A DNA stretch of 19,919 bases from a virus (taxonomy: Duplodnaviria; Heunggongvirae; Uroviricota; Caudoviricetes), in the IMG/VR virus record IMGVR_UViG_2737471827_000004; one strand, written 5' to 3'. The translations under genes and the position numbers were made by a program. Below, one piece after another: positions 1 to 19,919 of the stretch; positions within the stretch are counted from its first letter, which is position 1, and every line of letters begins with the position of its first letter. The notes beneath the pieces were generated by a model. The model was not told the DNA's origin. It was given only the letters and a program-made list of their open reading frames with translations, and did not search any database.

Positions 1-327
1 TCGCTCCCGCGTCTCCACCAGCTCCCGAAAATAAGCTGAACTGTGGCTGCGCATTCTGGCCACCAGCAAAGGTGGCATTGCCTTTTCGATCGCTGGTAAC
101 AACGCCTGAATTTTTTCAACTGCATCAGGGGTGTCTTTCTCTATCCAGCGGAAAATTTTCTGGGTATTGCGAGCCAGGGCTTCCGGATGGCTGTCGTCGT
201 ACAGTTCAGGAAACGTCATACCCAACTCAAAATAAGCCTGGGTTATTCCAGCTGCCGGAACTTTTTCGCCATCAGGACGCGCCCAGGCATTCATCGCCAT
301 GCGGATGTGTTCATGCTTGATTTTCAT
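1..327 (-). CDS. YdaT-like prophage protein, N-terminal 109 codons (gene continues past the window edge)
   Basis: Reverse-strand ORF with ATG at 327-325, open to base 1 with no stop (MKIKHEHIRMAMNAWARPDGEK...). RBS AAGGGGGG 4-5 nt upstream. N-terminus matches my recollection of Rac YdaT (MKIKHEHI...). Absent from the supplied ORF track because it has no stop in the window. Confidence 0.6.
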   Translation of the reverse strand, partial: MKIKHEHIRMAMNAWARPDGEKVPAAGITQAYFELGMTFPELYDDSHPEALARNTQKIFRWIEKDTPDAVEKIQALLPAIEKAMPPLLVARMRSHSSAYFRELVETRER

Positions 328-553
328 GAATCCCCCCTTGGTTAGAAGGCGGATTATGATCAGAACCGGGAATGACAACCGTCGGTATGTGTAACTCATA
401 TTTGAGCGCCCCGGCAGTGACTGCCTGAATTAGCAACGCCCATTTCCACGGAACCTCTTCCCCCCACATGCTGACTGTGGTTTTTGACGTTCCTAGAGCT
501 GCGGCTGTTTTAACAACTCCGCCAAAATAGCCTAATACTTCTGATTTTTTCAT
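311..553 (-). CDS. Cro/YdaS-like small HTH DNA-binding protein
   Basis: ORF 311-601 on the track; preferred start is ATG at 553 (MKKSEVLGYFGG...), which has a GGAG RBS about 7 nt upstream. HTH-like segment VKTAAALGTSKTTVSMW. Divergent from the CI-like repressor and immediately upstream of the YdaT-like gene. Confidence 0.55.
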   Translation of the reverse strand: MKKSEVLGYFGGVVKTAAALGTSKTTVSMWGEEVPWKWALLIQAVTAGALKYELHIPTVVIPGSDHNPPSNQGGIHENQA

Positions 554-644
554 GAGTCGCTCCATAAAACTGAACGCCAAAAGTTTAATAATCAAAACCA
601 AAGAAAGTCAAGAAACAAAACCATCTGTGTTTTAAAATCAAAAC

Positions 645-1283
645 ATGAACAAGCAAACAATATCTGAACGCATAACCCAACGTATGCATGCGCTAAACCT
701 GAAAGGCAAAGACCTTGTCAATGCCACTGGCGCATCAAAAGGCTCCGTAAGTCAATGGATGAACGGTGGAGGAGCGCCGTCCTCGCGTTACATAAGTTCA
801 CTGGCAAAAATATTGAAAGTAAACGAAAATTGGCTTCTTAATGGAGGAGAGTTAAATACAGGTGATTCGCTTGATCTATCTTTACCGCCGATAAAAACGG
901 TTCCGCTACTATCACTTCAGCAGGCAGCAAGCTGGAGTGATTATATGAAAAATTCCTCAATAACCTCTTGTGTGCAGCTTGTCGGAGAAATCCCGGCCAA
1001 TACCTTTGCAGTTGTTCTAGAGAGTGACAGTATGTCAACATCTGGTGGGGGAGTTTCCATCCCAAATGGTTCAACAGTTTTTGTTGATCCCGATCGAACC
1101 GTACAACCAGGAAATATTGTCCTTGCCTTACCCAAAGGGACCACAACACCTGTCATTCGTAAACTGGAGATAGAAGGGCCGGATATTCTTTTAGTCCCCA
1201 CGAATCCTCGCTACCCTTCAATTATGCTGGATGATCTATCTTGCATATTGGGCGTATGCTTTAAAATTCAACAAAATATTTAA
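645..1283 (+). CDS. CI/LexA-type prophage repressor (N-terminal XRE HTH, C-terminal S24 peptidase)
   Basis: 212 aa. HTH LKGKDLVNATGASKGSVSQWMNG; C-terminal domain has the Ser nucleophile context (LESDSMSTSGG) and a downstream Lys (VIRKL) typical of self-cleaving S24 repressors. Confidence 0.85.
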   Translation: MNKQTISERITQRMHALNLKGKDLVNATGASKGSVSQWMNGGGAPSSRYISSLAKILKVNENWLLNGGELNTGDSLDLSLPPIKTVPLLSLQQAASWSDYMKNSSITSCVQLVGEIPANTFAVVLESDSMSTSGGGVSIPNGSTVFVDPDRTVQPGNIVLALPKGTTTPVIRKLEIEGPDILLVPTNPRYPSIMLDDLSCILGVCFKIQQNI

Positions 1284-1368
1284 CCGACCTCATCTATTTG
1301 ATTAACTGTATGCCATCGTGGTGATGGCTTAACAGCTGCCTGCTTAAAATGTTTTGATAAAAAAACAT

Positions 1369-1397
1369 TGACCTGAAAAGTTCATTTTTCTAAACTT
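1369..1397 (+). promoter_or_regulatory. Candidate sigma70 promoter (-35 TTGACC, 17-bp spacer, -10 TAAACT), with an inverted repeat (AATGTTTT..AAAACATT, 1348-1369) overlapping the -35
   Basis: Motif inspection only. Lies upstream of the ydfA-ydfB-ydfC-dicF-dicB-ydfD gene string, on the far side of the repressor gene. Confidence 0.3.
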
Positions 1398-1575
1398 CAT
1401 TCATTCCCTCTCCCCACCCCACAGAATGCAGGGCAATACTTCTAGTTACCAGGCAGTGGTCAGGGGTTAAGTAGCCAGCCCGAGGCGTAAGAACATGACG
1501 GCAGGGTTCAACTTTAATAACTATGCAGCAGGTTTTTGTTCCGCTACCCCGGCGTTAAGGGGAAATGAGGTCAGC

Positions 1576-1731
1576 ATGGATACTATCGATCTTGGCAACA
1601 GCGAATCTCTGGTATGCGGCGTGTTTCCCAACCAGGACGGTACGTTCACCGCGATGACGTATACCAAAAGCAAAACGTTTAAAACCGAAAATGGTGCCCG
1701 TCGCTGGCTGGAAAGAAACTCAGGTGAGTGA
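1576..1731 (+). CDS. ydfA: Small prophage protein YdfA-like (51 aa)
   Basis: Internal ATG of track ORF 1495-1731 (MDTIDLGNSESLVCGVFPNQDG...), GAGG 5 nt upstream. Length and sequence match my recollection of Qin YdfA. Confidence 0.6.
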   Translation: MDTIDLGNSESLVCGVFPNQDGTFTAMTYTKSKTFKTENGARRWLERNSGE

Positions 1732-1732
1732 T

Positions 1733-1861
1733 ATGGATTTCGACACAATCATGGAAAAGGCTTACGAAGAATACTTCGAAGGTCTTGCCGACGGCGAAGA
1801 AGCTCTCAGCTTCAACGAATTTAAACAGGCGCTTTCCAGTTCGGCAAAATCTAACGGCTGA
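1733..1861 (+). CDS. ydfB: Small acidic prophage protein YdfB-like (42 aa)
   Basis: ATG at 1733, one base after the ydfA stop (translationally coupled). Manual translation MDFDTIMEKAYEEYFEGLADGEEALSFNEFKQALSSSAKSNG, stop at 1859-1861. Below the track's length cutoff. Confidence 0.5.
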   Translation: MDFDTIMEKAYEEYFEGLADGEEALSFNEFKQALSSSAKSNG

Positions 1862-1890
1862 TAAGCGAAACAGCACCGCGAGGAATCAGT

Positions 1891-2109
1891 ATGCAGAAAC
1901 GAGAACCCGTCATCATCGCGCCAGACTATACCGATGATGAACTTTATGAGTGGATGCGCCAGAAAATTAATGCAGCGCAGGATCTGAAATGGGCCAATGA
2001 AGCCAGGGCTAAGCAGGCTGAAAATCTGTCCGCTCTGGAGCAGGATATCACCAGGCTGGAAAAAGCAGCGGCATTAAGCATTGCCAGAATGATTACATAC
2101 CCGCGTTAG
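1891..2109 (+). CDS. ydfC: Small prophage protein YdfC-like (72 aa)
   Basis: Track ORF with GAGGA RBS 6 nt upstream; same strand and order as ydfA/ydfB. Confidence 0.6.
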   Translation: MQKREPVIIAPDYTDDELYEWMRQKINAAQDLKWANEARAKQAENLSALEQDITRLEKAAALSIARMITYPR

Positions 2110-2449
2110 TAGCTAATCAACAAAGCTAAGGTTAGTAATTAAGGAGTTCTCCACGGGTGAGGTGGAGTGCGTGCGCCGGACACGGGTGAGCATCCGGCAC
2201 TGACAGTTTACTGAAAGGATATTTCCCTGAAAAGTCAGACCATAACGCGAAAGCGCACGGCGAGGTAGCTGGTTCATAGATAGCCTGTCGTTAAATTTTC
2301 GTCGACCGTGCGCTTCCGGTTGTGGCAACCCGCGAAATGGCGCGGCGGTAAGTATGGCGGGGTTATTCCTTCCCCGTTGAGGACACCGGGTTGTCAGGTT
2401 GACCATACGCTTAAGTGACAACCCCGCTGCAACGCCCTCTGTTATCAAT

Positions 2450-2507
2450 TTTCTGGTGACGTTTGGCGGTATCAGTTTTACTCCGTGACTGCTCTGCCGC
2501 CCTTTTT
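2450..2507 (+). ncRNA. dicF: DicF small regulatory RNA (ftsZ-targeting sRNA of Qin-type prophages)
   Basis: Sequence TTTCTGGTGACGTTTGGCGGTATCAGTTTTACTCCGTGACTGCTCTGCCGCCCTTTTT matches my recollection of DicF. Ends in a GC stem (GGCGG/CCGCC) plus T5 intrinsic terminator. Sits directly upstream of dicB as in K-12. Exact processed ends are not determinable here. Confidence 0.7.
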
Positions 2508-2676
2508 AAAGTGAATTTTGTGATGTGGTGAATGCGGCTGAGCGCACGCGGAACAGTTAAAACCAAAAACAGTGTTATGGGTGGATTCTCTGTATCCGGC
2601 GTTAATTGTTAACTGGTTAACGTCACCTGGAGGCACCAGGCACTGCATCACAAAATTCATTGTTGAGGACGCGATA

Positions 2677-2865
2677 ATGAAAACGTTATTACCAAACGTT
2701 AATACGTCTGAAGGTTGTTTTGAAATTGGTGTCACTATCAGTAACCCAGTATTTACTGAAGATGCCATTAACAAGAGAAAACAAGAACGGGAGCTATTAA
2801 ATAAAATATGCATTGTTTCAATGCTGGCTCGTTTACGTCTGATGCCAAAAGGATGTGCACAATGA
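2677..2865 (+). CDS. dicB: Cell-division inhibitor DicB (62 aa)
   Basis: Internal ATG of track ORF 2572-2865 (MKTLLPNVNTSEGCFEIGVTISNPVF...), GAGGA RBS 8 nt upstream. Sequence and length match DicB as I recall it. Confidence 0.8.
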   Translation: MKTLLPNVNTSEGCFEIGVTISNPVFTEDAINKRKQERELLNKICIVSMLARLRLMPKGCAQ

Positions 2866-3053
2866 ATTCAGCATTTGTGCTTGTTCTGACAGTTTTTCTT
2901 GTTTCCGGAGAGCCAGTTGATATTGCAGTCAGTGTGCACAGGACAATGCAGGAGTGTATGACTGCAGCAACCGAACAGAAAATTCCCGGTAACTGTTACC
3001 CGGTCGATAAAGTTATTCACCAGGATAATAACGAAATCCCGGCAGGTCTTTAA
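2862..3053 (+). CDS. ydfD: YdfD-like small lysis-associated prophage protein (63 aa, N-terminal hydrophobic segment)
   Basis: ATG overlaps the dicB stop (ATGA, 2862-2865). MNSAFVLVLTVFLVSGEPVD...; AAGGA RBS upstream. Confidence 0.7.
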   Translation: MNSAFVLVLTVFLVSGEPVDIAVSVHRTMQECMTAATEQKIPGNCYPVDKVIHQDNNEIPAGL

Positions 3054-3146
3054 AACAGTTCCGTAATAAATATCCGGTTTCATTCTTATATGCCAGCAAT
3101 GGCAGGGATTTGTTCATCCTTAAATCTGTCATGAGGTTAAAACAAA

Positions 3147-5618
3147 ATGAGTAAAGTCTTTATTTGCGCCGCTATTCCTGACGAACTGGCAACAAGGGAA
3201 GAAGGCGCTGTGGCTGTAGCCACAGCCATTGAAGCTGGCGACGAACGCCGTGCTCGAGCAAAATTTCACTGGCAGTTCCTGGAACATTATCCGGCTGCTC
3301 AGGACTGCGCTTATAAATTTATTGTCTGCGAGGATAAACCTGGCATACCCCGCCCTGCCCTCGATTCATGGGATGCTGAATATATGCAGGAAAACCGCTG
3401 GGATGAGGAGTCTGCTTCTTTTGTCCCGGTTGAGACTGAATCCGATCCGATGAACGTCACTTTTGACAAGCTGGCCCCTGAAGTACAGAACGCTGTCATG
3501 GTTAAGTTCGACACATGTGAAAACATCACCGTTGATATGGTTATTAGCGCACAGGAATTGTTGCAGGAAGACATGGCAACATTCGACGGACATATCGTTG
3601 AAGCGTTGATGAAAATGCCAGAAGTTAACGCCATGTATCCGGAGCTTAAGTTGCACGCCATTGGGTGGGTTAAGCATAAATGTATTCCTGGTGCTAAATG
3701 GCCCGAAATTCAGGCAGAGATGCGCATCTGGAAAAAACGTCGCGAAGGTGAACGCAAGGAAACCGGAAAATACACGTCTGTTGTTGATCTCGCCCGCGCC
3801 AGAACCAATCAACAGTACACTGAAAATTCAACAGGAAAAATCAGCCCGGTCATTGCTGCCATTCATCGCGAATACAAGCAGACATGGAAAACACTGGATG
3901 ACGAACTGGCCTACGCTCTCTGGCCTGGTGATGTGGATGCCGGAAACATTGACGGCAGCATCCATCGCTGGGCAAAAAAAGAAGTTATCGACAACGACCG
4001 CGAAGACTGGAAGCGTATCTCGGCATCAATGCGCAAACAGCCTGATGCCCTTCGCTACGACCGCCAGACTATTTTTGGCCTTGTCCGTGAGCGTCCGATC
4101 GACATTCACAAAGATCCCATAGCACTGAACAAATATATCTGCGAATACCTGACGACAAAGGGCGTGTTTGAGAATGAAGAAACAGACCTGGGCACTGTTG
4201 ATGTTCTCCAGTCATCAGAAACACAAACTGATGCAGTGGAAACTGAGGTATCTGATATCCCAAAAAATGAAACCGCGCCGGAAGCTGAACCATCTGTAGA
4301 GCGTGAGGGGCCGTTCTATTTCCTCTTCGCAGATAAGGACGGAGAAAAATACGGTCGCGCAAACAAACTTTCTGGTCTGGATAAGGCACTGGCTGCTGGC
4401 GCCACTGAAATCACAAAAGAAGAATATTTTGCCCGAAAAAATGGCACATACACGGGCTTACCGCAAAATGTAGATACCGCTGAAGATTCAGAACAACCAG
4501 AGCCGATAAAAGTTACCGCTGACGAAGTAAACAAAATTATGCAGGCAGCCAATATCAGCCAGCCTGACGCCGATGAACTGCTTGCAGTATCACGTGGTGA
4601 ATTTGTTGAAGGGATTAGCGACCCGAATGATCCGAAATGGATTAAGGGGATCCAGACCCGCGATTCTGTGAACCAGAACCAGCAAGAAACGGAACAGAAC
4701 GACCAGAAAGCGGAACAAAACAGCCCAAATACGCAACAAAACGAGCCAGAAACGAAACAACCTGAACCAGTAGTGCAACAGGAACCGGAAAAGATCTGCA
4801 CCGCCTGCGGTCAGAGCGGTGGCGGCAACTGCCCTGATTGTGGTGCGGTGATGGGTGACGCAACATACCAGGAAATATTCGATGGAGAGAATCAGCCTGA
4901 AGTTCAGGAAAATGATCCGGAGGAAATGGAAGGCACTGCGCATCAGCACAAGGAGAACACTGGCGGCAATCAGCATCATGCCAGCGATAGTGAAACTGGC
5001 GAGGCGTCAGATCCCTTAATTAAGGCAAACGGTCATCATAATCTCACATCCACCAGCAGAGCGGGGATTCATCTGATGATCGACCTTGAAACCATGGGAA
5101 AAAATCCCGATGCCCCGATTATCTCAATAGGTGCAATATTTTTCGATCCGCAAACCGGAGATATGGGACCGGAATTTAGTAAGACTATCGATCTGGAAAC
5201 TGCTGGCGGAGTCATTGATCGGGACACCATTAAATGGTGGCTTAAACAATCACGCGAAGCGCAATCTGCCATTATGACCGATGAAATCCCGTTAGATGAT
5301 GCACTGTTACAATTGCGGGAATTTATCGACGAAAACTCCGGTGAATTTTTTGTTCATGTCTGGGGAAATGGAGCCAACTTCGACAACACGATTTTGCGCC
5401 GTTCATACGAACGGCAGGAGATCCCCTGCCCGTGGCGTTACTACAACGATCGCGATGTACGCACAATCGTTGAGCTGGGGAAAGCCATAGACTTCGATGC
5501 CAGAACGGCTATTCCATTCGAAGGTGAGCGCCATAATGCACTTGATGACGCCCGTTACCAGGCAAAATACGTTTCAGTTATCTGGCAAAAACTGATCCCG
5601 AGTCAGGCTGATTCTTAA
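3147..5618 (+). CDS. Prophage exonuclease (823 aa): long N-terminal region, acidic Q/E/N/P-rich linker, CxxC-x9-CxxC zinc ribbon, C-terminal DEDDh (DnaQ-like) 3'-5' exonuclease domain
   Basis: One uninterrupted ORF. C-terminal motifs Exo I MIDLETMG (D-x-E), Exo II GNGANFD, Exo III HNALDDARYQA. Zinc ribbon CTACGQSGGGNCPDC at about 4797-4841; low-complexity linker about 4630-4790. Occupies the position of K-12 ydfE, which is broken by IS2 there. Resemblance of the N-terminal part to the exodeoxyribonuclease-VIII-annotated family is from memory only. Confidence 0.75.
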   Translation: MSKVFICAAIPDELATREEGAVAVATAIEAGDERRARAKFHWQFLEHYPAAQDCAYKFIVCEDKPGIPRPALDSWDAEYMQENRWDEESASFVPVETESDPMNVTFDKLAPEVQNAVMVKFDTCENITVDMVISAQELLQEDMATFDGHIVEALMKMPEVNAMYPELKLHAIGWVKHKCIPGAKWPEIQAEMRIWKKRREGERKETGKYTSVVDLARARTNQQYTENSTGKISPVIAAIHREYKQTWKTLDDELAYALWPGDVDAGNIDGSIHRWAKKEVIDNDREDWKRISASMRKQPDALRYDRQTIFGLVRERPIDIHKDPIALNKYICEYLTTKGVFENEETDLGTVDVLQSSETQTDAVETEVSDIPKNETAPEAEPSVEREGPFYFLFADKDGEKYGRANKLSGLDKALAAGATEITKEEYFARKNGTYTGLPQNVDTAEDSEQPEPIKVTADEVNKIMQAANISQPDADELLAVSRGEFVEGISDPNDPKWIKGIQTRDSVNQNQQETEQNDQKAEQNSPNTQQNEPETKQPEPVVQQEPEKICTACGQSGGGNCPDCGAVMGDATYQEIFDGENQPEVQENDPEEMEGTAHQHKENTGGNQHHASDSETGEASDPLIKANGHHNLTSTSRAGIHLMIDLETMGKNPDAPIISIGAIFFDPQTGDMGPEFSKTIDLETAGGVIDRDTIKWWLKQSREAQSAIMTDEIPLDDALLQLREFIDENSGEFFVHVWGNGANFDNTILRRSYERQEIPCPWRYYNDRDVRTIVELGKAIDFDARTAIPFEGERHNALDDARYQAKYVSVIWQKLIPSQADS

Positions 5619-5690
5619 TGTTCAACTGTCGCCGGTTGTGACTGGTATTCTGCAACCGGCGCTCGTCTGATGTAAGAGATAAAGAAATCG

Positions 5691-5942
5691 ATGAGCGAAG
5701 TAATCATGATTGTCTCTCCCGGCAAATGGGTATCCGAAGAGCAGTTAATTGCGCTGAAAGGAATAAAAAAAGGTACGTTAAAAAAGGCCCGGGAAAAATC
5801 GTTTATGGAAGGAAGGGAATATAAGCATGTCGCTCATGACGGTATGCCATGGGATAACAGTCCATGCTTTTACAACCTGGAAGAAATTGATCGCTGGATT
5901 GAGCGCCAGGCATCAGCGAGACCAAGACGTCATCTTACTTGA
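5691..5942 (+). CDS. Excisionase-like small DNA-binding protein (83 aa)
   Basis: Small basic ORF immediately upstream of and co-directional with the integrase. Function inferred from position and size. Confidence 0.5.
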   Translation: MSEVIMIVSPGKWVSEEQLIALKGIKKGTLKKAREKSFMEGREYKHVAHDGMPWDNSPCFYNLEEIDRWIERQASARPRRHLT

Positions 5943-5976
5943 CTAAAAGCCACACTAACTAATGAGAGAAGTTGAA

Positions 5977-7257
5977 ATGAAATATCCGACAGGCGTGGAA
6001 AACCATGGAGGGAAATTACGTATCTGGTTTGTTTATAAAGGCGTAAGAGTCAGGGAAAATCTGGGGGTTCCTGACACAGCAAAAAACAGGCGCGTTGCAG
6101 GTGAACTACGCGCCTCTGTTTGTTACGCAATAAAAACTGGTGTTTTCGACTATGCAAAACAGTTTCCCTCCTCACGCAATCTGGAAAAATTTGGTGAGGC
6201 CCGACAAGATTTAACCATAAAAGAACTGGCTGAAAAATTTCTGGCACTGAAAGAAACTGAAGTCGCCAAAACATCACTCAACACATACCGTGCCGTCATC
6301 AAAAATATCCTGAGCATAATCGGTGAAAAAAATCTTGCCTCATCGATTAATAAAGAAAAATTACTGGAGGTTCGTAAAGAGTTACTGACTGGATACCAGA
6401 TCCCCAAAAGTAACTATATTGTTACACAACCAGGGAGATCGGCTGTAACTGTAAATAATTACATGACAAATCTTAACGCCGTGTTCCAGTTTGGTGTTGA
6501 TAACGGTTACCTGGCAGATAATCCGTTTAAGGGGATCTCGCCATTAAAGGAATCAAGAACCATTCCGGATCCTCTTTCGCGGGAAGAATTTATCCGTCTT
6601 ATCGATGCGTGCAGAAATCAGCAAGCAAAAAATTTATGGTGTGTTTCTGTTTATACTGGCGTTCGCCCTGGTGAGCTGTGTGCACTTGGATGGGAGGACA
6701 TAGATCTGAAAAATGGAACAATGATGATCAGGAGAAATTTAGCAAAAGACCGTTTCACGGTACCAAAAACACAGGCGGGAACCAATCGGGTCATTCATCT
6801 TATTAAGCCAGCAATCGACGCTCTCCGGAGTCAGATGACATTAACGAGACTGAGCAAAGAGCATATCATTGATGTTCACCTCAGAGAGTATGGCAGAACA
6901 GAAAAACATAAATGCACCTTTGTTTTTCAACCTGAAGTGTCAGCGAGAGTAAAAAATTATGGTGACCATTTTACCGTTGACTCAATAAGGCAGATGTGGG
7001 ACGCAGCGATAAAACGTGCCGGACTCCGCCATCGAAAATCATATCAGTCGAGACATACTTATGCCTGCTGGTCGCTGACAGCTGGTGCTAACCCGGCATT
7101 TATAGCAAACCAGATGGGCCATGCAGATGCGCAAATGGTATTTCAGGTATACGGAAAATGGATGTCTGAAAACAATAATGCACAGGTAGCTTTGTTAAAT
7201 ACACAGTTAAGCGAGTTTGCCCCAACCATGCCCCATAACGAAGCAATGAAAAATTAA
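5977..7257 (+). CDS. intQ: Tyrosine site-specific integrase (lambda family), intact
   Basis: Track ORF 5962-7257; ATG at 5977 (MKYPTGVENHGG...) is preferred because GAGAGAAG lies 5 nt upstream. C-terminal catalytic region has RHTYA and HADAQMVFQVYGKW (H-x-x-R and Tyr nucleophile context). Sits next to rspB where the K-12 intQ pseudogene lies; the symbol is given by position only. Confidence 0.8.
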   Translation: MKYPTGVENHGGKLRIWFVYKGVRVRENLGVPDTAKNRRVAGELRASVCYAIKTGVFDYAKQFPSSRNLEKFGEARQDLTIKELAEKFLALKETEVAKTSLNTYRAVIKNILSIIGEKNLASSINKEKLLEVRKELLTGYQIPKSNYIVTQPGRSAVTVNNYMTNLNAVFQFGVDNGYLADNPFKGISPLKESRTIPDPLSREEFIRLIDACRNQQAKNLWCVSVYTGVRPGELCALGWEDIDLKNGTMMIRRNLAKDRFTVPKTQAGTNRVIHLIKPAIDALRSQMTLTRLSKEHIIDVHLREYGRTEKHKCTFVFQPEVSARVKNYGDHFTVDSIRQMWDAAIKRAGLRHRKSYQSRHTYACWSLTAGANPAFIANQMGHADAQMVFQVYGKWMSENNNAQVALLNTQLSEFAPTMPHNEAMKN

Positions 7258-7444
7258 TTTAATATTTATCAAATAGTTGACACGTATGACTCTTGAAATC
7301 CATAAATTCAAGCGCAGTGCCCAGCCATCCCGATACTGCTGCTTTCACCAAATCCTTAGTGCTTCTTTCGTGTTTTTCTATTGTCATAATGGTTATCTCT
7401 AAAAAAGAGGTAAGATGCGTACTACTTACTCGCCGTTATTGGTA
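7258..7444. other. Probable prophage-chromosome junction (att region) between the integrase 3' end and the rspB 3' end
   Basis: Non-coding, AT-rich, between convergent int and rspB. The att core cannot be defined without the other prophage end. Confidence 0.3.
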
Positions 7445-8464
7445 TTATTCAGAAAAAGTGAGTAAGACTTTGCAGCAATGTTTTTGATCCTGTTCAAATA
7501 AACTAATGGCATCAGCAACATGCTGGAAATCAAACGTATGGGTAATTAATTTTTCTGGTTTAATTAACCCTTTACTTAACCAGTCGATAACAACCGGAAA
7601 TTTATTTGCATTTAAGCGTGAAGAGAAAATAGAGAGTTCTTTTCCGGTAATTCCTTGCTGAATCACTTCAGACGGTTCACTGGAGAAGCCCATCAATACA
7701 ATACGTGCCGCTGGAGAAGCCAGCGTTACGGCCTCTTTCAGGATAGAAGGATGACAAGCCGCATCGATAATTAATGTCGGCTTGATGCCTTTTTCAGCGA
7801 AAATCTCGCCAAGCGGTGTCTGGCTGTTATTAATCGCCCAGTCTGCCCCGCTCTCTTTCGCTTTTTCCAGTCGTTCATCAATGCGATCGGCAACAATCAC
7901 ATTTTTAACGTTATAGACGCCTTTTAATACCTGAACGATCGTCAGGCCGATTGGACCGGCACCATAAACCAGAACGGTATCATTTTCAGTCGGTTGACCA
8001 TGACCGGTAACGTTAGCCGCAATGGTAAAAGGTTCGATCATCACCGCATATTGATCGGCCACTGCTTCAGGAATTTTCCACGCATTTTTTGCCGGAACCA
8101 CGGCATATTCACTGAAACCACCGTCAGCGTGCACACCTAATACAGCAAGTGTCGTACAAACGTTCGGCTTACCTATAGAGCACGGATAGCAATGCCCACA
8201 GCTGACCACCGGATCGACAGCAACGCGTTCACCGACTCTGGCGCTTTCCACACCTTCACCCACCGCATCAATGACGCCAAAGAATTCATGACCAATGACG
8301 CGCGGATATTTCGCAAAAGGATTATGCCCACGGTAAATATGGCTATCTGAACCACAAATTCCGGCAAGTTTCACTTTTACTCGTACTTCACCCGCTGACG
8401 GGGTGGGTATTTCACGTTCGATAATCGACAGTTGATTCGGTTTTTCAATTAAAATGCTTTTCAT
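7445..8464 (-). CDS. rspB: Starvation-sensing protein RspB (Zn-dependent alcohol-dehydrogenase family oxidoreductase)
   Basis: Start moved to ATG 8464 (MKSILIEKPNQL...), AAGGAG RBS 7 nt upstream. GICGSDSH zinc-ADH signature and Rossmann motif (LVYGAGPIG). Confidence 0.9.
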   Translation of the reverse strand: MKSILIEKPNQLSIIEREIPTPSAGEVRVKVKLAGICGSDSHIYRGHNPFAKYPRVIGHEFFGVIDAVGEGVESARVGERVAVDPVVSCGHCYPCSIGKPNVCTTLAVLGVHADGGFSEYAVVPAKNAWKIPEAVADQYAVMIEPFTIAANVTGHGQPTENDTVLVYGAGPIGLTIVQVLKGVYNVKNVIVADRIDERLEKAKESGADWAINNSQTPLGEIFAEKGIKPTLIIDAACHPSILKEAVTLASPAARIVLMGFSSEPSEVIQQGITGKELSIFSSRLNANKFPVVIDWLSKGLIKPEKLITHTFDFQHVADAISLFEQDQKHCCKVLLTFSE

Positions 8465-8475
8465 TACCTTACTCC

Positions 8476-9690
8476 TTACCAGTTCCACAGCGTGCCATCT
8501 TCCAGACGTGCGACTGGCAGATAAGCAGGTTCATAGGGATATTTCGCCGCCAGCTTTTCATCGAATTCGATGCCAAGACCCGGTTTGTCTCCCGGATGCA
8601 TATAGCCGTTATCGAAAGTCCAGTTGTGCGGGAAGACTTCGAGCATTTGTTCGGAATAACCCATGTACTCCTGGACACCGAAATTGGGGACCCACAGATC
8701 AAAGTGCAGCGCCGCAGCCATGCAGACTGGTGACAAATCGGAAGGACCGTGTGAGCCAGTACGTACCTGATACAGCGAAGCAAAATCGGCAATCCGGCGC
8801 ATACCGGTAATTCCGCCTGCATGGGTCAGCGTGGTGCGGATATAATCGATGAGTTGCTCTTCAATCAGTTGTTTGCAGTCCCAGATGCTGTTGAAGACTT
8901 CACCCACTGCGATGGGTGTGACGGTATGTTGGCGAATGAGACGGAAGCATTCCTGGTTTTCCGCAGGCGTCGGGTCTTCCATCCAGAACATGCGATAATC
9001 TTCAATGCTTTTACCAAAGCGCGCCGCTTCAATAGGCGTTAAGCGATGGTGCATGTCATGCAGCAAATGTTCATTAAAACCAAACTTGTTACGTACCGCG
9101 TCAAACAATTTCGGCATGAAATCGAGGTATTTCTCCGTCGACCACAGCTGCTCTTCCGGCCACTGTCCTTTGGTTGCGGGTTCATAAGCCAGACCTTTAC
9201 CTTTCGACATGCCGTAGGTGGTTTTCATACCAGGGATTCCGCACTGCACGCGGATGGCTTTGAATCCCAGCTCCTGATGACGGGCATAATCATCCAGAGC
9301 TTCATCAATACTGTGACCGGTGGTATGGCAATAAACCATCACCCCTTCACGAGACGCGCCGCCGAGTAACTGGTAAAGCGGCATGTTGGCAGCTTTGGCT
9401 TTAATATCCCACAGCGCCATATCAACCGCTGAAATGGCCGACATCGTAACCGGACCGCGACGCCAGTAAGCACCTTTATAGAAAAACTGCCAGATATCTT
9501 CGATACGGTGCGCATCGCGACCAATAAGCTGCGGACAAAGGTGATCCTGCAAATAAGAGGCCACGGAAAGCTCACGTCCATTGAGGGTGGCATCCCCAAG
9601 GCCCGTAATACCGTCCTCAGTGGTGATTTTTAATGTGACGAAATTACGCCCCGGACAGGTAACAAAAACTTCAGCCTTTACGATCTTCAT
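8476..9690 (-). CDS. rspA: Starvation-sensing protein RspA (enolase-superfamily mannonate dehydratase-like)
   Basis: Start at ATG 9690 ([14 protein letters not shown]...), AAGGAA RBS upstream; 404 aa. The rspB RBS lies within the rspA 3' end, so the two form an operon. Confidence 0.9.
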
Positions 9691-9895
9691 GTTCGATTCC
9701 TTGCATCGCTTGTCGTGATGCATGAAATCTACGCAACTGAGCTACTACCATACAAGTATGAAGATCGAAAAAAGCCGGAGTGATCACAAAAAAAGGCGTA
9801 TATTTGCGCTGTGAATGGTTGACAAAAGATGAAATAGAATACCTTTTGTCAGCTGACACTTCCTCTTATCTTATTGATAAAATGGATTTATGTTC

Positions 9896-10222
9896 CTACG
9901 TGCGCCCCCAGCCCGCAACAATGATCAACATGCCGCAAAGCGCAATCAACGCACCCGTCCAGTCATAAAGAGTCAGTTTCACGCCATCCACAACGCGCAG
10001 CCACATCAACGCCGTGCAGACATAAACGCCACCATAAGCCGCGTAAACACGCCCACTCGCCGCTGGATGCAACGTTAACAACCAGACAAACAGCGCCAGT
10101 GAAATCCCCGCCGGAAGCAACAGCCAGATACTGGCGTTTCGTTTTAACCACAACCAGGGCAGAAAGCATCCAATAATTTCACACAGCGCAGTAGCAAAAA
10201 ATAGTAACGTTGTTTTAATCAT
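9896..10222 (-). CDS. ynfA: UPF0060 small inner-membrane protein YnfA (108 aa, 4 predicted TM helices)
   Basis: Track ORF 9896-10231 uses a GTG start; ATG at 10222 ([20 protein letters not shown]...) gives the 108-aa form. Highly hydrophobic. Confidence 0.85.
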
Positions 10223-10356
10223 CTTTGTCACTTATTGACATCATGTATAGTTATAGGGCGACATAATATCATCAATATAAACACCCTCCTGGTACGTTTT
10301 GCGTTCGCAGTGGATGGTGTAGAATCTCCTTTAATCATTCATACAGGGAATGAATT

Positions 10357-10698
10357 ATGAAAATCACTCTCAGCAAACGAATCGGCCTGCTCGCTTTTCT
10401 GCTGCCTTGCGCACTGGCACTGAGCACAACTGTTCATGCCGAAACTAACAAACTGGTGATTGAGTCTGGCGACAGTGCACAAAGCCGCCAGCACGCCGCT
10501 ATGGAAAAAGAGCAATGGAATGACACGCGCAATCTGCGTCAGAAAGTGAATAAACGCACTGAAAAAGAGTGGGATAAAGCCGACGCCGCTTTTGATAACC
10601 GCGATAAATGTGAGCAAAGCGCCAACATCAATGCCTACTGGGAGCCAAATACTTTGCGCTGCCTGGACCGTCGAACTGGCCGCGTTATTACCCCCTAA
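10357..10698 (+). CDS. ynfB: UPF0482 protein YnfB (secreted, signal peptide)
   Basis: 113 aa; N-terminal signal peptide [28 protein letters not shown]. Confidence 0.85.
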
Positions 10699-10732
10699 CC
10701 TGTTATTGATTTAAGGAATGTAAGGACACGTT

Positions 10733-11293
10733 ATGCCAAGCGCCCACAGTGTTAAGCTACGCCCGCTGGAGCGTGAAGATTTACGCTATGTACATCAACT
10801 CGACAATAACGCCAGTGTGATGCGTTACTGGTTTGAGGAACCCTACGAAGCCTTTGTTGAACTCTCTGATCTGTATGATAAGCATATTCACGATCAGAGC
10901 GAACGGCGCTTTGTGGTGGAATGTGACGGCGAAAAAGCCGGTCTGGTGGAGCTGGTGGAAATTAACCATGTACATCGCCGGGCAGAATTTCAGATAATTA
11001 TCTCCCCGGAGTATCAGGGGAAAGGTCTGGCAACCCGTGCCGCCAAATTAGCAATGGACTATGGCTTTACCGTTCTCAATCTCTATAAGCTGTATCTGAT
11101 CGTTGATAAAGAGAATGAAAAAGCGATTCACATTTACCGCAAGCTTGGCTTTTCGGTTGAAGGTGAATTGATGCACGAGTTCTTTATTAATGGTCAATAT
11201 CGTAATGCCATTCGCATGTGTATATTCCAGCATCAGTATCTGGCAGAGCACAAAACACCGGGTCAGACTCTCCTGAAGCCGACCGCACAATAG
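10733..11293 (+). CDS. speG: Spermidine N1-acetyltransferase SpeG (GNAT family)
   Basis: 186 aa; sequence recognised ([41 protein letters not shown]...). Confidence 0.9.
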
Positions 11294-11295
11294 CA

Positions 11296-12006
11296 TTAAT
11301 AATAATCGATCGTATTTTTGATGGTGTAAACCCGTTCGACGGCGGGTTTTACTCCTTCATCAACAATGATTAGCTGACAGTCCACCGGATTAGCGTGACT
11401 GTCATATTCACAGCTCTGTTTTACATTACCAACCCGTTGATTATTCAGTAAAGTAACCGCTGTGTAATCTAATTTTTTGATCGGATCCGTTGATGGCGTG
11501 GCGCTGACAGATAATGTTTTGTCGTTACTTTTCGTGGTTTTACCCAGCGGATAACCCTGATCATCATAGCGATATTCCATCTGCATTTGTTTGCTGCTGG
11601 CTTTAATCACGAAGCCATTATCATCGGTTTCCCAACTCACCCCGGCAGAAGGTAATTCTGCTAGCTGGCATTTTCCCTGTAAACGTACTCTCTTCTCCAG
11701 CGTCTCGGCATCACGGTAATAATTGGCGTCCAGTACCAGAGCGACCACGGTATTATTTTCCAGATCCAGTAATTCGAGTGAATCAAAACAGCCTTCTTCC
11801 GACAAAGTCCCAGAAACACGTTTCGTCACTTCACCTTGCTCATCCATTAATGTCTGAGTGAAATCTTTTACCGGACCACGCAGCGGATCAAAATCGAATT
11901 CATTAGAGAAACTGGCCATCTCAGGGGTAAATGAAAGTGTTACCTCTGTGCGGTCACATCCTGTGAGGAATATCGCGAGTAAGCATGGTAGTAATTTGTA
12001 TTTCAC
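11296..12006 (-). CDS. ynfC: UPF0257 lipoprotein YnfC
   Basis: Track ORF 11296-12042. A lipoprotein signal peptide with lipobox LTGC follows a GTG codon at 12006, giving a 236-aa product. Convergent with speG, only 2 bp between stops. Confidence 0.8.
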   Translation of the reverse strand: MKYKLLPCLLAIFLTGCDRTEVTLSFTPEMASFSNEFDFDPLRGPVKDFTQTLMDEQGEVTKRVSGTLSEEGCFDSLELLDLENNTVVALVLDANYYRDAETLEKRVRLQGKCQLAELPSAGVSWETDDNGFVIKASSKQMQMEYRYDDQGYPLGKTTKSNDKTLSVSATPSTDPIKKLDYTAVTLLNNQRVGNVKQSCEYDSHANPVDCQLIIVDEGVKPAVERVYTIKNTIDYY

Positions 12007-12110
12007 AACAGTCACCAGAGAGTAGAGATGATTCTCAATCATAGTAGCAAATACAGTACTTTACACGTTAAATGCTATGCTTAAAGAAGTTATCTTCGCG
12101 TAAGGAGCTT

Positions 12111-12419
12111 ATGATGAAACTCTCAACCTGCTGTGCCGCGCTTCTGCTCGCCCTCGCCTCACCCGCGGTACTCGCCGCGCCGGGATCCTGTGAGCGCATA
12201 CAGAGCGATATATCACAGCGCATTATCAATAATGGCGTACCCGAAAGCAGCTTCACGTTAAGTATTGTACCCAATGACCAGGTTGATCAGCCTGATTCCC
12301 AGGTCGTCGGGCATTGTGCTAATGATACGCATAAAATTCTCTACACCCGCACCACCAGCGGTAACGTCTCTGCTCCCGCGCAGTCTACCCAGGATGGCGC
12401 GCCTGCCGAACCGCAGTAA
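12111..12419 (+). CDS. ynfD: DUF1161-family secreted protein YnfD
   Basis: ATG 12111 with AAGGAG 4-5 nt upstream (MMKLSTCCAALLLALASPAVLAAPGS...). Signal peptide. Confidence 0.85.
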   Translation: MMKLSTCCAALLLALASPAVLAAPGSCERIQSDISQRIINNGVPESSFTLSIVPNDQVDQPDSQVVGHCANDTHKILYTRTTSGNVSAPAQSTQDGAPAEPQ

Positions 12420-12436
12420 TACATTATCGACTGAAC

Positions 12437-12462
12437 GCCGGATACGACACATCCGGCGATTT
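12437..12462 (+). terminator. Possible weak intrinsic terminator after ynfD (7-bp stem GCCGGAT/ATCCGGC, short T tract)
   Basis: Hairpin read directly from the sequence. The T tract (GATTT) is poor. Confidence 0.25.
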
Positions 12463-12504
12463 GAACATACAACATAATCCCACCTTATTACTCATACCCT
12501 TCTA

Positions 12505-12518
12505 TTGATATGGATTAA
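12505..12518 (+). promoter_or_regulatory. FNR-like box TTGAT-ATGG-ATTAA upstream of ynfE
   Basis: 9/10 match to the TTGAT-N4-ATCAA consensus, about 100 bp upstream of the ynfE start. Consistent with anaerobic control of the ynfEFGH operon. Confidence 0.35.
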
Positions 12519-12617
12519 TAATTCTTAACCCAAAATGGGTAGACTCCCTCTATTGTTAGCGCGCTAAATATTCAATATATAAACATTTATATAACGATAA
12601 AGAACAGGGAGTGAGTT

Positions 12618-14027
12618 ATGTCCAAAAATGACCGAATGGTGGGCATCAGCCGCAGAACACTCGTTAAATCAACCGCGATAGGTTCTCTGGCGCTGGCTGC
12701 AGGCGGTTTTTCTTTACCGTTCACCCTGCGCAGTGCAGCGGCAGCAGTACAACAGGCCAGCGAAAAAGTGATCTGGGGTGCCTGTTCCGTCAACTGTGGT
12801 AGCCGCTGTGCACTTCGTCTACATGTTAAAGATAATGAAGTCACCTGGGTGGAAACTGACAACACCGGCAGCGACGAGTATGGCAATCATCAAGTACGCG
12901 CCTGTTTGCGTGGTCGATCCATCCGCCGGCGTATTAATCATCCCGATCGCTTGAATTACCCAATGAAACGCGTGGGTACACGCGGTGAAGGCAAATTCGA
13001 ACGGATTAGCTGGGATGAAGCCCTGGATACTATCGCCAGTAGCCTGAAAAAAACCGTCGAACAATATGGCAATGAGGCTGTATATATTCAGTACTCTTCG
13101 GGGATTGTTGGCGGCAATATGACCCGCTCTTCGCCATCAGCCTCGGCGGTCAAACGCCTGATGAACTGCTACGGCGGTTCACTCAATCAGTATGGCTCCT
13201 ACAGCACCGCGCAAATTTCCTGTGCCATGCCCTACACCTACGGCAGTAATGATGGCAACAGCACCACGGATATTGAAAACAGCAAGCTGGTCGTGATGTT
13301 TGGTAACAACCCGGCAGAAACCCGCATGAGCGGCGGTGGCATCACTTATCTTCTTGAAAAAGCGCGCGAGAAATCGAACGCCAAAATGATTGTTATCGAT
13401 CCGCGATATACCGATACGGCTGCTGGTCGTGAAGATGAATGGCTCCCTATTCGCCCGGGCACCGATGCCGCGCTGGTTGCGGGTATTGCCTGGGTATTGA
13501 TTAACGAAAATCTCGTTGATCAACCTTTTCTCGATAAATACTGCGTCGGCTATGACGAAAAAACCTTACCCGCAGATGCACCCAAAAATGGTCACTATAA
13601 AGCCTATATTCTTGGTGAAGGTGATGATAACACAGCGAAAACGCCGCAGTGGGCTTCGCAAATTACCGGTATCCCGGTAGACCGTATCATCAAACTGGCG
13701 CGTGAAATTGGCACAGCAAAACCCGCTTATATCTGCCAGGGCTGGGGGCCGCAACGCCAGGCAAACGGCGAACTGACTGCACGCGCTATTGCTATGTTAC
13801 CTATTTTGACGGGCAATGTCGGCATCAGCGGCGGAAATAGTGGCGCGCGTGAATCGACCTATACCATTACCATAGAACGCCTGCCGGTGCTGGATAATCC
13901 GGTCAAAACGTCAATCTCCTGCTTCAGCTGGACAGATGCTATCGATCATGGTCCGCAAATGACGGCAATCCGCGACGGCGTCCGCGGCAAAGATAAACTG
14001 GATGTGCCCATTAAGTTCATCTGGAAC
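12618..14027 (+). pseudogene. ynfE: ynfE 5' fragment (Tat-exported Mo-bisMGD reductase catalytic subunit, DmsA paralog), codons 1-470; interrupted by the insertion
   Basis: Twin-arginine signal (SRRTLVK) and N-terminal Cys cluster (CSVNCGSRCALR). Native-looking sequence ends at ...IKFIWN (14027). The frame then runs 16 codons into foreign DNA (FKDLKRTLSRPEVLH) to a stop at 14073-14075. Confidence 0.85.
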
Positions 14028-14268
14028 TTCAAGGACTTGAAGCGGACCCTTAGTAGGCCTGAGGTCCTGCATTGAGTCAAGACCTTGTGTCATTCTTTGT
14101 GCCAGACTTGTGTCATTAGACGGGATGTCTAGACGGCTGGTCAGGACCCTCCGGTGGCCTTGGTATGGACTTGAGGCGGGACTATGGGGGAAGTCTGCTG
14201 GCTTAATGTATTAGATGGTCATTCACATTTTTCTGTCAGAAACCATCGGTCCCACTGTGAGTCCAAAC

Positions 14269-14424
14269 CTAAGGACCTAGAAGTCCACCCACAGCCTTAG
14301 ACAGAGTGTCGAACACATCCACACCGAGTCGACCAGAGAGGACCATGTAGAGACCCACAGAGAGGAACACGAGTTTATAGACCAGAGTCAGGAGGGACTT
14401 CAGGTCTGCGGAAGTCATAGACAT
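14269..14424 (-). CDS. 51-aa single-pass membrane protein (holin-like or small membrane toxin-like), unassigned
   Basis: ATG at 14424 with AAGGAGG 5 nt upstream. MSMTSADLKSLLTLVYKLVFLSVGLYMVLSGRLGVDVFDTLSKAVGGLLGP has one roughly 21-residue hydrophobic helix. Last gene of the cassette. Confidence 0.5.
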   Translation of the reverse strand: MSMTSADLKSLLTLVYKLVFLSVGLYMVLSGRLGVDVFDTLSKAVGGLLGP

Positions 14425-14496
14425 TTGGCCCTCCTTATCTTGTATACTACCATACCAGAAATAAGGCCCAGACCCGAAGGTCCAGACCATAGTTAG

Positions 14497-15483
14497 TTAG
14501 TTGGTCTCAGTAAAGCTCAGGCGTTTGACTACAGGCAGGACAGCAGTAGCACTACCAGTACCCATCTTGATTGTCGTAGCAGCTTCAGCGACCACGAAGA
14601 CCTTGCCGAGGATTTCTAGGTCGTGAGACTGAGAGTCGCCATCTCTGGATAAGACCACGGTAATGTTCTCACCATCATGACGGAAGCAGCTGAAGCTCAG
14701 GGCCGTAAAACGCTTAGCCATCATGAACACACCACGGTCCTCACCGTTGTAATACGCGATGTCGGTACCCAGCATATCCACGATAGCGTCTTCGCCACCG
14801 AAGCCCTGCTTAGCAGCCAGACGGGAGAGAGCCTTGAGGTGTGACTCATGGGCGATAATGCCGTAGTCAGAAACCTCAGTACCGAAAGAAGACTCGGTGT
14901 TCTCATACAGGGCATCCATGATAGCGTCAGCCTTAGCGGTCAGGCTACCAGTCAGGACCGGAAGCTCTACAGTCTTCAACAGCTTGGAGGATTCCAGTAC
15001 ATCGACCATGCGACTATTGATGGTACGGACCACGTTATCGCAGATGTTCAGAGCGTCCTGCTGGAGCGTCCCCTGAGTGAAACCAGTGGAAGACTTAGCG
15101 TCCCACAGCTTGGTTTGATGTGATACGAGGATAGCCTGTTCAATCGGCTCCACGGTGATTTCAGTGCCGGACGGAGCGGTCACGACTTCAGGTCGCTTGC
15201 CACCACGGACAGGGACCAGCACAGAGCGGTCAGCCAGAGTGTGAGCAATGATTGGAGTCGGTAAGCTGTTACGGGTCGGCAGGACTTCTACAGGGAACGG
15301 GATGTTATCTTGAGCGTCTTTAAGCACACCATTGAGCATCGTCTTAACCAGCTTAGCCAGCTCAAGGGCGTAGACCTGAGGGTCTGCGTTAGTTGGCAAA
15401 CCTTCGTTAATCTGAATGTTGTCGGTGTCGGTGATACGTACTGGCTCAATGCCGAACTGGAAAGCGTCTTTAGTCATAGTCAT
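14497..15483 (-). CDS. 328-aa hypothetical protein, unassigned
   Basis: Long ORF with AAGGAGA RBS 9 nt upstream. Codon usage rich in GCT/GGT/CGT/AAG/GAC, as in highly expressed coliphage genes. No catalytic motif recognised and no Walker A. Confidence 0.6.
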   Translation of the reverse strand: MTMTKDAFQFGIEPVRITDTDNIQINEGLPTNADPQVYALELAKLVKTMLNGVLKDAQDNIPFPVEVLPTRNSLPTPIIAHTLADRSVLVPVRGGKRPEVVTAPSGTEITVEPIEQAILVSHQTKLWDAKSSTGFTQGTLQQDALNICDNVVRTINSRMVDVLESSKLLKTVELPVLTGSLTAKADAIMDALYENTESSFGTEVSDYGIIAHESHLKALSRLAAKQGFGGEDAIVDMLGTDIAYYNGEDRGVFMMAKRFTALSFSCFRHDGENITVVLSRDGDSQSHDLEILGKVFVVAEAATTIKMGTGSATAVLPVVKRLSFTETN

Positions 15484-15566
15484 GATAATTAATCTCCTTG
15501 AGTCAAATACTTGAAGTCCCTAACGGTAAGTCAGGGACCGTGTGTTCTTAGATGAGGGTCGCTTGC

Positions 15567-16058
15567 TTACAAGCAGTCCATCCAGTTAGCGCCACTATCG
15601 AGGTCAGCCATAATTGAAGCCTTGGAACGACCAGCGGAATGGGTAGCACTGCGGAGGTTCTCACCATAGGTCCGGCGTTCAGCTTTGACCTGTTCACGGC
15701 GCTGTAGCTCTTTCTGCCACTCTGCATCGGTCATGTTCTCTTCACGCATACGCTCAGCCTGAAGTCGTTGCTCTTTAGCGATACGCTCAGCCTCAGCTCG
15801 TTTGTTAAGCTGGCGGCGACCATAGGCGGTCATCAGGTCATTACTGAAGAAGTTACCAATGGTCACGCCAGCTTCAGCAAGAGCTTCCAGTAACTCCATT
15901 GCTTCGCGGCTGGTGGATGGCAAGCCTGACAGATACCCCGGAATGAGGGTCTTGATAGCGAGGGACAGCGGATAGGACTGATCGTCCAGACTCACAGTAT
16001 TCTCGTAGAGATTGATGTCGGTGACTGACAGCTTCCAGTTGTTGTTGTTGAATAACAT
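15567..16058 (-). CDS. 163-aa hypothetical protein with a highly charged predicted coiled-coil segment
   Basis: AGAGGAG RBS 7-8 nt upstream. Charged segment RRQLNKRAEAERIAKEQRLQAERMREENMTDAEWQKELQRREQVKAERR. Confidence 0.55.
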   Translation of the reverse strand: MLFNNNNWKLSVTDINLYENTVSLDDQSYPLSLAIKTLIPGYLSGLPSTSREAMELLEALAEAGVTIGNFFSNDLMTAYGRRQLNKRAEAERIAKEQRLQAERMREENMTDAEWQKELQRREQVKAERRTYGENLRSATHSAGRSKASIMADLDSGANWMDCL

Positions 16059-16200
16059 AAGTTGGTACTCCTCTTGAGAAGGTGAGAACTATCGGTATCG
16101 CAGACACAGTTATGCCTACGGGTCTCCCCGCATCGGTCATTCTCAAAAGGTGTTTAAATTAAGGTATTGAGTAGGTGAGCTGCTAACGGTTAGGAGACAG

Positions 16201-16413
16201 CTAGCTTACTAGCGACAGTTTCATAGCGACCAGTTGCGCTATCAGCTCGTCTCGGGATTGGTGCTGGCGGGTCTCATCTTCCGGGTCTAGACCAAGCTCC
16301 TTCAGGAGGAATTCAGTCCGATAGCCACGGTAACGGAGAGTCATGCGACCCTCAGGTGTGCGCGGGTCAACCATAGGTCTTTGGGAGACCATAGGTCTTT
16401 GGTTAGTCATCAT
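16201..16413 (-). CDS. 70-aa hypothetical protein with a tandemly duplicated N-terminal heptapeptide
   Basis: Start 2 nt after the stop of the upstream gene. Contains the 18-bp tandem repeat at 16371-16406 (encodes QRPMVS-QRPMVD). Confidence 0.45.
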   Translation of the reverse strand: MMTNQRPMVSQRPMVDPRTPEGRMTLRYRGYRTEFLLKELGLDPEDETRQHQSRDELIAQLVAMKLSLVS

Positions 16414-16415
16414 TG

Positions 16416-16676
16416 TTAGAAGTCCTCGTTAGACCAATCATCCACGTCAAATTCACTGGTGATAGGCGCTTGGAAGTCAGGTAGACCCTCTGGTATATCT
16501 AGCGGCAGTCGCTCGTCGACTCTCAGTGCCATCTCTTCGTATATATGCCGAAGCAGAGAAGTCAGTAAGATATGGTCCGCAGGATGCTCATGGTCGTATC
16601 TCTCAATGAAACATATGGTTGTCGCTATTGACTTCATAATCAGTTCATCAGTAAGTCGGTTGGAATCCATAGTCAT
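16416..16676 (-). CDS. 86-aa strongly acidic protein (about 20 Asp/Glu vs 5 Lys/Arg), unassigned
   Basis: Start 1 nt after the stop of the Rha-like gene (TAA-G-ATG). MTMDSNRLTDELIMKSIATTICFIERYDHEHPADHILLTSLLRHIYEEMALRVDERLPLDIPEGLPDFQAPITSEFDVDDWSNEDF. Confidence 0.55.
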   Translation of the reverse strand: MTMDSNRLTDELIMKSIATTICFIERYDHEHPADHILLTSLLRHIYEEMALRVDERLPLDIPEGLPDFQAPITSEFDVDDWSNEDF

Positions 16677-16677
16677 C

Positions 16678-17388
16678 TTAGAGTCCCTTCTGCTTGCCGG
16701 ATTTGGCTTGCTTCAGGAGGTATTCCTGCTTCTGCTGGTCGGTGCCAGTGAATGCAATAAGGATGCCTTTCATCTTGTCAATCGTCTCAGGTCTACCGAA
16801 GACCTCCAGTCCCTTAGCGTTGAAGCGAAAGTTATAACCACCTGCTGAGAACTTCTGGTCTGACGGCTTAATGATACGGAAGCAGTCGGAATACTTTGGA
16901 TTTACAGACCACTCGTTACTGATTGGATTCTTACGAAAGAGACCACGATGCTGAAGAAGTGCGGTCATTAGCTTCTGAGCAGGTAGACCATAGGTTTTGC
17001 AGTAGTCACCCCAAGTCACGCCTCGACGGTTAGCGGACTGAATTGCTGCTCGCTTCTTCTGGTCTTCCAGTAACTGCTTGTCCTTCTCAATTCGTCGGAT
17101 GTATTCAAGGACTTTGCGACGCACAGCTTTAGACTCACGCATACCGACCAATAGTAGTTGGTCTCCGTTAAGGATAGTGTGAGAGGATTTACGTCCAGAA
17201 GCGCCCGTGTCTAATAAAAGGAAATTTTCCTCTTTTAAATCCAGCTCATCCTTCACGCGATTGATGAAGTCCTTATTACTGACGGGATTCTCCCCGGCCT
17301 CTTCACGGGCAGGATTGATAACCTTGGTCAGGAACTCATAGGAAGACAGAGAGAACTCATCGTTAAAGATGACTACTTGTTGAGACAT
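16678..17388 (-). CDS. Rha/antirepressor-like phage regulatory protein (236 aa); C-terminal half unassigned
   Basis: Track ORF 16678-17601 has an implausible N-terminal extension. ATG at 17388 (MSQQVVIFNDEF...) has a perfect AAGGAG 8 nt upstream. The N-terminal region (LLLDTGASGRKSSHTILNGDQLLLVGMRESKAVRRKVLEYI) resembles the N-terminal DNA-binding domain of Rha/Ant-type phage proteins; this is a family-level impression. Confidence 0.5.
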   Translation of the reverse strand: MSQQVVIFNDEFSLSSYEFLTKVINPAREEAGENPVSNKDFINRVKDELDLKEENFLLLDTGASGRKSSHTILNGDQLLLVGMRESKAVRRKVLEYIRRIEKDKQLLEDQKKRAAIQSANRRGVTWGDYCKTYGLPAQKLMTALLQHRGLFRKNPISNEWSVNPKYSDCFRIIKPSDQKFSAGGYNFRFNAKGLEVFGRPETIDKMKGILIAFTGTDQQKQEYLLKQAKSGKQKGL

Positions 17389-17957
17389 ATCGTTGTACTC
17401 CTTTTTGTTATGCCTCCTGAAGTCACACCCTGAGAGCCTACTCAAGCCCCCAACGATAGGGAGACTCACAGGCAACAGGAGACATACAGAAAGACTTGAG
17501 GTGATGATGAGGTCGTGTGAAGACCAGAGATGATGGTGGTGGTGGTGACTGCTCAGTTTTGAGCGCGTTAAGTTCTTCGACCATAGAGACGAAGGTTGCA
17601 AGACCGCATGTCAGGACGAGCTGTAAGGACTCCAGATGGTGAGCGGTGATAGACTTAAGCCAATGTAGTGAGTAGACGAGCTACTAACTGAGATGACTGA
17701 AGAACGCTAACGAGCTGGAGGTCGATACACGAGGTCTGACAGAGGCGGTCTTCCTACCAGTGATAGTTAAGCCCTACCACTGGTCATACATACCCAACCT
17801 CAAGCAACGACCCAATGTATACAGGGTCCCGATGCTTTGAGCTGGAGACTGACGGAGCTATCGTCGACCCCATGGTTGAGGAAGACACATAGAAGGAATG
17901 AGGTCTGACTTAAGTCTGGACTATAGGTCTTATATTAATCTTCATAAGAAGATAATA

Positions 17958-18008
17958 ATTAACTTAGAGTCATAACTTCAGTCTTACTTAGAGTCTTAAC
18001 TTTAAGTC
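17958..18008. repeat. Array of four imperfect ~11-bp direct repeats (ACTTAGAGTC / ACTTCAGTC / ACTTAGAGTC / ACTTTAAGTC) in an AT-rich stretch
   Basis: Read directly from the sequence. Lies in the 767-bp non-coding region between the HNH gene and the Rha-like gene. A palindrome GACTTAAGTC sits at about 17909-17918, and a C7-T-C6 tract at 18024-18037. Confidence 0.6.
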
Positions 18009-18155
18009 AGCATCTATGGTCTGCCCCCCCTCCCCCCATTGCTGGAAGGAGAGGCGGTAGTGTCTGCCATTTTCCCTATACTGATAATTTAGCACCCTCC
18101 TCTACAGACCAGACGCACCAAGGCCTACAGAGGCGCTCTAAGTTAGCAACCGTCA

Positions 18156-18890
18156 TCAAACCACCACAGACTCTTCGTCGATGTAGTGCTTCTTGTTCAG
18201 CTTCTTAAAGTAGAGACGCCCAGTTTTAGGCTCAATGTAGACTTTCAGTCCATCATGCGTCTTAGCGTAGCCGGGTAAACGTCGCTTCCTTGGTTTATAC
18301 CCTTCAGGCTTGGACACCTCGTAGCGCTCGTCAGCTCGCTTCTGGTCTGCCTCTGTCCAGTCGGTCCACCCATCGTAGGCGAATTCACCGTGTAGCTTCT
18401 GACGCTGTTCCTGTAGCCAGACCATAAGCTCCCTGACCTCATAAGAGAGTCTCGCCCGGACCTTGCCGTCTATCTTAATACGCGCTCTGTAGCGACCCTC
18501 AGCTTTTACAAAGTCAATCCCTTTCGGCAAATAGTTCTGAAGTTTGCCTCCAAGGTTGTCTCTGTTCCACTGGTTCTGCTGTGGTGTAACTAGGCGCAGG
18601 TTGTCAGGATGGTCATTGAGTCGGTTACCGTCGATATGGTCAACGAACATTCCCTCAGGGATGTGACCCTTACACAGGCTGTAGATGACTCTGGAGCGAC
18701 GATAGCGCTTACCCAGTACAGAGACAGAGGCATAGCCATTTTGATGCACATAGAAGCTAACAGGCTCTCCTGTGGCGCGTTTAGATTGGCCGTAAGGTGT
18801 CTTGACTCGGAGTAGCTGAGGAATGGTTGGGTCAAAGGTGTAATGGTCGTACAGTTTGATTCGGTCTAGTGGCTTGGCTGGTCGGCCCAT
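18156..18890 (-). CDS. HNH endonuclease (244 aa), homing-endonuclease-like
   Basis: HNH motif VDHIDGNRLNDHPDNLRLVTPQQNQWN, flanked by basic beta-rich segments (GYASVSVLGKRYRRSRVIY; GRYRARIKIDGKVRARLSY) as in the DNA-binding modules of phage HNH homing endonucleases. Start ATG at 18890 is only 7 bp from resumed ynfE sequence. Confidence 0.8.
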   Translation of the reverse strand: MGRPAKPLDRIKLYDHYTFDPTIPQLLRVKTPYGQSKRATGEPVSFYVHQNGYASVSVLGKRYRRSRVIYSLCKGHIPEGMFVDHIDGNRLNDHPDNLRLVTPQQNQWNRDNLGGKLQNYLPKGIDFVKAEGRYRARIKIDGKVRARLSYEVRELMVWLQEQRQKLHGEFAYDGWTDWTEADQKRADERYEVSKPEGYKPRKRRLPGYAKTHDGLKVYIEPKTGRLYFKKLNKKHYIDEESVVV

Positions 18891-18897
18891 GATGGAT

Positions 18898-19914
18898 ACC
18901 CTCGTTAATCAGCATTCTGACATCAACAAAACGCATGAAATTCTGCAGGACGAATCGAAATGCGAAATGATTGTGATCATCGAAAACTTTATGACCTCAT
19001 CGGCAAAATATGCCGACATTCTGCTGCCAGACCTGATGACCGTTGAGCAGGAAGATATTATTCCTAACGACTACGCCGGTAACATGGGATATCTCATTTT
19101 CCTCCAGCCTGTCACCAGCGAAAAATTCGAACGCAAACCGATTTACTGGATCCTGAGTGAAGTCGCGAAACGTCTTGGACCTGACGTCTATCAAAAGTTC
19201 ACAGAAGGTCGCACGCAGGAACAATGGTTACAACATCTGTACGCCAAAATGCTTGCCAAAGATCCGGCGTTACCGTCTTACGACGAACTGAAAAAAATGG
19301 GTATCTATAAGCGTAAAGATCCCAATGGCCATTTTGTCGCCTACAAAGCATTTCGTGACGACCCCGAGGCAAATCCACTTAAAACGCCTTCCGGTAAGAT
19401 TGAAATTTATTCCAGCAGGCTGGCGGAAATTGCCCGTACCTGGGAACTGGAAAAAGATGAAGTGATAAGCCCATTGCCAGTTTATGCCTCAACCTTTGAA
19501 GGCTGGAACTCCCCTGAACGTAGAACCTTCCCACTGCAACTGTTTGGTTTCCATTACAAATCCCGTACTCACTCGACCTACGGCAATATTGATCTCCTGA
19601 AGGCTGCCTGCCGTCAGGAGGTGTGGATCAACCCTATAGATGCGCAGAAACGTGGGATTGCCAACGGCGATATGGTGCGGGTGTTTAACCATCGTGGCGA
19701 AGTTCGGCTACCAGCCAAAGTAACACCACGTATTCTCCCTGGAGTTAGCGCTATGGGCCAGGGAGCCTGGCACGAGGCCAATATGTCTGGCGATAAAATC
19801 GACCATGGCGGCTGTGTGAATACGCTAACCACTCTGCGCCCTTCACCACTGGCGAAGGGAAACCCGCAGCACACTAATCTGGTCGAGATCGAAAAAATAG
19901 TAAGCGTAAACTGA
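18898..19914 (+). pseudogene. ynfE: ynfE 3' fragment (C-terminal 338 codons plus stop)
   Basis: In-frame continuation TLVNQHSDINKTHEILQDESKCEMIVIIENFMTSSAKYADILLPD... to the stop at 19912-19914. The MIRSSGLAGRPMMD prefix of the track ORF is read-through of junction and insert sequence. Confidence 0.85.
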
Positions 19915-19919
19915 CCGCC

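Follow-up and report, generated by a model that had tools for sequence, protein, structure and literature searches.

The window, by which we mean the whole stretch of 19,919 nucleotides that was analysed, contains a ynfE gene split by foreign DNA (Table 1). In alignments to strain L73 and to the ynfE of K-12, homology to the gene stops at 14028 on the left and is back at 18896 (ATACCCTCG...) on the right, with codon T475 at 18898; the junctions given in a preliminary description of this DNA are therefore correct to within 1–2 bases, and its central observation, a foreign phage-related cassette interrupting ynfE, holds. The reading frame of the 5′ fragment is extended by 15 foreign codons and closes with a stop codon at 14075. 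The insertion had also been called nearly precise from the sum of the two pieces (470 + 338 = 808 codons), which proved to be a coincidence: YnfE residues 471–474 (YAGN; 9 nt, ACGCGGGAA) are absent from the window, and the right-hand ynfE frame overruns by four codons (..EKIVSVN), the ynfE stop codon at 19904 having been replaced by an IS66-family element. The source contig carries IS66 tnpA/tnpB/DDE genes immediately downstream of the window end, and this IS66-family end is separate from the element inserted in ynfE. All of this lies inside a 124-kb contig of GCA_013771825.1 whose flanking genes are normal.

Table 1. Features of the interrupted ynfE locus (positions in the window)
Feature	Position	Strand	Details
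ynfE 5′ fragment	12618..14028	+	Codons 1–470 plus one base; residues 1–470 with 7 mismatches to K-12 ynfE
attL core, 11 bp	14018..14028	+	CATCTGGAACT; single exact copy in the window; L73 has it at both junctions
Block homologous to Kayfunavirus right end and terminal-repeat start	14100..14268	-	nhmmer
Small hydrophobic ORF	14269..14490	-	73 aa from first ATG
Hairpin, G+C-rich, then U-run	14465..14488	-	Terminator scan; directly after capsid-like gene
Capsid-like protein, 328 aa	14497..15483	-	Conserved core gene of the family
Conserved partner protein, 163 aa	15567..16058	-	Gene preceding the capsid-like gene
Small ORF, 70 aa	16201..16413	-	ORF list
Small ORF, 86 aa	16416..16676	-	ORF list
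Ant/KilAC-like protein, 236 aa	16678..17388	-	phrog_10324 anti-repressor Ant, E=1.5e-30
Non-coding control region	17389..18155	-	Kayfunavirus-type RNA-polymerase promoter-like sites; AT-rich stretch 17925–17995 (70–80% A+T)
Degenerate promoter-like site	17750..17772	-	GCTTAACTATCACTGGTAGGAAG; 16.5 with first PWM, <15 with second; 1-nt insertion relative to consensus
Promoter-like site	18071..18093	-	GCTAAATTATCAGTATAGGGAAA; PWM score 21.3–21.5 (phage promoters ~28–33)
HNH endonuclease, 244 aa	18156..18890	-	Pfam HNH_3, E=4.9e-15; phrog_99
Deletion junction, 5-bp microhomology ATACC	18896..18900	.	BLAST of the window against L001 and sequences on either side
ynfE 3′ fragment	18896..19903	+	Residues 475–808, 1 mismatch
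IS66-family element end	19904..19919	+	GTAAGCGTAAACTGAC...; replaces the ynfE stop codon; point of divergence from L73

As described before, the insert comprises seven genes, all on the minus strand (73/51, 328, 163, 70, 86, 236 and 244 aa), and a 0.77-kb non-coding stretch (17389–18155); in the near-identical L73 copy, NCBI has annotated four of the seven ORFs. The 328-aa product is probably an HK97-fold capsid-like protein, and its gene is the most conserved of the family to which the insert belongs. The 163-aa protein combines two long helices with a small domain at the N terminus and the conserved motif NWMDxL at the C terminus, and from gene position alone we infer that it acts as a scaffold. 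Neither protein shows a relation in sequence to Kayfunavirus gp10 or gp9. The hairpin behind the capsid-like gene corresponds in location to the terminator that follows gene 10 in T7-like phages (EcoDS1 has an annotated terminator after gp10), and a hairpin and U-run of different sequence lie at the same place in the relatives L003, L080 and L083–L085. For the hydrophobic ORF, which had no family match in Pfam, PHROGs or NCBIfam, a start at ATG 14424 (51 aa), behind AAGGAGG, is more likely than the 73-aa start. The 70-aa and 86-aa ORFs gave no family match in Pfam, PHROGs, NCBIfam or PADLOC. The tblastn matches of the 236-aa protein are antirepressors of temperate phages, and its gene stands in a variable slot where relatives have KilA-N, Rha or other genes. 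A second variable slot, for accessory genes, lies beside the lost integrase described below; it is filled here by the HNH gene, and HNH or DUF4145 proteins are among its occupants in relatives. The closest phage homologues of the 244-aa HNH protein are Kayfunavirus HNH homing endonucleases (47–50% identity), encoded near the right end, at 38.5–39.9 kb in records starting at the conventional left end, in PE3-1, Ro45lw and phiYIO1-1.

Pfam and PHROGs searches revealed no integrase or transposase domain within the window insert, and neither inverted repeats nor a target duplication was found, so that the preliminary description was accurate for the window copy. The 11-bp core is present once, an exact search finding no second copy in the window, and only attL is kept. 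The window copy thus has neither mark of a site-specific integrative element, a tyrosine integrase and a flanking pair of direct repeats. The means of insertion had accordingly been left unexplained and a new integrase-less element proposed, a view overturned by near-identical copies at the same site that have a 528-aa tyrosine integrase and 11-bp attL and attR. In L73, the intact element measures 6,674 bp between the 11-bp direct repeats (CATCTGGAACT), and the integrase (Pfam Phage_integrase) adjoins the right junction; L73, MB50 and MSB1_9D all encode a 528–540-aa Phage_integrase protein there. Compared with the L73 element, the window lacks 1,815 bp at its right junction, comprising the integrase, the strongest promoter, the attR core and 9 nt of ynfE, and is 99.3% identical outside the missing segment. 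A search for microhomology had been suggested, and the 5 bp found at the right junction (ATACC) are assigned to this secondary event. Among 5,426 complete E. coli genomes, none has the window's right junction; independent deletion variants of the element exist. These alignments show the window copy to be a crippled, decayed element that underwent a secondary, microhomology-mediated deletion of 1,815 bp. It is without an integrase because of this deletion, and is now unable to excise because both integrase and attR are lost.

A new integrase-less minimal mobile element, a chimeric assembly or an engineered construct could be suspected from the lack of a recombinase, inverted repeats and target duplication in the window copy, and from a right junction unique among 5,426 complete genomes. 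However, copies at the same site that are otherwise 99.3% identical still have the 1,815 bp, integrase and attR included, the junction is an ordinary 5-bp microhomology, and the copy lies in the 124-kb contig between normal flanking genes; we therefore regard this explanation as scarcely credible. An artefact in particular is unlikely because the family occurs in more than 300 complete genomes and the window copy is inside that contig. Among the options first offered, a new kind of minimal mobile element or satellite, a captured phage fragment, or an assembly or engineered artefact, the evidence favours the satellite.

Whether the cassette also sits elsewhere had been raised, and it does. Intact relatives occupy the same ynfE site in ~130–150 of the 5,426 complete E. 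coli genomes (attL junction in 128, attR junction in 149), other members are integrated at a tRNA-Gly site, and the whole family is found in 312 of these genomes at several integration sites. Outside E. coli it occurs in Salmonella, Enterobacter, Citrobacter, Kluyvera and Yersinia, with remote relatives in a high-GC host. The unit between att sites is tightly kept at 6.6–7 kb across distant lineages. The distant member L094, a 7-kb contig, encodes an integrase together with a capsid-like protein that is 24% identical, and has four AAAAACCC[TC]CACT motifs arranged as two tandem pairs; its core architecture recurs in T7-sized IMG/VR contigs. The element was not found among 50,697 phage records, nor was a free 6.7-kb form found in IMG/VR, where the four contigs encoding the capsid-like protein are 18–73 kb, far above 6.7 kb; both observations count against a satellite reading.

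Recognisable functions are limited to the integrase, HNH, Ant-like and capsid-like proteins, and Pfam, PHROGs and NCBIfam searches gave no portal, terminase, tail, polymerase or primase. This gene content bears on the idea of a degraded temperate T7-like prophage, an integrase-bearing Autographiviridae relative that entered ynfE and lost most of its genome. Such an origin would account for the T7-type promoters and terminal-repeat-like sequence described below, for the capsid-like gene with its terminator and for the integrase, and T7-like phages with temperate features exist, LUZ100 being an example. Against it, members from 312 complete E. coli genomes, from several integration sites and from several genera share one compact gene set and size, and no trace of genes for a terminase, portal, tail or either polymerase (RNA or DNA) is left in any of them. 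One architecture throughout the family disfavours random decay, since decay would not converge, and the 328-aa and 163-aa proteins show no relation in sequence to gp10 and gp9 of the phages whose type of promoter is present here. We consider a prophage remnant very unlikely.

The control region, which has blocks conserved with the tRNA-site relative L003, was scanned with a position weight matrix (PWM) made from the annotated EcoDS1 promoters; the 23-bp consensus of this Kayfunavirus class is CCTAAACTATCACTATAGGRA. For the better of the two sites in the window, none of 200 shuffles matched AAAYTATCASTATAGGG with up to two mismatches, and no site in 20.9 kb of host DNA reached a score of 15. 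Sites number 1–3 in each of the 11 elements whose upstream region is included, every one on the capsid (coding) strand: 9 of the 11 have two, the window copy has one, and L73 has three when scored with the first PWM. The highest score in each element falls between 21.5 and 33.1; the extra site of L73 scores 28.7 and relatives reach 33.1, compared with ~28–33 for the phage's own promoters. Both window sites are weaker than these (21.5 and 16.5), which counts against a satellite reading. A 31-mer on the promoter matches 237 phage records, in some places annotated 'promoter', and among the matches listed it typically occurs at 7–10 places per full-length genome of ~39 kb. In IMG/VR, a 16-mer is found mostly in contigs of ~39–40 kb, often several times in each, and in few other contigs, two of which also encode the capsid-like protein. 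In relatives there is also a second promoter class, TATACCCTCACTATAGG, which is that of different Kayfunavirus phages (GW1, Ro103C3lw); it stands either by itself or as a tandem with the first class. Sigma-70-like promoters numbered 0, as against 4.6 ± 1.7 in shuffles. The data demonstrate that members of the family carry exact predicted Kayfunavirus RNA-polymerase promoters on the coding strand only. Once the element is integrated, its integrase is situated upstream of these promoters, and T7-like phages stop host transcription; with respect to the trigger of excision, this counts against a satellite reading.

The second link to these phages is the block at the left end of the insert, which matches the right end and terminal-repeat start of K1F (E=1.4e-6) and EcoDS1 (E=1.6e-5 to 7e-5), lies in the same orientation as transcription and is present in all 11 family members tested. 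The alignment keeps ACGATGAGTTTTGAC.GAAAAATGTGAGACC.CATCT.A.A ... CCCCCATAG, and the block is a candidate packaging/maturation site. A match to the left end (EcoDS1 413–448) was marginal (E=0.013) and was not reproduced with longer queries. The relative synonymous codon usage (RSCU) of the insert genes correlates at 0.83 with that of EcoDS1, compared with 0.40 for the host genes of the window and 0.27 for neighbouring lambdoid prophage genes. The similarity to lytic coliphages noted earlier is therefore confirmed, and promoters, genome-end block and HNH gene all point to Kayfunavirus as the lytic podophage concerned.

Because the element has T7-like phage promoters, a genome-end sequence and its own capsid-like gene, it is most likely an undescribed phage satellite; we found no description of the family in the searchable literature. 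Its set of virion, packaging and replication genes is incomplete by Pfam, PHROGs and NCBIfam, and it carries helper-specific signals, namely the Kayfunavirus promoters and the right-end/terminal-repeat block, both of which are expected of a satellite. We consider it probable that the insert is the immobilised relic of an integrative element of ~6.67 kb whose family constitutes a minimal satellite of virulent T7-like Kayfunavirus phages (K1F, EcoDS1, GW1 and relatives). We infer that the element would be helper-dependent. It is without a portal, terminase or replication gene, so that many steps must come from the helper, a point that counts against a satellite reading. Upon infection, the single-subunit RNA polymerase of the helper would transcribe the element from the predicted promoters, a form of promoter mimicry in which the tandem promoters of some members would serve two polymerase specificities. 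The promoter followed by the AT-rich stretch may constitute a T7-type replication origin at which helper enzymes would act, since the element brings no replication genes of its own. The helical 163-aa and HK97-like 328-aa proteins would make small capsids or redirect assembly to them, the genome-end mimic would be recognised by the helper terminase so that the element is packaged, and in the next cell the integrase would put it into ynfE. The variable slot (HNH, DUF4145, others) probably acts to hinder the helper or rival phages. In the window relic, the two weaker promoter-like sites may still drive transcription when a phage infects. We lean slightly towards this account in full, that is, an undescribed, widespread ~6.7-kb satellite family made up of integrase, variable accessory gene, capsid-like protein and partner protein, with promoter-mimicry switch-on, a T7-type origin and genome-end-mimic packaging, of which the window holds an integrase-deleted relic.

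Promoter mimicry would be equally useful to a phage-triggered defence island (abortive-infection or decoy) that is not transmissible as a satellite. In such an island the promoters would be sensors through which an invading phage's RNA polymerase turns on poisons of phage development (the capsid-like protein as decoy, HNH, Ant-like), and spread would be solely by ordinary horizontal transfer and the island's own integrase. The variable slot on the integrase side with nuclease or defence-like genes (HNH, DUF4145), the persistence in genomes of integrase-less copies like that of the window, and the absence from phage records and from IMG/VR as a free contig are consistent with this. However, a defence island has no need for a helper genome-end/terminal-repeat block, found in the right orientation in every member tested, nor for a tightly conserved 6.6–7-kb unit between att sites, and PADLOC gave a weak homing-endonuclease match and otherwise no known defence system. 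We judge this explanation unlikely, and the defence and satellite lifestyles may coexist.

Islands disrupting ynfE have been mapped computationally before: using TIGER, Mageeney et al. 2020 (PMC7192596) reported islands, defined by their integrases, that disrupt ynfE and leave it unrestored, and put forward 'regulated gene integrity'. These islands share their target gene with the present family, and in the accessible part of that report the islands are neither typed as satellites nor tied to T7-like phages (PMC7192596). Among described satellites, the capsid-forming PICIs (cf-PICIs) of Enterobacteria are, in the accessible part of their description, integrated elements with their own HK97-type capsid protein and an integrase at one end (10.1101/2022.09.08.507074). 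The present family resembles them in being chromosomally integrated, with an integrase at one end and its own capsid-like protein. cf-PICIs are about twice as large, and their genes further include those for portal, head-tail connectors, protease/scaffold and small terminase; tails are all that they borrow from their temperate helpers, and they are under PICI-type repressor control. In contrast, the implied helper here is a virulent T7-like phage, and control is apparently exerted via helper RNA-polymerase promoters. The cf-PICI head module and small terminase were not found, with no portal, connector or terminase match in Pfam, PHROGs or NCBIfam, and the seven ORFs and the annotations of relatives contain none of the marks of PICI or P4 elements (primase-replicase or alpha-type primase-helicase, AlpA-type regulator, Sid/Psu/delta, master repressor).

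PICMIs (phage-inducible chromosomal minimalist islands) integrate next to fis and have a small core of integrase and excision/replication proteins. As far as the accessible text of their description goes, these elements of Vibrionaceae are very small, have a reduced gene content, depend on virulent phages, are without capsid-remodelling genes and have their DNA packaged as a concatemer (PMC10803314). The present family falls outside this group, as it has a capsid-like gene, a ynfE or tRNA-Gly site, Enterobacterales hosts and T7-type promoters. PLE of Vibrio cholerae is, in the portion of its literature available, a satellite of the lytic phage ICP1, like the virulent-helper satellite proposed here, that is switched on only by infection, uses helper replication and virion proteins and directs nucleases against the helper. 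It is ~18 kb in size, has its own replication initiator and places an external scaffold (TcaP) on the helper coat protein; PLE is not known to mimic promoters of a phage-encoded RNA polymerase. A precedent for the cis elements is artificial: plasmids with a T7 origin and concatemer junction were reportedly replicated and packaged by T7 (Chung and Hinkle 1990), and this combination of promoter/origin and genome-end junction is exactly the set found in the present family. Those plasmids are packaged as concatemers in full-size heads and are without an integrase or capsid gene. If our reading is true, the family represents so-far undescribed satellites that are turned on directly by the helper's own RNA polymerase through promoter mimicry.

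From sequence comparisons, we consider the insert in ynfE likely to be a decayed member of a family of elements best explained as satellites of virulent T7-like (Kayfunavirus) phages. In the window, the end of a Qin-like lambdoid prophage is followed by the rspAB-ynfABspeGynfCD-ynfE region of E. coli, and the same arrangement lies within a 124-kb contig of GCA_013771825.1. When aligned with the uninterrupted ynfE of K-12 and with strain L73, which carries a near-identical intact element at the same site, the ynfE homology stops at 14028 and restarts at 18896. The left piece corresponds to YnfE residues 1–470 and the right piece begins at residue 475; residues 471–474 (9 nt, ACGCGGGAA) are absent from the window, and the right ORF has four extra codons derived from an IS66-family element that replaces the stop codon at 19904. 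Because of this loss and this gain, the sum of 470 and 338 to 808 codons, which the preliminary description took as a sign of near-precise insertion, is a coincidence. The same description was right about the seven minus-strand ORFs and the 0.77-kb non-coding region, and Pfam and PHROGs confirmed that no recombinase is present inside the insert.

In many complete E. coli genomes, megablast of the region revealed the same element at the same place, there with an annotated ‘site-specific integrase’. Over 6.9 kb the L73 element matches the window at 99.3% identity; between its HNH gene and ynfE it has a further 1,815 bp, which include a 528-aa tyrosine integrase. An 11-bp core, CATCTGGAACT, is found at both L73 junctions, 6,674 bp apart, and only its left copy is kept in the window. 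Relative to L73, the right junction of the window is a deletion joint at the 5-bp microhomology ATACC, and the deletion took the integrase, attR, one promoter and 9 nt of ynfE. The integrase and att cores of L73, together with this joint, indicate that the means of insertion, earlier called unexplained, is ordinary site-specific recombination followed by decay. A new kind of integrase-less element, or an artefact, is contradicted by the L73 comparison and by the 124-kb source contig, and we regard it as scarcely credible. The window copy is a stranded relic, as it is without the integrase, attR and the strongest promoter.

Of 5,426 complete genomes, 128 matched a probe for the attL junction and 149 a probe for the integrase-side junction; the window’s own right junction was found in none of them. 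Three of the listed complete genomes (Res13-Lact-PEB01-20, UTME-8 and CUPS TF 6/1_01) carry a second, independent deletion variant, formed at a 2-bp microhomology; its junction was read in the first of these only (L002), where the sequence from within the Ant-like gene through the first 190 bp of the ynfE 3′ piece is gone and the remainder is 100% identical to the window. The apparently integrase-less insertion seen here is thus a decay product, and such relics, and the disruption of ynfE, recur in E. coli. Computational mapping by TIGER (PMC7192596) had previously located islands that interrupt ynfE.

The surroundings of the insert have features of their own. The Qin-like prophage end encodes a ydaT-like toxin, cro/cI, dicB, ydfD, an exonuclease, an excisionase and an apparently intact integrase of 426–431 aa, which is unrelated to the ynfE insert though 6.8 kb away. 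The IS66-family element sits precisely at the stop codon of ynfE and lengthens the ORF by VSVN.

Coordinates of features in the window and in the compared sequences
Feature	Sequence	Position	Remark
End of Qin-like lambdoid prophage	window	1-7257	
Integrase of this prophage	window	5962/5977-7257	
Tail past the capsid-like gene	window	~14100-14268	homologous to phage genome end
Promoter-like site	window	18093-18071	score 21.5
Degenerate promoter-like site	window	17772-17750	score 16.5
Short match to EcoDS1 413-448	window	17850-17885, minus strand	CAACCATGGGGTCGACGATAGCTC
AT-rich stretch after promoter	window	17925-17995	putative origin
Second deletion variant	window	17073-19089	missing
Junction of second variant	L002 (Res13-Lact-PEB01-20)	5050-5100	= window 17072/19090
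End of IS66-family element	window	19904-19919	last 16 bases, GTAAGCGTAAACTGAC...
IS66-family element at ynfE	L075 (source contig)	9027-11513	no ynfF gene called between it and ynfG
ORF after capsid-like gene	L078 (metagenomic relative)	5844-6086	
Tandem promoters ACCCTCACTATAGG + CTATCACTATAGG, few bases apart	L088 (compared sequence)	6069-6117 and 6541-6563	
Tandem promoters ACCCTCACTATAGG + CTATCACTATAGG, few bases apart	L090 (compared sequence)	6024-6073 and 6585-6634	

We defined the family by its conserved gene pair, encoding proteins of 163 and 328 aa. Among 5,426 complete E. coli genomes, 312 carry this pair, at several loci and never more than twice in one genome, and the family extends to Salmonella, Enterobacter, Citrobacter, Kluyvera and Yersinia. 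The gene order is an integrase, a variable gene (HNH, DUF4145 or unknown), a non-coding region, a variable Ant/KilA-N/Rha slot with small ORFs, the 163-aa and then the 328-aa gene, and a short non-coding tail that reaches attL. Another integration site is a tRNA-Gly site adjoining ETT2; in E. coli ECCNB20-2 and STEC 2013C-4187 it is flanked by actS/xdhA on one side and by the ETT2 type III secretion remnant on the other. Strains with a member at this site include Shiga-toxin producers, and one copy is broken by an IS66 element. Contigs of ~6.4–7.3 kb in Logan/ENA were considered as free circular forms and rejected: none has terminal overlaps, and their ends lie in flanking host sequence (tRNA or dmsA/ynfE-like), which marks them as integrated copies. 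Among 50,697 phage records, neither megablast with the insert nor tblastn with the 328-aa protein gave a match, and Rfam found none in the insert.

An exhaustive profile search identified ~40 full-length relatives of the 328-aa capsid-like protein at 20–43% identity, two of which carry C-terminal Ig-like domains, which are typical of virion surface proteins. The partner protein is constant in length (163 aa) and is modeled as a small domain with two long helices; from its position alone we infer a scaffold role. The 328-, 163-, 86-, 70- and 73/51-aa proteins have no match in Pfam, PHROGs, NCBIfam or PADLOC. Comparison of capsid-family profiles with PDB sequences, and hhalign against gp10 of K1F and EcoDS1, revealed no relation, and neither conserved protein shows sequence likeness to helper gp9 or gp10; a blastp comparison of every element protein with EcoDS1 in six frames gave no E value below 0.26. 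A remote relative, L094 (Logan SRR18106139; 7,010 bp, 59% G+C), has the family architecture, with an integrase, genes for proteins of 134 and 422 aa and att repeats ~6.7 kb apart, and its capsid-like protein (24% identity) ends in a Big_2 domain. It contains four AAAAACCC[TC]CACT motifs in two tandem pairs, which resemble the gh-1-type T7-like promoter; its 15-mer gave mostly single, chance-level matches in IMG/VR, and the shorter core alone recurs in T7-sized contigs. L140, a 6.8-kb IMG/VR contig with two L094-type promoters, was rejected as a satellite because it is a phage fragment.

The motif CTAAAYTATCACTATAGGG occurs in the non-coding region, exclusively on the coding strand. A 31-mer designed around this motif matched 237 phage records, mostly Escherichia or Salmonella phages or records named Kayfunavirus; among the matches listed, full-length genomes of ~39 kb typically have it in 7–10 places each, some annotated ‘promoter’. 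A 16-mer likewise hits mainly ~39–40 kb IMG/VR contigs, often several times per contig, and two of the few other contigs with it also encode the capsid-like protein. Our weight matrix was derived from eleven of the annotated EcoDS1 promoters (one annotated promoter, offset by a base, is rescued by neither matrix), and EcoDS1’s own sites score ~28–33. The window retains two promoter-like sites; a further L73 site, gone from the window, scores 28.7, relatives reach 33.1, and no site in 20.9 kb of host DNA scores ≥15. A second promoter class, TATACCCTCACTATAGG, is that of other Kayfunavirus phages (GW1 and Ro103C3lw, 5–7 places per genome); it occurs alone in one ynfE element (L089), whereas in Kluyvera and Salmonella elements it forms direct tandems with the first class. 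In these pairs ACCCTCACTATAGG marks the GW1/Ro103C3lw type and CTATCACTATAGG the K1F/EcoDS1 type, and the Salmonella copy has two such pairs per element. These paired specificities look like an adaptation to two helper RNA-polymerase types. Sigma-70-like promoters number 0 across the whole insert (window 13900-19000) compared to 4.6 ± 1.7 in shuffles. A hairpin terminator lies directly 3′ of the 328-aa gene; T7-like phages have a terminator after gene 10.

In 11 of 11 elements tested, the tail past the capsid-like gene shows homology (nhmmer E ~2e-7 to 2e-3) to the K1F and EcoDS1 sequence that comprises the right genome end and the beginning of the terminal repeat, oriented as the genes are transcribed. 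The conserved block, ACGATGAGTTTTGAC.GAAAAATGTGAGACC.CATCT..., lies just before and across the phage genome terminus. The closest phage relatives of the HNH gene are Kayfunavirus homing endonucleases (47–50% identity), located near the right end in records that start at the conventional left end. Codon usage correlates most closely with that of EcoDS1 genes (0.83), less with that of host genes (0.40) and least with that of the adjacent lambdoid prophage (0.27). An 11-mer in common with the EcoDS1 terminal repeat, inverted (GGGACTATGGG), was judged a chance match because ~100 such matches are expected. A marginal 22-of-23-nt match (E=0.013, not reproduced with longer queries) falls just right of the left terminal repeat and short-repeat array of EcoDS1 and could be chance or a second cis site. 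L078 occupies a ynfE/dmsA-like gene in a different organism; the ORF that follows its capsid-like gene shares DNA homology with the K1F/EcoDS1 region around gene 7.3 (nhmmer E=1.5e-5) and may be a helper virion gene acquired by the element.

The promoters, the genome-end mimic, the HNH gene, codon usage and the host-signal features tie the family to virulent Kayfunavirus phages. A decayed T7-like prophage fits poorly with a compact architecture that recurs and never occurs with remnants of other phage genes, and we hold it to be very improbable. A phage-triggered defence island would account for the promoters but leaves the conserved genome-end block and the constant unit size unexplained, making it an unlikely reading, if a better one than a prophage remnant. 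The satellite reading joins helper-type promoters and genome-end sequence in a site-specific integrative element, in which Pfam, PHROGs and NCBIfam found no replication, portal, terminase or tail genes. In such a satellite, the helper RNA polymerase would switch the element on, the promoter with its AT-rich stretch could act as a T7-type origin, the 163- and 328-aa proteins would build or redirect small capsids, the helper terminase would cut and package at the genome-end mimic, and the integrase would place the element in ynfE of the next cell.

T7-like phages are mainstays of both molecular biology and phage therapy: K1 E. coli is the target of K1F-type phages, and S. Typhi that of related ones. 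If the element is activated by a phage RNA polymerase and carries a phage packaging site, phage yield, host range, therapy outcomes and gene transfer would be affected. It would also be among the smallest capsid-encoding mobile elements known and represent a new satellite-induction logic, with promoter mimicry for a phage-encoded polymerase in place of repressor/antirepressor sensing. In the openly accessible full-text literature, no paper was found that describes a satellite of T7-like phages, Kayfunavirus or K1F, and the element does not match the gene sets that define cf-PICI, PICI/P4 and PICMI. We therefore class the family, of which the window copy is a decayed member, as probable phage satellites not described so far in the searchable literature, with cf-PICIs, PICMIs and PLE as the nearest known systems.

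Follow-up and report, generated by a model that had tools for sequence, protein, structure and literature searches.

A capsid gene pair in a 6.7-kb integrative element of enterobacteria that is probably a satellite of T7-like phages

The window, the whole 19,919-nt stretch of DNA analysed (IMG/VR record IMGVR_UViG_2737471827_000004), contained an integrative element of about 6.7 kb that split ynfE and held, side by side, the genes for a 328-aa capsid protein and a 163-aa DUF6971-related protein (Table 1). Island DNA began at nt 14029; in the island of L001, the 11-bp att core recurs at the integrase-side junction and a 528-aa integrase is encoded. Direct att repeats bound a unit of 6.6 kb. Compared with the otherwise identical island in strain GPEC620-622, the window copy lacked about 1.8 kb, comprising a phage-type promoter, the gene for the 528-aa integrase, attR, and about 19 bp of ynfE. 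A 14-bp direct repeat flanking the integrase segment was rejected as an explanation of this junction, which was a deletion at a 5-bp microhomology. The window copy is probably an immobile remnant, with the capsid genes still intact.

Table 1. Features of the element; positions are those of the whole window
Feature	Position	Strand	Basis
att core CATCTGGAACT at the left ynfE/island junction	14018..14028		Comparison with uninterrupted K-12 ynfE and L001
T7-like concatemer junction homologue, putative packaging/cleavage signal	14029..14265	-	Local alignment to Ro45lw
51-aa hydrophobic protein, strong GGAGG ribosome binding site	14269..14424	-	ORF list, sequence
G+C-rich stem-loop with CTTCGG loop and T-run, terminator-like	14465..14488	-	Terminator scan
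328-aa protein, predicted HK97-fold major capsid protein	14497..15483	-	Structure prediction and profile search
163-aa DUF6971-related protein, putative scaffolding/assembly partner	15567..16058	-	Position, hhalign, dN/dS
70-aa conserved small protein, family c3	16201..16413	-	Island ORF clustering, tblastn
86-aa acidic protein, island-lineage specific	16416..16676	-	ORF list; singleton in ORF clustering
236-aa Ant/KilAC-type (anti-repressor-like) regulator	16678..17388	-	phrog_10324 at 3e-30
P2, T7-type promoter-like site GCTTAACTATCACTGGTAGGAAGACCG	17746..17772	-	Comparison with Ro45lw and related islands
G-rich tract, two 17-nt direct repeats ACTTAGAGTCWTAACTT and AT-rich stretch, downstream of P1	17928..18039	-	Repeat D16, sequence
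P1, degenerate Kayfunavirus-type promoter GCTAAATTATCAGTATAGGGAAAAT	18069..18093	-	phiOR position just after the HNH gene
244-aa HNH_3 endonuclease	18156..18890	-	PF13392 at 5e-15
Deletion junction, microhomology ATACC	18896..18900		blastn against L001, junction sequences

Seven ORFs were recognised in the island, and searches with Pfam, PHROGs, NCBIfam and PADLOC together with clustering revealed no portal, terminase, tail or replication gene and no head-tail connector match among them; domains of an AlpA-type regulator, primase/replicase, psu, sid or delta were likewise absent from these ORFs. Homologues of the 51-aa protein occurred at the equal position in L004, L009 and L010, and its gene was located like the small gene that precedes the terminal repeat in Kayfunavirus Ro45lw; a likeness of the protein to Ro45lw gp50 was considered and rejected, since the two could not be aligned. 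The stem-loop, starting 9 nt after the stop codon of the capsid gene, was placed like T-phi after T7 gene 10 and like the annotated post-capsid terminator of Ro45lw, and it is weak evidence for a terminator because the total of terminator-like sites was not above chance. Family c3, represented here by the 70-aa protein, was found in most of the related islands compared. The regulator was overlapped by a 307-aa ORF with a TTG start, which over-extends the gene: the RefSeq CDS is 711 nt, and a conserved leader and ribosome binding site precede the ATG at nt 17388. No sigma-70-like promoter was observed in the island, against 4.6+/-1.7 in shuffled sequences.

An earlier note, made from the sequence alone, had placed the two central ORFs as in Table 1, credited them with strong ribosome binding sites, unbroken coding capacity and a coliphage-like codon bias, and called their products unassignable. 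The placement was retained, and the Shine-Dalgarno sequences were AAGGAG, 8 nt 5′ of the ATG, for the 328-aa gene and GAGGAG for the 163-aa gene. Both were genuine genes, with full-length homologues in many Enterobacterales and dN/dS values, relative to 7 close relatives, of 0.07-0.12 for the 328-aa gene and 0.12-0.36 for the 163-aa gene. Codon usage (RSCU) of the insert genes correlated with that of Ro45lw genes at r=0.86 versus 0.42 for the flanking host genes, in agreement with the bias noted. The word unassignable was apt for plain sequence searches: neither the 328-aa protein nor 41 relatives matched Pfam or NCBIfam or gave a significant PHROG match (best for the 328-aa protein, E 0.039), PADLOC and a PDB sequence search with this protein returned nothing, and tblastn of both proteins against 50,697 GenBank phage records was equally blank. 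It did not hold for more sensitive methods, as profile search and structure prediction assigned the 328-aa protein and profile-profile comparison related the 163-aa protein to DUF6971.

The predicted structure identifies the 328-aa protein as a major capsid protein of the HK97 fold. The AF2 model built on a 41-sequence alignment (pLDDT 80.3, pTM 0.75) possessed the N-arm, E-loop, spine helix, and P and A domains of this fold; an earlier, low-confidence AF2 model based on 12 close homologues (pLDDT 46) pointed to the HK97 capsid fold too, as did comparison with BFVD, and encapsulins were close structural neighbours. An added profile search for homologues brought a small gain. No catalytic signature was detected, as the earlier note had stated. 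Kinship to the gp10 capsid protein of T7-like phages was rejected at an hhalign probability of 0.1%. One relative was decorated with an Ig domain.

The 163-aa protein is most likely a dedicated assembly partner of the capsid protein, that is, a scaffolding protein of the DUF6971 family, this putative role being based on position, co-conservation and composition. In each of the 20+ loci examined, the gene immediately 5′ of the capsid gene encoded a homologue of 127-165 aa, and the pairing was kept from 94% down to 24% capsid identity; a scaffold gene followed by a capsid gene is the classic phage gene order. The group of the 163-aa protein aligned with DUF6971 (PF22318) members at an hhalign probability of 97% (E 6e-11), and the family profile matched PDB 5EUR at E 1e-32, whereas the DUF6971 Pfam profile gave no match with the 163-aa protein alone, E 0.15 with a close homologue, and E 6e-41 with distant positional homologues. 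The family of the 163-aa protein is homologous to DUF6971 and 5EUR, from which the 163-aa protein itself stands apart by a longer C-terminal tail. The long charged segment described in the earlier note was visible in the sequence as a helical stretch at roughly residues 80-135, with an internal duplication (DNA repeat D3). PHROGs, PADLOC, NCBIfam and Pfam yielded no match for this protein and no enzymatic domain. PDB 5EUR is annotated as an uncharacterized protein and the DUF6971 family has no attached function; a literature search on 5EUR/SF216 found nothing relevant. A distant capsid/DUF6971 pair adjoined genes for internal virion proteins similar to T7 gp15 and gp16. Among the functions that the earlier note had proposed for the two proteins, the structural or scaffold-like one agrees with an HK97-fold capsid protein and a conserved upstream partner, while no evidence was found for an anti-defence effector.

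A recurring order, consisting of int, a variable slot, promoters, regulator, small protein, DUF6971 protein, capsid gene, and a junction-like end, was shared by related islands in E. coli, Shigella, Citrobacter, Leclercia, Enterobacter, Buttiauxella, and others. The architecture was compact (6-7 kb), with intact att sites at several integration sites including ynfE and a tRNA gene, and related sequence was present in 312 of the 5,426 complete E. coli genomes (~6%). Logan contigs of ~6.6 kb were considered as excised or linear forms; since att repeats and short stretches of flanking host DNA are present in them, they are integrated copies. No phage in GenBank or IMG/VR possessed this capsid module together with a portal and a terminase. 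Whole-island blastn against GenBank phages returned nothing, and the DNA homologies described below emerged only from targeted local alignment.

Promoters of the Kayfunavirus type were defined by the 23-nt consensus CTAAACTATCACTATAGGGAGA, co-oriented with the genes. The sequence CACTATAGG occurred in gene orientation 26 times inside 13 islands (0.35 expected), never in antisense orientation, and once in 154 kb of flanks. Several island promoters agreed over their whole length with Ro45lw promoters, and those of L004 and L009, CCTAAACTATCACTATAGGGAGACC, matched Ro45lw phi10 exactly from CTAAAC onward; in three distant islands (L020, L022, and L024) no T7-type promoter was found with the patterns used. 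The two sites in the window were altered, P1 by two mismatches in the conserved core and P2 by a 1-nt insertion: the first 15 nt of P2 were identical to an unannotated Ro45lw site of the same promoter consensus and were followed by one extra G, and the homologous position holds consensus promoters in related islands. The possibility that P1 is the promoter of another phage was rejected after a scan of viral contigs with TATCAGTATAGGGA gave scattered single matches; as this sequence was not a recurrent promoter there, P1 was treated as a mutated copy.

Downstream of the capsid gene, the concatemer junction homologue consisted of about 50 nt of pre-repeat sequence (nt 14216-14265) followed by a terminal-repeat-like segment (about nt 14029-14215). 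Nucleotides 14094-14265 aligned with nt 39555-39721 of Ro45lw, whose terminal repeat starts at nt 39604, with a score of 91 versus 25.5+/-2.9 for shuffled sequences (z=22), and 7 related islands retained the segment at this place behind the capsid gene (z 10-22). Homology to the right end of T7-like phages was also found at the other side of the element. The HNH_3 endonuclease shared 47-50% identity (tblastn) with sequences in Ro45lw, PE3-1, pO91, and other Kayfunavirus records, its closest relatives being the HNH genes located between the terminase large subunit gene and phiOR, and nt 17985-18039 were homologous to the region after the right-end phiOR of Ro45lw (Smith-Waterman score 43 versus 21.3+/-3.2, maximum 34). 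The repeat-bearing region to which this stretch belongs is, from its sequence, a putative promoter-dependent replication origin and packaging-recognition region.

Being conserved and self-contained, with its own att sites, T7-type promoters, and a mimic of the concatemer junction, the element is not a random phage fragment. The gene pair is probably the capsid module of this ~6.7-kb element, itself probably a satellite of virulent T7-like (Kayfunavirus-type) phages; it lacked the complete complement of virion and replication genes and carried signals for exploiting a helper. Induction would begin with helper infection, when the single-subunit RNA polymerase of the helper would transcribe the element from its T7-type promoters. 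These promoters, together with the AT-rich region, may act as a T7-style origin from which the helper replisome would copy the element. The 163-aa and 328-aa proteins would then build satellite-specific capsids on the helper portal and core; such capsids would probably be of small size (about T=3-4), fitting some 6.9 kb of DNA. Compatibility with the helper portal and core is presumed; points against the satellite reading are the lack of a portal gene, a capsid protein without sequence kinship to that of T7-like phages, the altered promoters and deleted integrase of the window copy, the three distant islands in which the patterns used found no T7-type promoter, and the blank whole-island blastn. 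Packaging would follow when the helper terminase recognises and cuts the concatemer-junction/terminal-repeat mimic, the particles would be finished with helper tails, and, after transfer to a new cell, the integrase would put the element into its att site.

No satellite of T7-like phages was found described in the searchable literature, and it is evenly balanced whether the islands constitute an undescribed family of such satellites, with relatives of the model phage T7 among the hosts exploited, characterised by induction and replication through helper promoters, a junction mimic, their own mini capsid and DUF6971 scaffold, and a borrowed portal and tail. Within this reading, some members would bear tandem promoters of two specificities and could exploit two helper genera. 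T7 and its relatives belong to the most thoroughly studied phages and have wide application in biotechnology and in therapy cocktails. If the satellite reading is true, the element offers a tractable E. coli system for studying, in a virulent podophage, how capsid size is determined, how portals and scaffolds match, and how satellite and helper conflict; it would also give DUF6971 and PDB 5EUR a role, explain an island to which about 6% of complete E. coli genomes have related sequence, and indicate how specialised transfer of genes by T7-like phages might come about. As an engineering tool, a self-encapsidating cassette of 6.7 kb under a T7-type polymerase would in that case be attractive.

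Other explanations were weighed against the satellite. The island could be a phage-triggered defence island in which helper-polymerase promoters switch on the capsid-like protein and its partner only upon infection, the two serving mainly as decoys that poison helper capsid assembly, with packaging being unneeded. This is unlikely, since without packaging and transfer there is no easy account of the conserved junction/terminal-repeat homologue, the integrase, and the att sites, and a co-assembly decoy is made less likely by a capsid protein unrelated in sequence to that of the helper. Interference and transfer can coexist, and helper interference of an abortive-infection-like kind is possible as a by-product of the satellite.

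A still lower probability was given to the element being what decay has left of a prophage, such as a temperate T7-like phage, with two leftover, functionless head genes in a captured fragment. The window copy is indeed decaying, with its integrase deleted and its promoters mutated, a sister copy is interrupted by IS100, and T7-like phages are the source of the HNH, phiOR, and terminal-repeat segments; however, a compact architecture with intact att sites recurs across genera at differing sites, both genes are under purifying selection, related sequence is frequent in complete E. coli genomes, and the capsid module was combined with portal and terminase in no GenBank or IMG/VR phage. The earlier note had itself considered a routine captured phage fragment, a view borne out by the phage-like fold and gene order and contradicted by the blank search of GenBank phage records and by the self-contained element. 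Marginally less probable again is an encapsulin-like nanocompartment, with the 328-aa protein as shell, the 163-aa protein as cargo, and a role, for the cell or the element, unrelated to DNA packaging: despite the similarity in fold, no encapsulin Pfam family was matched and the presumed cargo has no enzymatic domain, and the phage-polymerase promoters, the lack of host promoters, the terminal-repeat mimic, and the Ig-decorated relative point to a virion.

Among known systems, Ccm of SaPIbov5 (PDB 7rwz) is a homologue of the helper capsid protein and co-assembles with it, whereas the 328-aa protein shows no kinship in sequence to the capsid protein of T7-like phages and has its own partner protein. 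Classical PICI and P4-like satellites differ from the element by their AlpA, primase/replicase, psu, sid, and delta. The cf-PICIs also encode a portal, head-tail connectors, a small terminase, and a protease or scaffold, are about twice the size of the element, and take only tails, from temperate helpers. By comparison, the element has a capsid and a scaffold-like protein only, without portal or terminase, and bears the promoters and the terminal-repeat mimic of virulent T7-like phages; cf-PICIs, such as EcCI2 (bioRxiv 10.1101/2022.09.08.507074; PDB 9gyi), are among its closest counterparts. According to two reports (PMC10803314, PMC10945586), PICMIs and PLEs are, like the element, small chromosomal islands and depend on virulent helpers, and PICMIs are likewise minimalist; PICMIs have no capsid-remodelling genes, PLE remodels the helper coat with an external scaffold, and, unlike the element, neither is linked there to T7-like phages or to promoters for a helper RNA polymerase. 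The 'mini' HK97-fold viral entities (bioRxiv 10.1101/2025.06.18.659913), which have an integrase, a scaffold, and a capsid protein without portal or tail, share with the element the integrase, regulators, scaffold, HK97-fold capsid protein, and a size below 10 kb. They are human-gut contigs of about 8.9 kb with RepA or helicase genes and a Pfam-recognisable encapsulin-type capsid and have no described helper or T7 link, whereas the element is devoid of replication genes and no Pfam family matches its capsid protein. Packaging of transducing plasmids by T7 needs a T7 origin and a concatemer junction (Chung & Hinkle 1990, as cited in PMC9860248). Such plasmids are laboratory constructs packaged in normal T7 heads, whereas the element is natural and integrative and has its own capsid genes; the island matches their requirements with candidate origins of promoter type and a homologue of the junction/terminal repeat.

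The window DNA was E. coli chromosome, running from the end of a lambdoid prophage through rspBA, ynfABCD and speG to an interrupted ynfE, whose insert carried all its genes on the minus strand. The prophage end, which encoded an 823-aa exonuclease, an excisionase and a 431-aa integrase and abutted rspB, was unrelated to the ynfE island. Two ORFs placed in the insert by an earlier note, encoding 328 and 163 aa, agreed exactly in coordinates and length, and both had good Shine-Dalgarno sequences. Full-length homologues in many Enterobacterales and dN/dS values against seven close relatives, 0.07-0.12 (328-aa gene) and 0.12-0.36 (163-aa gene), indicate that both are genuine genes. The coliphage-like codon bias described in the same note proved real and specific: RSCU of the insert genes correlated with that of genes of the T7-like Kayfunavirus Ro45lw at r=0.86, versus only 0.42 with neighbouring host genes.

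Features of the ynfE island, its surroundings and related loci (L numbers)
Feature	Locus	Coordinates	Remarks
Lambdoid prophage end	window	3147-7257	
Insert in ynfE	window	14029-18900	4.87 kb; genes all minus strand
Concatemer-junction homologue	window	14029-14265	last ~240 nt of island
328-aa ORF	window	14497-15483	minus strand
163-aa ORF	window	15567-16058	minus strand
Tandem peptide repeat, 70-aa protein	window	16365-16413	
307-aa TTG ORF	window	16678-17601	His-run
P2, promoter-like	window	17746-17772	1-nt insertion vs consensus
P1, promoter-like	window	18069-18093	two core mismatches vs consensus
IS100	L001	12947-14901	equals window ~18146
Integrase-adjacent slot	window	18156-18890	
Integrase-adjacent slot	L008	6768-7424	
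Integrase-adjacent slot	L173	1765-2418	
1.8-kb deletion	window	18896-18900	ATACC microhomology
1.8-kb deletion	L001	15670-17472 (segment missing from the window island)	
Tandem promoters	L008	7418-7470; 8023	
Tandem promoters	L010	7469-7520; 8021-8075	
Tandem promoters	L014	7480-7535; 8050-8105	
79-aa gene	L004	10984-11223	after capsid gene
79-aa gene	L010	10996-11235	after capsid gene
gp16-like and gp15-like genes, HNH fragment, DUF6971-capsid pair	L019	971-8533	metagenomic contig

The 328-aa protein had no match in the sequence libraries searched, and tblastn returned none among 50,697 GenBank phage records. An exhaustive profile search revealed 66 relatives, down to ~20% identity; once 41 of these were aligned, the AlphaFold model rose from pLDDT 46 to 80 (pTM 0.75), and its BFVD matches were capsid proteins throughout. 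One relative possessed a C-terminal Big_2 Ig domain, Ig domains being often present on virion surface proteins. On the model, the BFVD matches and this relative together, the 328-aa protein is an HK97-fold major capsid protein whose lineage has no representative among sequenced phages.

The 163-aa protein alone gave no significant match in family searches and none by tblastn against GenBank phages. At every locus with a capsid relative, including those of 24-41% identity, a protein of 127-165 aa was encoded directly upstream; these proteins were mutually homologous, and the distant ones were true DUF6971 members (PF22318; E as low as 6e-41). The window family aligned by hhalign with distant DUF6971 proteins at 97% probability (E 6e-11), and a joint profile matched PDB 5EUR ("uncharacterized protein", E 1e-32). 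The 163-aa protein comprised a small N-terminal domain, a long, highly charged stretch with an internal duplication, and a short tail. This composition, the scaffold-before-capsid position and the strict co-inheritance with the capsid gene suggest that the 163-aa protein has a scaffolding or assembly role.

Related loci shared one compact architecture. An integrase was followed by a variable slot (an HNH or DUF4145-type gene), noncoding control DNA and a regulator, Ant/KilAC-like or other; then came a conserved ~63-70-aa protein, the DUF6971 protein, the capsid protein, one or two small genes and a conserved noncoding end. No island ORF resembled portal, terminase, tail, protease or replication proteins. 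The slot, between the integrase and the first promoter, held an HNH_3 endonuclease, a 218-aa protein or a DUF4145 protein. The 70-aa protein of the window began with a tandem peptide repeat, QRPMVSQRPMVD; the direct DNA repeat encoding it has a motif, GACCATAGGTCT, that recurred elsewhere in the island. The mechanically called 307-aa ORF over-extends the Ant-like gene, whose true start is the ATG at 17388 (236 aa), with a conserved leader and a ribosome-binding site upstream.

In strain GPEC620-622 (L001), an identical island with a 528-aa integrase was bordered on both sides by 11-bp direct repeats, CATCTGGAACT, split ynfE precisely and measured ~6.7 kb without its IS100. Other members occupied other sites, one of them beside a tRNA gene. 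A contig of 6,661 nt contained an entire element flanked by 16-bp att repeats. Mageeney et al. (2020, PMC7192596) had already named ynfE among the targets of integrative elements, with no functional analysis. Among complete E. coli genomes, 312 of 5,426 had sequence related to window 14200-17700, in every case on the chromosome, and some genomes had two copies, e.g. Shigella flexneri SFBU1023 (L009 and L012).

Related islands possessed textbook single-subunit-RNA-polymerase promoters in gene orientation, e.g. CCTAAACTATCACTATAGGGAGACC, which was identical to the Ro45lw phi10 promoter from CTAAAC on; this consensus occurs at about a dozen Ro45lw sites, on the + strand only. Within 13 islands CACTATAGG was present in 26 copies in gene orientation (0.35 expected) and in none on the opposite strand, with one in 154 kb of flanks. 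Several islands had tandem promoters ~27 nt apart, ...AACTATCAC... and the T3-like ...ACCCTCAC..., and their two specificity regions (...ACCCTCACTATAGGG... versus ...AACTATCACTATAGGG...) suggest that one island could answer RNA polymerases of two helper genera. Matches to the 17-mer CTATCACTATAGGGAGA fell, in 20 of 23 cases, in IMG/VR contigs about 39-41 kb long, a length that corresponds to T7-like genomes. No sigma-70-like promoter was observed in the island region (window 13900-19000) against 4.6±1.7 in shuffles, in keeping with reliance on a phage polymerase.

The island HNH endonuclease was 47-50% identical to the product of the HNH gene found near the right end of Kayfunavirus genomes, where the terminase large subunit gene lies on one side of it and promoter phiOR on the other. 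The DNA following the first island promoter aligned to that following phiOR (score 43 vs 21±3 in shuffles). The island's terminal segment was homologous to the Ro45lw concatemer junction, with the homology extending over the 190-bp terminal repeat and the ~50 nt that precede it (score 91 vs 25.5±2.9, z=22); its repeat-like part stopped at the att core, and the segment was conserved in seven related islands (z 10-22). A stem-loop after the capsid gene, positioned as T-phi after T7 gene 10, is a weak sign of the same link. A distant DUF6971-capsid pair lay beside genes for T7 gp15- and gp16-like internal virion proteins; the contig L019, where these genes and an HNH fragment immediately precede such a pair, could represent a phage using this capsid lineage or a larger satellite with core proteins too. 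The 79-aa gene of some islands, 43% identical over 86 tblastn columns to Ro45lw 17765-18013 (T7 gene-7 region), is another gene common to islands and T7-like phages.

A T7 origin consists of a phage promoter with AT-rich DNA behind it. For a plasmid to be packaged by T7, such an origin and the concatemer junction are described as sufficient (Chung & Hinkle 1990, cited in PMC9860248). Because signals of both kinds are present in the island and replication genes are absent, we propose that it is a satellite of virulent T7-like phages. The helper RNA polymerase would transcribe the island and prime its replication; the island's own scaffold and capsid protein would build, on helper portal and core, a capsid fitted to ~6.9 kb; the helper terminase would cut the junction mimic; helper tails would complete the particle; and the integrase, which would be at the leading end of the packaged DNA, would insert the element into a new host. 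Rough volume scaling from a T=7 capsid holding about 40 kb gave capacities of ~11 kb (T=3) and ~17 kb (T=4), from which we infer that a small T number is to be expected. Interference with the helper would be likely. A pure defence or decoy role for the capsid-like pair, which the expression logic would suit but the packaging signals do not, is considered improbable, and a decayed prophage fragment, at odds with a conserved, selected and att-bounded architecture across genera, more improbable still.

The putative T7-phage satellite is a phage satellite in kind, nearest to cf-PICIs, Ccm, PICMIs, PLEs and the "mini" entities (integrase, scaffold, capsid) described in a 2025 preprint, and its variable slot resembles the accessory/defence hotspots of other satellites. 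It would be set apart by its helper class, its wiring to the helper polymerase and concatemer junction, and its two-gene private capsid module. A search of open-access papers and preprints yielded nothing relevant on satellites of T7-like phages, DUF6971 or 5EUR, and a prior description elsewhere is possible.

Compared with L001, the window island has suffered a deletion that removed one consensus-type T7-type promoter, the 528-aa integrase, attR and ~19 bp of ynfE, so excision can no longer restore ynfE. Since both remaining promoter-like sites (P1 and P2) also deviate from consensus, this copy is probably unable to move and may be silent, with both ORFs of the capsid module still intact. Decay was observed in many copies of this island family. 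The IS100 of L001 separated the control region from the HNH gene, and the related locus L002 carried an IS3 element on the integrase side.

Follow-up and report, generated by a model that had tools for sequence, protein, structure and literature searches.

A small acidic protein with a T7 gp4-like C-terminal tail, encoded by an optional cassette of a T7-related island in Escherichia coli ynfE

The window, by which we mean the whole stretch of DNA analyzed here (19,919 nucleotides of the Caudoviricetes record IMGVR_UViG_2737471827_000004), corresponds to the speG-ynfC-ynfD-ynfE-ynfF region of Escherichia coli, in which ynfE is split by a 4.8-kb insert. All genes of this island lie on the minus strand. 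Its features, in window coordinates, are as follows.

14030..18909, no strand: whole island in ynfE; the N-terminal part of ynfE ends at about 14030 to 14075, and the C-terminal part resumes at 18896
18156..18890, minus: HNH endonuclease, 244 aa (HNH_3, E = 5e-15; 37% identity to T7 gp3.8, E = 2e-21)
17392..18155, minus: noncoding region of about 760 bp; an AT-rich stretch in it contains a pair of 17-nt repeats (AAGTTAWGACTCTAAGT), and a conserved leader of 150 bp precedes the Ant gene
16678..17391, minus: Ant-like regulator gene, 237 aa, with a KilAC-type C-terminal domain and a PHROG match; translationally coupled to the acidic open reading frame (ORF)
16416..16676, minus: acidic protein gene, ATG start, 86 aa plus TAA (stop codon at 16416 to 16418); an optional cassette of the island
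16201..16413, minus: conserved small protein of 55 to 75 aa (70 aa here), common to all island variants
15567..16058, minus: charged coiled-coil protein, 163 aa, directly upstream of the capsid gene
14497..15483, minus: candidate HK97-fold major capsid protein, 328 aa
14269..14424, minus: hydrophobic (membrane) protein, 51 aa, at the island end; sequence conserved in three other copies (L003, L007, and L012)

The acidic gene is closely packed between its neighbors. The TAA stop codon of the Ant-like gene (16678 to 16680) is followed by one G and then by the ATG of the acidic ORF (16676 to 16674), exactly the spacing of 1 nt past the upstream stop that had been reported for this gene. A Shine-Dalgarno-like site (GAAGGGA) is found 7 nt upstream of the start, and the 70-aa gene begins 2 nt past the acidic ORF stop. 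The Ant-like gene, the acidic gene, and the 70-aa gene are one tightly coupled unit. The Ant-like protein, whose true start reads MSQQVV, matched PHROG 10324, "anti-repressor Ant" (E = 1.5e-30), and more weakly Pfam ANT/KilAC (E = 0.028). Relatives of the island carry either Rha (Phage_pRha N terminus, E = 6e-18) or a KilA-N N-terminal domain at the regulator position. The upstream gene had been called Rha/antirepressor-like; no pRha domain is found in the copy in the window.

The 86-aa protein contains 20 acidic residues (11 Asp and 9 Glu), 6 basic residues (1 Lys and 5 Arg), and 4 His, giving a pI of 4.24 and a charge of −14.1 at pH 7. The earlier count of about 20 Asp/Glu was correct; that of 5 Lys/Arg was one too low, and the net charge comes to −14 rather than near −15. 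The acidic C-terminal tail that had been pointed out is present: the protein terminates in ...ITSEFDVDDWSNEDF-stop, with EFDVDDWSNEDF as its last residues.

In other strains, the insert measures 6.7 to 7 kb and starts with a tyrosine integrase of 530 to 540 aa, and the relatives are always located in ynfE. E. coli L73 (NZ_CP033378) is one strain whose island is intact. The island is only 4.8 kb here because the integrase has been deleted: 1.8 kb containing this gene and the right-hand junction (positions 8012 to 9812 of the copy L001) is absent from the window, across an overlap of 14 bp (18896 to 18909). An integrative element inactivating ynfE was catalogued in the TIGER study (PMC7192596). 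In the searchable literature, we found no functional description of the ynfE element and nothing on a T7 or ynfE satellite. The noncoding region at 17392 to 18155 is a candidate regulatory or origin region, and the leader (17384 to 17534) is conserved across island variants; an Rfam scan of the island returned subthreshold noise only.

Several genes of the island are related to those of T7. In addition to the gp3.8-like endonuclease, some copies encode a 79-aa gp7.3 homolog (E = 4e-8 against the T7 proteome; Pfam VirionAssem_T7 at 25.3 bits, reaching the gathering score), and the larger copies L012 and L013 encode a 1,314-aa protein homologous to gp16, an internal virion protein of T7, and 38 to 40% identical to it over the full length (approximately 1,300 residues). 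By its sequence and its place next to the capsid gene, the 163-aa protein is probably a scaffolding protein, and a 169-aa variant of it gave a weak match to Pfam T7_gp14 (E = 0.033). HMMs of the 163-, 328-, 70-, and 51-aa proteins had zero matches in the T7 proteome. A profile search of the PDB returned nothing for the 328-aa protein and one weak, uncharacterized match for the 163-aa protein, and T7 and T3 consensus promoters were absent from the window at three or fewer mismatches. No portal, terminase, tail, polymerase/replication, or lysis genes were found in island variants of 4.8 to 13 kb.

A full temperate T7-like prophage was considered as the context for these genes and rejected: even in the largest variants, no portal gene separates the regulator from the scaffold-like gene, and gp11 to gp15 are skipped between the capsid gene and gp16. 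On gene content, the simplest reading is that the ynfE island is probably a satellite-like element that parasitizes T7-like phages. As in satellites, some virion genes are present without a full phage set (the capsid candidate and the gp7.3-like and gp16-like genes). The island resembles cf-PICIs and other phage satellites in being a small element, integrase-bearing in other strains, with its own candidate capsid protein, a scaffold-like protein, and Ant/Rha-type regulators, and it shares with cf-PICIs the lack of a replication or lysis module. It differs from cf-PICIs in that no portal, protease, or terminase was found, in that its phage-like genes are of T7 type (gp3.8, gp7.3, and gp16), in its insertion inside ynfE, and in its size of only about 7 to 13 kb (4.8 kb in the window). 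The acidic gene, whose product had been compared with early phage proteins, sits in the ynfE island and not in the early region of a phage genome.

We compared the acidic ORF with its counterpart in a second lineage of the island (L006; 73% DNA identity, with E. coli flanks 99 to 100% identical). In this lineage, an 86-codon ORF occupies the same place, with the frame kept and all indels in-frame. At a dS of about 1.05, dN/dS for the acidic ORF was 0.22 to 0.28, comparable to values for the flanking genes (0.14 to 0.54 for the 70-aa gene; 0.10 to 0.33 for the 163-aa gene). Judged from these substitution patterns, the 86-aa ORF is a true gene under selection, more than a chance reading frame. 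Among close copies, substitutions cluster at residues 4 to 8 and 27 to 36, and residues 48 to 86 are almost invariant. The N-terminal half, in which the first helix and the loop vary, has 7.5 to 14 nonsynonymous differences per ∼100 sites, compared with 1 to 2.5 per ∼91 sites in the C-terminal half. In RefSeq (PGAP), the acidic ORF is currently unannotated at all seven matches.

A word-indexed search of 5.8 billion proteins returned matches solely from E. coli and Shigella, at 81% identity or above, and a profile search run exhaustively over 1.84 billion representative proteins returned one true diverged homolog (P0009, from L006) together with fragments. The gene is present in 7 of 5,426 complete E. 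coli genomes. Searches of 50,697 phage genomes by tblastn, with the whole protein and with its tail, gave chance matches only (E ≥ 2), and neither the island capsid protein nor the acidic protein was found in sequenced phages. According to these searches, the 86-aa protein is a rare orphan of E. coli and Shigella that belongs to no described family.

The gene is also variably present among the islands. In comparison to L003, window positions 16375 to 16672 form a clean 298-bp indel, and the Ant-like gene of L003 directly precedes the small conserved gene. Among KilA-N-type islands, the acidic gene is present in L006 and L007 and absent in L002, and four island copies in IMG/VR are without it. 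The acidic gene is an optional cassette, dispensable for the island and missing from most copies. Its dS among close copies (0.05 to 0.13) is mostly below that of the flanking genes (0.32 to 1.38 for the 70-aa gene and 0.19 to 0.41 for the 163-aa gene), suggesting recent exchange of the gene between islands.

An AF2 model of the 86-aa protein, of moderate confidence overall (pLDDT 68; about 48 to 60 for residues 57 to 86), divides it into three segments.

16512..16664, minus: residues 5 to 55, predicted helix-turn-helix hairpin (helices 5 to 27 and 32 to 55; pLDDT 70 to 84)
16455..16511, minus: residues 56 to 74, proline-rich linker RLPLDIPEGLPDFQAPITS, the best-conserved segment between diverged lineages
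16419..16454, minus: residues 75 to 86, acidic tail EFDVDDWSNEDF-COOH, T7 gp4-tail-like (pLDDT about 50, predicted disordered)

Charge is unevenly distributed over this model. The last 30 residues, predicted to be disordered, contain 9 acidic and no basic residues, and the hairpin contains 11 acidic and 6 basic residues, for a net charge of −5. The last 17 residues alone have a net charge of −6 and end in Asp-Phe.

The tail resembles the C terminus of the T7 gp4 primase-helicase, which ends in SESTDWSNDTDF-stop, compared to EFDVDDWSNEDF-stop in the 86-aa protein. Aligned from the C terminus, T7 gp4 reads ...SGEEESHSESTDWSNDTDF-COOH and the 86-aa protein ...APITSEFDVDDWSN-EDF-COOH, with a core of TDWSNDTDF-COOH in the former and DDWSNEDF-COOH in the latter. 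The two tails share the DWSN string, the DF end, and a Trp 6 to 7 residues from the end, and they differ by one residue between the Asn and the Asp-Phe, the 86-aa protein being the shorter. [quoted passage not shown] Unlike these, it is borne on a stand-alone 86-aa helical hairpin rather than on a helicase or an OB-fold SSB; since neither domain is present, the protein would be at most a mimic and belongs to neither the helicase nor the SSB family. The gp4 match was spotted post hoc and spans only about 8 residues.

In a set of 66 gp4 relatives, 48 have a C-terminal Phe or Tyr, and 12 of these 48 also show Asp or Glu at position −2, a Trp within the final 12 residues, and a net charge no higher than −4 (for example, ...TDWSNDSDF, ...SSSWDNNEDF, and ...SGSWEGNDF). 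All features of this tail class (aromatic end, acidic −2 position, Trp, and acidity) are present in the 86-aa protein. When 2.9 million contigs of IMG/VR were scanned, there were 27 in-frame matches to DWSN-x(1-3)-DF-stop. On frames open for at least 100 codons, 14 of 15 matches were gp4, with an identity of 92% or more to the T7 protein; the remaining matches were in spurious frames of 10 to 57 codons. On long ORFs in IMG/VR, this ending is almost exclusive to T7-group gp4. The exact ending DWSNEDF-stop had no match in IMG/VR, and no real protein with a DWSNEDF ending was found in 185,579 species-representative GTDB genomes. The C-anchored alignment to the gp4 tail scored better than composition-preserving shuffles (P = 0.001 to 0.007), so residue order and not just composition matters in the match. 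The same test was negative for the tails of gp2.5 (P = 0.14 to 0.24) and of E. coli SSB (P = 0.19 to 0.34).

The diverged homolog in L006 ends in SAYDVWPGGF, in which the Trp and the terminal Phe are kept and DWSN and the acidity are gone. Its linker reads ISLELPEGLPNYQAPVTS, and it is the linker, PEGLPxFQAP(I/V)TS, and not the tail that is best conserved across lineages. The linker may be the primary interaction motif. Neither the linker motif PEGLP[DN][FY]QAP (in the T7 proteome and IMG/VR) nor the L006-type ending DVWPGGF-stop (in IMG/VR) had any match.

In T7, the tails of gp4 and of gp2.5 are functionally interchangeable. The gp4 tail, 17 residues long, docks on two basic patches of T7 DNA polymerase, one at the front and one in the thioredoxin-binding domain; polymerases are recruited, loaded, and exchanged through these contacts, the gp2.5 tail is a competitor for these sites on gp5/thioredoxin, and removal of the gp4 tail lowers processivity about threefold, with synthesis persisting (PMC8472574, PMC12593628, bioRxiv 10.64898/2026.05.20.726333). 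Against this background, we tentatively favor, on the strength of the tail sequence, a reading in which the 86-aa protein could be a gp4-tail mimic that engages the DNA polymerase of a helper phage. The protein would be a small adaptor or decoy of a T7-phage-related island that is probably a satellite. Its N-terminal hairpin, possibly self-associating, would carry the proline-rich linker and the disordered acidic tail. Upon infection by a T7-like phage, it would be coproduced with the regulator encoded upstream (Ant, Rha, or KilA-N), and its tail (peptide SEFDVDDWSNEDF) would bind the basic patches of gp5/thioredoxin, the front one of which comprises K587/K589/R590/R591, or another partner of such tails. 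Two outcomes can be envisaged: competition with the phage's helicase and SSB, which would interfere with helper replication, or tethering of the phage polymerase for the island's benefit. Because replisomes with tail-less gp4 still synthesize processively, at reduced processivity, a pure decoy would weaken replication rather than block it.

This mechanism is in keeping with an island that has T7-type genes and itself lacks genes for replication, and with a cassette that is optional and rapidly exchanged and in which the tail is held fixed as the N-terminal half diversifies. It is also supported by the host, since E. coli is the host of T7-group phages, and by the relation of the island to T7 through its gp3.8-, gp16-, and gp7.3-like proteins. 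Counterpoints are that these T7-like proteins are only about 37 to 40% identical to those of T7, that the diverged L006 tail is without DWSN or acidity, and that the island can dispense with the gene.

Satellites are known to interfere with their helpers through dedicated proteins, such as SaPI Ppi (which blocks the helper TerS), PLE NixI, and P4 Psu/Sid. The 86-aa protein resembles these in being a small accessory island protein predicted to bind a specific helper-phage protein, and it differs in having no sequence relation to any of them. In the searchable literature, we found no satellite known to target a replicative DNA polymerase via helicase-tail mimicry, no decoy of T7 DNA polymerase, and no account of an E. 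coli satellite whose helper is a strictly lytic T7-like phage. Small acidic mobile-element proteins that act as mimics are already known; the target and mode proposed here and the T7-related, capsid-encoding island appear to be undescribed. If true, mimicry of a replisome docking tail would be a novel means by which one genetic parasite hijacks or cripples another, directly testable in the best-understood replisome, that of T7, and it would suggest that strictly lytic T7-like phages have satellites in E. coli. The tail peptide could serve as a specific inhibitor of, or handle for, T7-family DNA polymerases, and the success of T7-like therapeutic phages might be affected in island-bearing strains. 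A broader and more doubtful proposal is that virulent T7-like coliphages might have their first known satellite, or phage-parasitic island, in the ynfE element, with the 86-aa protein as a free-standing helicase-tail-mimic effector that would capture or jam the helper polymerase, and with the tails of the two lineages (DDWSNEDF versus VWPGGF) tuned to different helpers.

Interest would be modest and local if the protein were merely an island-internal regulator. Under this alternative, which we regard as unlikely but the strongest of the competing explanations, the protein would pair with or modulate other products of the island, either the Ant, Rha, or KilA-N regulator or the assembly proteins, and the gp4 likeness would be incidental. 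The tail and linker would then sit on a basic or DNA-binding surface of an island protein; anti-antirepressor, chaperone, and timing device are examples of the part that the 86-aa protein might play. That the gene is coupled to its upstream neighbor whichever of three N-terminal domains this neighbor carries (Ant-like, Rha, or KilA-N) speaks for such a role, as does the conservation of the PEGLPxFQAP linker and the hairpin, but not of the tail, between lineages. However, the gp4-specific tail would be left unexplained, and the sister islands L003, L002, and L090 to L093 have the same Ant-like or KilA-N gene without the acidic gene. Since these islands keep the regulator in its absence, the 86-aa protein is not an obligate regulator partner.

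The original prediction was that the protein is a candidate DNA mimic or anti-defense protein of the Ocr/ArdA type. As a DNA-mimic anti-restriction or anti-defense protein (like Ocr, ArdA, or gp5.9), it would shield the incoming island or the helper from host nucleases. Ocr (T7 gp0.3) and ArdA present a rigid surface that copies the phosphate pattern of double-stranded DNA, and T7 gp5.9 is an example of a small, helical, acidic dimer that is able to mimic DNA. The 86-aa protein shares with Ocr and ArdA its small size, its extreme acidity (net charge −14, pI 4.2), and its origin in a mobile element, here as a variable accessory cassette. In contrast, it has no homology or fold likeness to them. 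No family match was found in Pfam (including Ocr and ArdA; E ≤ 0.1), PHROGs, NCBIfam, or PADLOC, and there was no match in a sequence search of the PDB. The family profile reached nothing better than E > 1 in the T7 proteome (54 proteins, including Ocr and gp5.9; Ocr, E = 1.4), and Foldseek searches against the PDB and BFVD returned generic helical hairpins only, none better than E = 0.79. Nor does the predicted structure, a hairpin with a disordered tail, offer the B-DNA-like array of carboxylates expected of such a mimic: because the disordered tail holds 9 of the 14 net negative charges, and the hairpin is net −5, most of the net charge is off any rigid DNA-shaped surface and in a flexible tail rather than a rigid DNA-shaped dimer. 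The gene also lies outside the early or leading region of any phage or plasmid. We therefore consider a double-stranded DNA mimic of this kind quite improbable, and a decoy or recruiter of phage DNA polymerase more likely than an Ocr-type protein. The broader idea behind the prediction, a small acidic mobile-element protein that acts by mimicry against a nucleic acid enzyme, is retained and sharpened by the match to the gp4 tail, and no confident homology to an unrelated family emerged from Pfam, PHROGs, NCBIfam, PADLOC, or the PDB.

The mimicked tail might instead be that of a host protein. In this case, the protein would copy the C-terminal tip of the host SSB and sequester exonuclease I, RecQ, PriA, or the chi subunit of Pol III, and not a phage polymerase. 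The acidic tail, the Asp-Phe end, and an upstream FDxDD are consistent with this possibility. Some gp4-family tails end in ...DDIPF, as SSB does (for example, P0029), so the gp4 and SSB tail classes overlap. However, the alignment to the E. coli SSB tail was no better than its shuffles, the Ile-Pro-Phe tip is absent (the 86-aa protein ends in Asn-Glu-Asp-Phe), and the DWSN match is specific to gp4, all of which make mimicry of SSB very unlikely compared with the gp4-tail mimicry that we favor.

Finally, it is highly improbable that the ORF is nonfunctional, whether as a chance frame or a decaying remnant. The missing PGAP annotation in RefSeq would be consistent with a nonfunctional ORF, and very close copies give a dN/dS near 1, from small counts. 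At a dS of about 1 relative to L006, however, the ratio is far below 1, and frame, length, and coupling are kept; conservation extends to the Shine-Dalgarno site, strong constraint is seen in the C-terminal half, and the acidic protein cluster is present on 385 contigs.

A small island splits ynfE in the window; its relatives are L001-L004, L006-L013 and L090-L093. The features considered here are as follows.

14030-18909: island in ynfE
16060-16165, minus strand: long irregular hairpin, CCUUUUGAGA...UCUCAAGAGG with an internal loop (counterpart at 8455-8555 in L006)
16369-16413: 18-bp tandem duplication, GACCATAGGTCTTTGG...
17500-17560, minus strand: run of CAC/CAT codons (HHHHHH) in a long TTG-started frame, 16678-17601
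17940-18010: two 17-nt direct repeats, AAGTTA(A/T)GACTCTAAGT, in non-coding, AT-rich sequence
L012 7926-8648 and L013 7730-8452: second gp3.8-like HNH endonuclease gene (240 aa)

The ynfE island appears to be a satellite of T7-like phages that has not been described before. It encodes an HNH nuclease resembling T7 gp3.8, a regulator of the Ant, Rha or KilA-N type, a scaffold-like protein, and a candidate HK97-fold capsid protein. Larger copies add genes for proteins like T7 gp7.3 and, at full length, T7 gp16. About 2500 sequences from E. coli and Shigella belong to the capsid protein cluster, and related sequences occur in Citrobacter and Rouxiella. Compared to L001 (8012 to 9812), the window island lacks approximately 1.8 kb comprising a tyrosine integrase and the adjacent junction, in a deletion that spans a 14-bp overlap (18896-18909), and this copy is probably immobile. 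Also missing from the window copy is the gp7.3-like gene, which lies between the capsid and 51-aa genes in L002 and L003.

We found no sigma-70-type promoter-like sites on either strand of positions 14050-18950 (0 versus 4.3 ± 1.9 expected from shuffled sequence), nor did we find any T7 or T3 consensus promoter. The two 17-nt direct repeats, spaced 24 nt apart and adjoined by an AT-rich stretch, carry the GACTC core of T7 promoters with the remaining consensus absent; they may serve as an operator, as an origin, or as binding sites for RNA polymerase. The 150-bp leader ahead of the true start codon of Ant is conserved, sharing 79 to 99% identity among island variants with different regulator genes. 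The CAC/CAT run falls inside this leader and is probably non-coding.

The irregular hairpin separates the 70-aa gene from the scaffold-like gene, resembling the RNase III processing sites found between genes of T7. It is kept in the diverged lineage L006 with an altered upper stem (z of −2.8 and −2.6). The 18-bp tandem duplication, which gives rise to the N-terminal repeat QRPMVSQRPMV in the 70-aa protein, coincides exactly with a boundary of the 298-bp cassette indel. Islands that lack the acidic gene lack the duplication too, and it may be a recombination scar.

In the larger variants L012 and L013, the 240-aa gp3.8-like HNH gene directly follows the gp16-like gene, thus placing HNH genes near both island ends.

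Follow-up and report, generated by a model that had tools for sequence, protein, structure and literature searches.

A putative phage-polymerase-responsive control and leader region in a small satellite-like island of Escherichia coli

Introduction

Promoters for T7-family RNA polymerases are usually regarded as a property of phages. In T7 itself, several RNase III sites reportedly lie directly downstream of promoters, as in the pairs phi1.3/R1.3, phi3.8/R3.8, phi6.5/R6.5 and phi13/R13. The primary origin of T7 is said to combine two tandem promoters, phi1.1A and phi1.1B, with an AT-rich stretch that contains a primase site. In human mitochondrial DNA, the element CSBII (G5-6AG7-8) reportedly lies downstream of the light-strand promoter (LSP), and the polymerase that synthesises the replication primer there is related to that of T7. 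Among phage satellites, capsid-forming PICIs (cf-PICIs) have reportedly been described.

PICMI are ~6-kb satellites of virulent vibriophages that have no capsid gene, are activated by AlpA and are packaged as headful concatemers (PMC10803314). The gene of the anti-T7 system PD-T7-4 often overlaps an integrase gene (PMC9519451).

Here we analyse a 767-bp region of a compact chromosomal island whose family contains exact copies of T7-family polymerase promoters. We found no description in the literature of a satellite of T7-like phages or of a chromosomal island with T7-type promoters. Judged from its sequence, the region probably serves as the transcription-control and 5′-leader region of a small integrative, satellite-like island, combining phage-polymerase promoters with a set of sense-strand hairpins.

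Results

The window, that is the whole stretch of 19,919 nucleotides analysed here, is E. coli chromosome carrying an island of ~6.5 kb inserted in ynfE. Related islands occur in 306 of 5,426 complete E. coli genomes (~6%) and in five other enterobacterial genera; their genes are mostly annotated as 'hypothetical protein' in the E. coli genomes. Part of the 767-bp region is matched in 114 E. coli genomes and a 166-nt hairpin segment in 136. A tyrosine integrase is present in the island of locus L001. A search of viral contigs for free or packaged island DNA gave no exact match, and metagenome contigs of ~6.6–6.9 kb represent integrated copies with ynfE on their flanks rather than free forms.

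The 767-bp gap (17389–18155) lies where the initial annotation placed it, between an HNH gene and the downstream operon, with all genes on the minus strand:

18156–18890, minus strand: HNH_3 homing-type endonuclease of 244 aa in variable cargo slot 1 (PF13392, E 4.9e-15; phrog_99, E 3.9e-36)
17389–17597, minus strand: leader to the Ant-like gene, with (ACC)4, a terminal hairpin and a Shine-Dalgarno sequence (sequence and folding)
16678–17388, minus strand: Ant-like protein of 236 aa, first gene of the operon behind the leader (phrog_10324, anti-repressor Ant, E 1.5e-30)

The HNH gene ends with its stop codon at 18158–18156, and the Shine-Dalgarno sequence AAGGAG (17403–17398) stands ahead of the ATG of the Ant-like gene (17388–17386). 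In relatives, cargo slot 1 is occupied by other genes, including PD-T7-4/RAZR. The gap had been called non-coding, and indeed no ORF longer than 48 aa is found on either strand. A small-protein reading was rejected, as the ORFs of up to 48 aa are unconserved and the longest ones are disrupted by indels in relatives. Every sequence feature that the annotation had listed was recovered, with coordinate offsets of 0–3 bases.

Searches for known families returned little. At the gathering threshold, the sole Rfam 15 match in the window is DicF at 2451–2502, outside the 767-bp region; within the region, permissive searching gave best E values of 0.08–0.15, far under gathering scores. Scans for tRNA and tmRNA genes and for sigma-70 promoters in the region gave no match. 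At the DNA level, the region shows no similarity to phages or plasmids except for one 80-nt hit of 80% identity, and an oriT mimic or plasmid-derived origin was dropped after these searches. Integrase arm sites were ruled out because the region sits mid-island. A role for the HNH protein as cos-packaging partner, in the manner of HK97-style HNH-cos-TerS, was also set aside, since the enzyme is of the homing type (HNH_3) and occupies a variable cargo slot.

The gap contains two sites that resemble promoters of T7-group phages:

18071–18093, minus strand: P1*, look-alike of a Kayfunavirus-type phage RNA-polymerase promoter, GCTAAATTATCAGTATAGGGAAA (PWM 21.7 bits)
17750–17772, minus strand: P2*, decayed second phage-type promoter, GCTTAACTATCACTGGTAGGAAG (PWM 8.9 bits)

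The PWM, trained only on nine promoters of phage Bas105, places P1* and P2* at ranks 1 and 2 of 39,794 window positions. Both score under the phage range, the nine Bas105 sites reaching 32.7–36.8 bits. P1*, whose variant sequence is ATCAGTATAGGG, has its predicted start at G18076 and deviates from the consensus at two core positions. The consensus itself, CTAAACTATCACTATAGGGAGA, spans ~23 nt (–17 to +6), recurs in the phage genome and is fully matched in L014, L010, L002 and other islands; at the position homologous to P1*, L014 and L010 have a perfect promoter (36.5 and 37.2 bits). At the P2 position, relatives carry a perfect Kayfunavirus-type promoter, another T7-group variant (L006, L015, L017) or a tandem of two types. 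P2* directly adjoins the hairpin module described below, the ~100-nt leader of relatives being absent.

In the island family, the gap behind the first cargo gene contains a 25-nt sequence, CTAAACTATCACTATAGGGAGACCA, with 100% identity to phage sites. It is matched by 525 phage records in all and, among the matches listed, occurs at 6–8 sites per genome in ~40-kb Kayfunavirus-type (K1F-like) phages. Islands in Leclercia, Citrobacter and Enterobacter hold tandem promoters of two specificities ~27 nt apart. Over 23 nt, the second type has 100% identity with sites present 2–8 times per genome in another group of T7-like phages. Nearly all strong promoter-like sites of the islands have the orientation of the genes and stand ahead of cargo slot 1 and of the hairpin. 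Within the window and the ynfE islands of E. coli, every such site is on the gene strand and lies between genes; the longer loci of other species have a few weak minus-strand matches, outside the island cores. The operon promoter postulated by the annotation is thus supported, with the twist that it is of the T7-group phage RNA-polymerase type and not of the sigma-70 type.

The window copy is weakened. A 1.8-kb deletion has eliminated the integrase together with attR and the promoter ahead of the HNH gene, and both P1* and P2* are mutated. The variant ATTATCAGTATAGGG is used by no phage in a collection of 50,697 records; together with the low scores of P1* and P2*, this suggests that the window copy may be weakly active or silent. 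Since integrase and attR are absent, the window's island may be a relic. There is a real, if minor, chance that the region is inert in this strain, a decaying copy in an immobilised island kept only through recent arrival, and the loss of the leader between P2 and the hairpin would fit this reading as well. It is opposed by the 767 bp being 100% identical in strains L73 and KOr024, of which L73 keeps the integrase, by the occurrence of the P1* variant in four further island loci (L001, L015, L016, L017) and by the intact state of all downstream ORFs.

Around and between the two promoters lies a series of smaller hairpins and repeats:

18099–18133, minus strand: hairpin CCTCTGTAG...CTGTAGAGG after the HNH stop codon and ahead of P1* (sequence; kept in L014–L017)
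18024–18057, minus strand: 5′-leader hairpin in which the pyrimidine arm CCGCCUCUCCUUCC pairs with G6AG7 (folding)
17959–18008, minus strand: four direct repeats of ~12 nt, GACTYTAAGTWA (Tandem Repeats Finder)
17907–17983, minus strand: imperfect inverted repeat (hairpin) of ~77 nt (MFE and centroid structures)
17802–17837, minus strand: palindromic hairpin AAGCATCGGGACCCTGTATACATTGGGTCGTTGCTT with GGGTC on both strands (inverted repeat I3)

The hairpin at 18099–18133 forms on the sense strand only, because two G.U pairs are needed. The leader hairpin (–29.3 kcal/mol, z –3.1) needs G.U pairs too, and in L010 and L006 it has the same architecture with different 5′ arms. The C-rich tract seen by the annotation is C7TC6 at exactly 18024–18037 and constitutes the G6AG7 arm of this hairpin. 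On the gene strand, the G tract occupies +40 to +53 relative to the P1* start; it is present in six other islands with varying length (G6AG6, G6AG7, G6AG8 or G6TAG6). Tandem Repeats Finder reports the direct repeats at 17959–18002 (period 12–13, 3.5 copies, 75% matches, score 60), and on the minus strand the four units read GACTTAAAGTTAA, GACTCTAAGTAA, GACTGAAGTTAT and GACTCTAAGTTAA. Their number differs between sister islands, with four in the window and eight in L015, and L006 has another set. In the ~77-nt hairpin, units 3–4 pair with GAAGATTAATATAAGACCTATAGTCCAGACTTAAGTC and the apex is the AT-rich block. The palindrome GACTTAAGTC, found at 17907–17916, forms the 3′ end of this inverted repeat; one perfect 10-nt palindrome in 767 nt is near chance expectation. 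The hairpin at 17802–17837 is kept in L006, L010 and L014–L017, in L010 with its outer stem altered on both sides. The (GGT)4 run, at 17535–17546, is the (ACC)4 of the gene strand and looks incidental, because L006 has unrelated sequence there. Folding of the whole leader gives z –5.5 for the sense and z –3.5 for the antisense strand. The segment from P1 to P2, with G tract, repeats, AT block and palindrome, is present in a subset of the islands only and is thus accessory.

The annotation had considered an origin because of the repeats beside AT-rich DNA. An origin of the iteron type is not supported: the repeats make up one arm of an inverted repeat, islands differ in whether they have them and in how many, and no Rep was recognised among the island proteins. 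A T7-style transcription-primed origin, which could coexist with a promoter and leader role, is a possible though unlikely reading. The phage polymerase would start at P1*, the G-rich non-template tract would maintain a persistent RNA-DNA hybrid, the AT-rich apex would melt, GGGTC primase sites would start lagging strands and the helper's replisome would copy the excised island. The order of elements speaks for it, namely a promoter, G6AG7 at a fixed +40 in seven islands, an AT-rich block 118–156 nt downstream and then the conserved palindrome with GGGTC on both strands, as does the likeness to the T7 primary origin and to human mtDNA CSBII. It is further consistent with there being no recognised replication protein (initiator, primase or helicase) among the island proteins, so that an origin would need the replication machinery of the helper. 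However, the P1–P2 segment is missing from most islands (L002–L005, L007–L009) and can therefore not be the essential origin of the family. The G tract is well explained as an RNA hairpin arm, a comparable tract is absent from phage Bas105, two GGGTC in 767 bp, counting both strands, are about the chance number and the region has no sequence similarity to any phage.

Downstream of P2* follows the largest element of the leader:

17598–17754, minus strand: imperfect hairpin of ~150 nt (conservation, folding, covariation and covariance model)

No other non-coding element of the island family is conserved as widely as this hairpin, which shows 95–99% identity across many otherwise mosaic islands and is conserved more strongly than the flanking genes. 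It folds with –56 kcal/mol (z –4.4), and in its 33 pairs 95.1% of cells are paired, compared with at most 37.6% in slid controls. Six (MAFFT alignment) or nine (CM alignment) pairs show two-sided changes, which do not count as independent events because the sequences are closely related (effective number 1.3); the covariation score was reached by none of 500 shuffles. Deletions remove both stem partners together or affect the apex only. On the sense strand, 23 G.U stand against 10 A.C, a modest asymmetry. The unpaired sequences AAGTCTATCA (internal loop) and GTTCT are invariant in all 19 distinct hairpin variants. A covariance model finds the hairpin in islands of Citrobacter, Leclercia, Enterobacter, Buttiauxella and Shigella; a search of phage Bas105 with the same model did not find it. 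In relatives, it follows ~90–100 nt after the promoter, so that a conserved, irregular hairpin of the sense transcript is located just downstream of a phage promoter, as in the RNase III site type. A class II T7 pause signal (ATCTGTT-like) within the hairpin was considered and rejected, as the similar ATCTGG is not kept in L008 and L009. The initial annotation had named a conserved structured RNA as a finding that would tell against its own proposal, and the region does contain one.

The same hairpin raises the question of whether the region is a source of trans-acting non-coding RNAs. Cutting of the phage-polymerase transcript would then release stable hairpin RNAs, with a phage protein, an island protein or a phage mRNA as binding partner, for helper interference or for timing of the island programme. 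A specific ligand is suggested by the invariant unpaired AAGTCTATCA and GTTCT, and the conservation of the hairpin beyond that of the flanking genes and the 31 11-mers that the region has in common with Bas105 (14 ± 5 in shuffles, ~2x) also speak for this reading. We nevertheless regard this as improbable: beyond the promoter no extended complementarity to the phage genome was found, no terminator marks a discrete RNA, and a location ahead of the operon and behind the promoter is what a cis leader would have. An antisense 'sponge' of phage leader motifs formed by the repeat array was rejected, again for want of extended complementarity.

Two features outside the gap bear on the nature of the island:

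14497–15483, minus strand: conserved 328-aa protein with HK97 major-capsid-protein fold, last large gene of the operon (AlphaFold2 and Foldseek)
14160–14258, minus strand: look-alike of the Kayfunavirus concatemer junction, candidate packaging signal (local alignment)

The AlphaFold2 model of the 328-aa protein, built from an alignment with distant homologues, has a pLDDT of 82.4 and a pTM of 0.78. Foldseek returned 197 PDB matches at E ≤ 1e-3, and each of the best 50 of the 197 is the shell protein of either a phage capsid or an encapsulin. Among the BFVD matches, those with names are capsid or head proteins. The 328-aa protein matches no Pfam family, and a profile comparison with the Bas105 capsid revealed no sequence relation. 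Besides it, no virion genes were recognised among the island proteins. The island is therefore satellite-like: it is integrative, encodes its own HK97-fold capsid protein within an incomplete virion gene set, as expected of capsid-encoding satellites, and belongs to a family that carries anti-phage cargo.

The junction look-alike is non-coding and lies downstream of the capsid gene, corresponding to the end of the right unique arm and the start of the terminal repeat. Aligned with Bas105 4018–4117, it scores 33 (shuffles 20.8 ± 2.4, maximum 30), and the best junction-like matches of L002, L006, L010, L014 and L029 have the same Bas105 coordinates. L014 contains a 31-nt junction copy with 96.8% identity (E 1.5e-8). 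The annotation had also considered a packaging or genome-end function, which would make the 767-bp region itself a pac site or terminal repeat. This is very improbable. Its short repeats and AT-rich DNA do bear a loose resemblance to the repeat arrays next to T7-like terminal repeats, and the motif TAGTCCAGAC occurs in both the region and the Bas105 terminal region. However, its alignment to the phage end region scores 24 against 21.8 ± 2.3 in shuffles, the concatemer junction is matched instead by 14160–14258 and its counterparts in five other islands, and the repeat segment is absent from most islands.

Discussion

The initial interpretation of the 767-bp region thus holds in part. A promoter and leader role is supported, a packaging role and an iteron-type origin are not, and the connection drawn to small phages, satellites and podophages proved apt, as the island has a gene for a capsid protein of HK97 fold and mimics signals of Kayfunavirus phages.

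For the promoter and leader reading, which we favour, we propose the following course of events. The single-subunit RNA polymerase of an infecting T7-like phage (Kayfunavirus/K1F type) would read the island promoters and switch on the operon at infection, comprising the Ant-like gene, small ORFs, a 163-aa protein and the capsid protein. As the promoters are of phage type and no host-type promoter was found, expression of the operon is expected when a phage supplies the polymerase. The transcript would begin near G18076 and fold into a series of sense-strand hairpins, in the order G-tract leader, repeat/AT-rich hairpin, GGGTC palindrome and conserved ~150-nt hairpin. These may stabilise the mRNA, act as RNase III processing elements or both, copying the 'promoter then RNase III site' units of T7. 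The sequences themselves show the identity of the promoters in the family, their strand, the conservation, the covariation of the ~150-nt hairpin and the capsid fold; firing by a phage polymerase and the function of the hairpins are inferred from these. For the ~150-nt hairpin, the RNase III role is putative, as cleavage is not predictable from sequence and the hairpin is larger than T7 R sites.

A more far-reaching view, to which we give little credence at present, is that the region combines a phage-sensing switch with a transcription-primed origin in an undescribed family of ~6.5-kb, capsid-encoding satellites of virulent T7-like phages. The helper polymerase would both activate the genes and prime replication via the CSBII-like G6AG7 and the AT-rich hairpin, and the junction mimic would lead to packaging.

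The promoters, some of them paired for two phage groups, the capsid gene, the junction mimic and the anti-T7 cargo RAZR/PD-T7-4 point to a mobile element that uses the polymerase of the invader as an infection sensor. If so, the islands would represent a new family of satellites or defence elements directed against virulent T7-like coliphages, a group in wide use for biotechnology and phage therapy. They would also explain where RAZR resides in genomes and would provide natural, orthogonal, phage-triggered expression cassettes.

The overall architecture of the leader is reminiscent of the promoter and RNase III units of T7. Both consist of a 23-nt promoter, an imperfect hairpin ~0–100 nt further on and then genes. 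However, the island unit is located in a bacterial chromosome, and its hairpin of ~150 nt is two to three times the size of T7 R sites. The region also has an order of elements like that of the T7 primary origin, with look-alike phage promoters, an AT-rich stretch and candidate primase sites, and sister islands have tandem promoters. There is no sequence similarity to that origin, the AT block of the island sits at the apex of an inverted repeat, and most family members lack the segment. The non-template G6AG7, tens of nucleotides after a promoter for a T7-family polymerase and polymorphic in length, is similar to CSBII. The organism and context are unrelated, though, and in the island a simple hairpin forms between the tract and a pyrimidine run that precedes it.

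At the level of the whole element, the island is like cf-PICIs in being integrative, encoding its own HK97-fold capsid protein and presumably taking the remaining functions from a helper. It differs in its size of ~6.5 kb, in having no recognisable portal, protease, terminase or head-tail genes and in a capsid protein that matches no Pfam family. From its signals, one would expect a virulent T7-like helper and use of the RNA polymerase of that helper in place of SOS or anti-repressor induction. PICMI are comparable as very small integrative elements with defence cargo that depend on virulent phages, a dependence for which the island is a candidate; unlike PICMI, the island has a capsid gene, and no phage-polymerase promoters are reported for PICMI (PMC10803314).

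A further link is to the islands that carry PD-T7-4/RAZR (PMC9519451, PMC13017515); text searches of these papers gave no mention of phage-type promoters, a capsid gene or the conserved hairpin. In L010, the PD-T7-4 gene (E 1e-97) overlaps that of the integrase, just as the published description has it, and behind it stand the same P1 promoter and G tract. In the island of the window, the HNH endonuclease takes up that slot.

Genomic context of the non-coding region

The E. coli strains L73 and KOr024 have a chromosomal copy of the 767-bp non-coding region (window 17389-18155) at 100% identity. The L73 copy is part of an island of ~6.7 kb that splits ynfE at the 11-bp core CATCTGGAACT and has all of its genes on the minus strand.

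Gene order of the island, with window coordinates where given
First, minus: tyrosine integrase, 528 aa (PF00589), in the L73 island
18156-18890, minus: HNH_3 endonuclease, second in gene order
17389-18155: 767-bp gap between the HNH_3 gene and the Ant-like gene
16678-17388, minus: Ant-like protein, after the gap
Between the Ant-like and 163-aa protein genes, minus: two small ORFs
15567-16058, minus: 163-aa protein, conserved
14497-15483, minus: 328-aa protein, last in gene order

The element that interrupts ynfE has been catalogued as an integrative element (PMC7192596). Relative to L73, 1.8 kb are missing from the island in the window (window ~18891-18909; 21523-23323 in the island locus L001), a deletion that fused the start region of HNH with the 3' portion of ynfE via ATACC microhomology. 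Since the deletion took the integrase gene, attR and a phage-type promoter upstream of HNH, this copy is immobilised. It may be partly decayed.

Partial matches to the region occur in 114 of 5,426 complete E. coli genomes, and most of the region in only 14. Many genomes share only window 17601-17750, at 95-99% identity, in islands with differing neighbour genes. Each of these islands is inserted in ynfE, and their shared layout runs from the integrase through variable cargo slot 1, the non-coding region and variable cargo slot 2 to the 163-aa protein and then the 328-aa protein. Island relatives are also present in Shigella, Citrobacter, Leclercia, Enterobacter and Buttiauxella.

The sister island L010 starts at a tRNA 3' end and not in ynfE. 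Its cargo slot 1 holds PD-T7-4/RAZR (E 1e-97; L010 1765-2418), overlapping the integrase gene; RAZR is an anti-T7 defence said to 'often overlap an integrase gene' (PMC9519451; PMC13017515). Directly after the RAZR gene (L010 2436-2505) stand a perfect Kayfunavirus-type promoter and a G6TAG6 tract. The 163-aa protein has weak matches only, to designed pentatricopeptide-repeat proteins (E 5e-4), and a faint DUF6971 match; it may be a helical-repeat protein, and scaffold or RNA binder would be guesses at its role. A DicF antisense RNA at window 2451-2502 (plus; Rfam RF00039, 76.7 bits against a gathering score of 48) marks the left part of the window as a Qin-like cryptic prophage segment beside rspAB and ynfA-D.

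Phage-type promoter sites

Alignment of the island non-coding regions revealed CCCTAAACTATCACTATAGGGAGACC upstream of a conserved segment (17598-17754). Over 25 nt it is 100% identical to sites present 6-8 times per genome in the listed Kayfunavirus-type phages of ~40 kb, and 525 phage records in all match these 25 nt. In the Kayfunavirus Bas105 (K1F-like, T7 group), the sites stand before gene blocks, as T7-type promoters do. The strong sites of the islands are in gene-strand orientation and form two sets, of which one precedes cargo slot 1 and the other the conserved segment.

For a second promoter type, AAATCTTATACCCTCACTATAGG, identical sites recur in a different T7-like group, with Cronobacter GW1, Escherichia Ro103C3lw and Shigella SFP20 among its members. 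In islands of Leclercia, Citrobacter and Enterobacter both types occur as tandem pairs spaced ~27 nt apart (L023 7428/7455; L025 7479/7505 and 8031/8058; L026 7876/7903; L029 7490/7517 and 8060/8087), and these pairs look like sensors for two T7-like phage groups. At both promoter positions the order in these islands is ACCCTCACTATAGGGA-type, then CTAAACTATCACTATAGGGA-type.

A weight matrix was built from the nine Bas105 promoters alone; of the 39,794 window positions scored with it, the two best both fell inside the 767-bp region, on the gene strand.

Promoter look-alikes (Bas105 weight matrix)
18093-18071, minus: 21.7 bits
17772-17750, minus: 8.9 bits

For comparison, the range of real promoters is 32.7-36.8 bits, and elsewhere in the window the next-best position has 7.2 bits. 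Because both scores lie below those of real promoters while the site homologous to 18093-18071 is a perfect promoter in the related islands L014 and L010, the predicted window promoters are recognisable but weakened copies. The window variant of this site, ATCAGTATAGGG, also occurs in L001 and L015-L017, and is used by no phage in the collection searched. The initial annotation had proposed a candidate promoter here; this is supported for a phage-polymerase type but not for a sigma-70 type, as a scan of the region found no sigma-70-like promoter. On the opposite strand, AACGATAGGGAGA (17452-17464, plus) points into the region and is like the promoter core at 11 of 13 positions; the upstream bases that give specificity are missing from it, it belongs to the last leader hairpin, and it is probably not a promoter.

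Conserved hairpin and predicted leader

On the minus strand, 17598-17754 folds into a long imperfect hairpin (-56 kcal/mol, z -4.4). A MAFFT alignment of 12 variants predicted 33 pairs, six of which hold their pairing despite changes on both sides. In 19 distinct sequences, which come from six genera, the paired share of cells is 95.1%; with partners slid by 1-3 columns it is 37.6% at most. Nine pairs are changed on both sides; 2 of the 500 shuffles attain this number, and none attains the covariation score. Where natural deletions occur, they take out the apex or an inner stem with both of its partners; G.U pairs are biased towards the sense strand, 23 to 10, and the internal-loop sequence AAGTCTATCA is invariant. 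The hairpin's covariance model found no match in Bas105.

The features that the initial annotation had listed are all present. No ORF exceeds 48 aa, and besides the AT-rich core the region holds tandem repeats at 17959-18002 (period 12-13, 3.5 copies), the palindrome GACTTAAGTC at 17907-17916, C7TC6 at 18024-18037 and (GGT)4 at 17535-17546. The last looks incidental, because one relative has other sequence in its place; the others are kept in sister islands, with differing repeat number and C/G-tract length. A single imperfect inverted repeat of ~77 nt comprises repeat units 3-4 together with the AT-rich block and the GACTTAAGTC palindrome. CCGCCUCUCCUUCC pairs with G6AG7, so that the C tract is one hairpin arm, an architecture that persists in two divergent islands although their 5' arms differ. 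At 17802-17837 stands a conserved palindrome whose outer stem is preserved in L010 through compensatory changes. These are the hairpins that the transcript predicted to start at G18076 would form upstream of the conserved one, and the whole leader folds with z -5.5 in sense versus -3.5 in antisense.

A T7-style transcription-primed origin at 17800-18100 is possible, given a layout of promoter, G tract, AT-rich DNA and GGGTC sites and a G tract sharing its form with mitochondrial CSBII. However, this segment is absent from most island-family members, and a simple hairpin accounts for the G tract.

In L014, the non-coding stretch (3996-5280; 1,285 bp) contains two tandem promoter-hairpin units: the first is short (promoter at 5264, hairpin at 5056-5165) and the second long, of the window type (promoter at 4712, hairpin at 4221-4376).

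Capsid fold and junction look-alike

The 328-aa protein, annotated 'hypothetical protein' and matched by no Pfam or PHROG family, was modelled with 33 homologues from an exhaustive profile search. The model is confident (pLDDT 82.4, pTM 0.78) and has the HK97 major-capsid-protein fold: Foldseek gave 197 PDB matches at E <= 1e-3, every one of the 50 listed being an HK97-fold capsid or encapsulin shell protein, and the named viral-library matches are capsid or head proteins. This gene was found in 306 of the 5,426 E. coli genomes. Directly after its stop (~14450-14490, minus), a G.U-containing hairpin, GGTCTGGACC-TTCG-GGTCTGGGCC, is followed by TTATTT and resembles the T7 T-phi terminator, which stands after the T7 capsid gene; a hydrophobic, SD-preceded small ORF of ~50 aa comes next.

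Downstream of the 328-aa gene, 14160-14258 (minus) aligns to the Bas105 concatemer junction, taken as right-arm end plus terminal-repeat start (TCTCACAG...CCCCATAGG), with a score of 33 (shuffles 20.8 +/- 2.4, maximum 30). Five other islands match the same Bas105 coordinates, one with a 31-nt copy of 96.8% identity (L014 1163-1193). A packaging role for the 767-bp region itself is not supported, as its alignment to the phage end region scores 24 against 21.8 +/- 2.3 for shuffles and the junction look-alike lies outside it. The look-alike is near attL, and after excision would adjoin attP and the integrase end of the island.

The 28-nt hairpin GGAGGGTGATAATAATCATAATCCCTCC, found just past the integrase stop in the island loci L002 and L014 and 96% identical to Bas105 3593-3620, is another short signal copied from a helper-type phage. 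Within the integrase gene, in its 5' part, 16 nt (TCCCTATCTGTATCAG; L001 23167-23182) are identical to Bas105 4259-4274, a stretch close to where the phage terminal repeat ends on the right and similar to the T7 class II pause signal; this match (E 0.05) may be due to chance.

Discussion

The region is best read as a putative phage-polymerase-dependent promoter and structured 5' leader of the operon of a satellite-like island. T7, as Dunn & Studier reportedly set out in 1983, has units of a promoter and an RNase III site, and the island promoter with its downstream hairpin copies this arrangement. From the likeness we infer that the leader hairpins would serve in mRNA processing or stabilisation.

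Full-text searches of the literature for T7-type promoters in chromosomal islands, and for satellites of T7-like coliphages, found neither described. Among known systems the nearest are cf-PICIs, which have their own capsid, and PICMIs, which are tiny satellites of virulent phages.

Follow-up and report, generated by a model that had tools for sequence, protein, structure and literature searches.

A probable deletion scar joins an HNH endonuclease gene to ynfE in a truncated integrative element

Introduction

Integrative elements that interrupt ynfE have been described before. Passages of the TIGER survey place ynfE among the genes disrupted by such elements (Mageeney et al. 2020, PMC7192596), and because the gene is listed there, this class of insertion is already known; the same passages contain no mention of phage-type promoters, a capsid-like gene or gene content. 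Like the ynfE elements in those passages, the insertion examined here derives from a tyrosine-integrase element that occupies one fixed position in ynfE and splits the gene. Unlike them, the present copy has neither int nor attR.

Phage satellites offer a second point of reference. The cfPICI, PICMI and PLE elements are small, bounded by an integrase system and missing most virion genes, and the ynfE element resembles them in each respect. It also encodes its own predicted HK97-fold capsid-like protein, as cfPICI do; appears linked to virulent phages, as are PLE and PICMI; and carries a nuclease gene, as does PLE with NixI. It differs from all of these in being only 6.7 kb long, in its T7-type RNA-polymerase promoter-like sites and, for some variants, in a homologue of T7 gp16. 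HEG-derived nucleases in satellite conflicts provide a comparison case for the HNH endonuclease of the element (Barth et al., PMC10055350). The E. coli satellites of that study were considered as a possible identity for the element and rejected: they form a different family, of about 13 kb with RepA_N.

The endonuclease has relatives of its own among the free-standing HNH_3 genes of T7-like phages, for example the gp49-like genes of Kayfunavirus, for which I-HmuI is the structural prototype. The HNH_3 core is common to both, and in intact copies of the element the HNH gene has the same type of phage promoter upstream as the Kayfunavirus genes. Unlike the T7-like phage genes, it resides in a chromosomal integrative element and its product has a basic C-terminal extension of about 70 aa. 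A last comparison is with cryptic prophages and islands in decay, such as Qin and Rac in E. coli, which have lost the integration module by illegitimate deletion and have IS insertions nearby. The copy described below probably shares this history, but differs in that the remaining ORFs of the element are still intact.

Layout of the window

The window, by which we mean the whole analysed stretch of 19,919 nucleotides (IMG/VR record IMGVR_UViG_2737471827_000004), comprises the following segments.

1-7291: end of a Qin-like lambdoid prophage, abutting the ydfJ remnant; genes for a LexA-like repressor, YdaT, ydfABC, DicF RNA (2451-2502), dicB, an 823-aa exonuclease, xis and a 431-aa integrase
7292-14028: chromosomal DNA with the ydfJ remnant, rspBA, ynfAB, speG, ynfCD and the 5' part of ynfE
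12618-14028, plus strand: 5' part of ynfE including the att core, 99.3% identical to E. coli L73
14029-18895: insert, a truncated integrative element with all genes on the minus strand, lacking integrase and attR
18896-19903, plus strand: 3' part of ynfE, beginning 9 bp past the att core
19904-19919, plus strand: left end (first 16 bp) of ISEc23, IS66 family, at the ynfE stop codon

The annotation of L73 describes the product of the ynfE 5' part as a DMSO/selenate reductase A subunit whose C-terminus is missing. The prophage stretch at 1-7291 is common, with more than 80% of it covered in 273 genomes. At the other end of the window, GTAAGCGTAAACTGACCGCC (19900-19919) is identical to the end of an IS66-like ISEc23 in strain UTME-8 (L030 17864), which is where the identification came from, a 60-nt megablast of the last 16 bases having been uninformative; the GTAA within GTAAGCGTAAACTGACCGCC can be assigned to ynfE or to the IS. 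The left terminal repeat of ISEc23 replaces the ynfE stop codon, and UTME-8 carries this IS in the prophage exonuclease gene instead.

Integration of the element family into ynfE

The attachment site was delimited by aligning an empty site (E2863), attL and attR of L73, and the window.

14018-14028: attL core CATCTGGAACT, integrase crossover site in ynfE, from the attB/attL/attR alignment

Together with the adjacent TCAAGGACTTGAAG arm (14018-14045), this core is identical to that of L73 and others. Some 20 loci share this attL and attR, and every copy examined lies at the 11-bp core CATCTGGAACT in ynfE. Members of the family are present in 313 of 5426 complete E. coli genomes (about 6%), the integrase lying under the match in all of the best 60 records. 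An intact element, as in L73, spans 6674 bp including one copy of the core, the family size being about 6.7 kb, and runs from attL through a capsid-like operon, a non-coding region and a variable slot (here holding the HNH gene) to an integrase of about 530 aa and attR. The window retains a single copy of the core, the direct repeat at attR falling within DNA that is missing, and an ORF and domain search of 14029-18895 found no integrase gene, which is present in L73 and in ten of ten other contexts read. Because the integrase is absent, the window copy is a deletion derivative rather than a functional element.

A tRNA gene is the target of related elements, which have other integrases. Two loci from Logan assemblies, L019 (ERR10768130) and L032 (SRR18106139), combine the small-protein and capsid-like module with different integrases; L019 lies at a tRNA 3' end and has DUF4145 in its variable slot, and the capsid-like protein of L032 carries a Big_2 domain. 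Contigs of about 6.5 kb that were candidates for excised circles proved to be a chromosomal fragment (L018) and the tRNA-gene element L019. Searches of metagenome and viral contig collections for the attP junction came back empty, and the matches in IMG/VR have identifiers that, judged as such, are typical of prophage calls from isolate genomes and not of viromes.

Origin of the junction between the HNH gene and ynfE

With 99.3% identity, the window is collinear with E. coli L73 from 7292 to 18909; the insert proper (14029-18895) is collinear with positions 16430-21297 of the L73 locus, L001. From 18896 to 19903 the window matches L73 again, 1.8 kb further on. In essence, the window is L73 minus 1815 bp (L001 21303-23117), a segment that takes in a 528-aa tyrosine integrase (PF00589, E = 9.8e-14) encoded between the HNH gene and the 3' part of ynfE, attR, 9 bp of ynfE and most (138 nt) of the 150-nt stretch before the HNH gene. 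A short repeat marks the point of joining.

18896-18900: ATACC microhomology at the deletion junction, one copy in the window; the L73 locus has two, at L001 21298-21302 and 23113-23117

One of the two pentamers closes the native HNH leader, which ends in ATACC (...CACGGAGGTATCCATCATG). The other belongs to ynfE: in the att alignment the gene continues beyond the core as ACGCGGGAA-ATACCCTCG, and the window, without ACGCGGGAA, resumes at ATACC. These nine ynfE bases, ACGCGGGAA, are present in empty sites and in intact insertions, and because the missing host bases exist in empty and occupied sites alike, it is the arrangement in the window that is derived. We therefore consider it very probable that the edge between HNH and ynfE is a deletion scar, produced by a later loss of 1815 bp at ATACC from an element that an integrase had inserted. 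The deletion event has been seen once, at the level of assembled sequence rather than of reads, and the 5-bp microhomology points to slippage or microhomology end-joining as its probable mechanism. The initial annotation correctly had ynfE resuming with the codon at 18898—identity returns at 18896, as seen with 5241 of 5426 complete E. coli genomes, ACC at 18898 being the first full codon—but it took the edge for the right boundary of the insertion. Intact copies without exception have attR as their true right end; there the core CATCTGGAACT is followed by ynfE ACGCGGGAAATACCC.

These observations also bear on the idea, put forward in the same annotation, that the HNH enzyme cut ynfE and the element entered by homing-like repair without an integrase. 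HNH_3 proteins do include free-standing homing endonucleases, and in the window the gene does abut host DNA. Yet the left end is a canonical integrase attL, intact relatives carry int and attR at the same site, the window lacks nine ynfE bases found in empty and occupied sites, and among the contexts examined no copy of the HNH gene was found at an unrelated junction; homing-like acquisition is in effect refuted. Nor do we give any appreciable credence to a site-specific deletion in which the integrase joined attR with a secondary site in the HNH leader. There is a loose likeness of about 15 nt between the sequences that were joined (ATACCTCCGTGTAAT and ATACCCTCGTTAAT), but no resemblance of either to the core CATCTGGAACT or to the GGACTTGAAG inverted repeats that flank it; the breakpoint in ynfE lies 9 bp outside the core, and no identical deletion recurs in complete E. 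coli genomes, JGI metagenome contigs or GTDB representatives.

The junction of the window occurs in none of the 5426 complete E. coli genomes, and its exact 30-mer is absent from JGI metagenome contigs and GTDB representatives. Absence from every other collection searched would suit an assembly or chimeric-read artefact, the real genome holding an intact element, but we judge this very unlikely: an overlap of 5 bp is far too short for assembly-graph collapse, both flanks are otherwise perfectly collinear, and the closed genome of a sister strain, UTME-8, bears a genuine deletion in this region. Over 11.2 kb that strain shares 99.98% identity with the window; its deletion, of 2 kb, is either a further or an independent one, spans the junction of the window (L030 34480-34875, equivalent to window 17073-19089) and removes the HNH gene, the non-coding region and 190 more bp of ynfE. 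Since this deletion spans the same junction, the int-proximal end of the element appears to be decaying in this lineage.

The favoured history, a deletion from an integrated element, can be set out in steps. The element would have entered ynfE by means of its own tyrosine integrase of about 530 aa, at the 11-bp core CATCTGGAACT. An illegitimate deletion of 1815 bp between the two ATACC pentamers would then have taken the 138 nt of spacer, the integrase, attR and 9 bp of ynfE, leaving ynfE joined to the final 7-12 nt of the HNH leader. The position of HNH at the boundary and its ribosome-binding site in host sequence would both be by-products of that deletion. With int and attR lost, the window copy could not restore ynfE by excision; it is presumably now immobile, excision being no longer possible, and ynfE is probably split for good. 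The decay is probably recent, given that no remaining ORF is broken and that the HNH protein does not differ from the common allele.

The HNH gene and its truncated leader

The gene at the junction lies where the initial annotation had placed it.

18156-18890, minus strand: intact HNH_3 endonuclease gene, 244 aa, ATG at 18890-18888

Its product matches PF13392 (E = 4.9e-15, residues 65-107) and phrog_99 (E = 3.9e-36), and aligns with I-HmuI (PDB 1U3E; E = 2.5e-4) over a catalytic core that includes DH..N..N. PADLOC, run on the ORFs of the element, assigned a generic homing-endonuclease model to this protein and nothing to the others. The nearest phage relatives are Kayfunavirus HNH proteins of about 160-180 aa, the genes for which lie just after terL. 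Identity to them is 48-50% over aa 5-173, and because it extends over these residues the N-terminus can be taken as complete. At the DNA level, none of 50,697 phage records matched the HNH region in a megablast search. Such a protein may be a phage-derived nuclease that is used against, or exchanged with, a helper.

The start of the gene is 5-7 nt from resumed ynfE sequence. An identical HNH protein is encoded in 1401 blocks of public assemblies, and in ten of ten other contexts read the integrase gene ends exactly 150 nt upstream, with a 150-nt spacer that is identical in nine and has two substitutions in one; the window keeps only the last 7-12 nt of this native spacer. The alternative offered in the initial annotation, that the edge is a recombination point at which the native upstream region was cut off, is thereby borne out, and the comparison with homologues that it recommended reveals a full-length gene with its own upstream region elsewhere, a finding that counts against homing. 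In the family at large, HNH occupies a variable slot of about 1.3 kb between conserved blocks, next to int; in other variants the slot is not empty but filled by an ORF of 202 or 155 aa.

Could the endonuclease nonetheless have started the deletion, by a double-strand break near its own gene followed by resection and rejoining at ATACC? The scar is 5 nt from the start of HNH, and homing endonucleases often cleave near their own insertion site (PMC10055350). There is, however, no sign of a target site, neighbouring DNA is intact in ten of ten contexts that bear HNH, and the UTME-8 deletion takes HNH out altogether, so that we regard an HNH-started deletion as unlikely, if less far-fetched than homing.

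A deletion at ATACC also accounts for the curious ribosome-binding site of the gene.

18898-18903, minus strand: chimeric Shine-Dalgarno-like GAGGGT, 7 nt from the ATG; the native motif is GGAGGT

GAGGGT is the only Shine-Dalgarno-like motif upstream of the HNH ATG, and it overlaps ynfE, as the initial annotation had observed in assigning the ribosome-binding site to host sequence. That assignment holds for half of the motif: because ATACC is common to the HNH leader and ynfE, GGT (ACC) belongs to the element and GAG (CTC) to ynfE. Pairing with the anti-Shine-Dalgarno sequence falls from -10.9 kcal/mol for native GGAGGT to -6.4 kcal/mol for fused GAGGGT, a value that about 23% of random or ynfE-antisense sequences reach when fused at the same point. 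Arbitrary fusions achieve this rate because GGT is retained. The motif is no better than chance, a by-product that bears no sign of adaptation.

Around HNH on the minus strand, in the window and in L73 alike, a consensus scan of weak discriminating power found no sigma-70-like promoter, and a scan for terminators found none. The HNH gene of the window is probably orphaned transcriptionally, having lost its promoter and kept a weaker Shine-Dalgarno sequence.

Candidate phage-type promoters

The promoter that appears to have been lost is, unexpectedly, of phage type, a perfect candidate of the Kayfunavirus (T7-like) kind. A position weight matrix built from 12 promoters of Kayfunavirus Ro45lw, which themselves score 27.7-34.9 bits, gave 32.7 bits to a site in the lost spacer, ACTAAACTATCACTGTAGGGACT (L001 21394-21416; p = 2.4e-12 per position), the strongest of the three matches in the element. 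Two weaker sites and an AT-rich tract are retained.

18071-18093, minus strand: Kayfunavirus-type phage RNA-polymerase promoter-like site GCTAAATTATCAGTATAGGGAAA (P1), 23.4 bits, p = 6.6e-9 per position
17750-17772, minus strand: weak T7-type promoter-like site GCTTAACTATCACTGGTAGGAAG, 16.0 bits, with a 1-nt insertion relative to the phage site
17920-18009: AT-rich tract, 23-27% GC, with TTAGAGTC/TAAGTC repeats, downstream of P1

Both retained sites lie upstream of the Ant-like gene described below and in gene orientation, and the chromosomal flanks score at most 10 bits on the Ro45lw matrix. In nearly all variants scanned the matrix picks out between one and three sites, scoring 22-35 bits; these invariably point the same way as the genes, and none falls in the flanks. 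The exception, L023, has a T3-like site only. Several variants carry tandem pairs of T7-family promoters with differing upstream halves, 26-28 nt apart (L004 5693/5719; L005 5841/5867 and 5289/5316; L006 5539/5567). For instance, ATTATACCCTCACTATAGGG, which we take to resemble the T3 promoter class, stands beside ACTAAACTATCACTATAGGG. To judge by these pairs, polymerases from more than one phage genus would seem able to act on the element. No RNA polymerase gene was found in the element by ORF domain searches, and the exact Kayfunavirus promoter 22-mer is absent from GTDB representatives.

On the minus strand of 17920-18042, a G-run (GGGGGGAGGGGGGG) followed by the AT-rich tract lies 35-150 nt downstream of P1. 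By analogy, the layout of promoter and AT-rich DNA may recall the primary origin of T7.

The capsid-like protein and other element genes

Other genes of the element, all on the minus strand, include the following.

14497-15483, minus strand: HK97-fold capsid-like protein, 328 aa, from predicted structure
15567-16058, minus strand: 163-aa protein, upstream of the capsid-like gene
16678-17388, minus strand: Ant-like regulator, 236 aa (phrog_10324 anti-repressor Ant, E = 1.5e-30)

The conserved 328-aa protein has no match in Pfam or PHROG, and its family shows no similarity to T7-like major capsid proteins in hhalign. With 14 close homologues only, AF2 gave a pLDDT of 38.6; distant homologues, drawn from a profile search of 1.84 billion proteins, made the prediction confident, a 40-sequence alignment yielding pLDDT 78.3 and pTM 0.73. 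Foldseek returned 222 PDB matches to this model at E <= 1e-3, of which the top 50 are all phage major capsid proteins or encapsulins, and BFVD gave the same picture of HK97-fold capsid proteins and encapsulins. On the predicted structure, the protein is HK97-fold capsid-like. Some distant homologues have C-terminal Ig-like domains, and one of them lies in another small integrase-bearing element.

The 163-aa protein of the window is without a Pfam or PHROG match, and its counterpart in relatives has a weak match to DUF6971; gene order and a charged helical region suggest that it may be a scaffold. In place of the Ant-like regulator, other variants have Rha or KilA-N proteins. Larger variants integrated at the same att site encode a full-length homologue of T7 gp16 (phrog_342, E = 1e-231; 40% identity to gp16 of phage Berlin), with a second HNH gene after it, near attL.

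L020 2929-6873, L021 1790-5734 and L024 2912-6856: gp16 homologue (ejectosome/internal virion protein D)

When the proteins of the element were compared with Ro45lw by tblastn, only HNH and the gp16-like protein matched. Searches of the element ORFs against NCBIfam, and of the element against Rfam, returned nothing.

A possible satellite of T7-like phages

What, then, is the element from which the window derives? On balance, and from gene content, we lean towards the ynfE family being a minimal satellite or phage-triggered island of virulent T7-like phages, with its own capsid protein and with relatives that use other integrases. Because the element lacks an RNA polymerase and the promoters ahead of its operon match those of Kayfunavirus, an infecting T7-like phage would switch it on with the phage's RNA polymerase, and the phage-derived HNH nucleases of some variants may cut the helper. 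A search with Pfam, PHROG and NCBIfam for the cfPICI head module and Pri-Rep/AlpA found no portal, protease, terminase, connector, AlpA or Pri-Rep genes in the element, and the capsid-like protein only. In the literature searched, coverage of which is incomplete, we found no satellite of T7-like coliphages, and no T7-type promoters, capsid gene or gp16 homologue reported for ynfE elements.

Two lessons follow from the junction. The absence of an integrase says nothing about how a stretch of DNA arrived, and a deletion can place an endonuclease at the edge of an insertion; the junction itself is, very probably, ordinary genome decay. The element deserves follow-up more than its junction does. 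A common E. coli element joins a tyrosine integrase, a private gene for a predicted capsid-like protein and candidate promoters for the RNA polymerases of T7-like phages. Should it prove to act as a satellite, or as a defence set off by phage infection, no earlier satellite of T7-like coliphages would be on record in the literature searched, and the element would offer a clean case of infection sensing through the invader's own polymerase. The matter is relevant to the therapeutic use of T7-like phages, and also to tools for satellite detection, by which an element of this kind would be missed.
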